This document shows positions 1 through 64,000 of a DNA stretch of 64,000 bases, piece by piece; positions within the stretch are counted from its first letter, which is position 1, and each line of letters begins with the position of its first letter. A program made the position numbers and the translations under genes. This DNA comes from an uncultured Muribaculaceae bacterium. Lineage in GTDB: Bacteria; Bacillota_I; Bacilli_A; RF39; UBA660. Below the pieces are notes generated by a model. It was not told the DNA's origin. It saw only the letters and a program-made list of their open reading frames with translations, and made no database searches. The DNA lies in the NCBI GenBank assembly GCA_964473455.1, contig CAYYQX010000002.1, positions 45,086 to 109,085 of the forward strand, read 5' to 3'.

Positions 1-1
1 A

Positions 2-2134
2 ATGAAAAAAATTATGGATTTTTTAGTTAATAAAAGGTTATTTGTAATAATTACTATGACAATTGCTTTAATAGTGAGTGTATTTTTAATAAACAAAGTT
101 AATATTAATTATGATATGACGTTATATTTACCAGATAGCTCTAATACTAAACAAGGAATAAATATTATGAATGATGAGTTTCAAGACGAAGCTTCATCTT
201 CTTTTAATATAATGTTTGTTGATTTAAATGATACTGAAAAAAGCTCTATTTATAATGATTTATTAACTATAAATGGAGTTAGTAGTGTTTCATATGACAA
301 TAGTGAAAAATATAATAAAGAAAATTATACTCTTTATCAAATATATGTTAAAGATGTTAGTGATTCTACTACTGCTAAAGATGTTTATAACGATATAACC
401 GAAAAATACAATGATTATGAAGTATATACGAGTGGCGAAATATCTGACGTTTTTAAACCTGTTTTACCAAACTTAATGATAATTATTGTTATAATAGTTG
501 CCTTAATCATTTTATTTGTTATGTCTAGTTCTTATATCGAGCCACTTTTATTTTTAATTACTATAGGTGTTGCGATTCTTTTAAATATGGGTTCAAATTA
601 TTTTTTTGATAGTGTTTCTAATCAAACAAATTCAGTTTCAGCTCTTTTACAAGCTGTATTATCTATTGATTACGCTATAATGCTTGCTAATAGATATAAG
701 CAAGAAAGAAAAACAAGCGAGAAAGTAAATTCAATGAAGAAAGCTTTGTTAAACAGTTTTAAATCAATATTTAGTAGTTCTTTTACAACTATTATTAGTT
801 TACTTTGTCTAATATTTATGACTAATTCAATTGGTAAAGATATGGGTTTAGTTCTTGCTAAAGGTGTCTTTATTAGTTTAATATGTGTGTTTACTGTTCT
901 ACCTTCATTAATACTAGTATTTGATAAAATAATTACCAAAACCTCTAAAAAGGTATTAAATTTTAGATTTAACTTTTTAGGTAATTTTTGTTATAAATTT
1001 AGAAAAGCAATATTAATAGTTTTTTTAGTTATTTTAGCTAGTAGTTTTTACTTTAAAGGAACTATGAATATTTCATATTTATTTAACACCAGTCAAAAAA
1101 TAGAAGATGTTTTTGGTAAAAGTAATCAAATAATTGTTGTTTATAATAATGCTGATGAAAGTAAAGTACCTGAGTTAATAGGCGAACTAAGTAGTGTAGA
1201 AAACACTAGTATTACAGCTTACGCCAATACCTTTGGGGTTAGATTATCTAGTACTGAATTAGCTCTACAAACCGGAACCAATGAGGGTTTAATTAGTCAA
1301 ATATATAATTATTATTTTCTAGTTAATGGCGTAACAGATGGCAAAATTGCCGTTGTTGATATTATTAATTTTGTTAATGATTATGTTTTAAATAATAGTG
1401 CGTTTTCTGCTTATTTAACTGACGAAGTAGTATATACCTTTAATGCTGCCAAAAGTACGATGGATTCCAGCATTAAAAGCTTAGTTGGATTAGATCACTC
1501 TAGAATGATCATTGATACGACAATAGAGTCCGAAACACAAGAAATGACAGATTTACTAAGTAAATTAGAAGAGAAAATGCCGAGTTTATACTTAGTAGGT
1601 AATTCTGCTATGGCTTACGAAATGAATAAGACATTTAATGAAGAATTAACTTTAATTACTATATTGATAGCTGTTTCTATCTTTCTAGTAGTTCTTATAA
1701 CTTTCAAATCATTATCAATTTCTATAATTTTGGTTGCCATAATTCAAACCGCTGTATTCCTATTAATGACAATAACTGCTTTTGCAGGTATTGATATGAA
1801 TTATTTGGCCCTTATAATTGTTCAAAGTATATTAATGGGCGCTACTATTGATTACGCGATTTTATATACTTCATATTACAAAGAAAATAGAGATAAATTT
1901 GATATTAAACAAAGTATCATCGAAACATACAATAAATCTTCTCATACAATATTAACTTCATCATTTATTCTGATATTTGTAACATTTATTGTTGGAATTT
2001 CAGCTATTAGTCCTTCAATAGGAGAGATATGCTTAACTATATCTAAAGGTACAGTATGTGCGGTTTTATTGATATTATTTGTCTTACCGGGGATTATCTC
2101 AATGTTTGATAAATTAGTATATAAAAATAAGTAA
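2..2134 (+). CDS. MMPL/RND-superfamily membrane transporter (YdfJ-like putative lipid/glycolipid exporter)
   Basis: 710 aa. Two repeated modules, each a hydrophobic bundle followed by a soluble domain. Internal repeat motifs IDYAIMLANRYKQE and IDYAILYTSYYKEN are typical of MMPL domains. N-terminal TM segment present. Confidence 0.5.
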   Translation: MKKIMDFLVNKRLFVIITMTIALIVSVFLINKVNINYDMTLYLPDSSNTKQGINIMNDEFQDEASSSFNIMFVDLNDTEKSSIYNDLLTINGVSSVSYDNSEKYNKENYTLYQIYVKDVSDSTTAKDVYNDITEKYNDYEVYTSGEISDVFKPVLPNLMIIIVIIVALIILFVMSSSYIEPLLFLITIGVAILLNMGSNYFFDSVSNQTNSVSALLQAVLSIDYAIMLANRYKQERKTSEKVNSMKKALLNSFKSIFSSSFTTIISLLCLIFMTNSIGKDMGLVLAKGVFISLICVFTVLPSLILVFDKIITKTSKKVLNFRFNFLGNFCYKFRKAILIVFLVILASSFYFKGTMNISYLFNTSQKIEDVFGKSNQIIVVYNNADESKVPELIGELSSVENTSITAYANTFGVRLSSTELALQTGTNEGLISQIYNYYFLVNGVTDGKIAVVDIINFVNDYVLNNSAFSAYLTDEVVYTFNAAKSTMDSSIKSLVGLDHSRMIIDTTIESETQEMTDLLSKLEEKMPSLYLVGNSAMAYEMNKTFNEELTLITILIAVSIFLVVLITFKSLSISIILVAIIQTAVFLLMTITAFAGIDMNYLALIIVQSILMGATIDYAILYTSYYKENRDKFDIKQSIIETYNKSSHTILTSSFILIFVTFIVGISAISPSIGEICLTISKGTVCAVLLILFVLPGIISMFDKLVYKNK

Positions 2135-2143
2135 ATTATAAAA

Positions 2144-3559
2144 ATGGAGTGGGGAAGTATGCTAAAAAAAGTATTTAATTATATCAAAAATAACGAATTA
2201 AAATGGGGTTACATTGTTGCTTTTGGATTATGTCTAGTAATGGCTTTAATTTATGTTTATGCTGATTTAAAAAGCTTAACAATTTGGTCGACAAATATGT
2301 TAGATGTAACATACGATTTAAACATCAGATCATATTTTGAATATACAGCTTTAAATATTTATAATGTGCCTCATCAATATGTTTCTGGCTCAATTTTTTA
2401 TATGATTCCTTGGGCTGTTTGGAATATTCCTATTTGGATTTTACAGAGATTTTTTAGTATAAGTATTGTAACATCGCCACTTTCCTTAGTATGGTCAAAA
2501 TTGTTTTTAGTATCTTGTCTTGTTTTAACTTTGTATTTTGCTTACAAAATAGTCAAAGACTTAACACATGATAGTAAAAAAGCCAATTGGGTCGTTTTTC
2601 TATCTTTATCTTTTTTCTATACTTTTGTAGGCATTTTCTATGCAGGACAAACAGATATTATGATTTGTTTATTTGGCACACTAAGTGTTTACTATTTAAT
2701 TAAGAAAAAGAATATCCCTTTTCTGGTCTGCTCAATGATTGCCATTTCTATTAAGTGGTTTTTCTTGTTTCCTTATATTGCCTTAATTTTATTAACAGAA
2801 AAAGATATTTTAAAAGTTATTAAAAAGATTTTTTTAGGAATTTTACCGGTTTTAGTATTTGCTGTAATTTGCCATTTTTTACCGATGTATAATGTTTCTA
2901 TGGACGCTAATCCTTTTAATACAATGATTAGTGGGCTTGTAAATGGAACAATTAGTCTTTTTAACGAAGGAAAGCTTTCATTATTTATACTTAGTTTATT
3001 TATTATTTATTTTGCGGCTTATTTTACCAAAATAAAAGACAAAGTAGAAGAAAATAAGTTTGTAATTTATTTTGTAACAGTTACTTTTTTAGCTATGTTT
3101 ATGTTTACAACATATGAATTTTATCGTGTGATTTTACTTATGCCTTTCTTATTCATTTTAATCTCATTAGATGATAAAAAATGGAAACTAAATATTTTAC
3201 TTGAATTTATTATGTTAGTTTCTAGCGTCTTTGTTATGCTTAATCATAATGCTTGGAATTTCTTTTCATCCACCGGGTCTTTAGATGGTGGGGTCTTTGC
3301 AAGCATCTTTAATGTAGGCAACAATATTTTCAGTGTTCATATGGTTAGTTATGTAATTCCTTTCTACAGTGTCTTAGTTAATGTTTTTGCCACAGTATTT
3401 ATTGCTTGTTCATTAGCACTCATCATAATTAATCATCCAAAATTAAGTAATAAAATTAGCTTAATTGAACCCAAAATAAATATTAAATTTCTGATATATC
3501 TAAGATTATTATTTATTTTGCCATTTATTTTATTTACTATTCTTACAGCGTTTATTTAA
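2144..3559 (+). CDS. polytopic membrane protein, putative GT-C-type glycosyltransferase (Gtr-type/YfhO-like) of a three-component glycosylation module
   Basis: 471 aa with about 11-13 predicted TM helices and loops. Sits immediately upstream of a GtrB/ArnC-like GT2 and two small 4-TM proteins. No sequence motif was recognised firmly; the call rests on context and topology. Confidence 0.3.
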   Translation: MEWGSMLKKVFNYIKNNELKWGYIVAFGLCLVMALIYVYADLKSLTIWSTNMLDVTYDLNIRSYFEYTALNIYNVPHQYVSGSIFYMIPWAVWNIPIWILQRFFSISIVTSPLSLVWSKLFLVSCLVLTLYFAYKIVKDLTHDSKKANWVVFLSLSFFYTFVGIFYAGQTDIMICLFGTLSVYYLIKKKNIPFLVCSMIAISIKWFFLFPYIALILLTEKDILKVIKKIFLGILPVLVFAVICHFLPMYNVSMDANPFNTMISGLVNGTISLFNEGKLSLFILSLFIIYFAAYFTKIKDKVEENKFVIYFVTVTFLAMFMFTTYEFYRVILLMPFLFILISLDDKKWKLNILLEFIMLVSSVFVMLNHNAWNFFSSTGSLDGGVFASIFNVGNNIFSVHMVSYVIPFYSVLVNVFATVFIACSLALIIINHPKLSNKISLIEPKINIKFLIYLRLLFILPFILFTILTAFI

Positions 3560-3569
3560 GGAGGAAGTT

Positions 3570-4499
3570 ATGGAAAAAATTAGTTTTGTAATACCCTGTT
3601 ACGGAAGTGAAGGAACAATTGAAAATGTTTGCGAAGAAATCATCAAGGAAGTTGGTAAAAAAAAGTATGATTATGAGATTATACTAATTAACGATCACTC
3701 TTATGATAATGTTTGGAGCGTTATTGAAAAACTTGCTAAAAACAAAAGAATCAAAGCTTTAAATTTATCAAAAAACATGAATAAACCAGGAGCTTTAATG
3801 GCTGGTTTAAATTTTGTAACAGGTGATTATGTTGTTTTACTAGATGACGATATGCAGTGCCCAATGAATGAATTTTGGAAACTTTTTGAGCCAATTCACA
3901 CTCACGATGTTGTTTATGCTAAATACCAAGTTAAAAAGCAAAGTAAATTTAAAAACTTTGGTAGTTTTTTAAATAAGAAAATGGCTGAATTTTTAATTGG
4001 TAAACCAAAGGAACTATATTTTAATAACTTTTGTGTTATTAGAAAATATGTGGTTGATGAGGTCATAAAATACAATAATCCATTTCCATATGTTGAAGGT
4101 TTAATATTAAGAGTAACAAATGATATTGTAAACGTTTTACTTGAAGAAAGAGAAAGAACTGTTGGCAAATCTAATTTTACTTTTAAGAAGATGGTTAAAA
4201 TGTGGGTTAATGGTTTTACTTCTTTTTCAGTTAAACCACTAAGAATGGCTATGTATTTTGGTTTTATATCTGCTTTAATAGGCTTTATTTATGGTATAGT
4301 AATCATATTTGAAAGAATAAGTGGAAATATTGGCATAAGTGGTTATTCTTCTATTATGGCCGCTTTACTATTTATTGGTGGAGTTATCATGATTCTTTTA
4401 GGTTTAATTGGTGAATATGTTGGTAGAATATACATCAGTATTAATAAAGCGCCACAATTTGTCATAAAAGAAAGGATAAATATCTATGAAGAAAATTAA
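3570..4499 (+). CDS. GT2 polyprenyl-phosphate sugar transferase (GtrB/ArnC/CsbB/DPM1-like)
   Basis: 309 aa. N-terminal GT-A fold with FVIPCYGSEG and DDD-type motif (VVLLDDDMQ), plus two C-terminal TM helices. This is the classic bactoprenol glycosyltransferase architecture. Confidence 0.7.
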   Translation: MEKISFVIPCYGSEGTIENVCEEIIKEVGKKKYDYEIILINDHSYDNVWSVIEKLAKNKRIKALNLSKNMNKPGALMAGLNFVTGDYVVLLDDDMQCPMNEFWKLFEPIHTHDVVYAKYQVKKQSKFKNFGSFLNKKMAEFLIGKPKELYFNNFCVIRKYVVDEVIKYNNPFPYVEGLILRVTNDIVNVLLEERERTVGKSNFTFKKMVKMWVNGFTSFSVKPLRMAMYFGFISALIGFIYGIVIIFERISGNIGISGYSSIMAALLFIGGVIMILLGLIGEYVGRIYISINKAPQFVIKERINIYEEN

Positions 4500-4827
4500 A
4501 AAATATGCTTTTCTTCATTTGTTATTACTTCTTTTTTCTTTTTGTGGTGTATTTTCAAAACTAGCTAGTAATGAAGAGTTTTTAAGTCAAAAATTTATCA
4601 TTTATTATGGAATTTCTTTATTTATTTTAGGTGTTTTTGCGGTTTTATGGCAACAAGTATTAAAAGTAATGCCTTTAAATACAGCATTCTTAAATAAAGC
4701 GATAACTGTTATTTGGGGGATGGTTTTAGGTTCAATCATATTTAGTGAAGTCATTACTATTAACATGATTATTGGATCAATTATCGTTTTAAGTGGGATT
4801 TTTATTGTGGTGATGGAACATGAATAG
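4486..4827 (+). CDS. small 4-TM SMR/EamA-like membrane protein (ArnE/GtrA-type lipid-linked sugar flippase subunit)
   Basis: 113 aa, four hydrophobic helices. Its start overlaps the upstream GT2 stop. Paired with a second 112-aa paralog, like the ArnE/ArnF heterodimer. Confidence 0.45.
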   Translation: MKKIKKYAFLHLLLLLFSFCGVFSKLASNEEFLSQKFIIYYGISLFILGVFAVLWQQVLKVMPLNTAFLNKAITVIWGMVLGSIIFSEVITINMIIGSIIVLSGIFIVVMEHE

Positions 4828-5158
4828 TATTTATATATTGATTTATATTTTTGGTGTACTTATTTCATCTATTGCGCAAATTATGCTGAAAAAAGCTGCT
4901 CAAGTAAGCTATGCCAATAAAATAAAAGAATATCTTAATTCAAAAACAATATTTGCTTATTTTATATTTTTTCTTGCAACTGTAGTTACTGTTTTCGCTT
5001 ATAAAGGTATTCCACTGATTTATGGGGCTCTTATAGGTACTAGTGAGTATATTTTTGTAACAGTTTTTAGTGGTTTATTTTTAAAAGAAAAAATAAGTAA
5101 GAAAAAAGTATTAGGTCTTGTTTTAATTATAGTAGGAATTATTTTTTTTGTATTATAA
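4820..5158 (+). CDS. small 4-TM SMR/EamA-like membrane protein (ArnF-like partner subunit)
   Basis: 112 aa, four TM helices. Overlaps the previous gene by 8 nt, which suggests translational coupling. Confidence 0.45.
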   Translation: MNSIYILIYIFGVLISSIAQIMLKKAAQVSYANKIKEYLNSKTIFAYFIFFLATVVTVFAYKGIPLIYGALIGTSEYIFVTVFSGLFLKEKISKKKVLGLVLIIVGIIFFVL

Positions 5159-5235
5159 GATACTTAAAATTTATTCATTTTTATTTACACAAACAATAAA
5201 AAATGATATACTTTTAACAGTTCGGAGAATATAAA

Positions 5236-5844
5236 ATGAAGAATATAATTAGAATTATTTTAATAACAGTAATATTAGTTTTAGGTTATTTTCTTATAAC
5301 ATATGTTATTAATATTTTTGATAATAGACAAGTAGAAAACACCAAGACCGTAGATTCTATTGAAAACTATGGTTATAATTTAACTAGTAGAGATAGTAAA
5401 CTATATAATACGTTTTTTAACGAATTAAAGGGTGTTTTAGAAGCTGTTTTGGTTGATGAAGACAAATATGTCTCTTTGATTTCTAAGTTGTTTATAATTG
5501 ATTTCTACACGTTAGAAAATAAGTTAAATAATAAAGATATTGGAGGATTAGAATTTGTACACACATTAATTACTGAAAATTTTAAGTTAAAAGCCAAAGA
5601 TACCATTTATAAGTACGTTAAATCAAACTTATATAACAATCGAAATCAAGAGTTACCTGTTGTAAGTGGCGTAAGTGTTGATGAAGTAAAAATTATTACT
5701 TATAAGCTTAATAATTATACAGATGATAAAGCTTACGGAGTAAAGGTTAGTATGACTTATGATAAGGATTTAGGATATGAAACTAGTAAAACATTATATT
5801 TTATCCACGAAGAAAGTAAACTTAGTTTAGTAGAAATAAAATAA
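5236..5844 (+). CDS. hypothetical membrane-anchored/secreted protein
   Basis: 202 aa with a single N-terminal TM or signal anchor. No recognisable motifs. A good RBS-like sequence (ggagaat) lies upstream. Confidence 0.4.
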   Translation: MKNIIRIILITVILVLGYFLITYVINIFDNRQVENTKTVDSIENYGYNLTSRDSKLYNTFFNELKGVLEAVLVDEDKYVSLISKLFIIDFYTLENKLNNKDIGGLEFVHTLITENFKLKAKDTIYKYVKSNLYNNRNQELPVVSGVSVDEVKIITYKLNNYTDDKAYGVKVSMTYDKDLGYETSKTLYFIHEESKLSLVEIK

Positions 5845-5866
5845 TTGAAAGTAGTTGAAGAAGTAA

Positions 5867-7084
5867 ATGAAAATATTATTTATATCGTCTGATTATCCAA
5901 GGCCTGAAAAGAGTTCAAACATATATACTGATTTAGCCAAAGAGATTAATAATCAGAACCATATTATAAAGGTAGTTGTAACAGAAGAAAAGAAAAACAT
6001 TGCAAAAACTACCTTGTTTGAAGAAAATGGGGTCCCTGTATTAAGAGTTAAAACCGGCAATATTTATGAAGTAGGTTTTACTGAAAAAACTATTACTTTT
6101 TTAACTTTAAGTAGGAATTTAATTAACGGAATAAATAAATATTTTTCAGGTGAGACATTTGATTTGATTTTGTTTCAGTCACCTCCAGTAACCTTTAATA
6201 AAGTTATTAAGTGGGCAACGAAGAAGTATAACTGTAAGTCTTATTTAATACTAAAGGATATTTTCCCTCAAAACGGAGTTGATATTGGGTTATATTCAAA
6301 ATTAAGCCCTATATATTTATATTTTAGAAATCAAGAAAAAGCTTTATATAAAATTAGTGATTATATAGGGTGTATGTCTAAAGGAAATGTCGATTATATA
6401 CTAGCACACAACAATCTTAAAAAAGAAAAAGTGGAGATATTTCCAAATTGTGAGATTATTGAAAAAATGCCAACGCTTTCATTAATAAATAAAAACAAGA
6501 TACGAAAGAAATATGGTTTAGAAAAAAATGATGTTGTGGCTATATTTGGTGGTAATTTTGGTAAACCACAAGGACTTGATTTTTTATTGGAAATTTTAAA
6601 TGAATACAAGTATTCTAAAAATATTAAATTTGTTTTAATTGGGCGAGGTACAGAAAAACATAGAATATTTAGTATAATAAAGGAAAAAAATTATAAAAAC
6701 GTCTTTACTTTTAATTTTATTCCAAGAAAAGATTATGATACGTTAACTCTTTCTTGTGATGTTGGGCTGATCTTTTTAGATAAAAGATTTACTATTCCTA
6801 ATTTTCCATCTAAAACGCTCTCTTACTTTAAAAATTCCTTACCAATTATGGCTTCTATTGATAAAAATACAGATTATAGTAGAATGCTTGAAGCAACAGA
6901 CGCTGGGTTTTGGGTTGAAAATGGTGATTTAAAAGCGTTTAAAAATAAATTTAAACTATTAACAGGGGATGCGAAATTAAGAACGAAAATGGGGAAGAAT
7001 GGTCGAAATTATTATGAAAAAGAATGTGATGTTAAAAAGTTTGTCAAATTATTAGAAAAATGTGTGGAGGATAACAATGTTTAA
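5867..7084 (+). CDS. GT4-family glycosyltransferase (WbuB-like)
   Basis: 405 aa with a GT-B C-terminal domain and conserved acidic residues. Lies directly upstream of the FnlA/FnlB-like genes, as is typical for L-FucNAc/L-PneNAc transferases. Confidence 0.55.
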   Translation: MKILFISSDYPRPEKSSNIYTDLAKEINNQNHIIKVVVTEEKKNIAKTTLFEENGVPVLRVKTGNIYEVGFTEKTITFLTLSRNLINGINKYFSGETFDLILFQSPPVTFNKVIKWATKKYNCKSYLILKDIFPQNGVDIGLYSKLSPIYLYFRNQEKALYKISDYIGCMSKGNVDYILAHNNLKKEKVEIFPNCEIIEKMPTLSLINKNKIRKKYGLEKNDVVAIFGGNFGKPQGLDFLLEILNEYKYSKNIKFVLIGRGTEKHRIFSIIKEKNYKNVFTFNFIPRKDYDTLTLSCDVGLIFLDKRFTIPNFPSKTLSYFKNSLPIMASIDKNTDYSRMLEATDAGFWVENGDLKAFKNKFKLLTGDAKLRTKMGKNGRNYYEKECDVKKFVKLLEKCVEDNNV

Positions 7085-8072
7085 AGATAAAGTTTTATTA
7101 ATTACTGGAGGTACTGGTTCTTTTGGAAACGCTGTATTAGAAAAATTCTTAGATTCTGATATAAAAGAAATTAGAATCTTTTCAAGAGACGAGAAAAAAC
7201 AAGATGATATGAGAAAGAAGTATAACAACGCTAAAATAAAGTTTTATATTGGTGATGTTAGAGATTATAACAGTATTGATGATGCGATGGATGGGGTTAA
7301 TTTAGTTTTTCACGCGGCAGCTTTAAAACAGGTTCCATCTTGTGAATTTTTTCCTATTGAAGCCGTTAAAACGAACGTTCTTGGAACTAATAATGTGCTT
7401 GAAGCTGCAATTAACCATAATGTTGAAAAGGTAATTGTTTTAAGTACTGATAAAGCTGCTTATCCAATTAATGCGATGGGTATGAGTAAAGCTTTAATGG
7501 AAAAGGTAGCTGTTGCTAAAGGTAGAAACTTAAAGACTGGCTCTACTGTAATTTGTCGTACAAGATATGGCAATGTAATGGCTAGTAGAGGATCTGTTAT
7601 ACCTTTGTTTTTAGAACAAATCAAAGAAGGTAAAGATTTAACTATAACTAACCCTAATATGACTAGATTTATGATGACTTTGGAAGATGCGGTTAATTTA
7701 GTAGTGTATGCTTTTAAGAATGGTCAACAAGGAGACTTGTTTGTTCAAAAAGCTCCTGCGGCTACTGTTCAAGTTTTAGCAGAAGCAATGAAGAAATTAA
7801 CAAACAGTAATGTTGGGATTAAAAACATTGGAACAAGGCATGGTGAAAAGTTATATGAAGTATTAGTTACTAAAGAAGAGATGGCAACAGCTATTGATCT
7901 TGGAGAATACTTTAGAGTTCCAGCTGATAATAGAGACCTTAATTACGCTAAATATGAATCAAAAGGTAATACAAAACTTGAAGATTTTATTGAATATAAT
8001 TCTGATAATACAAAAAGACTTGATGTTGATGGAATGATAGATTTATTAAAAAAATTAGATTTATTTAAGTAG
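7062..8072 (+). CDS. UDP-N-acetylglucosamine 4,6-dehydratase/5-epimerase (FnlA/CapE/WbjB family)
   Basis: 336 aa. Begins KVLLITGGTGSFGNAV. The internal ATG at 7077 is the probable true start. SDR extended fold with a CapE-type active-site region. Confidence 0.75.
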   Translation: MWRITMFKDKVLLITGGTGSFGNAVLEKFLDSDIKEIRIFSRDEKKQDDMRKKYNNAKIKFYIGDVRDYNSIDDAMDGVNLVFHAAALKQVPSCEFFPIEAVKTNVLGTNNVLEAAINHNVEKVIVLSTDKAAYPINAMGMSKALMEKVAVAKGRNLKTGSTVICRTRYGNVMASRGSVIPLFLEQIKEGKDLTITNPNMTRFMMTLEDAVNLVVYAFKNGQQGDLFVQKAPAATVQVLAEAMKKLTNSNVGIKNIGTRHGEKLYEVLVTKEEMATAIDLGEYFRVPADNRDLNYAKYESKGNTKLEDFIEYNSDNTKRLDVDGMIDLLKKLDLFK

Positions 8073-8079
8073 GTGAATT

Positions 8080-9183
8080 ATGAAGGTATTAATAACTGGT
8101 TCAGACGGATTTATTGGTAAGAATTTACTTGTCCATTTAAGAGAAATAAAAGAAGTTGAAATAGTTACTTTTGATGTTAAGGATGATTTTTCTAAGATTG
8201 AAAAAAGTATTGATTCGATTGATTTTATTTTTCATTTTGCCGGTGTTAATAGACCTGTTAGTGTAGAGGATTTTTATAAAGGTAATACTGATTTAACTAA
8301 ACAAATAGTAGATTTAATAAAGGGTAAGAATATACCACTATTAATTACTTCTAGTATTCAAGCTATCAAGGATAATGATTATGGTAAGAGTAAAAAGTTA
8401 GCAGAAGATTATATAAAGGCTAATTTAACTAATTATTATATTTATCGACTTCATAATGTTTTTGGTAAGTGGTGTCGCCCTAACTATAATTCAGTCATTG
8501 CAACTTTTTGTTATAATATTGCCAATAATTTAGAGATAAAAGTTGATAATAGAGAAACTGAAATAACCTTTGTTTATATTGATGACATTATGAATGAATT
8601 TATTAATGTTTTAAATGGTAAAAAATCTGATGAGGTAATAGATGATATTTGTTATATTAATCCAAAATATAGTGTTACTTTAGGGTATATAGCTGATAAA
8701 TTGCATGAGTTTAATGATTGTTTAAATTCAATTTATGTTCCAAATACTGGTAATGATTTTGTTAAAAAATTATATTCTACTTTTATTAGTTATTTACCAA
8801 TGGATAGATTAGTTACACAAGCTGAGAAAAAAGAAGATGAAAGAGGATTCTTTGTTGAGTTAGTTAGAACAAAGGACAGTGGTCAATTTTCTATATCTTA
8901 TAGTAAAGCAGGGGTTTCTAGGGGTGATCATTATCACCACACTAAATCAGAAAGATTTATGGTTGTTAAAGGTAAAGCTAAAATTAGTTTTTCTTCTGCA
9001 ATTACTAATGATAAGTATTCGTTTATAGTAGATGATAAAGTAATTAAGATTATTACTATTCCTGTTGGATATAGTCATAAAATAGAAAATATTGGCAAGA
9101 AAGAACTTGTTTTAGCGTTGTGGTGTAATGAAGTGTTTGATATAAATAGGCCTGATACATATTATATGAAAGTAGTGGAGTAA
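8080..9183 (+). CDS. Cap5F/FnlB/WbjC-like UDP-2-acetamido-2,6-dideoxy-hexose reductase (SDR N-domain plus C-terminal cupin)
   Basis: 367 aa. N-terminal MKVLITGSDGFIGKNL Rossmann motif. C-terminal roughly 100 aa is cupin-like with an HYHH motif. Size and architecture match Cap5F. Confidence 0.6.
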   Translation: MKVLITGSDGFIGKNLLVHLREIKEVEIVTFDVKDDFSKIEKSIDSIDFIFHFAGVNRPVSVEDFYKGNTDLTKQIVDLIKGKNIPLLITSSIQAIKDNDYGKSKKLAEDYIKANLTNYYIYRLHNVFGKWCRPNYNSVIATFCYNIANNLEIKVDNRETEITFVYIDDIMNEFINVLNGKKSDEVIDDICYINPKYSVTLGYIADKLHEFNDCLNSIYVPNTGNDFVKKLYSTFISYLPMDRLVTQAEKKEDERGFFVELVRTKDSGQFSISYSKAGVSRGDHYHHTKSERFMVVKGKAKISFSSAITNDKYSFIVDDKVIKIITIPVGYSHKIENIGKKELVLALWCNEVFDINRPDTYYMKVVE

Positions 9184-10367
9184 TGAAGAAATTAGTACAA
9201 ATTAACGTTGTTTGTAATGGTTCTACTGGTAGAATTATGTGTGATATAGCAAAAGAAGCAAGTGATTTTGAGTCTTTTTGCTTTTTTGGTAGAGGAAAAC
9301 CTAACAAAGAACTTAATTGTATTAAAATTGATAATAAATTAGAAGTTTATTTTCATGTTTTTTTAACTAGAGTCTTTAATAAGCATGGACATGGATCATA
9401 CTTTGCTACTAAAAGAATGATTAAGAAATTAAAAAAAATCAATCCTGATGTTATCCATATGCACAATATTCATGGATATTATCTTAATTTAAAGTTGTTA
9501 TTTAATTATTTAAAGAATGATTATAAAGGTAAAACTATTTGGACTCTTCATGACTGTTGGCCTTTTACGGGTCACTGTAGCCATTTTACGATTGTTAAAT
9601 GTAATAAATGGAAAAAGGTATGTGGGAATTGTCCGCAAGTAAAAGAGTACCCAAAAGCCCTAATACTTGACACTTCAAAAGAAGAGTTTTTATTTAAAAA
9701 AGAATTGTTTACTAATGTTAATAATTTAACAATTGTTACGCCTTCTAAATGGTTAGCTAATTTAGTAAAAAAATCTTTTTTGAAAAAGTATAACGTTGAA
9801 GTTATAAATAATGGCATTGATTTAAATGTTTTTAAACCGACTTATGATGAAAGTATATATAATAAATATAGTATACCAAGAGATAAGAAAATAATACTCG
9901 GTGTAGCAAGTATTTGGACAGAAAAAAAAGGTCTAAATGACTTTATTAAACTCGCAAAATTTATTAGTAATGAATATGTTATAGTATTAGTAGGGAAGTT
10001 ATTGAAAAAAGGTATATTTCCTTCTAATATAATTCACATTAACAGGACTGATGATGCGGTGGAGTTAGCTAAGATATATACTATAGCTCATGTGTTTTTT
10101 AATCCGTCACATGAAGAAACTTTTTCACTAACTATTGCCGAAGCAAAAAATTGTGGCCTAGAGTCAATTGTTTTTGACACATCAGCACCAAAAGAGATCA
10201 CAAACAAAAATGATTGTGTTATAAAAAAGGCAATGTATAAAAAAGGTGACGATATATTTAATGAAATGAAAAAGTATATTGAAGAATTAAAACACGATAA
10301 AATTAAATTAACAAAAAAATATGATAAAAGTAGCATGATTGACGAGTATGTTTTTTTATATAGATAG
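9183..10367 (+). CDS. GT4-family glycosyltransferase
   Basis: 394 aa. N-domain motif HMHNIHGYY...TLHDCWPFTGHC and a C-terminal GT-B domain. Start overlaps the upstream stop. Confidence 0.5.
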   Translation: MKKLVQINVVCNGSTGRIMCDIAKEASDFESFCFFGRGKPNKELNCIKIDNKLEVYFHVFLTRVFNKHGHGSYFATKRMIKKLKKINPDVIHMHNIHGYYLNLKLLFNYLKNDYKGKTIWTLHDCWPFTGHCSHFTIVKCNKWKKVCGNCPQVKEYPKALILDTSKEEFLFKKELFTNVNNLTIVTPSKWLANLVKKSFLKKYNVEVINNGIDLNVFKPTYDESIYNKYSIPRDKKIILGVASIWTEKKGLNDFIKLAKFISNEYVIVLVGKLLKKGIFPSNIIHINRTDDAVELAKIYTIAHVFFNPSHEETFSLTIAEAKNCGLESIVFDTSAPKEITNKNDCVIKKAMYKKGDDIFNEMKKYIEELKHDKIKLTKKYDKSSMIDEYVFLYR

Positions 10368-12830
10368 GTGATGCAAATGAATATATTATACATTTCAACA
10401 GTTTGTTCAAATAAAAAATATAGTGAACTTTTTAAGTTATGTAACGGAAAAGTGTTTCCATCAATTCAGAACTTTCATAGTTCGATTTTATCAGGTTTAA
10501 AACAAAATGGTTGCAATATAACTGCTTTGTCTGGACTTACAGTTTCTCAAAAAACAACAAAAAAGATATTTTTTAAATATGATCACGAAATTGAAAATGG
10601 CATTACATACCGTTATCCGTTTTTTATTAATTTGATTGGTTTTAAACAATTCTTTATTGCATTTCAAATGTTAGTATTTATCATATTTTGGTTCTTTAAA
10701 AACACAAAAAAAGAAAAGTTTGTTATAATAGACTCATCTTATGTTTCTGTTTCATTTATTAGTTTATTTATCTCAAAAATATTAAATTTAAAAGTTGCTG
10801 CTATTGTTGCTGACATATATGACTATATGTCTGATAAGATTAATAAAAATAAGTCTTTACTAAAAAGAATTTTATCTTTTTTTTCAAGATTCTGTTGGAC
10901 TCATTATGATTTTTTTATTTTGTTAACAGAAGCAATGAACTTAGTTATTAATCAAAAGAATAAGCCATATTTTGTTATGGAAGGTATTGTTGAAAATGAT
11001 AAATTTTCAAATATTCCTAGTATAAAAAAACAATCGTCCGATGAAGTGATTTTTATGTATGCAGGCGGATTGCATAAAAAGTATGGTCTGAAAAGATTTA
11101 TAGATGCTTTTATAGAAATAGATAATCCAAAATTACAATTATGGCTTTTTGGCAGTGGTGATTTAGACTCATATATTGAAAAACTTAGCAAAAAAAACAT
11201 AATTTATTGGGGAAAAATGCCAAACGAAAAAATTTTAGAAATGGAAAAAAAAGCAGATATACTTATTAATCCTAGATTTTCTAAATCAGAATATACTAAA
11301 TATTCTTTCCCATCCAAAATTATTGAATATATGGCATCAGGAACACCTGTTCTAACTACTAAATTACCAGGAGTTCCAAAAGAATATGATAACTATATTT
11401 ATTGTTTTGATAGGGAAACAAAAAAAGGATTTATTGATAAAATAAATGAAATGATAAACATTTCAAGAGAAAAACTTATTGCAAAAGGAAAAACAGCCCA
11501 GGAGTTTATTTTTAAAAACAAGAATAGTACAGTTCAAACAAAAAAAATATTAAATAATATAAAAGAGATTAGTAATAAAAGCGAAAATTATATCGTTCCA
11601 AAAATTTCAAACAAAATATTTCAAACATATTTGTTAGTATTATTTGTAATGTTTTTATTCTTAAGTAGAAACACTTTATATTCTTCTTTATATCTTGGAG
11701 TTGAAAATTCTTATTATATTTTATTGGTAATGTCACTCCCTTTGTTATACAAATATTTTAAGAATACATTTGCTAGCGATATAAAAACCAGATTATTCAA
11801 AACATTCTGTACTTTTATAGCTTTTATTGTGGTGGTTACGCTTCTAAAAGGAGACTTTCAATCATATATATTTTCTACTATTGTTTCCCTTTGCATAGGA
11901 TATATTTATTCTAGAATGATCATTTTTGAAAAATTCAAAAGATTTTTTGTTCTTGTAATATGCCTGTTATCAATATCTTCCATTGTAAACCTCGTATTTA
12001 TAAAAACGCTTAGTGTAAATTCAACGATTTTAGAGTTTTTAAGAACCACAGGATTATATAAAATTAACTCGAGTGGAACACCATTTTTTTGCTTATTTAC
12101 TTCTTTTGTAGCGGACTTTAAAAACTATTTTAGAAATTTTTCGATTTTTACTGAGCCTGCTTTCTTTCAATTTTATATATTTTTTGCTTTTTTAATTGAA
12201 ATCTTTTCACAAAACAAAAACAAAATCAAAAAAATAATTATTTTATTATTAGCAGTTTTTTCCACTTTTTCTGCCGCTGGAATAATAATGCTTATCCTTA
12301 CATTTATATATTTTATTATCTATGGCATAGTATATAAAAAAAAGGAATATTTTTTGTGGATTTTTATAATCATATTAGCATTAGGAACAATTATGTTTTT
12401 TAACCATAACATATATATTTTATTTATTAATTCAGCAAAGAAAATATATACTTTTAATCAATCATCTGTTGCAAGATATGGTAGTATTTTGAATAATATT
12501 GTTGAATTTGTAAAAAGCCCAATAATAGGAAATAAATTTGATTTCATTATTATGGGAAGAACAATAACTAATACATTTTTTTCGTCCGCAGCTATTTTCG
12601 GTTTTGCTTTTCCTATATTCTTAATGACTATAATGTACAATACCGTGTCTAATATTTCAAAAAACAAATGGAATAAACTTTTTGCTTTTATTATTTTATT
12701 TTTGTCAATTAATAACCATATATTTTTTGGAGTCCAGTCCTTTTGGATTATATTTTTGCCGTTTGCTTTTGCAAATAAAAACACAATGACTAAGCCAAAT
12801 ACAAGCGAGAATGTTAATGGAAAAAATTAG
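10368..12830 (+). CDS. fusion protein: N-terminal GT4 glycosyltransferase plus C-terminal Wzy/O-antigen-polymerase-like polytopic domain
   Basis: 820 aa. Residues 1-400 carry GT4 motifs (GGLHKKYGLKRFIDAF, EYMASGTPVLTT). Residues about 400-820 have roughly 10 TM helices and a large loop (FTEPAFFQFYIFFAFL) resembling a Wzy_C domain. Confidence 0.5.
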   Translation: MMQMNILYISTVCSNKKYSELFKLCNGKVFPSIQNFHSSILSGLKQNGCNITALSGLTVSQKTTKKIFFKYDHEIENGITYRYPFFINLIGFKQFFIAFQMLVFIIFWFFKNTKKEKFVIIDSSYVSVSFISLFISKILNLKVAAIVADIYDYMSDKINKNKSLLKRILSFFSRFCWTHYDFFILLTEAMNLVINQKNKPYFVMEGIVENDKFSNIPSIKKQSSDEVIFMYAGGLHKKYGLKRFIDAFIEIDNPKLQLWLFGSGDLDSYIEKLSKKNIIYWGKMPNEKILEMEKKADILINPRFSKSEYTKYSFPSKIIEYMASGTPVLTTKLPGVPKEYDNYIYCFDRETKKGFIDKINEMINISREKLIAKGKTAQEFIFKNKNSTVQTKKILNNIKEISNKSENYIVPKISNKIFQTYLLVLFVMFLFLSRNTLYSSLYLGVENSYYILLVMSLPLLYKYFKNTFASDIKTRLFKTFCTFIAFIVVVTLLKGDFQSYIFSTIVSLCIGYIYSRMIIFEKFKRFFVLVICLLSISSIVNLVFIKTLSVNSTILEFLRTTGLYKINSSGTPFFCLFTSFVADFKNYFRNFSIFTEPAFFQFYIFFAFLIEIFSQNKNKIKKIIILLLAVFSTFSAAGIIMLILTFIYFIIYGIVYKKKEYFLWIFIIILALGTIMFFNHNIYILFINSAKKIYTFNQSSVARYGSILNNIVEFVKSPIIGNKFDFIIMGRTITNTFFSSAAIFGFAFPIFLMTIMYNTVSNISKNKWNKLFAFIILFLSINNHIFFGVQSFWIIFLPFAFANKNTMTKPNTSENVNGKN

Positions 12831-12855
12831 GTAAAATTAAATAAGGAGAAAAAGC

Positions 12856-13728
12856 GTGAAAAATAGTGAGTTGAAAAATTTATCAAAAAGAAAAGCAGAA
12901 TTTTTAAAAGGATTACATGAGTGTGAACTAAATATATTAAAAGAAGTAACTAGAGTTTGCAAAAAACTAAATATAAAATACTATCTTGATGGTGGTACAA
13001 TGTTAGGTGCAATTAGACATCAAGGATTTATTCCATGGGATGATGATATTGATGTTTTCATGCTAAGAGAGGATTACGAGAGGTTTTTAATAGAAGCCCC
13101 AAAACATCTAAATAAAAAATACTTTTTACAAACATATAACAGTGATAAAAATTACTTAAATTCTTTTGCAAAAATGAGGAACAGCGAAACAACTTTTATT
13201 GAAAAGACTGTAAAAAAAGTAAACTCAAATCACGGAGTATATATTGACATTTTTGTATATGATAATTATAACCCAGTACTTAGTGTTAATAACACCATAC
13301 TAAACCTATTGCTGAAATGGTATAACTTAAAATTATACAAATATTACTGTGTATCAACACGAAAACGAAAAATAAAAAGTGCAATATCTAAAACTTTGTT
13401 CTTCTATTTCAAATCTATCACAAAACAACTCATAAAAAAAGATAAAATTATTCAATATTATAAAAATAAACCCTGTAAATATGTAAGAAGTTATTCTTCA
13501 ACTTATTCATTAGAAAGAGCTATCTTTAAAAAAGAATGGCTTGGAAAAGGCAAACTAGTAAAATTTGAAGATATTGAAGCATACGTTCCTGAAAATTATG
13601 ATATGTGGTTAAAAACCATATATGGTGATTATATGAAATTACCTCCAAAAGAAAAAAGAAAACCTCATCATGATTGTGAAATGATTGATCTAAACAAATC
13701 ATATTTGGAATATAAAAAAGGAAAGTGA
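12856..13728 (+). CDS. LicD-family phosphotransferase (polyol-phosphate or phosphocholine transferase)
   Basis: 290 aa. Canonical LicD motif YYLDGGTMLGAIRHQGFIPWDDDIDVFM. The gene ends with a TGA stop, which confirms genetic code 11. Confidence 0.8.
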   Translation: MKNSELKNLSKRKAEFLKGLHECELNILKEVTRVCKKLNIKYYLDGGTMLGAIRHQGFIPWDDDIDVFMLREDYERFLIEAPKHLNKKYFLQTYNSDKNYLNSFAKMRNSETTFIEKTVKKVNSNHGVYIDIFVYDNYNPVLSVNNTILNLLLKWYNLKLYKYYCVSTRKRKIKSAISKTLFFYFKSITKQLIKKDKIIQYYKNKPCKYVRSYSSTYSLERAIFKKEWLGKGKLVKFEDIEAYVPENYDMWLKTIYGDYMKLPPKEKRKPHHDCEMIDLNKSYLEYKKGK

Positions 13729-13737
13729 GAAATAAGT

Positions 13738-14463
13738 ATGAATATAGCAATTATAACTGCTGGTGGGATTGGGGCAAGAATGGGCAACAAAACGCCAAAA
13801 CAATTTATAAAAATAAATAAAAAACCAATAATCGTTTATACACTAGAAAGATTTGAAAATAATGATAATATTGATAAAATTATATTAGTTTGTTTAAAAA
13901 AATGGCAAAAAAAACTAGAAAAATTTACTATAGATTATAACATTACAAAAGTGTGCTCAATAATAGAAGGCGGGGAAACTAACTTTGAAAGTATAAAAAA
14001 AGGTGTAATGGAAGCACATAGCAAATTTAAAGATGATGATATTGTTATAATGCACGATGGTATTAGGCCAAATGTCTCAGGCGAAGTCATAGATGACTCG
14101 CTTAGAGTTTGCAAAGAATTTGGGAATAGCACATCAGTAATACAATGTGTTGAAGTAATGATGCTTACAGAAGATAAAATATGTTCTACAAGTCATGTTC
14201 ATAGAGATAAGCTAATGAGAGCGCAAACTCCACAAGCTTTCCATATTGGAGAACTTATTGAATTATACAAAGAGGCAGATAAAAAAGGAATTACTAATTC
14301 TACTTCGTTGTGCTCACTGTTTGTGGAACTAGGAAGAAAAGTATATTTATCAAAAGGATCAGAAGCAAATATAAAATTAACAGTCCCAGTAGATATAGAA
14401 ATACTTAAAACACTATTAAAAAATGAAAGAAGAGTTAATAATGCTAGAAAAAATGAAAAATAA
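13738..14463 (+). CDS. tarI: ribitol-5-phosphate cytidylyltransferase-like (TarI/IspD family, CDP-polyol synthase)
   Basis: 241 aa. N-terminus IAIITAGGIGARMGN..PKQF...KPII matches the TarI/IspD signature closely (TarI: AGGIGSRMGN..PKQF..KPIL). Confidence 0.75.
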   Translation: MNIAIITAGGIGARMGNKTPKQFIKINKKPIIVYTLERFENNDNIDKIILVCLKKWQKKLEKFTIDYNITKVCSIIEGGETNFESIKKGVMEAHSKFKDDDIVIMHDGIRPNVSGEVIDDSLRVCKEFGNSTSVIQCVEVMMLTEDKICSTSHVHRDKLMRAQTPQAFHIGELIELYKEADKKGITNSTSLCSLFVELGRKVYLSKGSEANIKLTVPVDIEILKTLLKNERRVNNARKNEK

Positions 14464-15355
14464 AATAGTTTTTATAAGTGGTGCTGGGGGAATGATTGGA
14501 AAGTCTTTGACTGATTACTTATTGAAAAACAACGCTAAAGTAATCGCAAATACAAGAAGTCCAATGGAAACAAAAGCAATTAACCATATTCAAGATATAA
14601 CAGAGCCTTTAAATTATAAAGGAAAAATTGACTATATAATTCATTTAGGTGCATTATCAAATCCTAAAGCATTTAAAGAAAATCCAGTTGAAGTAATGAC
14701 TTCTAACTTTCTTGGCATAAAAAACTTATTAGATTACGCAAAAGTAAATAAAGAAACTAGAGTTTTGTATGTATCAAGCGGTGAAATTTATGGCATAACA
14801 GAAGAGGAATTAAAAGAAGAAGTAACAGGATACGTAGAAATATTAAATTCTAGGAGTTGTTATCCTATGAGTAAAAGGGCAAGCGAAACACTATGTATTA
14901 GCTATATGCAGGAATATGGTGTTGATGTTGTTATTGCAAGACCTTGCCATATATTTGGTATACCTACAGAACAAGATAATAGAGTATACGCTCAATTTAT
15001 AAAAAATATAGAAAATGATGAAGATATTGTTTTAAAAAGTGAAGGAAAAGATATAAGAAGCTATTGTTATGTAAAAGATTGTGTTACAGCTCTTATAACG
15101 ATTCTTTTAAAAGGTAAAAAAGGCGAAGCATATAATATAGCAAATGGTAAAATTTCAATTAAAGAATTAGCAAATATCATTGCCAAAATTGGTAATAAAA
15201 AAGTTATATATAAAATACCAACTTCAGATGAAATAAAGGTTTTTAACCCGATGAGCAACGCTTCCTTAAACTATGATAAATTAAAAAATTTAGGATGGGA
15301 GCCAAAATATACTGTTGAACAAGGATTTAGAGAAATAATAAAAAAACATAAGTAA
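14441..15355 (+). CDS. SDR-family NAD(P)-dependent oxidoreductase, putative polyol-phosphate (ribulose-5-P) reductase, like the Bcs1 reductase half
   Basis: ORF track gives 14423..15355. The internal start MLEKMKNKIVFISGAGGMIGKSL is probably the true start. Extended SDR fold. Overlaps the end of the TarI-like gene, suggesting an operon for CDP-polyol synthesis. Confidence 0.45.
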   Translation: MLEKMKNKIVFISGAGGMIGKSLTDYLLKNNAKVIANTRSPMETKAINHIQDITEPLNYKGKIDYIIHLGALSNPKAFKENPVEVMTSNFLGIKNLLDYAKVNKETRVLYVSSGEIYGITEEELKEEVTGYVEILNSRSCYPMSKRASETLCISYMQEYGVDVVIARPCHIFGIPTEQDNRVYAQFIKNIENDEDIVLKSEGKDIRSYCYVKDCVTALITILLKGKKGEAYNIANGKISIKELANIIAKIGNKKVIYKIPTSDEIKVFNPMSNASLNYDKLKNLGWEPKYTVEQGFREIIKKHK

Positions 15356-15369
15356 TTAACTTATGTTTT

Positions 15370-17160
15370 TTATTGACTATTATCCGCAACATACTTAGAT
15401 ATATACAAAATAATACTCTTATTACTAATCTTATCCAATCTTTTATTTGCTGGAATAGATTGACCTATAATAGTTCCATTAGAAGAACTACTTTCCTTAG
15501 ATACAAACGAAACACTAAATCCATTATTAGTAAGCCAGTTTTTCGCACTTACTTGCGTATATGACGTAAAATTAGGCAAAACACTATAAAATGTATTACT
15601 AGTAAACTCTGATCCAATAATAGGCTTTAAATAGGTATTATTAGGACTATAGTTAAATGAAGTAGAGTAATTGTTTGTAATGCCTAAATTATTCTTCATC
15701 GAACTTACTACCGCATTAACACTGTCTTTATTTAAAATATAATCCCATAATACTAATTGCATATTCTCATCATATATCATTTGACCATTACCTTGAAGAA
15801 GTAGGGAATCAATATTTACTTCATTATTATTAGTAATTAATATTTCTTTAGCTAAATCATAAAACGATAATATCTGATTAGTAGTAAAATTGGTATCAAC
15901 ATTATTTGCTATAGCCTCTAATACCTTAGATACTTGATCAACACTATTAACTGTTTTTAACTTTTCAATAATTGAATTGATTAATAATTGTTGATTTTGT
16001 TCACGATCTAAATCTCCATTAGTTAAACTATTTCTATTTCTAGCAAGCACTAAAGCTTGCTCACCGTTTAATGTTTGAAGGCCTTTATTAATACAAACAG
16101 CAGTACTACTACGATCACTGTCTCCTGTACACAAATATTGAGGAACATCAACTGTAACGCCACCTAACGCATTAACAAGTTTAACAACGCCTTTAAAATT
16201 AATCATTACGTAATAATCAACAGGAATATCAAAGTAAGCTTCTATTGTATCAATAGTACAACTAGCTCCATACCAAGAAGAGTGGGTGATTTTGTTTTCT
16301 ATTTTATCTTCAAAACAAGTAATAGGAACATAACTATCTCTTGGAATACTAACCATTGTAATATTTGAAGTATTAGGGTTTATTGTAAGTAAAATTAACG
16401 AGTCACCATTAGCTGTACTACTGTTGATACCTTCGCTTTCTGAATCAACACCAATTAGTAATATACTAAAAGGATCATTGATATCTTTGTTAGAAATTAT
16501 TTCTTCTTTTTCTAATTCTTTTGTTTTTGTAACAATAGTTTTAGTTTCTGAACTAATGTTAATAAATTTTTCAATTGAAGTAAACATAGAAATATAGTTA
16601 CTAGTAATGAATATTGCTTCAACTTCTTTATCATATAAAGCTGATAATAAAGTCGCAAAACTACTATATGTTTGTAAATCTAAGTTAAGATTATTTTCAG
16701 TTATTATTTCATTACTAATAACATATCCTTCAATAGAAGTGACATCATCTATAATACCGACCTTTTTAGTATTAATGTTTTCTAGAGTTACTGTAGAATC
16801 AGATAGAACAACTAAGCTAGTAGAGTAGGTTGAAAAGTTTTTACTAACTTCATCAATAGATGAATATACTTTATTTATAATTAAACTTCCAAAAACATTT
16901 ACGACGATATAAACAATTAGAAAAAGCATAAAAATAGTATATCCAGTAAATTTCTGCTTCTTTTTTAAAAAGTTAATCATTTCTGTAAATATTAAAACAT
17001 CTAGTGCTAGTAAAAGACCCATACCTAGATATCTACCTGTATTTTCAATACCATTTAGTAAAAATACATTATATAATAAATAGGCATTAGTAACTAAAGC
17101 TACTATTGATAATAAAAAAATGTTTAATTTTTTAAAAACCACTTTTTTTTGCTTTTTCAT
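15370..17160 (-). CDS. LytR-CpsA-Psr (LCP) family glycopolymer-to-peptidoglycan ligase with a C-terminal PASTA-like domain
   Basis: 596 aa. N-terminal TM helices. LCP core motif DSLILLTINPNTSNITMVSIPRDSYVPI. The C-terminal roughly 70 aa (AKNWLTNNGFSVSF...GTIIGQSIPANKRL...ILYIS) fits a PASTA fold. Confidence 0.7.
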   Translation of the reverse strand: MKKQKKVVFKKLNIFLLSIVALVTNAYLLYNVFLLNGIENTGRYLGMGLLLALDVLIFTEMINFLKKKQKFTGYTIFMLFLIVYIVVNVFGSLIINKVYSSIDEVSKNFSTYSTSLVVLSDSTVTLENINTKKVGIIDDVTSIEGYVISNEIITENNLNLDLQTYSSFATLLSALYDKEVEAIFITSNYISMFTSIEKFINISSETKTIVTKTKELEKEEIISNKDINDPFSILLIGVDSESEGINSSTANGDSLILLTINPNTSNITMVSIPRDSYVPITCFEDKIENKITHSSWYGASCTIDTIEAYFDIPVDYYVMINFKGVVKLVNALGGVTVDVPQYLCTGDSDRSSTAVCINKGLQTLNGEQALVLARNRNSLTNGDLDREQNQQLLINSIIEKLKTVNSVDQVSKVLEAIANNVDTNFTTNQILSFYDLAKEILITNNNEVNIDSLLLQGNGQMIYDENMQLVLWDYILNKDSVNAVVSSMKNNLGITNNYSTSFNYSPNNTYLKPIIGSEFTSNTFYSVLPNFTSYTQVSAKNWLTNNGFSVSFVSKESSSSNGTIIGQSIPANKRLDKISNKSIILYISKYVADNSQ

Positions 17161-17306
17161 ATGTTCACCTTCTTAATTATATATTATATAAAAAGTTTAG
17201 TAAAGAATTAAAAAATGATAAATATTTATTGTATTTAATTTAACAAAATTTCAGTATGTCGGAAATTCAGGCACACTGAAAAAGATAACAAAAGAGTAGT
17301 TGAGTT

Positions 17307-17323
17307 GTCGCAAATTTTGCGAC
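17307..17323. promoter_or_regulatory. inverted repeat gtcgcaaa-t-tttgcgac (8-bp perfect arms) in the divergent intergenic region; putative operator
   Basis: Read directly from the sequence. Lies between the LCP gene start (17160) and the 17428 gene. Additional hairpins at 17249-17280 and 17335-17360. Confidence 0.35.
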
Positions 17324-17427
17324 ACTTCAAAAAGAGAGAACAAGCAGGATCTTGCTCTTCTACTGGAATTTTCGGTAGAAATTAAAAAAGAAATTAAAAA
17401 GTAATTTAATTTAATGAAAAAATTAAT

Positions 17428-19434
17428 ATGATGTGTTATACTAAAAATGTGATGAATATGAAAAGGTATCTCAATAAATTAAATGTGATTTCATTAATTA
17501 TTGCCATATATCTTGTTGTTGGAACAGCAACATTTTTTAGTGACAGCAGTATAAGTAGTATTTTATTTTTAATTGCTTTAATTATTCCTTTATTTTTTTT
17601 AGTTAGATTATTATTAAAATACTTATTAAAAAAAGAAATAAAATTAGAGAAGAACCCTAAAATAAATAAAAAAGAAATATTTATTTATTTTTTAGTAATC
17701 TTCTTTTCTTTTTTAATATACTATTTAGCTTTTTATCCTGGTGGCACATCACCTGATGTTTTAAATCAATGGAAACAAGTAATTACAAACTCATATAATG
17801 ATTGGCACCCCTTTATTCATACGTTGCTTTTTTTTAAACTTCCTTCCTTAATCACTCAAAATATTACTGTTACAGTCTTATTTCAAATAGTTTTTATATC
17901 AATCATTTTAACATTTACCTTATATTTGTTGAGAAAATTAGGTTTTAGCAAAAAAATAATGTTTATATTTATTATTCTATTTATGTTAAACCCAGAAAAT
18001 GGGCGAATGGCAACTATGCCTTGGAAAGATATACCATATTCTTACATGATTTTAACTTTAACCGTTATGTTGATGCACATAGTAAAAACAAATGGAGCTT
18101 GGTTAAAGGAGAATAAAAATCTAATAATGTTAGCTATCTTTTCTTTCTTAATGATCATGTTTAGACATAATGGTATATTGTGTTTCATTCCTTTATTTTT
18201 AAGTATAATTTTATTTTACAAAGAAAAAAGGAAATTAGTGTCTGTTATCTTTATTGGAATATTAGTATTTAAATTCATTTTAACAGGCCCAATATACGGC
18301 TTAATTGGAGTAGGAAACCATTCAGCAACATTTTCTGAATCAATGGGTATTCCGAATAATCAAATAGCTTACATAGTAGTAAACAACGGTTATATAACAG
18401 AAGAACAAATGAAAACTTTTAATAAATTTGGTGATGTTGATAGTTGGAAAACATATTTTCACCCAACTAGTTTCAATGATATAAAATACTACGCCATCTA
18501 TAACAGAAAATTTGCTGAAGAAAACAAAACGGAATATTTAAAATTTTATTTGGCATTAGTAAAGCAAAATACAGGCATGGCTATAAAGTCTTATATATAT
18601 GTTACAAGTCCGATATGGAGTTTAAAATATATTTCTCAAGGCACATATAAAGAAAGTTTTTTACTTGATAATTCGTTGCCTAGCAAGATATCAAAAGCTT
18701 TAAATGATAATATTAACAACTACGAAACTTGGCTTCAAAAACTAGGAATAGCTAATATCTTCTTTAGCTATGGTGCAAGTTTATTTATAATAATGTTCTC
18801 TCTATTACTAATTACTTTAAAATCTAAATTTTATTTAAAAAAACATTTACCATATATACTAGTAATATTTAATACAATAGCTATCTCTCTATTAATAACG
18901 GGCGGGGAGTTAAGATTTGTTTACTGCAACATATTATGTGTAATTCCAATAATTTTATACGGCTTAACTAATATTACTAAAACAAACGAAAACAGCGATA
19001 ATAAGACACTTTTATACACATTATTTGTTCAAAAAACAAAGAATTCTTGGTTACAATTATTTAGATATTTGTTCGTTGGCGGGATCGCAGCTGTTGTAAA
19101 TATTGGTTCTTTATATATATTTACGTCATGGTTAAATATCTACTATATAATATCAAATATCTTAGGCTTTATATTAGGCTTAATTGTAAATTATTTATTA
19201 AGCAAAGCATTCATTTTTACTGATTGTAAGGTAAATAAGAAAAAAGAATTTTTTGATTATACAGTTATTGGCATTATAGGAGTTTGTATAGATACACTAC
19301 TAATGTTTGTCTTTACGTCATGGATTGGGTTATTTTATTTAATCAGTAAAATAATTTCAACACTGTTAACCTTTATTTGGAACTTTGTTGCGAGAAAATT
19401 TATGTATAAAATATATGAAAGAAGGATAAAATGA
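17428..19434 (+). CDS. large polytopic membrane protein (GT-C-like) fused to a C-terminal GtrA-family domain
   Basis: 668 aa. The last roughly 125 aa ([22 protein letters not shown]....[12 protein letters not shown]) form a 4-TM GtrA-like module. The N-terminal roughly 540 aa have more than 10 TM helices with motifs FYPGGTSPD and NDWHP. The true start may be the internal ATG near 17455. Confidence 0.5.
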
Positions 19435-20969
19435 AAAAAGTAGTAATAATTGGGGCAGGCCCAGCTGGGTTAGCGGCAGCTTATAAACTTTTAAAAGAAG
19501 GTAAAAACAAATTTAGTGTAACAATTTTAGAAGAAACTAACGATATTGGTGGAATCTCTAAAACCGTTGAATATAAAGGCAATAGGATAGATATTGGAGG
19601 ACACCGCTTTTTTACAAAGTCAAAAGAAGTAAATGACTTTTGGAGTGAAATTTTACCCAAACAAGGCTTTCCAGCCTATGATGATAAAATATTAAATAAT
19701 AATAAAGAGTTTTTAGGTAAAAAAGATCCTGAAAAAGAAGATAATGTAATGCTTCTTAGAAATAGAGTATCTAGAATATATTACTTAAAAAAGTTTTTTG
19801 ATTATCCAATTGCGCTAAAGTTACAAACATTTAAAAACATGGGTATTAAAAATACAATTATATCTGGATTTAGTTATATTAAGTCTATGGCCATTAAAAA
19901 AGAAGAGACAAACTTGGAAAACTTTTTTACAAATCGTTTTGGTAAAAAGTTATATAGTATGTTTTTTGAAAAATATACTGAAAAGCTTTGGGGTAGACAC
20001 CCGAGAGAAATTGATGCTTCTTGGGGAGCTCAAAGAGCTAAAGGATTGTCTATTAAAGAAGTATTAAAAAATGCTTTTGGTAAAATATTAAAGAAAAAAA
20101 ATTCAACAGTTGAAACATCTTTAATTGAGCAATTTGAATATCCAAAGTATGGACCAGGACAATTATATGAAGAAGCTGCGAAGAAAATTGAGGCAATGGG
20201 TGGTGTTATTTTAAAAACACACAAAGTAATAAAAATAAATAACAAAGATAATAAAATTGTGTCTTTGGAATGTGAGAATAAAGTTACTATAACTGGAGAT
20301 ATCTTTTTAAGTTCAATGCCTATTAAAGATTTAGTTAATAATATGAATAATGTATCAAAAAACATTATTAGGATTGCTGATAAATTGCCATATAGAGATT
20401 TTATTACTGTTGGCTTATTACTTAAAAAAATAAATCTTAAAAATGAAACAAACATTAAAACACTAAATAATATTATTCCAGATAACTGGGTATATGTTCA
20501 AGATCCTAGTGTTAGAATGTGTCGTTTCCAAGTCTTTAATAATTGGTCGCCTTATTTAGTAAAAGATATTACAAAATACGTTTGGATTGGGTTAGAGTAT
20601 GTTTGTAGTGAGACTGATGATCTTTGGACTAAGACAGATGTAGAGTTTAAAAGTTTTGCAATAGATGAAATGATTAGTATGAACATTATTGATAAAAAAG
20701 ATGTTGTTGACTCACATGTTATTAAAGTAAAAAAAGCCTATCCGGCTTACTTTGATACATATAATGAATTAGATAAAGTGATAAAATATCTAAATGCTTT
20801 TGACAATTTATATTGTATTGGTAGAAACGGTCAACACCGCTATAACAATATGGATCATTCTATTTTAACTGGTTTTGTTGCCGTAGACAATATTTTGAAA
20901 AACAAGAAAGATAAAGCTAATCTTTGGCAAGTAAATGCTGAACAAGAATATCATGAGGCTAAGAAATAA
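19431..20969 (+). CDS. FAD/NAD(P)-binding flavoenzyme, UDP-galactopyranose-mutase-like (possible pyranose-furanose mutase)
   Basis: 512 aa. N-terminal [17 protein letters not shown] dinucleotide-binding motif. C-terminal [13 protein letters not shown] resembles the UGM C-terminal GRxGxYxYxxMD motif. The size is closer to eukaryote-type UGMs than to bacterial ones. Overlaps the upstream gene by 4 nt. Confidence 0.4.
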
Positions 20970-21000
20970 TCTTAGTTTTTTTGTTTATATAAAGTTTAAT

Positions 21001-21840
21001 TTATTTATTTTTTTTCAAAGTAAAACAATCACCCAAATATGGAATATCAGGGATAGATTCATATTTATTATTAACCAACATTTCAAAAAATATTTTTATA
21101 TCATTTAAAACTTTAATTTGCTCCGCTTTTTCAGCATATAATTTATTTGAAACAAAATAAATTTCCATTTCAAATATCTTATACCAAAAGCTTAATAAAA
21201 AGGCCAAACGGTCTGTATTCGTATTAATATATTTTGGGGAGTAGTCTAAACACATATTATAGAAAAAATTGCTTAGCAATGTAGAAATACTCGAAAAATT
21301 AAAACCACCAATAGAACAACAATCCACATCAACAAAATAATGATTCGAACACGCATCAATTATAATATTATCAAAACTAAAATCACCAAGAATGATTTGA
21401 TTATTGTGAATTTGTTTTAATGTTTCAGAAATATTTTTAATTATTTCTAAATACATTTCGAATGGTAGTTTTGTGTCATTTATATCAAACAAAGGGTTTG
21501 CTCCTCGTATATAAGGCATAACACAACCAACTAATATAGAATTTTTATCAATTATTTTGTGTGTTGGGATAACAACATTTGCTAGTCCGTTTTTTAAAAA
21601 TAATAGTTCAAGTTTTTGCTCTCTATTAAAGCAACCAATATCATTATATAATTTATACAAAAAGTCTCCACACACAAATAAAGCACTTTCTGAATAAGAA
21701 ACATTAGTTAAAAGTGTCAATTCTTTAAAATTAATATCTTCTAATCTTAAAACTTTCATATTTTCCCCGCTTTTATAGTGCTTATTATAAGCAAATTGTA
21801 TTAAGCTGTCAATAAAGAGTTTTTTTGAGCTAAAAAACAA
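21001..21840 (-). CDS. protein-kinase-like fold protein (choline/ethanolamine kinase or APH family, LicA-like?)
   Basis: 279 aa. Brenner-type catalytic loop ILGDFSFDNIII, with G replacing the usual H, and a downstream FVDVDCCSIGG that resembles the DxD/DFE metal-binding motif. Confidence 0.35.
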   Translation of the reverse strand: MFFSSKKLFIDSLIQFAYNKHYKSGENMKVLRLEDINFKELTLLTNVSYSESALFVCGDFLYKLYNDIGCFNREQKLELLFLKNGLANVVIPTHKIIDKNSILVGCVMPYIRGANPLFDINDTKLPFEMYLEIIKNISETLKQIHNNQIILGDFSFDNIIIDACSNHYFVDVDCCSIGGFNFSSISTLLSNFFYNMCLDYSPKYINTNTDRLAFLLSFWYKIFEMEIYFVSNKLYAEKAEQIKVLNDIKIFFEMLVNNKYESIPDIPYLGDCFTLKKNK

Positions 21841-21873
21841 ACTTTATAGTATAATACTACTAGGAAGTGACTT

Positions 21874-22929
21874 ATGAAAGTAATACCAATTATTCCATCT
21901 TTAAACCCAGATAATAAACTAATTCTTTATATAGAAGAACTAATAAAGATTGGTTTTAAAAAAATAATTATTGTCAATGATGGTAGTTCAAAAAGATATG
22001 ACAAATATTTTGAAGAGTTGAAAAGCCATAAAGAATGTATAGTACTAACACATATTAAAAACCAAGGCAAAGGAAGAGCTTTAAAAACAGCCTTTAACTA
22101 TTACTTAGAAAACTATAGTAATTACTTTGGGGTTGTGACAGCTGATGCGGATGGTCAACACAGTCCAAAAGACACTTTAAATACGGCAAAAGAACTAATT
22201 AAAAACAAAACTTCACTAATTTTAGGTGTTAGAAACTTTAATTTAAAAAATGTCCCTTTAAGGAGTAAAGTAGGGAATAAAATAACTAAAATTGTCTTTT
22301 CTATTTTTAACGGCAAAATTATTAGTGATACTCAAACTGGTCTTAGAGGAATACCAAATGATTTAATAAAAGAATATCTTAATTTAGATGGAGAGCGCTT
22401 TGAATACGAAATGAATATGCTTATTCATTCTATTATAAATAAAAAGACTATTGTTGAAGTTCCAATAGAAACAATATATATTAGAAAAAATAGGAGCTCA
22501 CACTTTAGTATCCTTTTAGATTCAATAAAAATATATAAAATGATTATAAGAGAGTTTTTTAGATTTTCTTATACTAGCTTTATGGCTTTTTTAGTAGATA
22601 TTTTATTGTTCTTTATTTCCATAAAACTTATTTTTAGTGGTCTAAATATCTCTTTAGCAATTATTCTTTCAACCATTTTAGCTAGAGTAGCATCTTCATA
22701 TGTCAATTATATTTTAACTAAAAAAGTAGTGTTTAACTGTAGTAAAAAACACAAAGAATTATTGGTAAAATATTACGGGCTTACTGTTGTTCAAACATTT
22801 ACCTCAGCTCTACTTGTAATAATAGTAACTAATATCTTTATTGACGAAACTATCAGTAAAATAGTAGTGGATTCCTTACTTTTTATAATAAGCTACAATA
22901 TTCAGAAAAAATGGATATTTAAAAAATAA
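21874..22929 (+). CDS. GT2 glycosyltransferase (DPM1/GtrB-like) fused to a C-terminal GtrA-like 4-TM domain
   Basis: 351 aa. N-terminal IIPSLNPDNK...IIIVNDGSSK and DADGQH motifs of GT-A polyprenyl-P sugar transferases. C-terminal roughly 120 aa are hydrophobic and GtrA-like (FFRFSYTSFMAFLVDILLF...). Confidence 0.7.
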   Translation: MKVIPIIPSLNPDNKLILYIEELIKIGFKKIIIVNDGSSKRYDKYFEELKSHKECIVLTHIKNQGKGRALKTAFNYYLENYSNYFGVVTADADGQHSPKDTLNTAKELIKNKTSLILGVRNFNLKNVPLRSKVGNKITKIVFSIFNGKIISDTQTGLRGIPNDLIKEYLNLDGERFEYEMNMLIHSIINKKTIVEVPIETIYIRKNRSSHFSILLDSIKIYKMIIREFFRFSYTSFMAFLVDILLFFISIKLIFSGLNISLAIILSTILARVASSYVNYILTKKVVFNCSKKHKELLVKYYGLTVVQTFTSALLVIIVTNIFIDETISKIVVDSLLFIISYNIQKKWIFKK

Positions 22930-22947
22930 TATTTAGGGGGAATTAAT

Positions 22948-23739
22948 TTGAAAGATGAACAAAATTTTATAAGACAAATTGTTAAAAATAAAAATCCTAA
23001 GTTTATTTATGGCTATAACGGAGAAGTAAGAGCTAAGTTTTTAAAAAGATTGGCGTCTTCTTTTCCAGTAATTACTGATGCAAAAAACAAAATAGGAATT
23101 GGTGTTTATATTGAAGGAAGAAGTCTTCCTATAACAAATCAAAACCTAAATCCTATAGTAAATACTTTTTATAGTCAAACGTATCTTAATTTATTAATTA
23201 TTTATAATATTTTAAATACACTTATAGAACAAATAGATAGTAAAAATTTGGAAAGTCGTTCGAAAAGCTTTCTAAAAGAAATTAATACAAAAATCAATTT
23301 ACCTCTGCACATAAATAGTTTAAATAAATTAAGAGATACCTTTAAAAAAGACTTAGATAATGTTTATGAAAAATACTGTGACTATTTAACTAAAGGTGAG
23401 TCTGCCCTTGATGAGGTTCCTTGTTTAATACCAACAGAATATTCGTTACTAGAAATCTATTTAAGCTTGTTATTAAAAATGTTAAATACTAATGCTTATT
23501 TTATTCTAATATTTGATCAACAAGAAAAGTTTTCAGACGAAACTAAAAAGGAAATTATAAATCTTACAACGTCTGAAATTATCGAATACATTTCAATAAA
23601 TATTGCTTGTGAGCCAAATGAGTGGCAAACATTTGAAGAAGACTTAAAATATAACGAGGCAATAAGTTCTTTTACGACTATTGAAATAGATGATTGCTTT
23701 AAAGATACAAAAGGAAAAGCAAAAACTCTGAATATATAA
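22948..23739 (+). CDS. hypothetical protein, paralog A of a tandem pair (degenerate AAA+/DnaC-like motifs?)
   Basis: 263 aa. Shares with the next ORF the blocks KFIYGYNGE.RA.FLK, IG.YIEG..LP, Y.NLLII.NILN..IEQ, YF.IIFDQQ and ACEPNEW.T.E. Followed by a hairpin terminator at 23740-23766. Confidence 0.5.
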   Translation: MKDEQNFIRQIVKNKNPKFIYGYNGEVRAKFLKRLASSFPVITDAKNKIGIGVYIEGRSLPITNQNLNPIVNTFYSQTYLNLLIIYNILNTLIEQIDSKNLESRSKSFLKEINTKINLPLHINSLNKLRDTFKKDLDNVYEKYCDYLTKGESALDEVPCLIPTEYSLLEIYLSLLLKMLNTNAYFILIFDQQEKFSDETKKEIINLTTSEIIEYISINIACEPNEWQTFEEDLKYNEAISSFTTIEIDDCFKDTKGKAKTLNI

Positions 23740-23766
23740 GTTCACTAAATACTAGTGAACTTTTTA
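23740..23766 (+). terminator. rho-independent terminator hairpin gttcactaaatactagtgaac followed by a T-run
   Basis: Perfect 8-bp inverted repeat immediately after the TAA stop at 23737-23739, followed by TTTTTATT. Confidence 0.6.
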
Positions 23767-23812
23767 TTAATAATTATATGTGATTTTTTTCAAATGTGAT
23801 AAAATAATATGA

Positions 23813-24625
23813 ATGACACGTAAGTTGGGGGAATTTATGGAAAGCAATCAATATTTGTATGAAAGAATAATTGGAAGAAGTAGTCATAAATTCATTTATG
23901 GCTATAACGGGGAAGAAAGAGCAAGTTTTTTAAAAAAGGCTGCCCTTGCTTATTCAATTAATGGTGAATCCAATACACCAATTGGCATTTATATTGAAGG
24001 TGAACAATTGCCTGTACCAAATAAAAGCCTTGAAAGGGAAGCTGTTGTGACTTTCTCACATCAATGCTATATCAACTTGTTAATAATTTTAAATATTTTA
24101 AATGCGATTATCGAACAAGGTGACAGACAAATTTCTAAAGACCGTTTAAAAAAGTTTTTTAATAATCTTCAAAAAGTATTTGGTTTATCTAAAGACATAA
24201 ATAATTTAAGTGCCTTAAGAGCTAGCTTAAAAAGTGAACTAGATGCTTGTTATAATAAATATGTTAAATATATAAATACAGGCAATTTACAAGAATATCT
24301 TGCCCAACCAACAACTAAATATGTAATACTAGATATATACTTAAGACATTTTAAAATTCTTTTAAATACTGATTCATACTTTGCTATAATCTTTGATCAG
24401 CAAACTATGTTTTCTACTTTAACCCAAAAAACAATTAATAGCCTTATTGGTCACAGAAATAATAGTGATATTGCCATTAATGTTGCTTGTGAACCAAATG
24501 AATGGGAAACACTAGAAGGACTGAATAATAATTTTATTAACGCTATGCATGATTTTGATTATGTTAAGTTAGATGCTTGTTATCAAGAAACCGTTAATGG
24601 AGCCAAAAGACGTACATTAAAATAA
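23813..24625 (+). CDS. hypothetical protein, paralog B of the tandem pair
   Basis: 270 aa. Colinear similarity to 22948..23739 across the whole length (see the motifs listed for paralog A). Confidence 0.5.
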   Translation: MTRKLGEFMESNQYLYERIIGRSSHKFIYGYNGEERASFLKKAALAYSINGESNTPIGIYIEGEQLPVPNKSLEREAVVTFSHQCYINLLIILNILNAIIEQGDRQISKDRLKKFFNNLQKVFGLSKDINNLSALRASLKSELDACYNKYVKYINTGNLQEYLAQPTTKYVILDIYLRHFKILLNTDSYFAIIFDQQTMFSTLTQKTINSLIGHRNNSDIAINVACEPNEWETLEGLNNNFINAMHDFDYVKLDACYQETVNGAKRRTLK

Positions 24626-24669
24626 TTTATTAATGTTAATTTAATAAAAATATGTTAAACTATTTGTAG

Positions 24670-25923
24670 GTGACATTTATGATTTTACCAGCAGATACTT
24701 ATATTGTTATTAATAAAACTATCTTGCACAACAGTGACAGACGTCTTTTAACTATGCTTTATCAGCCAATTATTGGCAGTACTTCTATTAGTTTATATTA
24801 TTCATTATGGGCTTATTTAGATAAGCTAGAGCTAATGTCAACTTCTTGGACCTTTCACCACTTAATGGCTAGTACTAAATTAAGTTTAAGTGAAATATTG
24901 AAAGCTAAAGATTTGCTTGAAGGTATAGGTCTAATTAAAACTTATAAAGAAATGGAAAATAATAATTATATTTTTGAAATTTATTCACCAATTTCCGCAT
25001 ATGAATTTTTATCAAATCCAATTCTATCAACCATTCTATACAACAATATTGGCGAACTTGAATACAACCGTACTATAAAATATTTTAAAAGTATTAACGT
25101 TAATATGGAAAAGTATGAAGATATTACAAAAAACTTTAATAATGTATTTGAAAAATTAAACAATGTTAACTATGATATAATATGTGATGAAATAAGGAAG
25201 AGTAGCAAAAGAAACTTAGAAATAGTTTCTAATATTGATTTTGATGGCTTAATGTCTAAATTTCCAGATGAATTATTAAATAAAAAGAAAATAAACAAAG
25301 ACCTAATTAATAATTTAGCGTTTATATATAATTTTAATCAGAATGATTTAGAAAAAATCATTTTAGATTCAATTAATGATAAAAAGATAATTGATGAAGA
25401 ATTACTAAAAGTAAATGCCAGAAAATACTATAAATTTGAAAACAGTGGCAAGTTACCTAATTTAGTATATAAAGAAAACAATATTAAATTAACCGATGAA
25501 TCAAATAAAAGCAAACTAATATATCAATTTGAAACAACAAGCCCTTATAAGTTTTTGTGTAGTAAACAAGGTGGAACTAGGTTAGCAAACCATGATACTG
25601 CAATTTTGGAATACTTAGTTTTAGAACTAAAATTGAACCCTGGAGTAGTTAATGTTTTAATTGATTTTGTATTAAAAATAAACAATAATAAGCTAACTAA
25701 ATCATACGTTGATACAATTGCTTCTCAGTGGAAGAGGAGTAATATTAATACAGCTGAAGAAGCAATAAGTTTTGTTTTAAAAGAAAAGTTTAAGAAAAAA
25801 AATACTAAGCAACAAGTAAAACCAAAATGGTTTGATGAAAAAATAGAAAATAAAGAAATGTCTTTAGAAGAACAAAAAGAATTTGAAAACTTATTAAAGG
25901 AGTTAAAAAATGAAAAAAATTGA
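24670..25923 (+). CDS. replication initiation and membrane attachment protein (Bacillus DnaB-like, DnaD-domain family)
   Basis: 417 aa. C-terminal DDBH2-type motif YVDTIASQW (YxxxIxxxW). Lies directly upstream of dnaI and overlaps it, matching the Bacillus dnaB-dnaI arrangement. Confidence 0.6.
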   Translation: MTFMILPADTYIVINKTILHNSDRRLLTMLYQPIIGSTSISLYYSLWAYLDKLELMSTSWTFHHLMASTKLSLSEILKAKDLLEGIGLIKTYKEMENNNYIFEIYSPISAYEFLSNPILSTILYNNIGELEYNRTIKYFKSINVNMEKYEDITKNFNNVFEKLNNVNYDIICDEIRKSSKRNLEIVSNIDFDGLMSKFPDELLNKKKINKDLINNLAFIYNFNQNDLEKIILDSINDKKIIDEELLKVNARKYYKFENSGKLPNLVYKENNIKLTDESNKSKLIYQFETTSPYKFLCSKQGGTRLANHDTAILEYLVLELKLNPGVVNVLIDFVLKINNNKLTKSYVDTIASQWKRSNINTAEEAISFVLKEKFKKKNTKQQVKPKWFDEKIENKEMSLEEQKEFENLLKELKNEKN

Positions 25924-26824
25924 TGAAGCAATAAATAACTTGGGTTTTTCATTTGATGAAAAGTTACTAGTTGATGAGTATAGGAAAGCTTGTAAAGACC
26001 CTTATTTTAAAGACATGGTTAAAGAACTTAAAATAGAAGAAGAAAAGCTCTTAAAAAGAACTTCTGTTTTACAAGAATGCAGTTTAGAATTAAAAAACTG
26101 TTTAAATTGTAAAAGTATTCTTGAATGTAAAAATAAAATTTTAGGTTATGCCTATACACCAATGGTTTTTAATGATGAACTAATATTTAACTATGTTGCT
26201 TGTAAACATAAAGAAAACCTTGAAAAAGAAGAAGAGTATAAGAAAAACATTTATTTATATGATATTCCAAAAGAAATAAGAGAAGCTTCTTTAACTGATG
26301 TATATTCCGATATTAGTAGAACTCCTATTTTAAAGTGGTTTAATTCATTTATGAAAAACTTTGGCGTTGAACCTAATTTAAAGGGCCTATATTTGAGTGG
26401 TAGCTTTGGTTGTGGGAAAACTTATCTCGTTTCAGCAATGTTTAATGAATTAGCTAAAAAAGGCGTTAAATCAGCCATCATATATTTTCCAGAATTCTTA
26501 AGAGATTTAAAAAGTTCATTTAAAGATGACTTTGATGAAAAATATGATTATATTAAAAAAGTTCCTTTACTTTTACTAGATGATATTGGAGCAGAAAACT
26601 TATCTCCTTGGAGTAGGGATGAGATTCTTGGAACAATTTTACAATATAGAATGCAAGAAAGAAAACCAACATTTTTTACATCTAATTTAAATATGGAGGA
26701 ACTTGAAAACCACTTTCAAATGACAAAAAACTCATCTGACATTGTAAAAGCAAGAAGAATAATTGAAAGAATAAAACAACTAACTGATACTATAGAATAT
26801 ATTGGAAAAAATTTAAGAAAATAA
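25910..26824 (+). CDS. dnaI: primosomal protein DnaI (helicase loader, AAA+)
   Basis: 304 aa. N-terminal Cys cluster (CLNCKSILECKNK), Walker A GSFGCGKTYL and Walker B LLLLDDIGAE. Confidence 0.75.
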   Translation: MKKIDEAINNLGFSFDEKLLVDEYRKACKDPYFKDMVKELKIEEEKLLKRTSVLQECSLELKNCLNCKSILECKNKILGYAYTPMVFNDELIFNYVACKHKENLEKEEEYKKNIYLYDIPKEIREASLTDVYSDISRTPILKWFNSFMKNFGVEPNLKGLYLSGSFGCGKTYLVSAMFNELAKKGVKSAIIYFPEFLRDLKSSFKDDFDEKYDYIKKVPLLLLDDIGAENLSPWSRDEILGTILQYRMQERKPTFFTSNLNMEELENHFQMTKNSSDIVKARRIIERIKQLTDTIEYIGKNLRK

Positions 26825-26835
26825 AAAGATAGAAA

Positions 26836-27015
26836 CTAATTTGATTTTTCTATCTTTTTTAATGTTCTAAGTTCTCTTGAACTAACTCTTATACTATTTC
26901 CGTTTCCATCAGTTATCTTTTGTAAGTTTGGCTTTTGAGCATGCTTTGTTGCTCTACATGAATGGGAACGTTTATTACCAAATAAAGGTTTTTTATCTGT
27001 ACATTTTTTTGCCAC
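26836..27015 (-). CDS. rpmB: 50S ribosomal protein L28
   Basis: Core sequence KKCTDKKPLFGNKRSHSCRATKHAQKPNLQK matches L28. The ORF-track start at 27054 is probably too far upstream. A GTG at 27015 with GGAGG 8 nt upstream gives a 59-aa product starting MAKKC, similar to Bacillus L28. Confidence 0.75.
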   Translation of the reverse strand: MAKKCTDKKPLFGNKRSHSCRATKHAQKPNLQKITDGNGNSIRVSSRELRTLKKIEKSN

Positions 27016-27045
27016 TTTTGTTTCCTCCTTGCCTTGCTTCGTTAA

Positions 27046-27057
27046 CTTTATCACAAT
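27046..27057 (-). promoter_or_regulatory. extended -10 promoter (minus-strand TTGTGATAAAGT) for rpmB
   Basis: Reads TGTGATAAAGT on the minus strand about 30 nt upstream of the rpmB GTG. The same TGTGATAAA-type element recurs upstream of three other minus-strand genes. Confidence 0.4.
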
Positions 27058-27168
27058 ATATATAAATAGTCAATTAACAAACGATAAAATAATGTTTTTT
27101 TTATATTTTTTTAGTAATTATTGCTTACAAAACTTTTGTTTGGTATACTTAATTTAGAAGGTGAAATT

Positions 27169-30045
27169 ATGAATTATATTCCTCTAAATATAAAAACTAA
27201 TTATTATTTACTTCATAGTTTAATAAAAATAGATGATTTAATTGATTTTGCCAAAAAAAATAAGTTAAACGCTCTTACTATAACTGACAATAATATGTAT
27301 GGAGTAGTGGAGTTTTACTATAAATGTATGAAAAATAACATTAAGCCAATAATTGGTTTAGAATTATCTTATCCAAAAGCTATTATATTGTATGCGAAAA
27401 ATTATAACGGGTATAAGAATTTATTGAAAATACAAACTAAAAATAGTGAGAAAAGTATAAACAATGACTTCTTGTCACAACACAACAGTGACTTAATTTG
27501 TATCATTCCTTTTGAAAATAGATCTATTTATAATGAATTAAAGGCTATTTATAGTGAAGTTTATATTGGTTTTAAAGATGAAGTTGAAAAAGAAGAGATT
27601 AAAGTAAAAGATAAACTATATATGGATGAAATTTTGTGTTTGGAAAACATTGATAACAAATACTTAAGATATTTAAAGGCTATCAAAGAGAAAAAAATAA
27701 TAACAGAAATAGAAATAATTCAAAATAAACATTTAAAATTAATAGACATTGATCTTACAAACAATGAAATATTTAATAAATGTAATGTCGTTTTTCCTAC
27801 CTTTGACAAATCTTTACCTAAGTTTTTAGAAAAGGGAAGCTTTGAATATTTAAAGACTTTGTGTAAAGAAGGATTAATAAGAATCTTTGGAAAAAAAGTT
27901 AATAAAATATATATTGATAGACTAAAGTATGAGTTAGATGTCATACATAATATGGGCTTTGAAGACTATTTTTTAATTGTTTTTGATTATGTTAAATTTG
28001 CCAAAGAACAAGGCATTTTAGTAGGTCCTGGAAGAGGGAGTGCGGCAGGGAGTTTGGTTTCATACTTACTTGACATAACAACGGTTGATCCAATTAAGTA
28101 TGATTTGTTGTTTGAAAGATTTTTAAATCCAAGTCGTATTACAATGCCGGATATTGATATTGATTTTGATGCGGATAGAAAAGATGAAGTAATTAATTAT
28201 TGCATTAAAAAATATGGCGCTAAAAAAGTAGCTCCTATCATCACTTTTACAACATTAAAAGCTCGTCAAGTAATAAAAGATGTTGCACGAGCTCTAGGTA
28301 ATGAAACAAAAATTGTAGACATTTTATGTAGTATGTTAGATCGAACTAAAAGTCTTTTAGAAAATTATAAAAGTGAAAAAATCAAAAGCTTTATGAATGT
28401 TAATCCTGAATTAAATGATATATATAAAATTGCGATTAAATTAGAAAATCTAAAAAGACAGACTTCAATTCATGCTTCCAGTATTGTCATAAACGATGTT
28501 GATTTAGAAGAAGTAATTCCACTAGATAAACATGAAGATATTTATTTGACTGGTTATTCTATGGATTATTTGGAAGACTTGGGACTACTTAAGATGGATC
28601 TTTTAAGTATTTCTTTTCTAACACTTATTAGTGATATATTAAAAGACATCAAAAAAACATATAAAAAAGAAATTGACTTTAATGATATTGATTTAAATGA
28701 TCAAAAGGTCTACGATATCTTTAAATCTGGAAACACTATAGGAATATTTCAATTTGAATCTCGAGGAATGATTAACTTTTTAAAGAAATTAAAACCTAAC
28801 TCTTTTGACGATATAGTTGCGGCAATTGCTTTGTTTAGACCTGGTCCAATGAGTAATATTGACGATTATATTAAAAGAAAAAACGGTTTAAAATTTAGCT
28901 ATATGGTTAAAGAATTAGAACCTATTTTAAAGTCGACTTATGGAATAATTATTTACCAAGAACAAATAATGAAAATTGCTAAAGATTTGGCAAACTATTC
29001 ATTAAGTGAAGCTGACTTACTTAGAAAGGCTATGAGTAAGAAAAAAGAAGACATACTAGTAAAAGAAAAAGAAAAGTTTATTGAAGGCTGTGTAGCTAAT
29101 CATATTTCAAATGATAAAGCCCTTGAAATATATAATCTGATTTTTAAGTTTGCTTCATATGGCTTTAATAAATCTCATTCTGTAGCTTATTCTATTATTG
29201 CTTACAGAATGGCGTATTTAAAGCTATATTACCCTGAAATATTTTTAAAGAACTTACTTTCTAAATTTTCTAACAATACTGATAAAATGAAAGATTATAT
29301 TTATGAATGTAAATTGAATAATGTCTTATTTTTAGCCCCAGATATTAATACTAGTACAACTGAATTTGTAACTGAAAATAAAAAATTAAGGTTTCCACTT
29401 TCTAACATAAGAAATATTGGTTATTTAACAGCTAATGAAATAGTTAAAAAAAGAGAGATTCCTTTTAAAGATATTTTTGATTTTGTTAAAAAAACAAATA
29501 AAGTAATTAATAAAAAAGTTATTGAGTCTTTAATCTATGCGGGTTGTTTTGACAGCTTAAATTATAATAGAAAAACATTAATTGAAAACTTAGATATTAT
29601 AATGAACTATAGTGAAATAGGAGATATTTTAGCTAATGAAAGGGATTTTAAGCCTGTTTTAACTATTAAGGAAGAATACAGTGAGAAGGAATTACTACAG
29701 CAAGAATTAGATATTTTTGGCTTTTATCTTACTAATCATCCAATTTCAAAATATAAAGATGATACTTATGATTTAAAAGATTTAAGTGTGTATTTTAATA
29801 AAATTATTAGTCCGGTTTTATATGTTCAAAAAATCAAAGAAATAAATACAAAGAATAATCAAAAAATGATGTTTGTCGTTGGAAGTGACGAGATAAATTT
29901 AATCGACATTGTTGTTTTTCCAGATGTTATTATGAATAAAGTTTTGGAAGTAGGGGATATTGTTAGATTTACGGGTAGAATAGAAAAAAGATTTGATAAA
30001 TTTAGTTTGATTACAACTGATTTTGTAAAAATAACTACTAATTAA
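27169..30045 (+). CDS. dnaE: DNA polymerase III alpha subunit DnaE
   Basis: ORF track starts at 27121. An ATG at 27169 (MNYIPLNIKTNYYLLHS) is preceded by a GAAGGTGA RBS. Carries PHP domain and polymerase core motifs (GPGRGSAAGSLVSYLL, PDIDIDF). Confidence 0.9.
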   Translation: MNYIPLNIKTNYYLLHSLIKIDDLIDFAKKNKLNALTITDNNMYGVVEFYYKCMKNNIKPIIGLELSYPKAIILYAKNYNGYKNLLKIQTKNSEKSINNDFLSQHNSDLICIIPFENRSIYNELKAIYSEVYIGFKDEVEKEEIKVKDKLYMDEILCLENIDNKYLRYLKAIKEKKIITEIEIIQNKHLKLIDIDLTNNEIFNKCNVVFPTFDKSLPKFLEKGSFEYLKTLCKEGLIRIFGKKVNKIYIDRLKYELDVIHNMGFEDYFLIVFDYVKFAKEQGILVGPGRGSAAGSLVSYLLDITTVDPIKYDLLFERFLNPSRITMPDIDIDFDADRKDEVINYCIKKYGAKKVAPIITFTTLKARQVIKDVARALGNETKIVDILCSMLDRTKSLLENYKSEKIKSFMNVNPELNDIYKIAIKLENLKRQTSIHASSIVINDVDLEEVIPLDKHEDIYLTGYSMDYLEDLGLLKMDLLSISFLTLISDILKDIKKTYKKEIDFNDIDLNDQKVYDIFKSGNTIGIFQFESRGMINFLKKLKPNSFDDIVAAIALFRPGPMSNIDDYIKRKNGLKFSYMVKELEPILKSTYGIIIYQEQIMKIAKDLANYSLSEADLLRKAMSKKKEDILVKEKEKFIEGCVANHISNDKALEIYNLIFKFASYGFNKSHSVAYSIIAYRMAYLKLYYPEIFLKNLLSKFSNNTDKMKDYIYECKLNNVLFLAPDINTSTTEFVTENKKLRFPLSNIRNIGYLTANEIVKKREIPFKDIFDFVKKTNKVINKKVIESLIYAGCFDSLNYNRKTLIENLDIIMNYSEIGDILANERDFKPVLTIKEEYSEKELLQQELDIFGFYLTNHPISKYKDDTYDLKDLSVYFNKIISPVLYVQKIKEINTKNNQKMMFVVGSDEINLIDIVVFPDVIMNKVLEVGDIVRFTGRIEKRFDKFSLITTDFVKITTN

Positions 30046-30097
30046 TTTTAATTGACTTAAAAACAATTGATGTTTATACTAATTATAGGAGAAATGT

Positions 30098-30625
30098 ATG
30101 AAAAAAGGTTTTACTTTACTAGAAATGTTAACCGTTTTGGTTTTAATTACTTTAATAGTTTCTATTACTTATTCTGTTTTTCAAAAACAAATAGAAACTT
30201 CTAAGCAAAAACTATACGATAATCAAATAAATATGATTGAAAAAGCTGGCAAGGATTATAACTTGATGAATTTAAATATCAAAGGAGTAATGATATCTAC
30301 ACTATTGGGAACTGATTTAATCAGCAATGAAACAATTGTTAATCCAATAGATAAGAGTACTATTACTGGATGTGTTATTTTTGATGAAAATAGTTATAAT
30401 CAAACAGAATATGTATATGAAAGTGACTTAAATACTTGCTTAGTTAATGCTTACAACAGTTATAACGTGTTATATGACAGTGAGGTTGTTCTTTTAACTG
30501 AACTAGTAAATACTAATTATATTAGTTTAAGTGATATTACAATAAGTGGTAATGTTATGACGGGTTGTATGATGTTAGTGAATGATGAAGTTATTTATGA
30601 AAGCAATGTTTCAAACTGTAATTAA
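30098..30625 (+). CDS. type IV pilin-like / competence pseudopilin (prepilin-type N-terminal cleavage-methylation domain)
   Basis: 175 aa. N-terminus MKKGFTLLEMLTVLVLITLIV is the classic G|FTLLE prepilin motif followed by a hydrophobic helix. Confidence 0.6.
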   Translation: MKKGFTLLEMLTVLVLITLIVSITYSVFQKQIETSKQKLYDNQINMIEKAGKDYNLMNLNIKGVMISTLLGTDLISNETIVNPIDKSTITGCVIFDENSYNQTEYVYESDLNTCLVNAYNSYNVLYDSEVVLLTELVNTNYISLSDITISGNVMTGCMMLVNDEVIYESNVSNCN

Positions 30626-30639
30626 TAACTTCTTTTTTC

Positions 30640-30667
30640 TTGATTTATTTATGTTTTATTGTATAAT
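30640..30667 (+). promoter_or_regulatory. sigma-A type promoter for the tRNA pair: -35 TTGATT, 16-nt spacer, extended -10 TGTATAAT
   Basis: Read from the sequence. tRNA-Gln begins 8 nt downstream of the -10 element. Confidence 0.6.
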
Positions 30668-30675
30668 GTTTATAT

Positions 30676-30749
30676 TGCCTCATGGCCAAGTGGTAAGGCA
30701 GTAGACTCTGACTCTACGATCGTTAGTTCGAATCTGACTGAGGCAGCCA
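30676..30749 (+). tRNA. tRNA-Gln, anticodon CUG
   Basis: Manual cloverleaf. Acceptor stem TGCCTCA/TGAGGCA, D-arm GCCAAGTGGTAAGGC as in Gln tRNAs, anticodon stem GTAGA/TCTAC, anticodon loop CT-CTG-AC, T-arm GTTAG-TTCGAAT-CTGAC, 3' GCCA. Confidence 0.7.
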
Positions 30750-30752
30750 AAC

Positions 30753-30828
30753 GACCTGTTGGTGAAGCGGTTAACACATTGCCCTCTCAAGGCAACATTC
30801 ATGGGTTCAAATCCCATACAGGTTACCA
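30753..30828 (+). tRNA. tRNA-Glu, anticodon CUC
   Basis: Strong similarity to Bacillus tRNA-Glu (GTTGGT.AAGCGGTTAA...GGGTTC.AATCCC.TAC.GGT.ACCA). Anticodon stem TTGCC/GGCAA, anticodon loop CT-CTC-AA, 3' ACCA. Confidence 0.7.
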
Positions 30829-30890
30829 ATATTTGTGATATAATAAAAAGAGGAGGATATTATACCAATTCTTATTTAATAAAGGACTTA

Positions 30891-31220
30891 TTGGTTGTTC
30901 ATGTTTTTAAATTTTTACCAGATGTAGAAAGTGAATCAGATATGAGAGTAGGGCCTATTTCTACCGGACCAACAATGAGCGACGAATACTTAACCGTTAT
31001 AACTAAAATAGATGGGCAATACTATGATTTAAAATACTCTAATAGGGAAATAAGCTTGTCTTTCTTATCAACAGATAATACACCTTATTATGCTTCTCAA
31101 ATAGAACCACTAAGTCTTTATTATCAGTCAGAAAATGGCTGCATTTCTAAAAAAGATTTATTAGCTTTTATTGAAAAAATGCAGAATGAAGAAAAGCAAA
31201 ACTTGAAACATCAAAGATAA
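30891..31220 (+). CDS. hypothetical protein (start uncertain)
   Basis: The ORF-track frame 30759..31220 begins inside tRNA-Glu, so the 5' part is not coding. An AGGAGG sits at 30851-30856, but no canonical start codon lies at proper spacing. A TTG at 30891 or a later ATG is possible. Confidence 0.3.
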   Translation: MVVHVFKFLPDVESESDMRVGPISTGPTMSDEYLTVITKIDGQYYDLKYSNREISLSFLSTDNTPYYASQIEPLSLYYQSENGCISKKDLLAFIEKMQNEEKQNLKHQR

Positions 31221-31233
31221 AATACTAAACTTA

Positions 31234-31256
31234 AACACTAGTTAATAGTGTTTTTT
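31234..31256 (+). terminator. rho-independent terminator (aacactagttaatagtgtt plus a T6 run), copy 1 of a repeated 28-nt element
   Basis: Hairpin with a 7-bp stem followed by TTTTTT. An identical 28-nt string cttaaacactagttaatagtgtttttta recurs at 32138-32165. Confidence 0.55.
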
Positions 31257-31310
31257 AATTGCTAAGCTTTTTACGTTGTGATATACTTTTTTTATAATAA
31301 AGGAGAAAAA

Positions 31311-32135
31311 ATGGAAGAAAAAAGTTCAAAAAGTTATGTTTTAGTGGTTATCCTGTTTGTGTTAGTAGTAGGGTTAGGGGGATATATTGCTTATGATAAA
31401 ATAATAGGTGATGGCAAAGAAAATGAAGAAGTGGTTAACGAAAAGGAGACTGTCGACTATAAAATTGCAGACTATATTACCATTAAGGACGTAGAAATTG
31501 ACTATAAAAGTGGAATTACCTGTTCAACCTGCACAGTTGAAATAAAGGGAAAAACAATTGAATTTACTGATTTACCGCTTGGTACAACAATAGAGTTTTT
31601 AAAACTACATAAAAAGTTTCTTGCCCCAACCATTCCAGATGGTTTAGTTGCAACTTTTTCGAATAGCATAATTTATGAAGTCGACAACAATATTTTGTCC
31701 ATTTATACAGAGGAAGAATACAGAGAAGAAGACTGGCTTTATGGAATGTTTTGGAACAGATATAGCTTAAACATTGATTTAAATAATAAAAAAATAATAA
31801 CAAACGAAGAGTTAATAAATATATATGGCTTAAATATTAATACAATTTATGAAAAAATATTAAATAATATTGCAACAACAATTAAAATTGAAGAACTCTC
31901 TTTAAACAATTTGGGCATTTGTAGTGAGCAAACCATTAAAATAACAGACTTTGCAAAAAATATCCCCGAATATTCTGAGATGTTAAACAACAGATATGAT
32001 ATTTTTACTTTATACTTAAAGGACAACAAAGTATATTGTGCTTATAAAATATATGACGTAATAGCACTATTAGGTATGGGAACTTGCGGTGGTATGGAAC
32101 TTGCTGAAAACGAACAAACAATTGTTTTAAACTAA
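31311..32135 (+). CDS. hypothetical membrane-anchored protein
   Basis: ORF track gives 31278..32135. The internal start MEEKSSKSY (31311) follows an AAAGGAGAAAAA RBS. One N-terminal TM helix, then a roughly 240-aa extracytoplasmic domain. Confidence 0.45.
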   Translation: MEEKSSKSYVLVVILFVLVVGLGGYIAYDKIIGDGKENEEVVNEKETVDYKIADYITIKDVEIDYKSGITCSTCTVEIKGKTIEFTDLPLGTTIEFLKLHKKFLAPTIPDGLVATFSNSIIYEVDNNILSIYTEEEYREEDWLYGMFWNRYSLNIDLNNKKIITNEELINIYGLNINTIYEKILNNIATTIKIEELSLNNLGICSEQTIKITDFAKNIPEYSEMLNNRYDIFTLYLKDNKVYCAYKIYDVIALLGMGTCGGMELAENEQTIVLN

Positions 32136-32141
32136 ATCTTA

Positions 32142-32166
32142 AACACTAGTTAATAGTGTTTTTTAT
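32142..32166 (+). terminator. rho-independent terminator, copy 2 of the repeated element
   Basis: Same hairpin and T-run as 31234-31256, lying 6 nt after the stop at 32133-32135. Confidence 0.55.
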
Positions 32167-32196
32167 ATGTTATAATAGTTTTAATAGGAGAATTCT

Positions 32197-33087
32197 ATGA
32201 CATACTTACTATATGGAACAAACAATTATTTAATAAAAGAAAAAATTAATGAAATAATTGCAGATAATCTAATTGACTCTGATTCCATTTCAAAATATTC
32301 TTTTGAAAACACAATTGAAGAAATAATAGATGATATTACGTCTTTACCTCTTTTTAGTGATAAAAAGTTAGTTATTGTAGAAGACTTTACCTTTGACAAT
32401 ACTAAAGAACTAGAACAATATTTGGAAAAAGAAAATGAGCAAGTTGTATTAGTAATTATTATTAATAGTGAAACAATAGATAAAAGAAGGAAACTTTTCA
32501 AATCAATTAAAAATGTCTTTGAATACAATAAAGCAGATGCATTTAATATTGCCAAAAAAATGTTTGAAGATTATAAGATAAGTGATAATACAATTAGACT
32601 TCTAATAAATAGGGTAGGAAACAGTATAGATAACCTTAAAAATGAAATTGATAAATTAAAATTATACAAAATAGAGGAAAAAGAAATAAAGGAAGAAGAC
32701 ATTTTAACAACAATAAAATATATTAGTGATGACATATTTTATTTTATAGACAATGTTGTAAACAAAAACAATGAAGTTGTATTTGAAATATATGAAGAAA
32801 TGTTAAAGAAAAAAACTGATCCATCTGGAATAATAGTCCTTCTAGCTAATCAAATTAGATTAATGTATCAAGTAAAAAAACTAGTCAATCAATATAACGT
32901 TGATTCTATTGCCGAAATTTTAGAAGTTCACCCATATAGAGTGAAGCTTGCTGTTGAAAAAAGCAAAATGTATTCAAGTGAAGTTTTACTAAGTTTACTA
33001 GAAAAGTTAGCTAACTTAGACATTGATATTAAAAGTGGTAAAGTAGAACCTGAAATAGGCATAGAATTATTCTTACTAGGAATATAA
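32197..33087 (+). CDS. holA: DNA polymerase III delta subunit (HolA/YqeN-like)
   Basis: 296 aa. N-terminal LYGTNNYLIKEKINEI and overall clamp-loader delta architecture. Low-complexity match only. Confidence 0.55.
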   Translation: MTYLLYGTNNYLIKEKINEIIADNLIDSDSISKYSFENTIEEIIDDITSLPLFSDKKLVIVEDFTFDNTKELEQYLEKENEQVVLVIIINSETIDKRRKLFKSIKNVFEYNKADAFNIAKKMFEDYKISDNTIRLLINRVGNSIDNLKNEIDKLKLYKIEEKEIKEEDILTTIKYISDDIFYFIDNVVNKNNEVVFEIYEEMLKKKTDPSGIIVLLANQIRLMYQVKKLVNQYNVDSIAEILEVHPYRVKLAVEKSKMYSSEVLLSLLEKLANLDIDIKSGKVEPEIGIELFLLGI

Positions 33088-33096
33088 AAAAAGAAC

Positions 33097-34305
33097 TTAA
33101 TCGTTCTTTTTTGTTATATTATCATAAATACTTTTTAATGTTTGTTCATATTTATTATCTTTTGGAGCATAGTATTTAACTCCTTTTAAATTTGTAGGCA
33201 AATATTCTTGTTTAACATAACTATTTTTATAGTTATGTGGGTAAAGATATGTTGTACTATTTATTTTTATACTGTTTGGAATATCGCCTGTATTTCCTTT
33301 TTTAATGTCATTGATAGCTTCATTAATAGCGACGCATCCACTATTTGATTTTGGCGATAAACACATTTCAATAATAGTTACGCCAAGTGGGATAACAGCT
33401 TCTGGAAAACCAACACGCTCACAAGCATTAATACAAGCATCTATTTTAAGATTAATACTCGGGTTTGCAAGGCCAATATCTTCATAACCAATAACAGTCA
33501 TTCTTCGGTATATACTTTCATAATCTTCCATTTCTAGTAGTCTTGCAAGATAGTGAAGGGAAGCATTCACATCACTTCCTCTAATAGATTTTTGAAAAGC
33601 CGACAATAAATTATAATGATCACTTTCGTTTTTGTCGCCTAACATACTAGGTTTATTATTAATGTTTTTTAGAACGTCTAAAGTAATATTAAAGTCACTT
33701 GTCGAATAATACGCAATTTCAAGCATATTATAGGCAAATCTTAAATCGCCATTGGCCAGTTTAGCAATATATTTTATACATGCTTTATTAATCTTTATAT
33801 CTTTTAATTCGCCACTTTTTACAGCTCTATTAAGTCCTTCTTCTATTTCTTCTTCAGTTAATTCTTTTAATTCAAATATTTGACATCTACTTCTAATCGC
33901 AGGATTAATTTTATGAAAAGGATTAGAAGAAGTTAAGCCAATTAAAGTAATTAAACCACTTTCTAAGTAGGGTAGAAGTAAGTCTTGTTTATCTTTGTTC
34001 AAACGATGTATTTCATCCATTATAACAATAAGACCGTTATACATTTTTGCTTCTTCAACAACAATATCAAAGTCTTTCTTATTATTAATTACAGCATTTA
34101 AAAATTTATGTCTTAAATTTAATTCGCCAATAATGGCGTAAGCAATTGTAGTTTTTCCAATGCCGGCTTTCCCATACAAAATCATCGAAAATAGTCGTTT
34201 GTTTTTAACCATGTTTCTAATAACTTTATTTTCACCTAAAAGATGTTTTTGACCAATTACGTCATCAATTTTATTTGGTCTTAATTTTATAGCTAAAAGT
34301 TCCAT
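33097..34305 (-). CDS. rarA: replication-associated recombination protein A (RarA/MgsA AAA+ ATPase)
   Basis: 402 aa. Walker A GKAGIGKTT, Walker B VIMDEIHR, and a C-terminal MgsA helical domain (HYNLLSAFQKSIRGSD). Confidence 0.8.
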   Translation of the reverse strand: MELLAIKLRPNKIDDVIGQKHLLGENKVIRNMVKNKRLFSMILYGKAGIGKTTIAYAIIGELNLRHKFLNAVINNKKDFDIVVEEAKMYNGLIVIMDEIHRLNKDKQDLLLPYLESGLITLIGLTSSNPFHKINPAIRSRCQIFELKELTEEEIEEGLNRAVKSGELKDIKINKACIKYIAKLANGDLRFAYNMLEIAYYSTSDFNITLDVLKNINNKPSMLGDKNESDHYNLLSAFQKSIRGSDVNASLHYLARLLEMEDYESIYRRMTVIGYEDIGLANPSINLKIDACINACERVGFPEAVIPLGVTIIEMCLSPKSNSGCVAINEAINDIKKGNTGDIPNSIKINSTTYLYPHNYKNSYVKQEYLPTNLKGVKYYAPKDNKYEQTLKSIYDNITKKND

Positions 34306-34373
34306 AACATCACCAATACTTATTTTAGCAGATTTATTAGTAATTTGAAAGCAAATGATGTATAATTAAGATA

Positions 34374-35276
34374 GTGAGAAATATGAAAATAATTAAATTT
34401 AAAAACGAAATTGATGACTTTTTAGACTATATTAAAATGGTTAGAATGTATAGTGAGAATACATATTTGAGTTATTATGAGGAACTTAAACCATTTAACA
34501 CCTTTTTTAACGGTAGTATTTTAAAATTAAGTGGTTTAGATATTTTAAAATATTTGGAAACAAAAGTTAAATTAAGCGGAAAGTCTCTTACTCATAGCAT
34601 TAGTGTTTTAAATGAATTATATAAATACTTTATCATGGAAGAATATCTTTTTCACAATCCAATTGATAATATAGATAGGCCTAAATTAGGGAAAAGTTTG
34701 CCTACCATCCTTAGTAAGAGGGAAGTAGAGAGTCTACTTGATATTACATTAAATAATAAGTTTGATTATCGAAATAAAGCTATGTTGGAACTGATGTATT
34801 CAACAGGCATTAGAATTAGTGAATTAATTAATATTAAGATTTTTGATGTTGATTTTGAAAATAGATATTTAAAAGTAATAGGGAAGGGGAACAAAGAAAG
34901 AGTAATACCTTTAAGTAATATTGGAATTGAATATTTAAAAATATATATTAACAATTATAGAAATTCTTTTCTAAAAGAAAGAACATCTGATTTTTTATTT
35001 TTAAATACTACCGGTAATAAGTTAACTAGGCAAGGGTTTTTTCTTATTTTAAGTAATATAGCTAAAATCAAAGGTATTAAGACTAAATTATCCCCACATA
35101 CAATAAGGCATTCTTTTGCCACTCACTTATTGGATAATGGAGCTGATCTTAGGAGTATTCAAGAGCTTTTAGGACATGCTTCTATTTCTACTACACAAAT
35201 ATATACGCATGTATCAAATAAGCATTTAAGAGATGTTTATGATAAATATCACGAAGAAGGAGAAAAAAATGATTAA
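34374..35276 (+). CDS. tyrosine recombinase XerC/XerD family
   Basis: 300 aa. Catalytic-region motifs ELMYSTGIRISEL, HTIRHSFATHLL and LLGHASISTTQIYTHV. Confidence 0.8.
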   Translation: MRNMKIIKFKNEIDDFLDYIKMVRMYSENTYLSYYEELKPFNTFFNGSILKLSGLDILKYLETKVKLSGKSLTHSISVLNELYKYFIMEEYLFHNPIDNIDRPKLGKSLPTILSKREVESLLDITLNNKFDYRNKAMLELMYSTGIRISELINIKIFDVDFENRYLKVIGKGNKERVIPLSNIGIEYLKIYINNYRNSFLKERTSDFLFLNTTGNKLTRQGFFLILSNIAKIKGIKTKLSPHTIRHSFATHLLDNGADLRSIQELLGHASISTTQIYTHVSNKHLRDVYDKYHEEGEKND

Positions 35277-35937
35277 TTTAGTTCGATATGATTCAAGCAA
35301 TAATACTTACCAATATACAGTATGTAATATTAAGGCAATAAATGAAAGTAGTGAAACCAAGTTAAGTAATATTCTTAACAATCCACGTATTTTAAAACCA
35401 GCAAAGCAAAGAATATCAAGAGATATTGCTTTAGAAGCAACAGATAAGACAAATTCTATTAGTTTATTTAATACTCTAAGATTTACTGATTTCTTTGATT
35501 ATTTAAAAAGTTCTTTTTTAAATGAAAAAACAAATGATAGGGGATTAATCGATGCTTTAGGAAAATTAGTTAGTGAAAATGAAGCTCAAGTAGAAAAGGA
35601 TTCTTCTTTTCATGGATTACCATCTAAATATTTTGGTAATATCCTTGAATATAGTAACTTGACTGTATCTCCGTTAGAAGATCTATTGGGATTTGTCGAT
35701 TATGTTCTTCCAAATATAAAATTTATGGTTCTTAATAGCTCTAAGCCTATACCTGCAAAAGATTTTAAAGAAACACATGAAACAGTAGCACGTCGTGTTG
35801 TAAATAATTTCTTTGATATTACATATGATAATTTCAAATTATTACAATTAATGTATAGAATAAGAAAATTAAGAATTAAAGCTCATATATTAGAAGAAGA
35901 GAGTGAAACAATAGGAACAGACCAAAGAATTATATAA
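35269..35937 (+). CDS. hypothetical protein
   Basis: ORF track gives 35233..35937. The probable start is MINLVRYD at 35269. No recognisable motifs. Confidence 0.35.
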   Translation: MINLVRYDSSNNTYQYTVCNIKAINESSETKLSNILNNPRILKPAKQRISRDIALEATDKTNSISLFNTLRFTDFFDYLKSSFLNEKTNDRGLIDALGKLVSENEAQVEKDSSFHGLPSKYFGNILEYSNLTVSPLEDLLGFVDYVLPNIKFMVLNSSKPIPAKDFKETHETVARRVVNNFFDITYDNFKLLQLMYRIRKLRIKAHILEEESETIGTDQRII

Positions 35938-35984
35938 TAAACTTAACATAATATAAATTATAGGAACAAGTTATTGATTAATAA

Positions 35985-36007
35985 AAACAGCTTAAATTGC
36001 TGTTTTT
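35985..36007. terminator. bidirectional hairpin terminator aaacagcttaaattgctgttt between convergent genes
   Basis: 7-bp perfect stem, flanked by A-rich sequence upstream and T-rich sequence downstream. Overlaps the stop codon of the minus-strand regulator gene. Confidence 0.5.
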
Positions 36008-36786
36008 CTTGACTCTATTTCGGCCATTTTGCCAAATACTTCCGCACCGTTTTCTTCAGTAACAACTGTATATCCAAGTTCTTTTAGTGCTTGTAATTTC
36101 ATTGTTTCAAGTTCTTTTGTGCGTCCAAGTATCTCCTCTATTTTATGTTCAATTTGTGTTACAAATCTTTTATGTGATTCAACTAAGCGCGTTTTAGATA
36201 GATTTGTTTTAGAAACATCTCCATCGTTATATAAAACCATTGCCGAAAACAAAATACTTTCAAACGTAAATTGATCTGTTTCATCAAATACAAATTCATT
36301 AGGCTTAGTAAAGCCTTTTATTTTACTAACGTATGCTAGAGTATATTTTAATTCTTTAGCATTATCAATTGACTGCATATAGTGATACAAGTATTTAATA
36401 ATGTTGTATCCTTCAACATCTTTTTCGTCTTCTAGTTTTTCTTTTAATAATTCAAATAAGTTTTTTAATAATTCAGCGCTTTTTCTATTCAAATCATTAA
36501 CTGAAACTTCAGAATTAAAGTCCTTTTTTTCTGTTATTTGTAATAAGCTGCTCAATTTAGCTTCAACTGTTAATATGTAATCTGTATCTACTTTTATATC
36601 ATTTATCTCTTCAGCAGTCTTAATACCAAGTAAATTAAATAATAGTACTTTTTTATCTTTTGGCCACTTATTTACATCGTTTAATTCTAAATAATTATAT
36701 ACCATTTGTCTAGATACGCCTAAAAATTTAGCTAATTTTACTTTAGATATACCTAGTTCATGTAATATTTCGTCTAATTTTTCCAC
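35992..36786 (-). CDS. XRE-family helix-turn-helix transcriptional regulator with a roughly 200-aa C-terminal domain
   Basis: 264 aa. N-terminal LGISKVKLAKFLGVSRQMVYNYL is a clear HTH_XRE motif. The C-terminal domain is uncharacterised. Confidence 0.6.
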   Translation of the reverse strand: MEKLDEILHELGISKVKLAKFLGVSRQMVYNYLELNDVNKWPKDKKVLLFNLLGIKTAEEINDIKVDTDYILTVEAKLSSLLQITEKKDFNSEVSVNDLNRKSAELLKNLFELLKEKLEDEKDVEGYNIIKYLYHYMQSIDNAKELKYTLAYVSKIKGFTKPNEFVFDETDQFTFESILFSAMVLYNDGDVSKTNLSKTRLVESHKRFVTQIEHKIEEILGRTKELETMKLQALKELGYTVVTEENGAEVFGKMAEIESRKTAI

Positions 36787-36802
36787 AGTACCCTCCTATA
36801 TA

Positions 36803-36814
36803 ATTTTATCACAA
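36803..36814 (-). promoter_or_regulatory. extended -10 promoter (minus-strand TGTGATAAAAT) of the regulator gene
   Basis: Lies about 17 nt upstream of the GGAGGG RBS and start at 36786. TGTCAA direct repeats immediately upstream (36815-36830) may be an operator. Confidence 0.4.
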
Positions 36815-36851
36815 TAGTGTCAATTGTCAAGTGTAAAGTAAAAGTAAACAA

Positions 36852-36883
36852 AAGCTTTGAGATGTTTTATAAACTCAAAGCTT
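36852..36883 (-). terminator. hairpin terminator aagctttgag-N12-ctcaaagctt downstream of the 36907..37449 gene
   Basis: 10-bp perfect stem, with A-rich flank on the plus side and T-rich flank on the minus side. Confidence 0.5.
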
Positions 36884-36906
36884 ATTTTAATTTAAATAAA
36901 AATATT

Positions 36907-37449
36907 TTATTTGCCATTTTCTTGTATAAATAATCCATCACTTCTTGGAGATACTAATGTGTGTTTCATTGTATAAGAAATATCTTTTTCATAAAAAATT
37001 TGAAAAAAATCGCTGTCAAGCTCTTTCATAAAAGTTAAAAATTTTTCACAAATTTCAGAATCAGCATTACCAAAAGATACTATTAATTCAGCTATTGCGT
37101 TGTTGGAATCAGAATCGTATTTAGATTTATAATCTTTTTTAAGACTTTCCAAAAAGTCTATAGCAGCTGCTAAAATAATCCAAGAATTTTCTTTTATGAT
37201 TTTTTCTGTCGTGCTAGCTTTCGTATGGTTATATTGTGTGTGAAAAAATAAGTATCGCCAGCCGCTGCTGCCAGAGTATTCTTTTTTTGGAGTTAAAACT
37301 TTTTCAAAAATTTCTTTTGCGCTTTTTTCAATTTTTATATACTCTAAATATTCTGGCTTTTTTCTTAGGACACGTATTGTTTCTTCTATTGATAACTGGC
37401 TTAATAAGTTTATTACATCTTTGATCATTATATATGTACCCTCTTTCAA
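36907..37449 (-). CDS. hypothetical protein
   Basis: 180 aa. No motifs recognised. Has its own terminator. Confidence 0.4.
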   Translation of the reverse strand: MKEGTYIMIKDVINLLSQLSIEETIRVLRKKPEYLEYIKIEKSAKEIFEKVLTPKKEYSGSSGWRYLFFHTQYNHTKASTTEKIIKENSWIILAAAIDFLESLKKDYKSKYDSDSNNAIAELIVSFGNADSEICEKFLTFMKELDSDFFQIFYEKDISYTMKHTLVSPRSDGLFIQENGK

Positions 37450-37512
37450 TTAAATATTGATTTCTATTATAACCAAATTATTATAATATTGCAAGATTTT
37501 TTAATAATACAT

Positions 37513-38622
37513 TTATAAATACCAGAGTTTCTTGCCATTCATTCTAACTTCTTTTATTATTCCCCCACCAAGACACTCTTCACCTAAGTAAAAGACACAT
37601 GCTTGACCTGGAGTCACAGCTTTACTTTTTTCACTATATTTTACTATTATTTCATCATTTAAATATTGTAAATTAACTTTAACATCTTCTTGCCTATATC
37701 TAAATTTAGCCGTACATTCAAGTGGTTTTTCATCTGATAGCCAATTAATTGAAGTTATTAGTGCTTCATCAGAATATAAGTACTGTGTATTACCAAAAGT
37801 AGTATACAATATGTTTTTACTTACATCTTTGCCAACAACAAACAATCTATCATCATTACCACCAATATTAAGTCCTTTTCTTTGACCAATCGTATAATAC
37901 ATTAAACCATTATGAATTCCAATAACTTTATTTGTATCAATATCAACTATATCCCCTTTTTTACTTGGCAAATAATTTGCTAAAAACTTTTTAAAATTTC
38001 TTTCGCCAATAAAACAAATCCCCGTCGAATCTTTCTTATCAGCAGTTACTAATCCATATTTACTAGCAATTTTTCTAACTTCACTTTTGTTCAAATCCCC
38101 TACTGGAAATAGTATTTTTTTAAATACTTCCTTTTTAACTTGCGATAAAAAGTATGTTTGATCTTTGTTACTATCAACACCTCTCAGTAATTTGTTATCT
38201 ACTATTCTAGCATAATGACCCGTTGCGATATAGTCTGCCCCTAACCTTTCGGCTTCTTTAATGAAATAATCAAATTTTATATATTTATTGCACATAATAT
38301 CTGGATTTGGAGTTCTACCTTGTTTTAGTTCATCTAAAAAATAAGTAAAAACATATTCCCAATATTCTTTGATAAAGTCTACTCTGTGAAGGGGAATGTT
38401 TAATTTCTCACAAACTGCTAAAGCATCATTATAGTCTCTTTCCTGAGGGCAAATATTACTATTTAATGTAGGGTTACCTAACACATCATTGTTTAAAGAA
38501 CTATCCCAATTACGCATAAAAAGGCCTATTACATTATAGCCCTTCTCTTTTAGTAAGATAGCAGTAACACTACTGTCTACTCCTCCACTCATTCCAACTA
38601 CTACTGTTTTCATATTTATCAC
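37513..38622 (-). CDS. mnmA: tRNA-specific 2-thiouridylase MnmA
   Basis: 369 aa. PP-loop VVVGMSGGVDSSV and MnmA-specific blocks (DKKDSTGICFIGE, RYRQ). Confidence 0.9.
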   Translation of the reverse strand: MINMKTVVVGMSGGVDSSVTAILLKEKGYNVIGLFMRNWDSSLNNDVLGNPTLNSNICPQERDYNDALAVCEKLNIPLHRVDFIKEYWEYVFTYFLDELKQGRTPNPDIMCNKYIKFDYFIKEAERLGADYIATGHYARIVDNKLLRGVDSNKDQTYFLSQVKKEVFKKILFPVGDLNKSEVRKIASKYGLVTADKKDSTGICFIGERNFKKFLANYLPSKKGDIVDIDTNKVIGIHNGLMYYTIGQRKGLNIGGNDDRLFVVGKDVSKNILYTTFGNTQYLYSDEALITSINWLSDEKPLECTAKFRYRQEDVKVNLQYLNDEIIVKYSEKSKAVTPGQACVFYLGEECLGGGIIKEVRMNGKKLWYL

Positions 38623-39035
38623 TTTCTATATGCATTATCAAAGATTTGAACGTTATCTTTTACAACTTTTTGTTGAAAATTGACCTTATAGCCCTCTTCA
38701 TCAGTAATCTCTTTTGTTGCCCAAACAACAGTTGGCCTTATTCTATCATATAATTCATCTACTTCACCATCAAAAGTCATATATGGTTCTTCTCCCATAA
38801 ATGTTGATAGAACTTTTGTTAGTTCAATTAAAAACTTACGACTTGTTTTGTTATCAGAAGTATCTATTTCTAGTTCCCCAAATTTGCTTTGATACCTAAT
38901 TCTTATTAAAGATCCGTTAATAAAACATGAGAATTTTTCATAAATGTTTTCCTCATCAATATATTCTGATCTGTATCCTAGATTAGATAATACTAAATTT
39001 GGAAATTTTTCTCTTAAAAACTCAAGTATGCTCAT
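38619..39035 (-). CDS. hypothetical protein (co-operonic with mnmA and xseB by overlapping stops and starts)
   Basis: 138 aa. No motifs recognised. Confidence 0.4.
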   Translation of the reverse strand: MSILEFLREKFPNLVLSNLGYRSEYIDEENIYEKFSCFINGSLIRIRYQSKFGELEIDTSDNKTSRKFLIELTKVLSTFMGEEPYMTFDGEVDELYDRIRPTVVWATKEITDEEGYKVNFQQKVVKDNVQIFDNAYRK

Positions 39036-39253
39036 TTTTCCTCTATTTCAAAATCCTTTAAGCCATTTTCTGTTGCAATTTTACTAACTTGTTCTTCGAT
39101 TGTTTTTAATTTTTTATCACAAAGTTTAACTAACTCCATTGCTTTAGTATATTTTGTAATTGAATCTTCTAAATCAATCTCGCCATTTTCAAGATCATTA
39201 ATAATTTCTTCTAACTCTTTAATATTCTCTTCAAACTTCTTTTCTTTAGTCAT
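39032..39253 (-). CDS. xseB: exodeoxyribonuclease VII small subunit
   Basis: 73 aa coiled-coil protein with motif EENIKELEEIINDLENGEIDLEDSI. Lies immediately downstream of xseA. Confidence 0.75.
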   Translation of the reverse strand: MTKEKKFEENIKELEEIINDLENGEIDLEDSITKYTKAMELVKLCDKKLKTIEEQVSKIATENGLKDFEIEEK

Positions 39254-40518
39254 TTTTCCTCCTTTTTAGTAACTGTTGCCAGTAAATTACCTTTATTAAA
39301 CTTTATTCTTATTTCATCATTTATTTTAACATTTGTAATATTTTTAATTATTCTATCACCTACATAAGTTAAAGTGTAGCCTCGTTTTAATATTGAAAGT
39401 GGATTTAAAAGTTCTAATTTATCAATTATATTATCCAGTTCTTTTATGTTATCAACATACAAGCTATTAGGATTTTTTAAAATATAATTGTTTTTTATAT
39501 TATTAAATCTATCTTGAGTTTTAGAAAACTTAAATTTTATTAAATTATTTATTTTTTCTCTTTTTATGTCTAATTCTTGTTTTTTGTTTTCATACATTAT
39601 TAAAGGATTTTTAATAACAAAGGAATTTTTAATTGAATCTAAGTAAAGTTTATTGTAATTTACTTTTTTATATATATTTTCGTTTAATCTTATTTTATAT
39701 TGATTAAGCATTTTTGTAACGTCAATTATATTTGGTACTATCATTTCGGCAGCTCCTGTTGGCGTTGGAGCACGAAGATCAGCCACATAATCAGCAATTG
39801 TAAAATCAATTTCATGTCCTACAGCGCTTACAATAGGTATTTTACTATCAAAGATAGCTCTCGCTACTATTTCTTCGTTAAATGGCCAAAGGTCTTCAAT
39901 AGAACCTCCACCTCTACCCAAAATTATTACATCAAGTTCATAAGTATTAGCAAGTTGAATGTTTTTAACAATGTCGTCTTTAGCATTCTCTCCTTGCACT
40001 AAACTTGGAAATAAAATAGTTTGTGTAATAGGAAATCTTCTTTGAATTGTTGAAATTATATCTTTGATAGCTGCCCCAGTAGGTGCGGTTATTATACCTA
40101 CTCTACTTGGTATTTTGGGAATTGGTTTTTTATATTTTGCATCAAATAAGCCTTCTTTTGAAAGTTTTTCTTTTAGCTTTTCAAAAGCAATATATAAGTT
40201 ACCTACTCCATCTTCAATCATTTCTTCAACATATATTTGATAATTTCCTGTTGCTTCATAAATAGATATTCTACCAGCCACTAAAACATTAGTACCTTCT
40301 TTTGCCTCAAATAAAAGCTTTTTTGCACTGCTGCTAAACATAATAGCATTAATTTTACTTGTTTCATCTTTCAAAGAAAAATACATATGACCACTTGAAT
40401 GATACTTTAAATTAGAAATTTCTCCTTTTAAAAAAACTTGTCTAAGGTTTTCATCATTATCAAATTTGTGTTTTAAATATTTAGTCAAAGCACTTATTGT
40501 TAAATATTTTTCTTCCAT
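39250..40518 (-). CDS. xseA: exodeoxyribonuclease VII large subunit
   Basis: 422 aa. N-terminal OB-fold region (LKGEISNLKYHSSGHMYFSLKDE) and catalytic core (IILGRGGGSIEDLWPFNEE). Confidence 0.85.
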   Translation of the reverse strand: MEEKYLTISALTKYLKHKFDNDENLRQVFLKGEISNLKYHSSGHMYFSLKDETSKINAIMFSSSAKKLLFEAKEGTNVLVAGRISIYEATGNYQIYVEEMIEDGVGNLYIAFEKLKEKLSKEGLFDAKYKKPIPKIPSRVGIITAPTGAAIKDIISTIQRRFPITQTILFPSLVQGENAKDDIVKNIQLANTYELDVIILGRGGGSIEDLWPFNEEIVARAIFDSKIPIVSAVGHEIDFTIADYVADLRAPTPTGAAEMIVPNIIDVTKMLNQYKIRLNENIYKKVNYNKLYLDSIKNSFVIKNPLIMYENKKQELDIKREKINNLIKFKFSKTQDRFNNIKNNYILKNPNSLYVDNIKELDNIIDKLELLNPLSILKRGYTLTYVGDRIIKNITNVKINDEIRIKFNKGNLLATVTKKEEK

Positions 40519-40928
40519 TATTTATCCTTATATATCTTATCTAAAGTAGCATTAACCATTTTTACTATTTTATCATCGCTGTATTTTTTAGCCAGTTCGA
40601 TTGCTTCATTAATTGAAACTATCTCTGGAGTATCTGTATATAATAGTTCATAAGTGCCTAGTCTTAATATAGCTATGTCAGTAAGCCCTAGCCTACTTAA
40701 TTTCCACTCTATTAAGTGTGTGTTTATAACTTTATCTATCTCTTTTTCATAAGTTGTAATCCCATATACACAGTTTTTAACAAACTCATTATCTATTTCA
40801 ATATTGTTTTTTATTAACTCATCTATATCATATTCTATCTTATTTTTTTTATATAGTTCAATTTGATATAGAATTGTCATTATTTTTTCTCTTAGTTCAC
40901 TTCTGTTAATTTTTATCATAATATTCAC
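40518..40928 (-). CDS. nusB: transcription antitermination factor NusB
   Basis: 136 aa. All-helical with RSELREKIMTILYQIEL, and lies upstream of xseA as in Bacillus. Confidence 0.7.
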   Translation of the reverse strand: MNIMIKINRSELREKIMTILYQIELYKKNKIEYDIDELIKNNIEIDNEFVKNCVYGITTYEKEIDKVINTHLIEWKLSRLGLTDIAILRLGTYELLYTDTPEIVSINEAIELAKKYSDDKIVKMVNATLDKIYKDK

Positions 40929-40970
40929 CTACTTAATTTTAACATAATTAAAAAAAATAGTATATATATA

Positions 40971-41729
40971 CTATTCTCTGTCGGATGTTTTTTCTCTTAC
41001 AAATTTTTTTCTTTTTTCGTGTTTGCTTTTTTCAGCTTCTTTGTTAATTCTTTGAATTCTTTGAATTATTTCACCAAAAGATACCCCGTGACCAAACACA
41101 AATTTATCTCCCGAATAACAATCAAATAATGCTGATTCTATTATTTCTCCATATTCATTAATTACACAAACTACTTTACCATAAACTTCATTTTCTTCAG
41201 ATAAACACATATTAATAACTGCCGTAGCTCTTTTTTCCTTTGTTCCATCTTTAAGTTCTACTTCTGTAAAAGCGCCAATTTCGCTAAGTCTTTCTGAAAT
41301 ATACTCGTCTAATAGAACATTGTATAAAACTGAAACACCATCTCCTATAAATACGTTAGTCGTGTTGTTTACTTTTATACATTCAGAAAAGTTCAATGGT
41401 TTTATAAAAAAAATTTCTTCTTTTCCTTCAACTTTTTTTATTTTTCTATGTATGCTTTCTTTCATGAAAACATTTCCACCATCTGGAGTGGCATATTTAC
41501 TTTCAAAAAAATTACCTTCAGCAAAAAGTTGAATATCAGTATACCATTGTTGGAACGGATATATTGTTTCAAATTTTTCGTTAACTATTCCTATAATATT
41601 ATCGCCGTAAAAATCATATTCTGTTTCATAAGGTATTGTGCAGACTGCGTAACCATCAACAAAAGTGAGGCTACTTTTCTCTATTTTAAATGTTTCTCCA
41701 TCATACTCAACAACAAATACTTCTTTCAT
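40971..41729 (-). CDS. hypothetical protein
   Basis: 252 aa. No motifs recognised. An AT-only hairpin (atagtatatatatactat) follows its stop. Confidence 0.4.
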   Translation of the reverse strand: MKEVFVVEYDGETFKIEKSSLTFVDGYAVCTIPYETEYDFYGDNIIGIVNEKFETIYPFQQWYTDIQLFAEGNFFESKYATPDGGNVFMKESIHRKIKKVEGKEEIFFIKPLNFSECIKVNNTTNVFIGDGVSVLYNVLLDEYISERLSEIGAFTEVELKDGTKEKRATAVINMCLSEENEVYGKVVCVINEYGEIIESALFDCYSGDKFVFGHGVSFGEIIQRIQRINKEAEKSKHEKRKKFVREKTSDRE

Positions 41730-41798
41730 TTTTTCTCCTTTTTGCCATTTATTATAGTTAATATTTTATATTAAGTCAAACAAAAATCACTATTTTTA

Positions 41799-42035
41799 TT
41801 ATAGTTTCTTTTTCTCTAACCTCTTTTGTGCTTGATCAACTAATAATCTTGAAATGAATTTATAATGTCCTGTTTGAATAAAAAATAAAATTTCTGATAT
41901 TTGGTAAGCATTAATATATAGAAAATCATTGTATTTATTCATTTTAAGTAATATTTCTCTTAATTGTTTATAAATTAAATAGTTTGCTTTTTCTTGATCA
42001 GTTAATGAATATCCTGTTGTTTTCTTGTCAGCCAT
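41799..42035 (-). CDS. hypothetical small protein
   Basis: 78 aa. Preceded by an AAAAGGGG RBS and a TGTGATAAAAT-type extended -10 (plus strand 42066-42077). Confidence 0.35.
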   Translation of the reverse strand: MADKKTTGYSLTDQEKANYLIYKQLREILLKMNKYNDFLYINAYQISEILFFIQTGHYKFISRLLVDQAQKRLEKKKL

Positions 42036-42252
42036 TTTATGCCCCTTTTCAAAATCTATTTATTATTTTATCACAATTAAAAAAAATAGTATATTAAATA
42101 CTATCTTGATTTAGAGCCGAAAAATTCTTTTATTCTTCTACCTAGTTCTTGAAAAAGCCCTAAAGTTTTTTCTCCGTTTGATAAATAAGTTAGTCCTTCT
42201 TTTCTTGCTTCTTCGTCCAATGGTTTACTTGCTGATTTTTGTTCTTCCATTT

Positions 42253-42669
42253 TTATTTCTCCTTCCTTATTTTAGTATTGTTTTTTATATACTTTTCAGC
42301 ATTTCCTTCATATATGGCAACAATAATCCATATATTTAAGTATATAAACATAACTGTAAATAATGTCCAACCTATTATTGGAACAATCAATAAAAGCAAC
42401 CATATAAAGGGTGACATATAATATTCACTGCCTTTAACATTTAACCTTTTTGCTGTTTCACATATTATTTGAATATAAAATATCCCTGCCATAATAAATA
42501 CTGGAAAAATAAATATAATTGCTCCAATAATCCAATTCTTTGGTTTCGCATACCAAGCCTTTTTATCAAAAACATCTACCATAGCTCCTAGAACAATATT
42601 GCTCGTTCCATTAGTAAAAATAAGTAACAATAACCAAATCCAATAGTTCTCTTTTTTCAATAAATTCAT
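42253..42669 (-). CDS. small membrane protein, translationally coupled to mutS
   Basis: 138 aa with 3-4 TM helices. Its start overlaps the mutS stop by 4 nt. Confidence 0.4.
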   Translation of the reverse strand: MNLLKKENYWIWLLLLIFTNGTSNIVLGAMVDVFDKKAWYAKPKNWIIGAIIFIFPVFIMAGIFYIQIICETAKRLNVKGSEYYMSPFIWLLLLIVPIIGWTLFTVMFIYLNIWIIVAIYEGNAEKYIKNNTKIRKEK

Positions 42670-45200
42670 TTTATCTTCTCCTTCAATTTATATAATATAT
42701 TTAGGGCTTCTAAAGGGGTTACATTTAAAATGTCTAATTCTTTTATCTCTTCTTCAATAGCTGATGCGATTTCAACAACTAAAGGAAGTTCTGCTTGAAC
42801 TACTCTTTCTCTTTTTTGTTCTGTTTCTTCATATACTTTAAGTATACTATCAGCTCTTTTTAATAATTCTTTTGGCATGCCAGCAAGAGACGCTACATGG
42901 ATTCCATAACTTTTACTTGCACTCCCCTTTTTTATTTTGTGCAGGAAAGTAATGTTGCCATTTTCTTCAATTGTACTAACATGAATATTTTTTAAATGAT
43001 TTAAAGAGTTATCTAAATCTGTTAATTCGTGATAATGAGTTGAAAATAAGGTTTTACACTTTATTTCATTATGAATGTATTCAATAATTGATTGCGCAAT
43101 AGCCATCCCATCAAAAGTTGAAGTTCCTCTTCCTAATTCATCAAACAAAATTAAACTATTTTCTGTAGCATTAGTTAGAGCTTCATTTGCTTCAATCATT
43201 TCAACCATAAAAGTTGATTCTCCGCTTACTAAATCATCTGCAGCTCCAATTCTTGTGTATATAGCGTCAAACACAGGTAATATTGCTTCCTTAGCAGGCA
43301 CAAAACAGCCTATTTGAGCCATAATAACGGTTATAGCCAGTTGACGTATATAAGTAGATTTACCGGCCATATTTGGGCCTGTTATGATGTTAATATACGT
43401 ATCTTCATCTAACATGATATCATTTGGAGTAAATATGTTATTTACTTTTTCAACAACAGGATGTCTACTATCAACTAAATATATATTTCTTTCTTTTTTA
43501 ATAGTTGGTCTAACATACTTGTTTTCATTAGAAACAATTGAAAAAGATAATAAGACATCAATCTCTGCAAGAATATTGGCGGTTTCTTGTAATTTTGGAA
43601 TGTATTTTTTTATTTCATCTTTTACTTTAATAAATAAATCATATTCTAAATTAACAATCTTTTCTTCGGCGTTTAATATTAAGTCTTCTTTCTCTTTCAA
43701 AATTTTACTAATATATCTCTCACAATTACTTAATGTTTGGCGTCTTTCATACCCATATTCTTCTTTTACATCTTTTACTTGGCCTTTAGATATTTCAATA
43801 TAATATCCAAATACTCTGTTATAGCCAACTTTAAGAGTTTTTATTCCTGTTCTTATTCGTTCTTCTTTTTCAAAAGTGGCGATAAAGTTTTTGCCACCTT
43901 TTCTTATTTCTTTTAATTCATCTAATTCTTTATCAAACCCTGTTTTTATTAAATATCCTTCTTTAATAGAAATTGGAGCATCTTCATATATACTAACTTC
44001 AAGTAGGTCAAATAACTTATTAAATGTTTCAATATTCTTGTAACTTAATTGTTTTAAGATTTCATTTATATCTGGTAAGAACTTAAGAGAGTTTTTTAAT
44101 TGAATAAGATCTCTTGCATTAGCGCTTCCAAACGCAATTTTTCCGACCAATCTTTCAATGTCATAAACATTATAAAGGTGTTCTCCAAGCTCACTTGCCA
44201 TCATAAATTCATTGGAAAGTATTTCAACGGTGTCGTATCTATCGTTTATTTTTTTGATATCAGTTAATGGTTCTTCAATATATCTTTTTAGTAGTCTACT
44301 TCCCATCGCTGTTTTTGTTTTATCAAGTAACCAAATAAGCGAATAAGTGCGATCTTTATGTCTGATTGTTTCAGTTAATTCAAGATTATTTTTTGTATGC
44401 ATATTCATCTTTAAATAGTTATTGTTTTCTTTTACTATTACTTCTTGAAGATGATTTAAACTTCTTTTTTGAGTATCAATTATGTAAGAAATTAGTAATT
44501 TAATTGTTTCAATGTGCCTTATATCTTCTATTTTATTAAATAAATGTTCATAGCTTTTTATATCTAAAATATTATCGTATATTGAAATTGTAGTGTTGTA
44601 TTGTTTTTTTAAATAAGAAGTTATCTCTTTATCAAAGCTTGATTTTACAATTATTTCTTTGATACTTTTTTTAGCTATTTCATTTACTAAATCTGTTTTT
44701 TTATGATTAACAAACATAGTATAGATATTTCCTGTTGTAATGTCACTGTAGCATAGGCAATATAAGTGCTTAAAATCTATTATTGCACCAATATAATTGT
44801 TCTCTTTTTCATTTAAGCTTTCATTTAAAATAGTTCCTTTACTAACTATTTGAATTAGTTCTCTTTTTACTATTCCCTTAGCAAGCTTAGGATCTTCCAT
44901 TTGTTCACAAATACCAACTTTATAGCCTTTGTCAATTAGTTTTTGTAAGTAAACATTAATAGCGTGATGGGGAACACCACACATAGGAATACGAGTCTGT
45001 AGTCCTGCACTTTTGCCTGTTAAGGTTAGTTCTAGTTCTCTACTAGCTATTTCGGCATCTTCAAAAAACATTTCATAAAAATCCCCTAGCCTATAAAAAA
45101 GTATTATATCTGGATTTTCATTTTTTATTTTGATGTATTCCTTCATCATTGGAGTAACATCATCTATATTTACACTATCTAATTTCATATTAGTCACCAC
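42666..45200 (-). CDS. mutS: DNA mismatch repair protein MutS
   Basis: 844 aa. N-terminal mismatch-binding motif (TPMMKEYIKIK...GDFYEMFFEDA), Walker A GPNMAGKST and Walker B LILFDELGRGTST. Confidence 0.9.
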   Translation of the reverse strand: MVTNMKLDSVNIDDVTPMMKEYIKIKNENPDIILFYRLGDFYEMFFEDAEIASRELELTLTGKSAGLQTRIPMCGVPHHAINVYLQKLIDKGYKVGICEQMEDPKLAKGIVKRELIQIVSKGTILNESLNEKENNYIGAIIDFKHLYCLCYSDITTGNIYTMFVNHKKTDLVNEIAKKSIKEIIVKSSFDKEITSYLKKQYNTTISIYDNILDIKSYEHLFNKIEDIRHIETIKLLISYIIDTQKRSLNHLQEVIVKENNNYLKMNMHTKNNLELTETIRHKDRTYSLIWLLDKTKTAMGSRLLKRYIEEPLTDIKKINDRYDTVEILSNEFMMASELGEHLYNVYDIERLVGKIAFGSANARDLIQLKNSLKFLPDINEILKQLSYKNIETFNKLFDLLEVSIYEDAPISIKEGYLIKTGFDKELDELKEIRKGGKNFIATFEKEERIRTGIKTLKVGYNRVFGYYIEISKGQVKDVKEEYGYERRQTLSNCERYISKILKEKEDLILNAEEKIVNLEYDLFIKVKDEIKKYIPKLQETANILAEIDVLLSFSIVSNENKYVRPTIKKERNIYLVDSRHPVVEKVNNIFTPNDIMLDEDTYINIITGPNMAGKSTYIRQLAITVIMAQIGCFVPAKEAILPVFDAIYTRIGAADDLVSGESTFMVEMIEANEALTNATENSLILFDELGRGTSTFDGMAIAQSIIEYIHNEIKCKTLFSTHYHELTDLDNSLNHLKNIHVSTIEENGNITFLHKIKKGSASKSYGIHVASLAGMPKELLKRADSILKVYEETEQKRERVVQAELPLVVEIASAIEEEIKELDILNVTPLEALNILYKLKEKIK

Positions 45201-45256
45201 TAATAATTATTATACAATAAATGAAGAATTTAATAAACACAAAAAAAGAATTAGAT

Positions 45257-45982
45257 CTAATTCTTTTTACCTTTTTGTTCCCTCTTTTTTACAAGTCTTC
45301 TTGCTTGCCCGTTTTTATAAAGCTCAGAACTTTCTTTGCGCAAAAGAAATACGTTTGCTGCTGTTCCCCAAATTATTGTTTTAATGAATAACATAGCTTT
45401 ATCTGTGTCTTCATCAAATTGTGATTTACCAACTATAATATAGTCATTTTTATCACTTTCATATATTTGGGCAGTCATAAGTGGTTCTTCAAGTTGTTGC
45501 GTTTCACCATAAGGCATAAAATACGTCTTGGGATCACCAATTTTTTCTTGGCAAGCTGAAAAATCATTTTCACTTATAGCGTATTTTACATATTCTATAG
45601 CCTCTTCTTCAAAGTAATATTTATCAATTCTACCTTCATAATTACCTTCTGACACTTCATAGGTTGGATAACAATAATATAATGTTCCCCAATTCCTTGC
45701 CATTCTTTCATCAACATATGTAGACTCAGTAGACTCTAGTTGATTATTCTCATCTGTTGTAATATATGAAGTCGTTCTTTGAACTTGTTTTCTATAATCG
45801 TTAGCCAAAGGATTCATTTCTACAAACGTGAGAATGGCAGATACAATGCCACCGGTTACTAAATACATGGCTGTTCCAGCTGCAATAATTTTTTTTAATA
45901 ACTTTCTATTTTTAATTTGAAGTTCTGATATTCCTTTTTTTTGCATAAAATAACCCCTTTTCATTGGCATGTATACTATCAC
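45257..45982 (-). CDS. hypothetical membrane-anchored protein
   Basis: 241 aa with one TM helix near the N-terminus. Confidence 0.35.
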   Translation of the reverse strand: MIVYMPMKRGYFMQKKGISELQIKNRKLLKKIIAAGTAMYLVTGGIVSAILTFVEMNPLANDYRKQVQRTTSYITTDENNQLESTESTYVDERMARNWGTLYYCYPTYEVSEGNYEGRIDKYYFEEEAIEYVKYAISENDFSACQEKIGDPKTYFMPYGETQQLEEPLMTAQIYESDKNDYIIVGKSQFDEDTDKAMLFIKTIIWGTAANVFLLRKESSELYKNGQARRLVKKREQKGKKN

Positions 45983-46018
45983 TTTAAAAAAGAAAAGTCA
46001 ATTTTATTATAAATTGAA

Positions 46019-47134
46019 CTATCTTTCAATATATTTTATTCCTAAAGATTCTACATAATATTTTATCTTTATTTCACTAATTCTCTTCCAGTTTTCTAAA
46101 TTGTAATACCAATAAAAGTTGTTTGAATTACTCATATAGGCATGTTCATATAAAGAAACATTGACATTAAATATATCCTTTGGAACTCTAATAACCGCAT
46201 AATAGTCTATATAACTATATACTTGACCTTGTGTTTTATCATACCTTTCATAAGTTATACTGTCTTTTGAATACAACGTAAATTGATTATTTATTAAATA
46301 GACTGGATATATACTCATAATACTATCAAAGATTTGCTTTTCAGGAGTACCTATTACATTAACAGAGTTTGAAACAATGAGTTCAAAGCCACTGTCATAT
46401 TTACTATAAGAAGAGTTAGTATGGTTACTATAAGCTATTTTAGAAACAACCCCATAATAACCTACCGCATTACTTCTTTTTTGAATTAAAGTCCATTCAT
46501 CGTTCTCAATAGTGATGCCATAGGTATCATCTTCTCTTGTTAAAAGAACTTTTAAACCGTGTTCAATATACCTTTCTTTTTCATATAAAGAAACCATTAA
46601 ATTCAAGTCTTTTTCATACATGGTTGAATTGGATGCACCTACATCTACCCCACCATGTCCTACATCTATTAAAATATCATATGCATAATTAAAATTTTCT
46701 ATTTTAATTTTTTCTATTTCTTCTTCATATATAAAAGTTATTAATTTGTCGTTTAGTTTTGTTCTGTTTAGCTTGGTTAAATCGTCCAATATAGTTGTTA
46801 AGTAATAATACTTGTCTGTTTTAATATATATATTGTATTCTCCATTTTCTAAAGTTGTTAAATCAAGATCTATATAGTAATTTTCTTCTGCCTTAATTAG
46901 TTCATATTCAATATTGTTTATAACTAAATAAGGGGTTAGTTCACTTTCAATAAACATTTCCAAATGTACACCATTTTGTATATAGGAGTTCTTTGTAATA
47001 TAGAAATTGTCCGTTACTAATTCGGCACTAATAGTATTTTCTTTTGGTTCTTTAACAAAAAAAGAGTTTACTATAAAATAAACACCACTTATTATAAGTA
47101 ATATTAAAATAAGAATAAAAACCTTTTTTATCAT
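46019..47134 (-). CDS. N-acetylmuramoyl-L-alanine amidase (Amidase_3 domain) with an N-terminal membrane anchor and an uncharacterised middle domain
   Basis: 371 aa. Amidase_3 signature IDVGHGGVDVGASNSTMYEKDLNLMVSL...LKVLLTREDD. Confidence 0.55.
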   Translation of the reverse strand: MIKKVFILILILLIISGVYFIVNSFFVKEPKENTISAELVTDNFYITKNSYIQNGVHLEMFIESELTPYLVINNIEYELIKAEENYYIDLDLTTLENGEYNIYIKTDKYYYLTTILDDLTKLNRTKLNDKLITFIYEEEIEKIKIENFNYAYDILIDVGHGGVDVGASNSTMYEKDLNLMVSLYEKERYIEHGLKVLLTREDDTYGITIENDEWTLIQKRSNAVGYYGVVSKIAYSNHTNSSYSKYDSGFELIVSNSVNVIGTPEKQIFDSIMSIYPVYLINNQFTLYSKDSITYERYDKTQGQVYSYIDYYAVIRVPKDIFNVNVSLYEHAYMSNSNNFYWYYNLENWKRISEIKIKYYVESLGIKYIER

Positions 47135-47171
47135 TGTTCTCCTTAAAAAGAAAATGCATTAAATGCATTTT

Positions 47172-47792
47172 TTAAAACAAATAATATTGTAATACGTAGA
47201 TTAGTGTTATAGCAGATAAAGCGTAAAATATAAAATTTGTTTTGTTTTTGAATTTTAATTTGTCTTCGATATTAATACTTATAATTGCAAAAGAGTAAAG
47301 ACTTCCTGCAAATAGTATAAATAAATATAGTGGACTATAGATTAATCCTAAAAGTGGTCCTACTATCATTGTTGATGCGATAAATGGAACAAGAGCTAAT
47401 AAAACTAGTCTTAATACGTCCATAAATTCAATGCTTTTTTTAAATACTAAAGCCAAAACATAATAAATAACTACAATTGCTGCGATAAATACTGTGAATA
47501 ATAAGAAATATCTAAATATTTCGTTCACATAGTCTACTTTTCCAAGTTGATTAAAGTCAACTACTGTTTTGCATGTTCCTGTCCAAAAATCACATTTTGG
47601 AACTAATACTGCACTAACCATAGCAGTAATTAAATGAACAACCATCATAACCGCCGACATAATTAAAGTTAAAATTAGTGTCTTTTGGGTAGTATTAAAC
47701 TTTTTTGTAATATTTTCTGAACTTTCGATTGGGTTAATTATTGATTCCTTAACTAATTGAAAAACTTCCATACCCTTTTCTTTTTTTGCCAT
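47172..47792 (-). CDS. polytopic membrane protein (Yip1-like?)
   Basis: 206 aa with about 5 TM helices. Confidence 0.35.
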   Translation of the reverse strand: MAKKEKGMEVFQLVKESIINPIESSENITKKFNTTQKTLILTLIMSAVMMVVHLITAMVSAVLVPKCDFWTGTCKTVVDFNQLGKVDYVNEIFRYFLLFTVFIAAIVVIYYVLALVFKKSIEFMDVLRLVLLALVPFIASTMIVGPLLGLIYSPLYLFILFAGSLYSFAIISINIEDKLKFKNKTNFIFYALSAITLIYVLQYYLF

Positions 47793-48009
47793 TTTATCAA
47801 TCTCCTCTTATAAGAATTATAGTATATATATTTTTATTTTTCAAGGCTTATTGGATAATATTATTTATTTCGTCGTATTTGCCTTCTAATTCTTTATTTA
47901 TTTTAAACATTTCTGCGATAAAGTTGATTGTAACAAATAAAAAGATAAAAGCAAAAATAATTATTAATGTTATAACTATTTTTCTTGATCCTGGTCTTTC
48001 ATTCATAAC

Positions 48010-48825
48010 TTACTCCTTATCATATGTGTCTAAAAAATTATATTGTTTTTTCTCATCATGACTACCTATTATACAGTTTAGATTAACGTTTTCAAGAGCT
48101 CTATAGATGTTTTCTTCGATATCTTTATTTTTAAATGATTTTAATAATTTCTTTATTTCTTCTCGCTTGCTTAAGCTTTTGTGATACTCATCGGTATATT
48201 TACAAGTACATTTATTGAATCTTAAATTATTATATTCACACCAATTAATAATATCTTCTTCTTTTACTAAGCAAAGTGGTCTGATAAGTTCAAGGCCAAC
48301 AAAGTTTTTGCTTTTTAGCTTTGGCATCATTGTTTTTACTTCTGCTCCATAAAAGATAGATAAAAGTGTTGTTTCAATAAAGTCATTAAAGTGATGTCCT
48401 AGGGCAATTTTGTTGCACCCTATTTCTCTTGCTTTATCGTAAAGGTACCCTCTTCTCATTTTAGCGCATAAGTAACAAGGGTATCCCTCTTTAACATTAT
48501 TTATGATTTTAAATATAGGCGTTTCAAAAATTTCTAAGTTTATGTTTAAATCTTTGATTGTTTTTTTCATTTTATCTAAATCACTTTTCTTATATCCAGG
48601 ATCCATTAAGACATATCTTAAATTAAATTTAATCTTACCGTGTTTTTGAGCTTCTTCTAAGCATTTAGCAAGTAATACTGAATCTTTTCCACCTGATATA
48701 CAAACCATAATGTTGTCGTTCTCACTAATTAGTTCGTATTTTTTAATAGCTTTTAAAAATTTACTATATATAGTTTTTTTATATTTGGTAATTATGCTTC
48801 TCTCTATTTCTTGATATTTTTCCAT
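48010..48825 (-). CDS. ttcA: PP-loop ATPase, tRNA 2-thiocytidine synthetase TtcA-like
   Basis: 271 aa. SGGKDS PP-loop and Cys pairs (CYLCAKMRRG, CTCK) typical of TtcA Fe-S thiolases. Confidence 0.55.
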   Translation of the reverse strand: MEKYQEIERSIITKYKKTIYSKFLKAIKKYELISENDNIMVCISGGKDSVLLAKCLEEAQKHGKIKFNLRYVLMDPGYKKSDLDKMKKTIKDLNINLEIFETPIFKIINNVKEGYPCYLCAKMRRGYLYDKAREIGCNKIALGHHFNDFIETTLLSIFYGAEVKTMMPKLKSKNFVGLELIRPLCLVKEEDIINWCEYNNLRFNKCTCKYTDEYHKSLSKREEIKKLLKSFKNKDIEENIYRALENVNLNCIIGSHDEKKQYNFLDTYDKE

Positions 48826-48916
48826 AAAACAACCTCTCTACGAAGACTATATATAAAGTATATCACAATAAATTTAAGTAAAAATAAATTTTTTGTTTTA
48901 ATTTATTAAATAGGTA

Positions 48917-48925
48917 TGCTATAAT
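48917..48925 (+). promoter_or_regulatory. extended -10 promoter TGCTATAAT of pyrG
   Basis: Read from the sequence. Implies that the ORF-track start at 48924 is inside the promoter and the true start is the ATG at 48975. Confidence 0.45.
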
Positions 48926-48974
48926 GAATAAGAGCCTATATGAAACTCTCTTTGGAAGGAGATTTTTTTTATTT

Positions 48975-50576
48975 ATGACAAAATATGTTTTTGTAACAGG
49001 TGGCGTTTGTTCAGGACTTGGTAAAGGCATAACTGCTTCATCTATTGCCCTGCTTTTAAAAGGTAAAGGTTATAAGGTTTTTATGCAAAAGTTTGATCCT
49101 TATATGAATGTTGATCCAGGTACTATGTCACCCATCCAACACGGTGAAGTTTTTGTTACTGCCGATGGTTGTGAGACTGACTTAGATCTTGGACATTATG
49201 AAAGATTTATTGATGAAGAACTAAATTATACTTCAAATATTACAAGTGGAAAGATTTATTCTTCAGTTATTGAAAAAGAAAGACGTGGAGATTTTTTAGG
49301 TGCGACTATTCAAATAGTTCCCCACATTTCAAATGAGATAAAACATAAAATATATGAAGCTGGAACATCTAGTAAGGCAGATATCGTAATAACAGAAATT
49401 GGTGGGACAGTTGGCGATATTGAGTCGGCTGTAATGTTAGAATCATTAAGACAATTTAAAATGGAAAAAAAAGATGATGTCTTATTTGTTCATACAACTT
49501 TAATCCCCTATTTATATGGTTCTAATGAGCTAAAAACCAAACCAACACAAAATAGTATTATTGAGCTTAGAAAGATTGGTATTCAAGCAGATATTATTGT
49601 TACTAGAGCGTCTATCCCACTAGACGAGTCTATCAAAGAAAAAATAAGCTTATTTGGAAGTATTCCAAAAGAAAACATTATTGAAGCAATTGACGTTAAA
49701 AATATTTATCAAATACCACTAAACTTTCACAATCAAAATATTGAAGAAATTATTCTTAAACATTTTAAATTAAAAAATACTAAAAGTGAGATTAAGTACT
49801 GGGAAGACCTAGTTAATAAAGTAAATAACCTTGATAATGAGATAGAAATAGCGTTAGTTGGTAAATATACTAAGTTAGAGGATGCTTATCTGTCTGTTAA
49901 AGAAAGCCTTAAACACGCCGGATACAAGTATGATACCAAGATTAATATAAAATGGATAGAGTCTGAAACTCTTGAAGAAGAAAAAGCTAATTTAAAAGAA
50001 ATATTTAAAAACAGTAGTGGCATTATCGTTCCAGGCGGATTTGGTTCTCGCGGTATTAAGGGAATGATTAATGCGGTTGAGTATGCTAGAACAAATAATA
50101 TTCCTTTTCTAGGACTTTGTCTTGGTTTACAAATATCTATCATTGAATTTGCCAGAAATGTTTGTGGCCTAAAAGACGCTGATTCTACTGAATTTAATGA
50201 GAATACATCAAACCCAATAATTGATTTGATGGCCGAACAAAAACACATTATTAATATGGGTGGAACGCTTAGACTTGGTAATTATGAATGTCATATTAAG
50301 AAAAATACTTTGGCCTTTAAAGATTATAAAAGTGAAGATATCCTAGAGCGTCATCGCCATCGTTATGAATTTAATAATAAATATAAAGAATTATTAGAAA
50401 ATAAAGGTATGGTTTTTTCAGGAATAAATTTAAAAAGTAACTTGATAGAAATAATTGAACTTCCTAGCCATAAACATTTTATTGCCTGTCAGTTTCACCC
50501 TGAATTTAAGAGTAGACCAAATAGACCACATCCATTATTTGATTCATTTGTTAAAGCAAGTATTAAAAAAAATTAG
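48975..50576 (+). CDS. pyrG: CTP synthase
   Basis: Begins MTKYVFVTGGVCSGLGKG after a GGAAGGAG RBS. Glutamine amidotransferase C-terminal domain present (GLCLGLQ, HRHRYEFN). Confidence 0.9.
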   Translation: MTKYVFVTGGVCSGLGKGITASSIALLLKGKGYKVFMQKFDPYMNVDPGTMSPIQHGEVFVTADGCETDLDLGHYERFIDEELNYTSNITSGKIYSSVIEKERRGDFLGATIQIVPHISNEIKHKIYEAGTSSKADIVITEIGGTVGDIESAVMLESLRQFKMEKKDDVLFVHTTLIPYLYGSNELKTKPTQNSIIELRKIGIQADIIVTRASIPLDESIKEKISLFGSIPKENIIEAIDVKNIYQIPLNFHNQNIEEIILKHFKLKNTKSEIKYWEDLVNKVNNLDNEIEIALVGKYTKLEDAYLSVKESLKHAGYKYDTKINIKWIESETLEEEKANLKEIFKNSSGIIVPGGFGSRGIKGMINAVEYARTNNIPFLGLCLGLQISIIEFARNVCGLKDADSTEFNENTSNPIIDLMAEQKHIINMGGTLRLGNYECHIKKNTLAFKDYKSEDILERHRHRYEFNNKYKELLENKGMVFSGINLKSNLIEIIELPSHKHFIACQFHPEFKSRPNRPHPLFDSFVKASIKKN

Positions 50577-50594
50577 AATTTAACTTCTAATTTT

Positions 50595-51125
50595 TTATTT
50601 ATAAAAAATTGATATTACTTTTGAAAATTTCATAATAATATCTGTACTATTCCTCATTGCAAAACTTTTACCCATGGCTTTTAATCCAATAGTAAGTGAA
50701 GCAATTAATGAAGTTGTAACTAGCGCAACTATAACTTCATAACCAACAAAAATTTTGTTTAATGATGTAATCAACATAACTCCAATACTACCAGAAATAA
50801 TTCCACAGATATCTCCAATAACATCGTTACAGAAGCTAGATACTTTATGAGCATTTTTGATTAATCTAATACCTACTTTTGCTTCTTTAACTTTTCTAGA
50901 GCTTTTAGCATGAAAAGGCATTTCATCAGCTGAAGTTACAGCTACACCTATCATATCAAATACAACACCTAAAAGTATTACAAAAAATAGCACTAATATT
51001 CCGCCAAATAAATTAATTTTTGGCATTATGTTTTCAGTTGCTCCAGAGAATATAAAAGAAATAATAAAGGATAAAAAAATAATTTTTATTATCCAATTAG
51101 TTTGATTGTCTTTTTTCTTTGCCAT
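50595..51125 (-). CDS. hypothetical membrane protein
   Basis: 176 aa with about 4 TM helices. No motif recognised. Confidence 0.35.
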   Translation of the reverse strand: MAKKKDNQTNWIIKIIFLSFIISFIFSGATENIMPKINLFGGILVLFFVILLGVVFDMIGVAVTSADEMPFHAKSSRKVKEAKVGIRLIKNAHKVSSFCNDVIGDICGIISGSIGVMLITSLNKIFVGYEVIVALVTTSLIASLTIGLKAMGKSFAMRNSTDIIMKFSKVISIFYK

Positions 51126-51178
51126 TTTTAAAACCTCTTATTTATCGTAACATAATTTAATTTAAGTGTAAATAATAT

Positions 51179-51931
51179 TTAGTGTAGTCTGGCTTTATAG
51201 CTTTTTCCTTCCATTTGTGCATCTATAATGCTTGCAAATGTTTTATGTAGTCCTTCCAATTGAACTTCATCCATGTCAATACACATTTCTCTTTCAACAT
51301 AACTTTCTATATCAAAAATCATTTCTTTCAAAAAATTATAATTATAATTTAAAACACAAAAATTTTTTATAAACTTAATAACACAAATAAACAGCAAGCT
51401 TATTTTATTACTATATTTAAATATTTCTGCCTTACTACTTCCTGCATTTATTGTAAGAGCAGTTATCCACATTGCTTCGGTACAATAAGTTATAATATTA
51501 TAAATAAAAGGATTATATTTTTTCATTTTATCAATTTCGTCAAAACCATTTATAATGCAGAAGTTGATTACAGAGATAAGATTTTCTGCAAATAAAACGC
51601 TACCTGTTTCAATTGATTCTTCATCTGCAGAATCAAACATTTTTTCGTAATCAACAGAAAAAAATATGAGTAAATCGTTAAAAGCGCTAGAAAAGTCTTT
51701 TCTTGAAGAATATCCTTGTTTAAAAATATGGCGAGCAAATTCACGAAGTGTTTCAATCAAATTTGCATCAGGATTTAATTTAGAGTCTACGTACTTATAA
51801 AGTAACGTTTTTAAAACTTCTTCACGACAAAACCAATTTATTCTTTTGTCATGCGCAGTTTTATTTAAAATAATCATAATATACTGTTTTGTATAATATT
51901 CGTTAGTTAAATTTTTTCCCATATTTCTCAC
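51179..51931 (-). CDS. hypothetical protein
   Basis: 250 aa, soluble. No motifs recognised. Confidence 0.35.
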   Translation of the reverse strand: MRNMGKNLTNEYYTKQYIMIILNKTAHDKRINWFCREEVLKTLLYKYVDSKLNPDANLIETLREFARHIFKQGYSSRKDFSSAFNDLLIFFSVDYEKMFDSADEESIETGSVLFAENLISVINFCIINGFDEIDKMKKYNPFIYNIITYCTEAMWITALTINAGSSKAEIFKYSNKISLLFICVIKFIKNFCVLNYNYNFLKEMIFDIESYVEREMCIDMDEVQLEGLHKTFASIIDAQMEGKSYKARLH

Positions 51932-51974
51932 TCGAAGTTATATTCTAATACTAATTTTAATTTTTTGCAATAAA

Positions 51975-52550
51975 AAAAACATATGTAAAACATATATTTT
52001 ATTATGTATGGACTTTAATATAGTTAACTTTATGTCTTAGGTCAAGTAGGTTTTCCCTTATTTCTACTAACAATTACTCATTAGCAGTTCCCTTTTAAAG
52101 AAATAAATGCAAAGTCGCCTATTGCATGACTTGATTACCACTTAGTACATACTGTAATCTTATATTATAATGACACTCTAGGAGATTTCCTCAGCAATTT
52201 CGTTTATTATTAATCCTTTTTTGCAAGTATGGTTTCAATTACAGTATTTAAATCAATTTGGCCAAACTAATTTAAATAGAACTAATTATCCCCCATATTC
52301 ACTCAAGGCAAGCTACACTACCCGTAACGTTAGCCACATGGTAGGTTTAATCCCGTTTCATAGTAAACTATGAAATAGGTCTCAACTAAATTCTGGGTCA
52401 TATGTCGTATGCCATTACGGTTGCCCAAAATCTATTTCTTTCAGCACTCACCCAAGACTGGGCGTCTAAAGCAAGCACAAAAAGCTTCATCGGTATGCTC
52501 TTTAACGGTATTTTAACCCCGTCTTCATAACAAACTATTTTGACTAGAAT
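51975..52550 (-). ncRNA. candidate large structured non-coding RNA (~570 nt), identity unknown
   Basis: An ORF-free stretch in all six frames, with clearly higher GC than its flanks. Contains many hairpins, e.g. UUCAUAG-UUUAC-CUAUGAA, CCCAGUCUUGGG and CUACC...UAACGUUA...GGUAG. On the minus strand there is an extended -10-like TGTTATGAA near 52520-52528 followed by GGGG. At the low-coordinate end there is an intrinsic terminator AUAUAUG-UUUUA-CAUAUGU plus U8 (plus strand 51975-52003). tagO appears to have its own terminator at 52565-52604. Confidence 0.3.
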
Positions 52551-52640
52551 AATGTACCATCACATATATTTAGAAAAAAATAGCGATAGGAAAATATTAC
52601 CGTATTTTCCCATCTCTGTTAACATATTAGCACTTTTTAG

Positions 52641-53723
52641 CTATTTTGTCAAATTTTTCCTTTCAAATATAACATTTGTCTTAAGGACAAACAGTGTGAC
52701 AATAACAAATAATACCGCATAAATTATATAACCTAATACTCGATTATTTATAACATATACAATAGAAGCTAGAGAAAAAAGGACATTAATTACATAAATT
52801 ATTAAAACTGTTTTTGGATGTGAAAATTTTTTATTTAATAATTGATGATGAATGTGACACTTGTCTGGCATTGATACTTTTTGACCTTTTAATTTTCTTC
52901 TTAAAATGGCAAATAATGTATCTAATATTGGAATGGCTAGTATTAATAAAGGAACAACTATGGCAGAAGCTAATACGTTTTTAAAGCCTAACAAAGTTAT
53001 TATTGAAATAATAAAGCCTAAGAATAAAGATCCAGAGTCACCCATAAATATCTTAGCTGGATAGAAATTATGAATCAAAAACCCTAAACAAGCTCCAAGC
53101 ATGATAAAAGTAAGCTGAAAAGGAAGTGCGAACTGTCCTAATATTACAGTTATAATTCCAATAGTTAAAAAATAAATTGAACTAATTCCTGCCGCAAGAC
53201 CATCTAACCCGTCAATCAAATTCATACAGTTAATACAACCAAGCATAAATAAAATAGTAATCGGATAAGCAAAAATACCAAAATTTATATAAATACCAAA
53301 AGCATTAATTTCATTTAAAATAATCCCACCATAAACTACTACTATCAATGAGGCGATAAATTGAAAAAGAAGCTTTATTTTTGCAGAAATAGGTTTTATA
53401 TCATCCATTATACCAATAAATACAATAATAAAACTTCCAATTAATATAGATATCATTTTGTCATTAATAATCCCAAAAACCATATAGCCAAATAAAAATG
53501 CAGTATATATCGCAAGGCCGCCCATTCTTGGCATTGGAACCTTATGAACTTTTCTCTCATCAGGCTTGTCCATCGCACCAATATAAATCGCTAATTTTTT
53601 AATAATTGGGACAATTAAAACAGAAATTAAGAATGCAGATGAGATCATAAGTAATATTTCAAGAACTATTTTATCCATAAACTTCACCATGCTAATATTA
53701 ACACAATTTCTAAAACTTGACAA
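52641..53723 (-). CDS. tagO: undecaprenyl-phosphate N-acetylhexosamine-1-phosphate transferase (TagO/WecA family, PNPT superfamily)
   Basis: 360 aa with about 10-11 TM helices. Cytoplasmic loop motifs DDIKPISAKIKL and MPDKCHIHHQLL (HIHH). Size matches TagO/WecA rather than MraY. Confidence 0.7.
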   Translation of the reverse strand: MSSFRNCVNISMVKFMDKIVLEILLMISSAFLISVLIVPIIKKLAIYIGAMDKPDERKVHKVPMPRMGGLAIYTAFLFGYMVFGIINDKMISILIGSFIIVFIGIMDDIKPISAKIKLLFQFIASLIVVVYGGIILNEINAFGIYINFGIFAYPITILFMLGCINCMNLIDGLDGLAAGISSIYFLTIGIITVILGQFALPFQLTFIMLGACLGFLIHNFYPAKIFMGDSGSLFLGFIISIITLLGFKNVLASAIVVPLLILAIPILDTLFAILRRKLKGQKVSMPDKCHIHHQLLNKKFSHPKTVLIIYVINVLFSLASIVYVINNRVLGYIIYAVLFVIVTLFVLKTNVIFERKNLTK

Positions 53724-53763
53724 TATTTTGTTTAACTTTAAATATATTTATTATATAATAGAT

Positions 53764-55482
53764 ATGGTGAATGATATGAAGGAAAAAAATATTTTTATAA
53801 GCATTGTAGAAATACTATTGTTAGTAACTGCTGTTGCTTATTTTGTGATAACTATATTTTTTATTGAAGATAATAAAATATTTCATTTAATTAGTGCTGC
53901 TCTTTTATCAAGTGGTTTAATTATTCGCTTTATTGAAAACGTATCTAAAAAAAAGTCTTTATATAAAATTTTGTTTTCTTTTATTATTAGTGCTTTTGTA
54001 ATTTTTAATATCTTGCACGTTTTTGGATTTTTTTATGAAAATAAAACTTTATTTGGAGATTTTTATAACACTTCAATAAACAATTTACTTTCTTTTGCGG
54101 AACAAAATAATATTACTGTTGAACAAAGCTATGAATATAGTGACACTGTTGAAGAATTTAACATTATTAGTCAAAGTGTTTTTGCTAATACTGAATTAAC
54201 AGAAGTAACTTCTGTTCGAATAGTTGTATCTTTAGGTCCCAATTATGATAAGGAAGTAATTGTTCCTAATTTAATTGGACAAACAATAAATGATTTGTTA
54301 TTAATCAAAAAAGAATTGTTTTTAAATAACATTGTTGTTAATTATGAAACAAGTGATCAGTACGCTAAAGATGTTATTATTGATCAGTCTTTTAAAGGGC
54401 AATGTAAAAGAAATACTTTAATAACATTTACTATTTCTCTTGGCAGTGAAGTTTTAGAAACAAATATGATTTCACTAAAAGACATGTCTTTGTTTGATGC
54501 TACTTTATGGTTAAAACAAAATGGAATAAAATATAATTTAACTTATGAATTTAATGATGTTAAAAGAAATTATATTGTTAGTCAAGATATTCAAGAAGGG
54601 ACTTCAGTTAATTCTTCTATGACAATCAATCTTATTGTCTCAAAAGGTAAAAGCATAACTGTACCAAATTTACTCGATATGACAAGTGATGAAGTTATAA
54701 ATTGGATAATAGACAATGAACTAAAAATTGAATTTAGTGATAGCTATGATACTGCTATTCCTCTTGGAAAAATCATTAGTGCTAATTATAATGAAGGAGA
54801 CATAATTGAAGTTCAAACACTAGTTAAAATAGTAACTTCTAAAGGACAATTACTTTTTCCTGGATTTACTTCTTTAAATGATTTTAGAACTTGGGCTAGT
54901 AAAAATAGTATAAACTATAACGAAGAATATCAAATGAGTACTACTGTTGCTAAAGGCAATATCATTAGCTTTTCAGTTGGTACTAGCGCTATTATTGACG
55001 TTAATAGTAACATTACTGTTTATGTTTCTAGTGGTCGCCCTGTTACTGTTCCAAACTTTTATGGCCAATCACAAAGCAATATTACTAATACTTGTAATAA
55101 TATAGGCTTAACTTGTGCTTTTTATGAATCTGGTTATTCTAGTGTTAGTGCAGGTAGTTCAATTGGCCAAAGTATTAAAAGTGGTGTTGTAGTGGTTGAA
55201 GCAACTTATCTTTCAATTGGCCTAAGTAAAGGACCAGCTCAAAATTTCACTGTTCAGATAAATCAAAGTTCAATTCAAAGCTGTATTGGAAATTCTGACT
55301 GTACTATTAACTATTTAAGACAATTATTTGCAAATAATTATCCCGGTGTGACTGTTAATTTTGTTTTAAAAACAAGTAGTGTTTTCCAATTTGCCGGTAA
55401 TATTCATGAAGATTCAGCAATTAAAGATGGTTCGCTTGTTACGCAAGGAAAAACATATACAATTACAATTACTAAATCATAA
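53764..55482 (+). CDS. membrane protein with 5-6 tandem PASTA-like domains (no kinase or transpeptidase domain)
   Basis: ORF track gives 53689..55482. The probable start is MVNDMKEKN at 53764. Four N-terminal TM helices, then repeats beginning VPNLIGQTINDL, MISLKDMSLFDATLWLKQNG, VPNLLDMTSDEVINWI, PGFTSLNDFRTWASKNS and VPNFYGQSQSNITNTCNNIG, each about 65-70 aa with a PASTA-like pattern. Confidence 0.55.
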   Translation: MVNDMKEKNIFISIVEILLLVTAVAYFVITIFFIEDNKIFHLISAALLSSGLIIRFIENVSKKKSLYKILFSFIISAFVIFNILHVFGFFYENKTLFGDFYNTSINNLLSFAEQNNITVEQSYEYSDTVEEFNIISQSVFANTELTEVTSVRIVVSLGPNYDKEVIVPNLIGQTINDLLLIKKELFLNNIVVNYETSDQYAKDVIIDQSFKGQCKRNTLITFTISLGSEVLETNMISLKDMSLFDATLWLKQNGIKYNLTYEFNDVKRNYIVSQDIQEGTSVNSSMTINLIVSKGKSITVPNLLDMTSDEVINWIIDNELKIEFSDSYDTAIPLGKIISANYNEGDIIEVQTLVKIVTSKGQLLFPGFTSLNDFRTWASKNSINYNEEYQMSTTVAKGNIISFSVGTSAIIDVNSNITVYVSSGRPVTVPNFYGQSQSNITNTCNNIGLTCAFYESGYSSVSAGSSIGQSIKSGVVVVEATYLSIGLSKGPAQNFTVQINQSSIQSCIGNSDCTINYLRQLFANNYPGVTVNFVLKTSSVFQFAGNIHEDSAIKDGSLVTQGKTYTITITKS

Positions 55483-55510
55483 AAAAATCACTTATAATTA
55501 GTGATTTTTT

Positions 55511-58500
55511 TTATACCTCTTCAACTGTTAGTTCAACTCTGAATCTGTTTTGATCATTAACTGACAAACTATATTTTTTATTACCGACTGTAACAGTGGC
55601 TGTAGCTTTTCTAAATAAGTCGTGCAATTCACCAAAGTCATCGATATTACCAGTAATTGTTCTAAAATATATTACATATTTTCCAACAGATAGTGTTGAA
55701 AGATCCACTTTACCTGTTGTATTAAACCAAGATCTTGCTTTTGATAGTCCATCATTTGTTCTTAGTATTAATTCTTCTCCTATTGTTGAACCTATGTTAT
55801 ATGTAAATTTTTCTTCTGTTACTGTATTTTCTAAGATTAAATATCTCGTAATACTTGTTGTTGAACTGTAATTACCTTGTAGATTAAATGAGTTACCAGT
55901 TATATTTAAGCTAGCTCCAGTAAAGCTAATAGATGTATATGTATTAAACATATTAGATGAAGCTTCAGGTTCAGTTTTAGAAATCAAACCTTTTTCGTAT
56001 ATGAAGAGTTCTATCGGAAAGGCTTTTTTATAATTGTTGTTTCTAAATAAATAACCTCTTTCATCACTGTCTGTTGCTTTTTTAGTTACATCTTTTAAAA
56101 ACAAATTACTAAGTATTTCTTTTGTCTCATAGTTTGAGCTTCTAGCTCTAATGTAAATAGTATATTCACCTTTGGCAACGTCTTTTAAACTGACATTTCC
56201 TCTAAACCATGTCTCAGTATAAGTATGACTTTTATCGTTATAAACAGTAGTTGGATGGTCGTTTAAATACCTTTCCAGTGGTAAAACTACTTCATAACCA
56301 TTGGTGTTGTTCTTTAGAATCAAGCTATATTGAATTAAGGTATCTTTTGTATTATTAATTCCAATCATAGCTAAGGAACCATTTATTTCCAATAAGTTAG
56401 TGTCTGAATTATATTCTAGTTTATTAAAGTATAACTCTCCTGTTAAAGTAGTATAACTAGTATTTTCAACGTATACTTTTATACTCTTTGTAGTTGTATT
56501 ATCATCAGTATCAGTTGCGCTATATGTTAAATCATATGTTCCAGCAACTGTCTTATTAACGTTATGTGTAACTTCAATTTCAGTAATGATTCCATCTTCT
56601 AAGTCAGATGCGGTTACACCTTCTAAATAAGTTAAGCTTTCATTTACTTTCATATAGATATTAGTTGTTCTGATAACTGGTTTAGCATTTGATACAACTT
56701 CAATACTAACTGTTTTTGTTGTTGTTAAATCAAGACTATTTGTTACACTATACTCTACAGTATAAGTTCCAACTGTTGTTGCATCAACATCATTACTTAT
56801 GATATCTATTTGATCAGTAATGTTACCATCTGTTGGATCTTCTGCCCCTACTCCAAAGTATGGATCAAAAGTTGTATTTTGTAATATTTGTCTATTATTA
56901 GCAACTATTTTAGGTTTATATGTTTTTGTGATTTCAACTTCTATTGTTTTGCTTACTGAAAAGTTATTATCATCAACTACGGTATATGTTAAATCAAATG
57001 TTCCATAATTAGATGTTGTAAGTTCCGGATAGTAAGTTACTTTATCAGATAAATTTCCATCTTCAGTATCGCTAGCAGTTACATCTGTTAAGAAGTCATA
57101 ATACGTATCTTGTTCAATAGTAATGTTAGAAGCTATAATCGTTGGTTGATTGTTTTTAACAAAAAGATATTCTCCTTTAATATATCCATAGCTTTTACTA
57201 AATGAATAGTTACTACTTGAAATATTTTGATCATCGTCTAATGAGGTATCAGTATATACCTTATACCAAGCATTATTACTTTCATCGTATACTTTATCAA
57301 AGACAATAAAAGGCACCATTGGAACTGAAAAAGAATTGTTTTTTATTATATATATTGTATCTGAAGTATCACTTGGTTCTTTTTTAATAGGAGTATCAGT
57401 ATTACTTACCTTAATACCTAAAGTATTGGAATTATAGTCTTGCCCGCCATACATTAAATCTCTATTGTAAGCAATTCCAGCGGCTTTTTCACCCCAATAA
57501 GGGTCTGATGCATATTTGACATTCATTCCACTACCCTTGTTGCCGTAATGGCTACCAAAGTAACGCCAATCATATGGATTACTATAGCCAGAGCCAAAAG
57601 TGCTGGCATGCGCTAGAATAGATTCTCTAATTGAAGTATATGTATTTGCACAAGTATACACGCAACCATCATTTGCTCCGTGACCAAAGATGTTAAACTT
57701 TCCAAATGATAAAGCACTTGTTCCAGTAGCAGATTCATTTATCGCTGCTGAAAACGATAAAAGGGCATTTACTCCATATGTTTCTTGAGCTTCAATAAAG
57801 TATGCACCCTGCCCATATAAAAGAGATATTCCTACTCTACTATTTGCCGTAAACGCTCCTGTTGCAGTATCAATATAATAACTTTGACTTTGTAATAAAT
57901 TAGAGCTAAAAGAAAGAGCAATTATTTGATTAAAACTAGTTGCAGTATATCCTGTTTTACTGTGAGTTGGTAAATACATATAGTAGTTATAGTAAGGGTT
58001 AGTATAATTAATACTGTTTTCATAAGTATTATTTTTATAATCATCTATCATTGTAATATAGTTTTCATAAAAATAGTTTCCATCAAAACTGTAATAGTTT
58101 TTATTAGTTAAAAACATTGTTGGCGCTGCACCTAAGTTAATATACTCAACTGAAGTGTTTTCATAATAAGCATGCCAAAATTTACCACTACTTGTTTTAG
58201 TATAGTACGTATAAACTTTTGGAATAACTTTTTCTGTTAGATTAGTCCCTGAAACATTATTGGTAATATAATTATTCATAGATATTGTCAGATTGCCAAT
58301 CAAATGATATGTTTTAACTTCTCCACTTTGAGTGATTGCGTCATATTCATAGGCTCCATTTTTATCTAGTAAAACTCCGTCATTTGTATAAACATTATCA
58401 TTATTTACAACAACATAAGTTTTTGAAATAGTAGAAATTGGAATTATATTCACATTACTTAAACTAACCCATCCAGTAAAACCACTTATTTTTATTTTAA

Positions 58501-58879
58501 CAGAGTTATAAGTGTCATTAAATTCCAAAAAGGCCATATCTAAATATGTATTTCTTCCTGTTATATAAGTATATTCTCCACTTAAATTTTCACTAGTATA
58601 AAGATAAATTAAATCAGAGCTTGTTCCAGTAGATTTTGCTAAAGCATATGATGCATTAACAATAACATCATTTTTTTTAATCACAGCAACAAGATTCGCA
58701 CTCGCTTCATAAGTTATCATTTTATTATAAGCACTAGTATAATTATCAAAAGTTTCTTCATTAGTTGGAGTTCCTGCTTTATCTACCGTATAAACTTTAT
58801 AAGTTGATGTTGCCAAAACAGAATTAGGCATTACGAAAAAAAATAATATTAAAAATATTAATAATACTACTTTTTTCAT
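55511..58879 (-). CDS. large secreted GH73-family peptidoglycan hydrolase (N-acetylglucosaminidase) with three tandem Ig-like (DUF5011-type) repeats
   Basis: 1122 aa. Signal peptide MKKVVLLIFLILFFFVMPNSVLA. GH73 core GQGAYFIEAQETYGVNALLSFSAAINESATGTSAL...FGHGA and YASDPYWGEKAAGIAYN. Three repeats of about 75 aa (TSNYGTFDLTYTVVDDNNFSVSKTIEVEI, TTVGTYTVEYSVTNSLDLTTTKTVSIEVV, TVAGTYDLTYSATDTDDNTTTKSIKVYV). Confidence 0.6.
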   Translation of the reverse strand: MKKVVLLIFLILFFFVMPNSVLATSTYKVYTVDKAGTPTNEETFDNYTSAYNKMITYEASANLVAVIKKNDVIVNASYALAKSTGTSSDLIYLYTSENLSGEYTYITGRNTYLDMAFLEFNDTYNSVKIKISGFTGWVSLSNVNIIPISTISKTYVVVNNDNVYTNDGVLLDKNGAYEYDAITQSGEVKTYHLIGNLTISMNNYITNNVSGTNLTEKVIPKVYTYYTKTSSGKFWHAYYENTSVEYINLGAAPTMFLTNKNYYSFDGNYFYENYITMIDDYKNNTYENSINYTNPYYNYYMYLPTHSKTGYTATSFNQIIALSFSSNLLQSQSYYIDTATGAFTANSRVGISLLYGQGAYFIEAQETYGVNALLSFSAAINESATGTSALSFGKFNIFGHGANDGCVYTCANTYTSIRESILAHASTFGSGYSNPYDWRYFGSHYGNKGSGMNVKYASDPYWGEKAAGIAYNRDLMYGGQDYNSNTLGIKVSNTDTPIKKEPSDTSDTIYIIKNNSFSVPMVPFIVFDKVYDESNNAWYKVYTDTSLDDDQNISSSNYSFSKSYGYIKGEYLFVKNNQPTIIASNITIEQDTYYDFLTDVTASDTEDGNLSDKVTYYPELTTSNYGTFDLTYTVVDDNNFSVSKTIEVEITKTYKPKIVANNRQILQNTTFDPYFGVGAEDPTDGNITDQIDIISNDVDATTVGTYTVEYSVTNSLDLTTTKTVSIEVVSNAKPVIRTTNIYMKVNESLTYLEGVTASDLEDGIITEIEVTHNVNKTVAGTYDLTYSATDTDDNTTTKSIKVYVENTSYTTLTGELYFNKLEYNSDTNLLEINGSLAMIGINNTKDTLIQYSLILKNNTNGYEVVLPLERYLNDHPTTVYNDKSHTYTETWFRGNVSLKDVAKGEYTIYIRARSSNYETKEILSNLFLKDVTKKATDSDERGYLFRNNNYKKAFPIELFIYEKGLISKTEPEASSNMFNTYTSISFTGASLNITGNSFNLQGNYSSTTSITRYLILENTVTEEKFTYNIGSTIGEELILRTNDGLSKARSWFNTTGKVDLSTLSVGKYVIYFRTITGNIDDFGELHDLFRKATATVTVGNKKYSLSVNDQNRFRVELTVEEV

Positions 58880-58890
58880 AATATCCTCCT

Positions 58891-60108
58891 TTATATAGAT
58901 TTATAAGGGTTTGTTTCCGTTCCTTCCCCTTTAAATTCGAACGTTTTATCAATATAAATAACTGCATAACCATTATTGGTACTACTTATACTGCTATTAG
59001 TAAAAGCACCACTTACAATACTCCAAACTGTTGTTGTATTCATACTATTAAAAGTCCAAGAGTTTTTTGCTAACCAATTATTGCTTAAACAAGCACTTGA
59101 AATATTATTTTGATTGCACGAAGAATTTATTGTAGCTTTAATAATATCGCTAACTGATAATGTGCCAATATATCCTCCAGAATTTTTTCCTTTATAAATC
59201 GTTGCTTTTTCAGAATTTATAATATTTGTTAAACTATTACCAATAACCGTTGTAATGTAACCAACATCCCAAGAAGCATCATATACTATAAGCTCATCTT
59301 CTAGATTAATGTTTAAACTGGAAAATAATAAACTGTTTGTACTTGAAGTGGCTAAATAAGCTCCACCCGACAAATAACTATCGTTTGTATAAAAAGATGT
59401 CGTATTGTCAAACTTAACATTTTGATTTAATTTCAATAAAACCTTTACGCCTTCACTTGTAACAGAAATTATCTTTCCATTGTAGTTAAACAAAGAAATA
59501 TTATTAGCTAATTCTGCTTCATTGCCTCTAAACACCAAATCCCCATTACTCATTTGATATAAGCCAGAACCACTTGTGATTACTTTGTTTCCTAGTAAAT
59601 TTTCAATTGTCGGATAATCAAATCCATTTAACTTAATGCTAGAGTATGTTTTATCGTTATATTCAGTTGCGATTATATACATATTACTATCTGGATTGTG
59701 AATTGAATTTAAATATGCGATAAACTCAGATGAAAAATTACTATTAACAAGATTTACTTTTTCTAAAGTGTATATTGCTTTATTGACATTTAATTTTGCA
59801 AAGAAAGCTTCGCAATAATCACTATCAATAAAAATGCTCGCGTCACAACTTGTTAAATCATAATACCCTGTCCCATTATAAGCTAAGTCATATGATATTT
59901 GTTCGACATCATATTGCAAAATAAATTTTTTAATTTCGTTATCTATATATAACCCATTAACACTGTTATAGTTAAGTGTTTCTGAGTAATTATTGTTAAC
60001 ATTTCTTATTTGAATGAACAAAAATATAAGCGTTATTGTAATAAAACTGGCTACAATTAAGGTTTCTGCAAGCATAAAACCTTGGCTATTTTTTTTTATC
60101 ATTATCAT
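58891..60108 (-). CDS. large prepilin-like protein (type IV pilin / pseudopilin N-terminal domain)
   Basis: 405 aa. N-terminal KKNSQGFMLAETLIVASFITITLIFLF is a G|FxLxE prepilin cleavage-methylation motif plus TM helix. The remaining roughly 370 aa are Ser/Asn/Thr-rich and uncharacterised. The gene lies 12 nt upstream of the GH73 gene on the same strand. Confidence 0.5.
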   Translation of the reverse strand: MIMIKKNSQGFMLAETLIVASFITITLIFLFIQIRNVNNNYSETLNYNSVNGLYIDNEIKKFILQYDVEQISYDLAYNGTGYYDLTSCDASIFIDSDYCEAFFAKLNVNKAIYTLEKVNLVNSNFSSEFIAYLNSIHNPDSNMYIIATEYNDKTYSSIKLNGFDYPTIENLLGNKVITSGSGLYQMSNGDLVFRGNEAELANNISLFNYNGKIISVTSEGVKVLLKLNQNVKFDNTTSFYTNDSYLSGGAYLATSSTNSLLFSSLNINLEDELIVYDASWDVGYITTVIGNSLTNIINSEKATIYKGKNSGGYIGTLSVSDIIKATINSSCNQNNISSACLSNNWLAKNSWTFNSMNTTTVWSIVSGAFTNSSISSTNNGYAVIYIDKTFEFKGEGTETNPYKSI

Positions 60109-60204
60109 ACACCTTTTCTATTGTTTTTATTCTAAATCTATTATATAATAATAAAGTAGAAAATACTAGATTAAGAGTAAAAAGAATGACAAGGGGATGA
60201 CAAA

Positions 60205-61533
60205 ATGCTTAAAGTTTTTGACTTTGAAAAACTACCAGTAGTTGAGATTGTTAATGATATTCTAGTTGATGCTTCAAAAAGAGGAGCCTCTGATATTCAT
60301 TTTGACGCTCATGATGAATTTATGAAAATTAGAATTAGAATAGACGGAAAATTAATTGATTATGCTGAAGTTCCTAATGGCATTAAGAAAAACTTAATAA
60401 CTCGTATTAAAATTATATCAGGGATGAACATTACTGAATCAAGACTTCCCCAAGATGGGGCTATTAAGAAGAATCTACAAGATATGGATTTAGACTTACG
60501 TGTTAGCTGTTTACCTACTAATTTAGGGGAAAAAATCGTTATTCGTATCTTAGACTATAGTTTAAGTTTAAATGGTATTGAACACTTGGGTTTTAGCGAG
60601 AAGAATTATCACAAAGTTTTAAAAATGATTGGTATTCCAAACGGAATAATCTTAGTAACAGGAGCAACTGGAAGTGGTAAATCTACTACTGTATATTCCG
60701 TTCTTCAAAGACTTAATAAAGAAGAAACAAACCTTGTGACTGTTGAAGACCCTATTGAAATGAACATTGAAGGTATTAACCAAGTTCAAACAAATAGTGA
60801 AATTGGTCTTACTTTTGCAACTGCCCTAAGATCTATTTTTAGACAAGACCCTGACATTATCATGATTGGAGAAATAAGAGATACTGAAACAGCTCAAATT
60901 GCCGTTAGAGCTTCAATTACAGGACATTTGGTTTTATCAACTCTGCATACTAACGACTCTTTAACAACAATTGAAAGACTTATTGATATGGGTGTTGAAA
61001 GATATTTATTATCTAGCTCACTATCTGGCATAATATCACAAAAACTCGCTCGTAAATTATGTCCAAATTGTAGAAAAAAAAGAGCTACAAATGAATATGA
61101 AAAAAAATTATTTAAAACTGTTTTAAATAAAGAGGTAAATGAAATATATGTTGCGGATGGCTGTGAAGAGTGTTCAAATGGTTATAAAGGAAGAATTGCT
61201 ATTCATGAAGTATTATTGATTAATGATGAAATAAAAAATGCTATTAATACAAACATGGACAGAGAAAAATTGAGAACTTTAGTTTATAACTCAGATGTTA
61301 TTACCTTATTACAAGACGGTCTTGAAAAAGTTGAAAGCGGTCTTACTACTGTAGAAGAGTTATTGAAGATTATTGAACTAGAAAACGATGAAAAAACAGC
61401 TGGAAAAACAGATCTAAAGTCTAGTATAGAGCTTGCCAACTTAGCTCACAGTAAAAAAGAAGAAAATAAAGTAGTTGAAAATGTAGCTGCCGAAAAAGTT
61501 GTTAATATTAATGCATTAGATAATGATTTATAA
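60205..61533 (+). CDS. type II secretion / type IV pilus assembly ATPase (GspE/PilB/ComGA family)
   Basis: 442 aa. Walker A VTGATGSGKSTT, Asp box, Walker B IIMIGEIRD, His box LVLSTLHTND, and tetracysteine motif CPNCRKK...GCEECSNGYKGR. Confidence 0.8.
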   Translation: MLKVFDFEKLPVVEIVNDILVDASKRGASDIHFDAHDEFMKIRIRIDGKLIDYAEVPNGIKKNLITRIKIISGMNITESRLPQDGAIKKNLQDMDLDLRVSCLPTNLGEKIVIRILDYSLSLNGIEHLGFSEKNYHKVLKMIGIPNGIILVTGATGSGKSTTVYSVLQRLNKEETNLVTVEDPIEMNIEGINQVQTNSEIGLTFATALRSIFRQDPDIIMIGEIRDTETAQIAVRASITGHLVLSTLHTNDSLTTIERLIDMGVERYLLSSSLSGIISQKLARKLCPNCRKKRATNEYEKKLFKTVLNKEVNEIYVADGCEECSNGYKGRIAIHEVLLINDEIKNAINTNMDREKLRTLVYNSDVITLLQDGLEKVESGLTTVEELLKIIELENDEKTAGKTDLKSSIELANLAHSKKEENKVVENVAAEKVVNINALDNDL

Positions 61534-61556
61534 GCACTAATTTTAGTGCTTTTAGT

Positions 61557-62135
61557 TTGGATGGGATTATGACAATTAAACAAAATATAATACAAGAATA
61601 TAATGTAAAAAATTCAAAATTTATTGTTTTATTAATTAAGATTGATGATTGCAATATAAAGGAGCATATCAAGAAGATAAAACAAGAATATAAGAGCGCA
61701 ACGCATTATTGTTTTGCATATATTTTTAATGATTTATATAAATATAGTGATGATAAAGAACCAAGCTTTTCAGCAGGTATTCAAATATATAACGCTCTTA
61801 ACTATAATAAGCTAAATCAAGTTCTTTGTGTTGTTGTAAGGTATTTTGGTGGAACAAAATTAGGAGTTGCAACTCTTGCCAAAACTTATTTTAATTGTGT
61901 TTTAAAAACAATTGAAAATGCAGAATTAATAGAAATATCAAATAAAATATTAATAGAACTTTCTTTTAATTATCAATTTGCTAAGCAAGTAAACTCTTTA
62001 TTGAAAAAAGAGGATATATTGAAAAAGAATTTCAATGAAAAGGTAAAATATCAGTTATATATTGAGGAAGATGAGTTTTTAAAAATTATAGATGACTTAA
62101 AACGTTTTTGTGATATAGATATTAAAAAGAGGTGA
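61557..62135 (+). CDS. yigZ: YigZ/IMPACT-family protein
   Basis: 192 aa. Motifs KNSKFIVLL, ATHYCFAYIF, EPSFSAGIQI and VVVRYFGGTKLGVATL are characteristic of UPF0029/IMPACT. Confidence 0.65.
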   Translation: MDGIMTIKQNIIQEYNVKNSKFIVLLIKIDDCNIKEHIKKIKQEYKSATHYCFAYIFNDLYKYSDDKEPSFSAGIQIYNALNYNKLNQVLCVVVRYFGGTKLGVATLAKTYFNCVLKTIENAELIEISNKILIELSFNYQFAKQVNSLLKKEDILKKNFNEKVKYQLYIEEDEFLKIIDDLKRFCDIDIKKR

Positions 62136-62137
62136 AA

Positions 62138-63013
62138 TTATTCACCTCTTATTTGTTTTTCTACTTCATCAGCAAAGTTTTCGTTTCTTTTTTCCATTCC
62201 CTCGCCTACTTCAAAGCGAATCATTTTAACAATTTTACAATTATTATCTTGAGCATATTTTCCAACTGTTTCTTTATTTTCAGCTTTAATATAAAGTTGG
62301 TCTTCTAAGCAAACATCTTCATAATATTTGATTACTTTCCCAACTAAGATTTTTTCTATTACTGCTTCATTTTTTCCTTCGTTTATTAGTTGTTCTTTCA
62401 TAATTGCTTTTTCTTTTTCTAATACTTCAGTAGGTACTTCCTCTCTTTTTGCAAAAAGAGGTCTCATTGCGGCTGTTTGCATAGCAATATTATTGGCAAC
62501 TTCTTGATTTGTTCCATCAACTAATACAACTGTGGCAATCTTACCACCCATGTGAATATAAGTACCGAATATTTGTGATTCGTTTTTTGTAATTTTTTCA
62601 AATCTTCTAAATGATAATTTTTCACCAATTTTAGAAGTTTTGGCAACTATTAAATCTCTTATTGTTTCATTGTTGTATTTTAAAGATAAAGCTTCTTCAA
62701 CTGTAACAACATTAGCATTTATAATTGTTTTTAATATCTCACTTACCATATCTATAAATTCAACGTTTTTGGCAACAAAATCTGTTTCAGCATTTACTTC
62801 TATAATTACAGCTGTGTTGTTTTCAGTTAGGATTGAAGATATTCCTTCTGCTGCGATACGATCTTGTTTTTTACCAGCTTTTGAAATACCTTTTTCTCTT
62901 AACCAATCAATTGCTTCTTCCATGTTGTTTGTTGCTTCTAAAGCGTTTTTGCAGTCTAACATTCCTGCTCCTGTTTTTTCTCTTAATTCTTTTACTAAAC
63001 TAGCGCTTACCAT
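62138..63013 (-). CDS. tsf: elongation factor Ts
   Basis: 291 aa. N-terminal VSASLVKELREKTGAGMLDCKNALE is the EF-Ts UBA-like signature. Confidence 0.9.
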   Translation of the reverse strand: MVSASLVKELREKTGAGMLDCKNALEATNNMEEAIDWLREKGISKAGKKQDRIAAEGISSILTENNTAVIIEVNAETDFVAKNVEFIDMVSEILKTIINANVVTVEEALSLKYNNETIRDLIVAKTSKIGEKLSFRRFEKITKNESQIFGTYIHMGGKIATVVLVDGTNQEVANNIAMQTAAMRPLFAKREEVPTEVLEKEKAIMKEQLINEGKNEAVIEKILVGKVIKYYEDVCLEDQLYIKAENKETVGKYAQDNNCKIVKMIRFEVGEGMEKRNENFADEVEKQIRGE

Positions 63014-63053
63014 ATATTTTCCTTTCTAAAATTAAAGATGATTTTTAATCATC

Positions 63054-64000
63054 TTACTTTAAAGCTTCTAAAAGTTCTTCTTTTTTCATAGTACTGTAAC
63101 CTTTTACTTCTTTTTCTTTAGCTCTTTTTCTTAATTCTGCTACAGTTAAGTCAGTTAAATCTTCTACTTGTTTTACTTCAGCTTTTTTAGTTTTAACAGC
63201 TTTTGTTTCTTTTTTAACTTCTTTAGTTTTTTCTTCTTTTATTACTTTTTTAACTTCAGCTTTTACTTCTTCTTTTGGTTCTACTTTTGTTTCTTTTATT
63301 TCTTGTTTTACTTCAGCTTTTACCACTTCAGCAATTGGTTCTTTTACTGGTTCAGTTGCTTTTGTTTCTGATGCGAAATCTATTATTTCTCCACCATTAG
63401 CTTCAATTATAGCGTTAGCTAAGACACTAGCAATCAATTTAATTGATTTTATAGCATCATCATTTCCTGGGATAACATAATCTACCATATCAGGATCGCA
63501 GTTTGTATCTACTATTCCAAATACTGGTATATTTAATCTTCTTGCTTCTCTAATAGCATTATATTCTTTTGAAGGATCTACGATAAACATTGCACTAGGT
63601 AATTTTGTCATTTCACGAATACCACATAAAATTCTGTTTAATTTGTCGTATTCTTTTTTTAACCCTATTACTTCTTTTTTTGGAAGTAAATCGAATATTC
63701 CATCGCTTTCCATTTTTTCTATTTCTTCTAATCTTTGAACTCTTTTTCTAATTGTTTTAAAGTTAGTTAAAGTTCCACCTAACCATCTTTCAGTTACGTA
63801 ATAAGAATTTGATCTTATTGCTTCTTCTTTTATTGCATCACTTGCTTGTTTTCTTGTACCAACAAATAATACTTTTCCTTCGTTTTTGGCTATTCCATTT
63901 AGTACTTTATAAGCTTCTTCTATCATTGCAGCTGTTTTTTGCAAATCAATGATATAAATACCATCTCTTGCTGTAAAAATGTACTCTCTCATTTTAGGGT
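63054..64000 (-). CDS. rpsB: 30S ribosomal protein S2 (5'-partial; N-terminus lies beyond the window end), with a C-terminal K/E/V-rich extension
   Basis: Starts in the window at ..[22 protein letters not shown], which corresponds to S2 residues about 25 onward. S2 core through about residue 230, then roughly 80 aa of [20 protein letters not shown] repeats, ending [34 protein letters not shown]. Confidence 0.85.

Follow-up and report, generated by a model that had tools for sequence, protein, structure and literature searches.

A bimodular prepilin-like gene adjoining a GH73 glucosaminidase gene: a candidate type IV filament locus of uncultured gut Bacilli

In monoderm bacteria, type IV and Com pili have to pass a thick layer of peptidoglycan by means that are poorly understood, and the first experimental hint came in 2026 from LytF of Streptococcus sanguinis. 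The same question is raised by a locus within a 64,000-nucleotide stretch of DNA (hereafter the window), in which the gene for a 405-aa protein with a prepilin-like N-terminus lies directly upstream of a gene for a secreted peptidoglycan hydrolase and is divergent from a gene for a type IV filament ATPase. Is the 405-aa protein a filament subunit, and does the hydrolase help that filament through the wall? Recurrent linkage of pilin and GH73 hydrolase genes, if true, would provide a concrete candidate for a dedicated wall-opening enzyme.

Organization of the locus

The initial annotation described a prepilin-like 405-aa gene, a GH73 gene with a signal peptide, a divergent ATPase gene and a second, small prepilin-like gene, and all four exist as open reading frames. 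The pilin-like gene occupies 58891-60108 on the minus strand and is followed on that strand by the GH73 gene (55511-58879, 1122 aa). The ATPase gene (442 aa) is encoded on the plus strand at 60205-61533, as is the small prepilin gene (175 aa) at 30098-30625.

The 405-aa reading frame begins MIMIKKNSQG/FMLAETLIVASF, where the slash separates positions -1 and +1. Translation probably starts at the ATG at 60102, giving a protein of 403 aa with the leader MIKKNSQG/F, since this ATG is preceded at 7 nt by the ribosome binding site AAAGGTG and the database gene call P0001 is likewise 403 aa long. The pilin-like and GH73 genes are co-oriented as had been described, but the gap between them, given as 12 nt, measures 11 nt from stop codon to ATG. 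A ribosome binding site, AGGAGG, is found 6 nt ahead of the GH73 start codon, no terminator-like site was found between the two genes, and they are very probably co-transcribed. The divergent region that separates the pilin-like and ATPase genes (60109-60204) was confirmed from the sequence to be 96 bp long, and a consensus scan of it gave promoter-like hexamers on both strands (60192-60163, minus; 60186-60215, plus), which are consensus matches only. Neighboring genes are wall-related and encode a TagO-like GT4 protein, a member of the Pfam Sulfatase family that is possibly LtaS-like and, as assigned by eye, a putative LCP-family protein.

All open reading frames of at least 100 aa in the window were read, and tblastn was run with PilC, PilD and a second minor pilin (pilin-B) taken from related loci as queries. 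No PilC platform protein, PilD prepilin peptidase or pilin-B was found in the 64 kb, and the earlier statement that the first two are not adjacent is thus true for the whole window. A regular expression scan of the 64 kb found just two prepilin-type N-termini, those of the 405-aa reading frame and of the gene at 30098-30625.

A candidate pilin family missed by standard models

Residues 1-165 of the 405-aa protein (59614-60108, minus strand) make up a pilin module with a class III-like signal. The sequence MIKKNSQG/FMLAETLIVASFITITLIFLF has a basic leader ending in glycine (G-1), a hydrophobic residue at +1 (F+1), glutamate at +5 (E+5) and a hydrophobic helix. In an AF2 model of the protein (pLDDT 88.6) the alpha-1 helix is predicted at residues 9-45, and the head of the module is small and alpha/beta with a conserved Cys88/Cys99 pair. 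A significant structural match of this head to pilin structures was not found. Neither Pfam N_methyl (PF07963) nor TIGR02532 matched the window protein, and none of the standard pilin models reached its cut-off on residues 1-165.

A profile search gave 763 cluster representatives of the family to which this module belongs, here called pilin-A. Most of the profile matches span positions 1-160 only, and members either stand alone (155-180 aa) or carry varied extensions; other large pilins of the lineage also have homologous modules. The family motif is G/FMLxETL, in which conservation of G10, F11, L13 and E15 is complete or reaches at least 90% (38-51 members), and conservation of G-1, F+1 and E+5 stays at 90% or more over hundreds of divergent homologs. 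Since G-1, F+1, L+3 and E+5 are conserved across 38 diverse members, the prepilin-like N-terminus is not a product of chance. PF07963 matched none of these 38 members at E<=0.01. Sub-threshold matches were seen to the N-terminal parts of ComGD (20 of the 38), ComGE (12) and ComGF (5), and one named pilin-A record is annotated as "hypothetical". Pilin-A therefore appears, at the level of sequence, to be an undescribed and unannotated pilin family that the Pfam and TIGRFAM pilin signatures miss.

The second, small prepilin-like gene reported earlier encodes a genuine prepilin of the canonical type IV kind, with the N-terminus MKKG/FTLLEMLTVLVL, a Pfam N_methyl match of 2e-5 and a TIGR02532 score above cut-off. 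It sits between dnaE and tRNA-Gln/Glu. The N-terminal region of its 175-aa product resembles that of "major-type" pilins adjoining GH73 genes in other loci, and the protein is a candidate for the major pilin of the pilin-A system.

The C-terminal lectin-like module

The C-terminal module of the 405-aa protein, about 240 aa in length (residues 166-405; 58891-59613, minus strand), has in the predicted structure an enlarged C-type-lectin-like fold of the IgAse N-terminal-domain/Lcl type. Its sequence identity to the N-terminal domain of the Thomasclavelia ramosa IgA peptidase (9qa6) and to the C-terminal domain of Legionella Lcl (8q4e) is 13-15%. In the IgA peptidase this domain is N-terminal to the metallopeptidase and dispensable for catalysis (PMC12237041), whereas in the window it is grafted onto a pilin module.

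Modular pilins, in the sense of Raynaud et al. 2021, combine an N-terminal pilin module with an extra domain that is not specific to type IV filament biology. The 405-aa protein has both parts, and with a C-type-lectin-like module on a pilin module it is built like a modular pilin (PMC8179133). With a 240-aa lectin-like module grafted onto a pilin module of about 165 aa, it would be a bimodular minor pilin, and we think it is best read as a minor pilin, modular in kind, from a type IV filament system that is as yet undescribed. The suggestion in the initial annotation that the large protein could be a pilus-tip adhesin gains support from the lectin-like fold predicted for its last 240 aa. The system has many modular pilins, with cadherin-like, Ig-like and Gly-rich modules in addition to lectin-like ones, and they probably serve for attachment in the gut.

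Linkage of pilin-A to an extension ATPase

The divergent gene encodes a full-length T2SSE protein, with a PF00437 match (E 2e-126) across the whole profile and intact Walker A, Asp box, Walker B, His box and tetracysteine motifs. Its closest matches in the PDB are GspE, PilF and PilB (1e-107 to 1e-99), with PilT at 1e-34. GspE and PilB are also its best NCBIfam models, under the equivalog cut-offs in both cases (493 bits vs 630 for GspE, 486 vs 676 for PilB), and ComGA gave 261 vs 300. As the protein scores below every named equivalog cut-off, we describe it as a T2SSE-superfamily extension ATPase, PilB/GspE-like in type, of no named subtype.

The ATPase gene is directly divergent from pilin-A, about 100 bp apart, in 77 of 80 species-level pilin-A loci, and the ATPases of these loci are 61-85% identical to that of the window. 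PilC and PilD are encoded just beyond the ATPase in about 37 of the 80; in the window the ATPase alone adjoins. The gene downstream of pilin-A in the species-level loci is almost always pilin-B, and the machinery genes are scattered, not gathered in one pil locus. The proposal that the 405-aa protein is part of a pilus or pseudopilus system with the divergent ATPase is strongly supported by this head-to-head arrangement and by the presence of PilC and PilD in about half of the loci. An origin of the ATPase from an unrelated operon, the contrary case raised at the outset, was checked and is not what we see. These data suggest that the central genes of a type IV filament (T4F) system lie in the window, and that this system is conserved in a lineage of uncultured, very low-GC Bacilli of the gut and of digesters. 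With some 760 cluster representatives and a near-universal PilB-type ATPase partner, pilin-A would mark a conserved filament system in abundant uncultured gut Bacilli.

The GH73 hydrolase and its neighbors

The hydrolase is made up, in order, of a Sec-type signal peptide, an SH3-like region, the GH73 domain, three Ig-like repeats and a C-terminal repeat region of about 320 aa. Pfam places the Glucosaminidase domain (PF01832) at residues 359-471 (E 2e-12, 48.3 bits vs a cut-off of 30.2) and finds three Bact_surface_Ig-like stretches (E 9e-18). The motifs NES382 and YASDPYWGE are present, and E382, Y456, P460, Y461 and E464 are invariant in an alignment of 12 homologs. By domain and motifs the protein is a GH73 N-acetylglucosaminidase of predicted activity. 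Its closest solved relatives are 4q2w/7pj3 (E 1e-17), deposited as 'putative endo-beta-N-acetylglucosaminidase', which we take to be pneumococcal LytB; staphylococcal AtlE (4pi7) matches the catalytic region at E 3e-4. LytB is a cell-separation enzyme.

These relatives bring in the strongest rival explanation, which accepts the pilin and takes the hydrolase to be a LytB-like glucosaminidase with housekeeping duties, separating daughter cells and turning over the wall. It would be functionally paired with a PASTA-only membrane protein, and a rearrangement would have put the ATPase and pilin-A genes upstream of it, with co-transcription incidental or tolerated. More than 100 full-length GH73 homologs (34-64% identity) have an identical architecture, there is no obvious pilus-specific architectural change in the GH73 proteins of the window clade, and the enzyme is the common, widespread LytB-like secreted glucosaminidase (autolysin) of the lineage. 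A pilin neighbor is absent in 26 of 35 GH73 sequence clusters. Convergent with the GH73 gene of the window is a gene (53689-55482, plus strand) for a PASTA-only membrane protein with a transmembrane segment and six PASTA repeats (Pfam PASTA 3e-36, 6 stretches). This convergent pair recurs in about 14 of the 27 GH73 clusters examined, pilin-free ones included. The PASTA-only protein is the most conserved GH73 neighbor over the lineage, and its pairing with GH73, which is commoner than that of GH73 with a pilin gene, is the older and more widespread of the two. The wall-related genes nearby also fit a housekeeping role, as does the restriction of GH73 among the 80 pilin-A loci to the window sub-clade, where it occupies the slot usually held by pilin-B.

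Several observations argue against a purely housekeeping role. Prepilin genes abut GH73 in the other nine of the 35 clusters, in four configurations (upstream or downstream, with different pilin types), and are almost lacking elsewhere in the flanks, with four non-adjacent prepilin reading frames in 778 kb. Counted as four independent events, this adjacency is above chance at a binomial P of about 4e-4 to 5e-2, a range that rests on an approximate background and depends on how events are counted. The junction between pilin-A and GH73 remains tight (11-24 nt) even where members of the clade have diverged deeply, to identities as low as 40% in pilin-A and 46% in GH73, and among the 80 loci the CTLD extension of pilin-A and adjacency to GH73 coincide exactly. 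Weighing both sides, we consider the housekeeping explanation somewhat unlikely, with a substantial chance of being right.

The idea of a pilus-associated wall-remodeling module put forward in the initial annotation is weakly supported. Homologs of the two genes are indeed linked in other genomes, but only inside one sub-clade, and four adjacency arrangements above background favor the idea; a widespread autolysin, free of a pilin neighbor in most clusters and more consistently paired with the PASTA gene, speaks against it. Because the link of GH73 to the pilus is weak and the adjacency is nevertheless above chance, a role in pilus passage is plausible, if unproven. Only the repeated gene adjacency suggests that GH73 may serve the pilus.

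A proposed role in filament passage

We lean toward the explanation that the window encodes a bimodular pilin-A of a T4F system together with a GH73 enzyme whose wall cleavage is co-expressed for filament passage, and we regard this as rather probable. Pilin-A would be cleaved by a prepilin peptidase whose gene lies outside the window, the machine formed by ATPase and platform would pull it out of the membrane, and its alpha-1 helix would build it into the filament. The bimodular pilin would probably sit at the filament tip as an adhesin binding glycans or surfaces, by analogy with PilB and PilC of S. sanguinis. Cleavage of the wall by GH73, co-expressed with the pilus subunits, would most likely allow a filament with bulky modules to pass the peptidoglycan, in a role analogous to that of LytF for the streptococcal Com pilus and, in the case of the flagellar rod, of the GH73 domain of FlgJ.

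It is tempting to generalize further, although we hold the following to be doubtful. Reduced-genome gut Bacilli may possess an unrecognized T4F system with a priming minor pilin, pilin-A, that is unseen by current models, and in several lineages pilin genes may have been repeatedly wired to GH73, either as a wall-breaching module for filaments with bulky lectin-, cadherin- or Ig-like parts or as a pilus-guided hydrolase acting on the walls of neighbors.

In its offensive form, this last thought is a rival to filament passage: a lectin-tipped pilus would bind the wall of a neighbor and the enzyme would lyse that cell for DNA or nutrients, in a fratricin-like or epibiont-like manner that a bacterium of reduced genome might adopt. 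Co-transcription with a pilin bearing a glycan-binding type of module, the large secreted enzyme with its multiple putative wall-binding domains, and the precedent of streptococcal competence-linked murein hydrolases such as CbpD (PMC13192262) could be cited for it. We nonetheless judge it improbable, as no immunity gene, evidence of a competence regulon or DNA-uptake genes were found in the window, the conservation of the enzyme is that of a housekeeping gene, with a PASTA protein as its partner, and LytF itself proved not to be a fratricin (PMC13192262).

That the 405-aa protein is a signal-anchored surface lectin, with a superficial likeness to prepilins and a non-functional proximity to the ATPase, would fit the lack of Pfam N_methyl and TIGR02532 matches, the structurally unmatched head domain and the failure to find a prepilin peptidase in the window, but is very improbable given the conserved G-1, F+1 and E+5 of so many divergent homologs, the divergent PilB-type ATPase in 77 of 80 loci with a second prepilin following and PilC and PilD often adjacent, and the sub-threshold ComGD, ComGE and ComGF matches at the N-termini of many members.

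Comparison with known systems

As a bimodular pilin, the window protein is most readily compared with the modular minor pilins of S. sanguinis, where PilB combines a pilin with a vWA module and PilC a pilin with a ConA-like lectin (PMC8179133, PMC9934059). As in those proteins, a small class III pilin module is extended at its C-terminus by a bulky module of ligand-binding type, the protein would be expected at the tip, and the gene accompanies type IV pilus machinery of a monoderm. Unlike them, pilin-A is a predicted pilin of a separate family, undetected by the IPR012902/N_methyl signature, its graft is C-type-lectin-like and not vWA or ConA-like, and the machinery is scattered.

The minor pilins ComGD, ComGE and ComGF (NF040982, NF041013, NF041002) are the sole named models with any signal in pilin-A, which is confined to the N-terminal helix region and is in all cases far below the curated cut-offs. 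Pilin-A further resembles the Com-pilus minor pilins in its monoderm Bacilli hosts and in the small size of the proteins (about 160 aa). It differs from the Com system in that no comG operon organization is seen here and the 442-aa ATPase, which has a tetracysteine motif and is of PilB/GspE type, scores under the ComGA cut-off.

Of the hydrolases connected with such filaments, LytF of S. sanguinis is a competence-induced peptidoglycan hydrolase that promotes extrusion of the Com pilus (PMC13192262). Like LytF, the window enzyme comes from a monoderm and is secreted to act on the wall, which it is proposed to open for a type IV filament that is probably expressed along with it. As an enzyme of CHAP type, LytF is under competence-regulon control, and its gene is not known to lie beside pilin genes. 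The window enzyme is, in contrast, a GH73 glucosaminidase encoded directly downstream of a pilin gene, with a putative role in the pilus.

Wall hydrolases of trans-envelope machines also include the C-terminal GH73 domain of FlgJ and the lytic transglycosylases of T4bP, T2SS and T4SS loci. They share with the window enzyme the genetic coupling of a glycan-strand hydrolase to a wall-crossing machine, and FlgJ shares the GH73 family as well. They are small, machine-dedicated and found in diderms, whereas the window enzyme is a multidomain autolysin of 1122 aa that is conserved in many genomes without a pilus neighbor. In its catalytic part it is closest to LytB (4q2w, 7pj3) and AtlE (4pi7), with which it shares two motifs, NES…G and YA[ST]DPY, and the placing of an SH3-like domain ahead of GH73. 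It has no choline-binding repeats, and it differs in its three Ig-like repeats and C-terminal repeats of about 320 aa, and in sharing a putative operon with a pilin gene.

Genes of the pilin locus

The window is very AT-rich (25-31% GC) and translates cleanly under genetic code 11. All four genes of the initial annotation (pilin-like, GH73, ATPase and small prepilin) were found as described. The pilin-like ORF, which together with its family we call pilin-A, lies on the minus strand at 58891-60108 and encodes 405 aa with the N-terminus MIMIKKNSQGFMLAETLIVASF. Its start is probably the ATG at 60102, giving the leader MIKKNSQG|F, since an AAAGGTG is found 7 nt upstream and this start agrees with the 403-aa database gene call. 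The GH73 ORF (55511-58879, minus strand) encodes a 1122-aa glucosaminidase with a Sec-type signal peptide, in which Pfam identified a Glucosaminidase domain (residues 359-471) and three Bact_surface_Ig-like stretches. From the pilin-A stop codon to the GH73 ATG we measured 11 nt, and not the 12 nt first reported; this ATG is preceded at 6 nt by an AGGAGG ribosome-binding site, and no terminator-like hairpin was found between the two genes. On the other side, a divergent spacer of 96 bp separates pilin-A from the ATPase ORF (60205-61533, plus strand), whose 442-aa product is a full-length T2SSE match (Pfam, E 2e-126). The small prepilin ORF (30098-30625, 175 aa) is a canonical N_methyl/TIGR02532 prepilin, and a regex scan for prepilin-type N-termini across the 64 kb returned two only.

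All window ORFs of at least 100 aa were read, and neither a platform protein nor a prepilin peptidase was among them; tblastn of the window with PilC, PilD and pilin-B (the second minor pilin normally encoded next to pilin-A in related loci) likewise gave no match, which bears out the claim that no PilC platform or prepilin peptidase gene is nearby. The remaining genes, mostly assigned by eye from translations, are housekeeping and include a wall-polysaccharide cluster, DnaB/DnaI, dnaE, holA, rarA, xerD, mnmA, xseA, nusB, mutS and pyrG. Tandem paralogues of 263 and 270 aa (22948-23739 and 23813-24625, plus strand) that share …KFIYGYNGE.RA.FLK… precede the DnaB/DnaD-like and DnaI-like genes. 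Two mechanical ORFs on the plus strand, 30659-30838 and 30759-31220, overlap tRNA-Gln (30676-30749) and tRNA-Glu (30753-30828), so that the 5' part of each, at least, is spurious.

The pilin-A family and its ATPase

A word-indexed search returned eight full-length pilin-A homologs, all of about 400 aa, 40-56% identical and without a Pfam domain. When a profile was used to search 1.84 billion cluster representatives, 763 matches were found at E<=1e-3, of which 369 reached E<=1e-10. Almost every match was confined to profile positions 1-160, which makes the first ~160 residues the conserved module. Some members consist of this module by itself (155-180 aa), and in others C-terminal extensions of many kinds follow it (up to 1271 aa). 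A basic leader, Gly-1, Phe+1, Leu+3, Glu+5, three tyrosines and the Cys88/Cys99 pair were each at least 90% conserved in 38-51 divergent members. The Pfam N_methyl model matched none of 38 family members, and all NCBIfam matches were sub-threshold (ComGD in 20 of the 38, ComGE in 12 and ComGF in five), those of the window protein reaching no further than the model's N-terminal portion. The sole database name met was "hypothetical protein", for family member P0003. By these searches, the standard pilin models miss the pilin-A family.

GTDB representatives (one genome per species) were scanned with the pattern GFMLxETLI, which was derived from a 7-sequence alignment, the 38-sequence N-domain alignment being without a usable conserved stretch. 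The 80 loci obtained are all from uncultured MAGs labeled Bacilli, Mollicutes/Tenericutes, Erysipelotrichaceae, Candidatus Onthousia (Bacilli incertae sedis) or Clostridium sp. CAG:451, hosts that presumably correspond to GTDB order RFN20 and relatives. An ATPase gene lies divergent from pilin-A at about 100 bp in 77 of the 80 loci, its product 61-85% identical to the window ATPase, and one of the three exceptions is located at a contig edge. Just past the ATPase, ~37 of the 80 carry genes for a T2SSF platform protein and for a prepilin peptidase of family A24. The next gene downstream of pilin-A is almost always pilin-B, a prepilin with the N-terminus KG[FIM]T.[IV]EL and a size of ~170 aa, or of 400-540 aa with an extension.

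The window ATPase has intact Walker A, Asp box, Walker B, His box and tetracysteine motifs and, from its sequence, looks functional. Solved GspE, PilF and PilB structures match it at 1e-107 to 1e-99, and PilT at 1e-34. Among NCBIfam models it scores best with GspE and PilB, and it falls below the curated cut-off of the GspE, PilB and ComGA equivalogs; because of the missed ComGA cut-off and the lack of a comG-type operon, membership in the Com pilus was rejected. Pilin-A can with high confidence be placed among the subunits of a type IV filament system found across the lineage, in which the divergent ATPase is the assembly motor, and its role is most likely that of a minor or priming pilin. 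Taken by itself, the pilin and type IV filament part of the reading is very probable.

The window ATPase is 72-85% identical to the best 120 of more than 8000 MAG protein matches and the partner pilin-A proteins only 28-56% identical, a conservation much stronger than is usual in pilus motors. In one related locus (L011, 12192-14894, minus strand) the PilC/T2SSF platform protein adjoining the ATPase is 900 aa long, with a ~480-aa N-terminal extension of TM segments and long, imperfect E/K/R/Q-rich repeats, an uncommon build among platform proteins. An IMPACT/YigZ-family gene (window 61557-62135, plus strand) follows the ATPase in the window sub-clade only, in the position held by PilD/PilC in many other lineages. 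The ATPase adjoins holA in another relative (L012, 10001-12367), and in the window (30098-33087) the small pilin lies 1.6 kb from holA. The B. subtilis comE operon also neighbours holA, and this proximity may be left over from synteny of competence genes.

Modular structure of pilin-A

An AlphaFold model built from a 51-sequence alignment (pLDDT 88.6, pTM 0.80) superseded an earlier one from eight homologs only, which had a pLDDT of 62 and a poor C-terminal half. It predicts a long N-terminal helix (residues 9-45), a small alpha/beta head to about residue 165 and a second domain from 166 to 405. Foldseek of the predicted structure against the PDB gave no significant match, and Pfam gave none for the C-terminal extension; a related 342-aa pilin of L011 matches DUF6273 weakly. 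The extension is homologous to C-terminal modules of other large pilins of the lineage (blastp, 1e-6 to 1e-5), which end in the common motif …W.V..G…IYLK…G.GT..DPY. An origin of the 405-aa protein by fusion of pilin-A with the lectin module of an extended pilin-B was considered and set aside, the collinear alignment of the extension with residues 218-426 of the 439-aa pilin-B of L012 being very weak (E 0.4).

The modular pilins of S. sanguinis consist of a pilin module and a grafted ligand-binding module and are expected at the filament tip (PMC8179133), and the two-module build predicted for the 405-aa protein points to the same architecture. Of the readings in the initial annotation, the fallback one, a pilus-tip adhesin, is the better supported.

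Many large modular prepilins are scattered in genomes of the lineage (L093 7140-7889; L010 3442-5067; L011 7836-9398 and 1479-2507; L012 8049-9368 and 13734-15287; L130 1865-3193 and 7939-9162), and their C-terminal modules differ, being cadherin-like, FGE-sulfatase-like, Ig-like with a Gly-rich ALK_LTK_GRD, or DUF6273/CTLD-like (C-type-lectin-like).

The GH73 glucosaminidase and its neighbors

Among the 80 pilin-A loci, both GH73 and the lectin-like extension were found in the window sub-clade only, where GH73 sits in the pilin-B slot. All members of this sub-clade (L001-L005, L007, L010, L013, L014, L096 and L100) share the tight pilin-A/GH73 junction of 11-24 nt, even where identity falls to 40% for pilin-A and 46% for GH73. 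The expected linkage of the two genes in relatives thus holds throughout the sub-clade and is absent from the other pilin-A loci.

A search with GH73 gave more than 1700 matches, and more than 100 full-length homologs, 34-64% identical, share the SH3, GH73 and Ig-like architecture. The catalytic motifs NES382 and YASDPYWGE are conserved, and among solved structures the protein is nearest to PDB 4q2w and 7pj3, entries titled putative endo-beta-N-acetylglucosaminidase, which we take to be pneumococcal LytB, a cell-separation enzyme. By sequence, GH73 seems to be an autolysin widespread in the lineage. A membrane-anchored 371-aa protein with a DVGHGGVDVGA motif (window 46019-47134, minus strand) is, by eye, Amidase_3-type N-acetylmuramoyl-L-alanine amidase-like.

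We clustered 83 further GH73 loci at 70% identity of the catalytic region, and 26 of the 35 clusters were without a pilin neighbor. The other nine have one, in four distinct arrangements: extended pilin-A followed by GH73 (window clade); a "major-type" pilin of 249 aa that carries a cadherin-like module, followed by GH73, with no ATPase nearby (L093, L097); a shorter GH73 followed at +13 nt by a lectin-module pilin of 407-437 aa (L129-L139); and GH73 followed at +51 nt by a 420-427-aa pilin, between GH73 and a PASTA gene (L150, L153, L156). In L010 a 541-aa pilin is also downstream of GH73. Only four non-adjacent prepilin ORFs were found in 778 kb of flanking DNA, and four independent adjacency events in ~35 lineages give a binomial P of ~4e-4, or 5e-2 with a background four times denser, values for which the background was approximated and the independent events were counted by hand, in sequences that are all from MAGs.

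About 1.4 kb past the 541-aa pilin gene of L010, with an FtsW/RodA-family gene in between, lies an IS200/IS605 pair (529-2016, minus strand; Y1 transposase and OrfB/Cas12f-like TnpB), a possible agent of local rearrangement.

Convergent with GH73 in the window is a PASTA-only membrane protein gene (53689-55482, plus strand; one TM and six PASTA repeats, no kinase or PBP domain), whose product may sense the wall in partnership with the autolysin. The same convergent pair occurs in ~14 of 27 clusters, including clusters without a pilin gene, and looks older than any pilin linkage.

Proposed role and comparison with known systems

We propose that the divergent promoter region would drive the ATPase in one direction and the pilin-A-CTLD/GH73 operon in the other. 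Processed by a peptidase encoded elsewhere, pilin-A would be assembled at or near the filament tip and display its lectin-like module, and the co-expressed glucosaminidase would loosen the wall at the exit sites of filaments that bear bulky modules. This hydrolase-pilus coupling is suggested by gene adjacency alone and is put forward tentatively, at somewhat below even odds. Of the pilus-associated wall hydrolase originally proposed, the filament part is upheld by the ATPase linkage, and the pilus-specific role of GH73 is weakened by its many pilin-free clusters and by the PASTA pairing. The latter favors the main rival, in which GH73 is a housekeeping autolysin for cell separation, has the PASTA protein as its partner and is only incidentally fused into an operon with pilin-A; we rate this rival a little less likely than the coupling. 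An offensive, fratricin-like role for GH73 is a minor alternative. That the 405-aa protein is a signal-anchored lectin and no pilin at all is very unlikely, being countered by the divergent ATPase in 77 of the 80 loci.

Our literature searches found no described counterpart of a GH73 autolysin gene in direct linkage with pilin genes, and nothing specific on pili of this lineage (RFN20, Erysipelotrich type IV pili). Judged by the missed ComGA, PilB and GspE equivalog cut-offs and the missed N_methyl signature of pilin-A, the system stands outside every named subtype. The pilin family and filament system are new members or variants, and the GH73 coupling is the potentially interesting part. Hydrolase-machine coupling has an analogue in the GH73 domain of FlgJ and the flagellar rod. 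For the proposed coupling of GH73 to a pilus, the analogue is LytF and the Com pilus (PMC13192262). In its working the window system would resemble those type IV pili of monoderms that include modular minor pilins.
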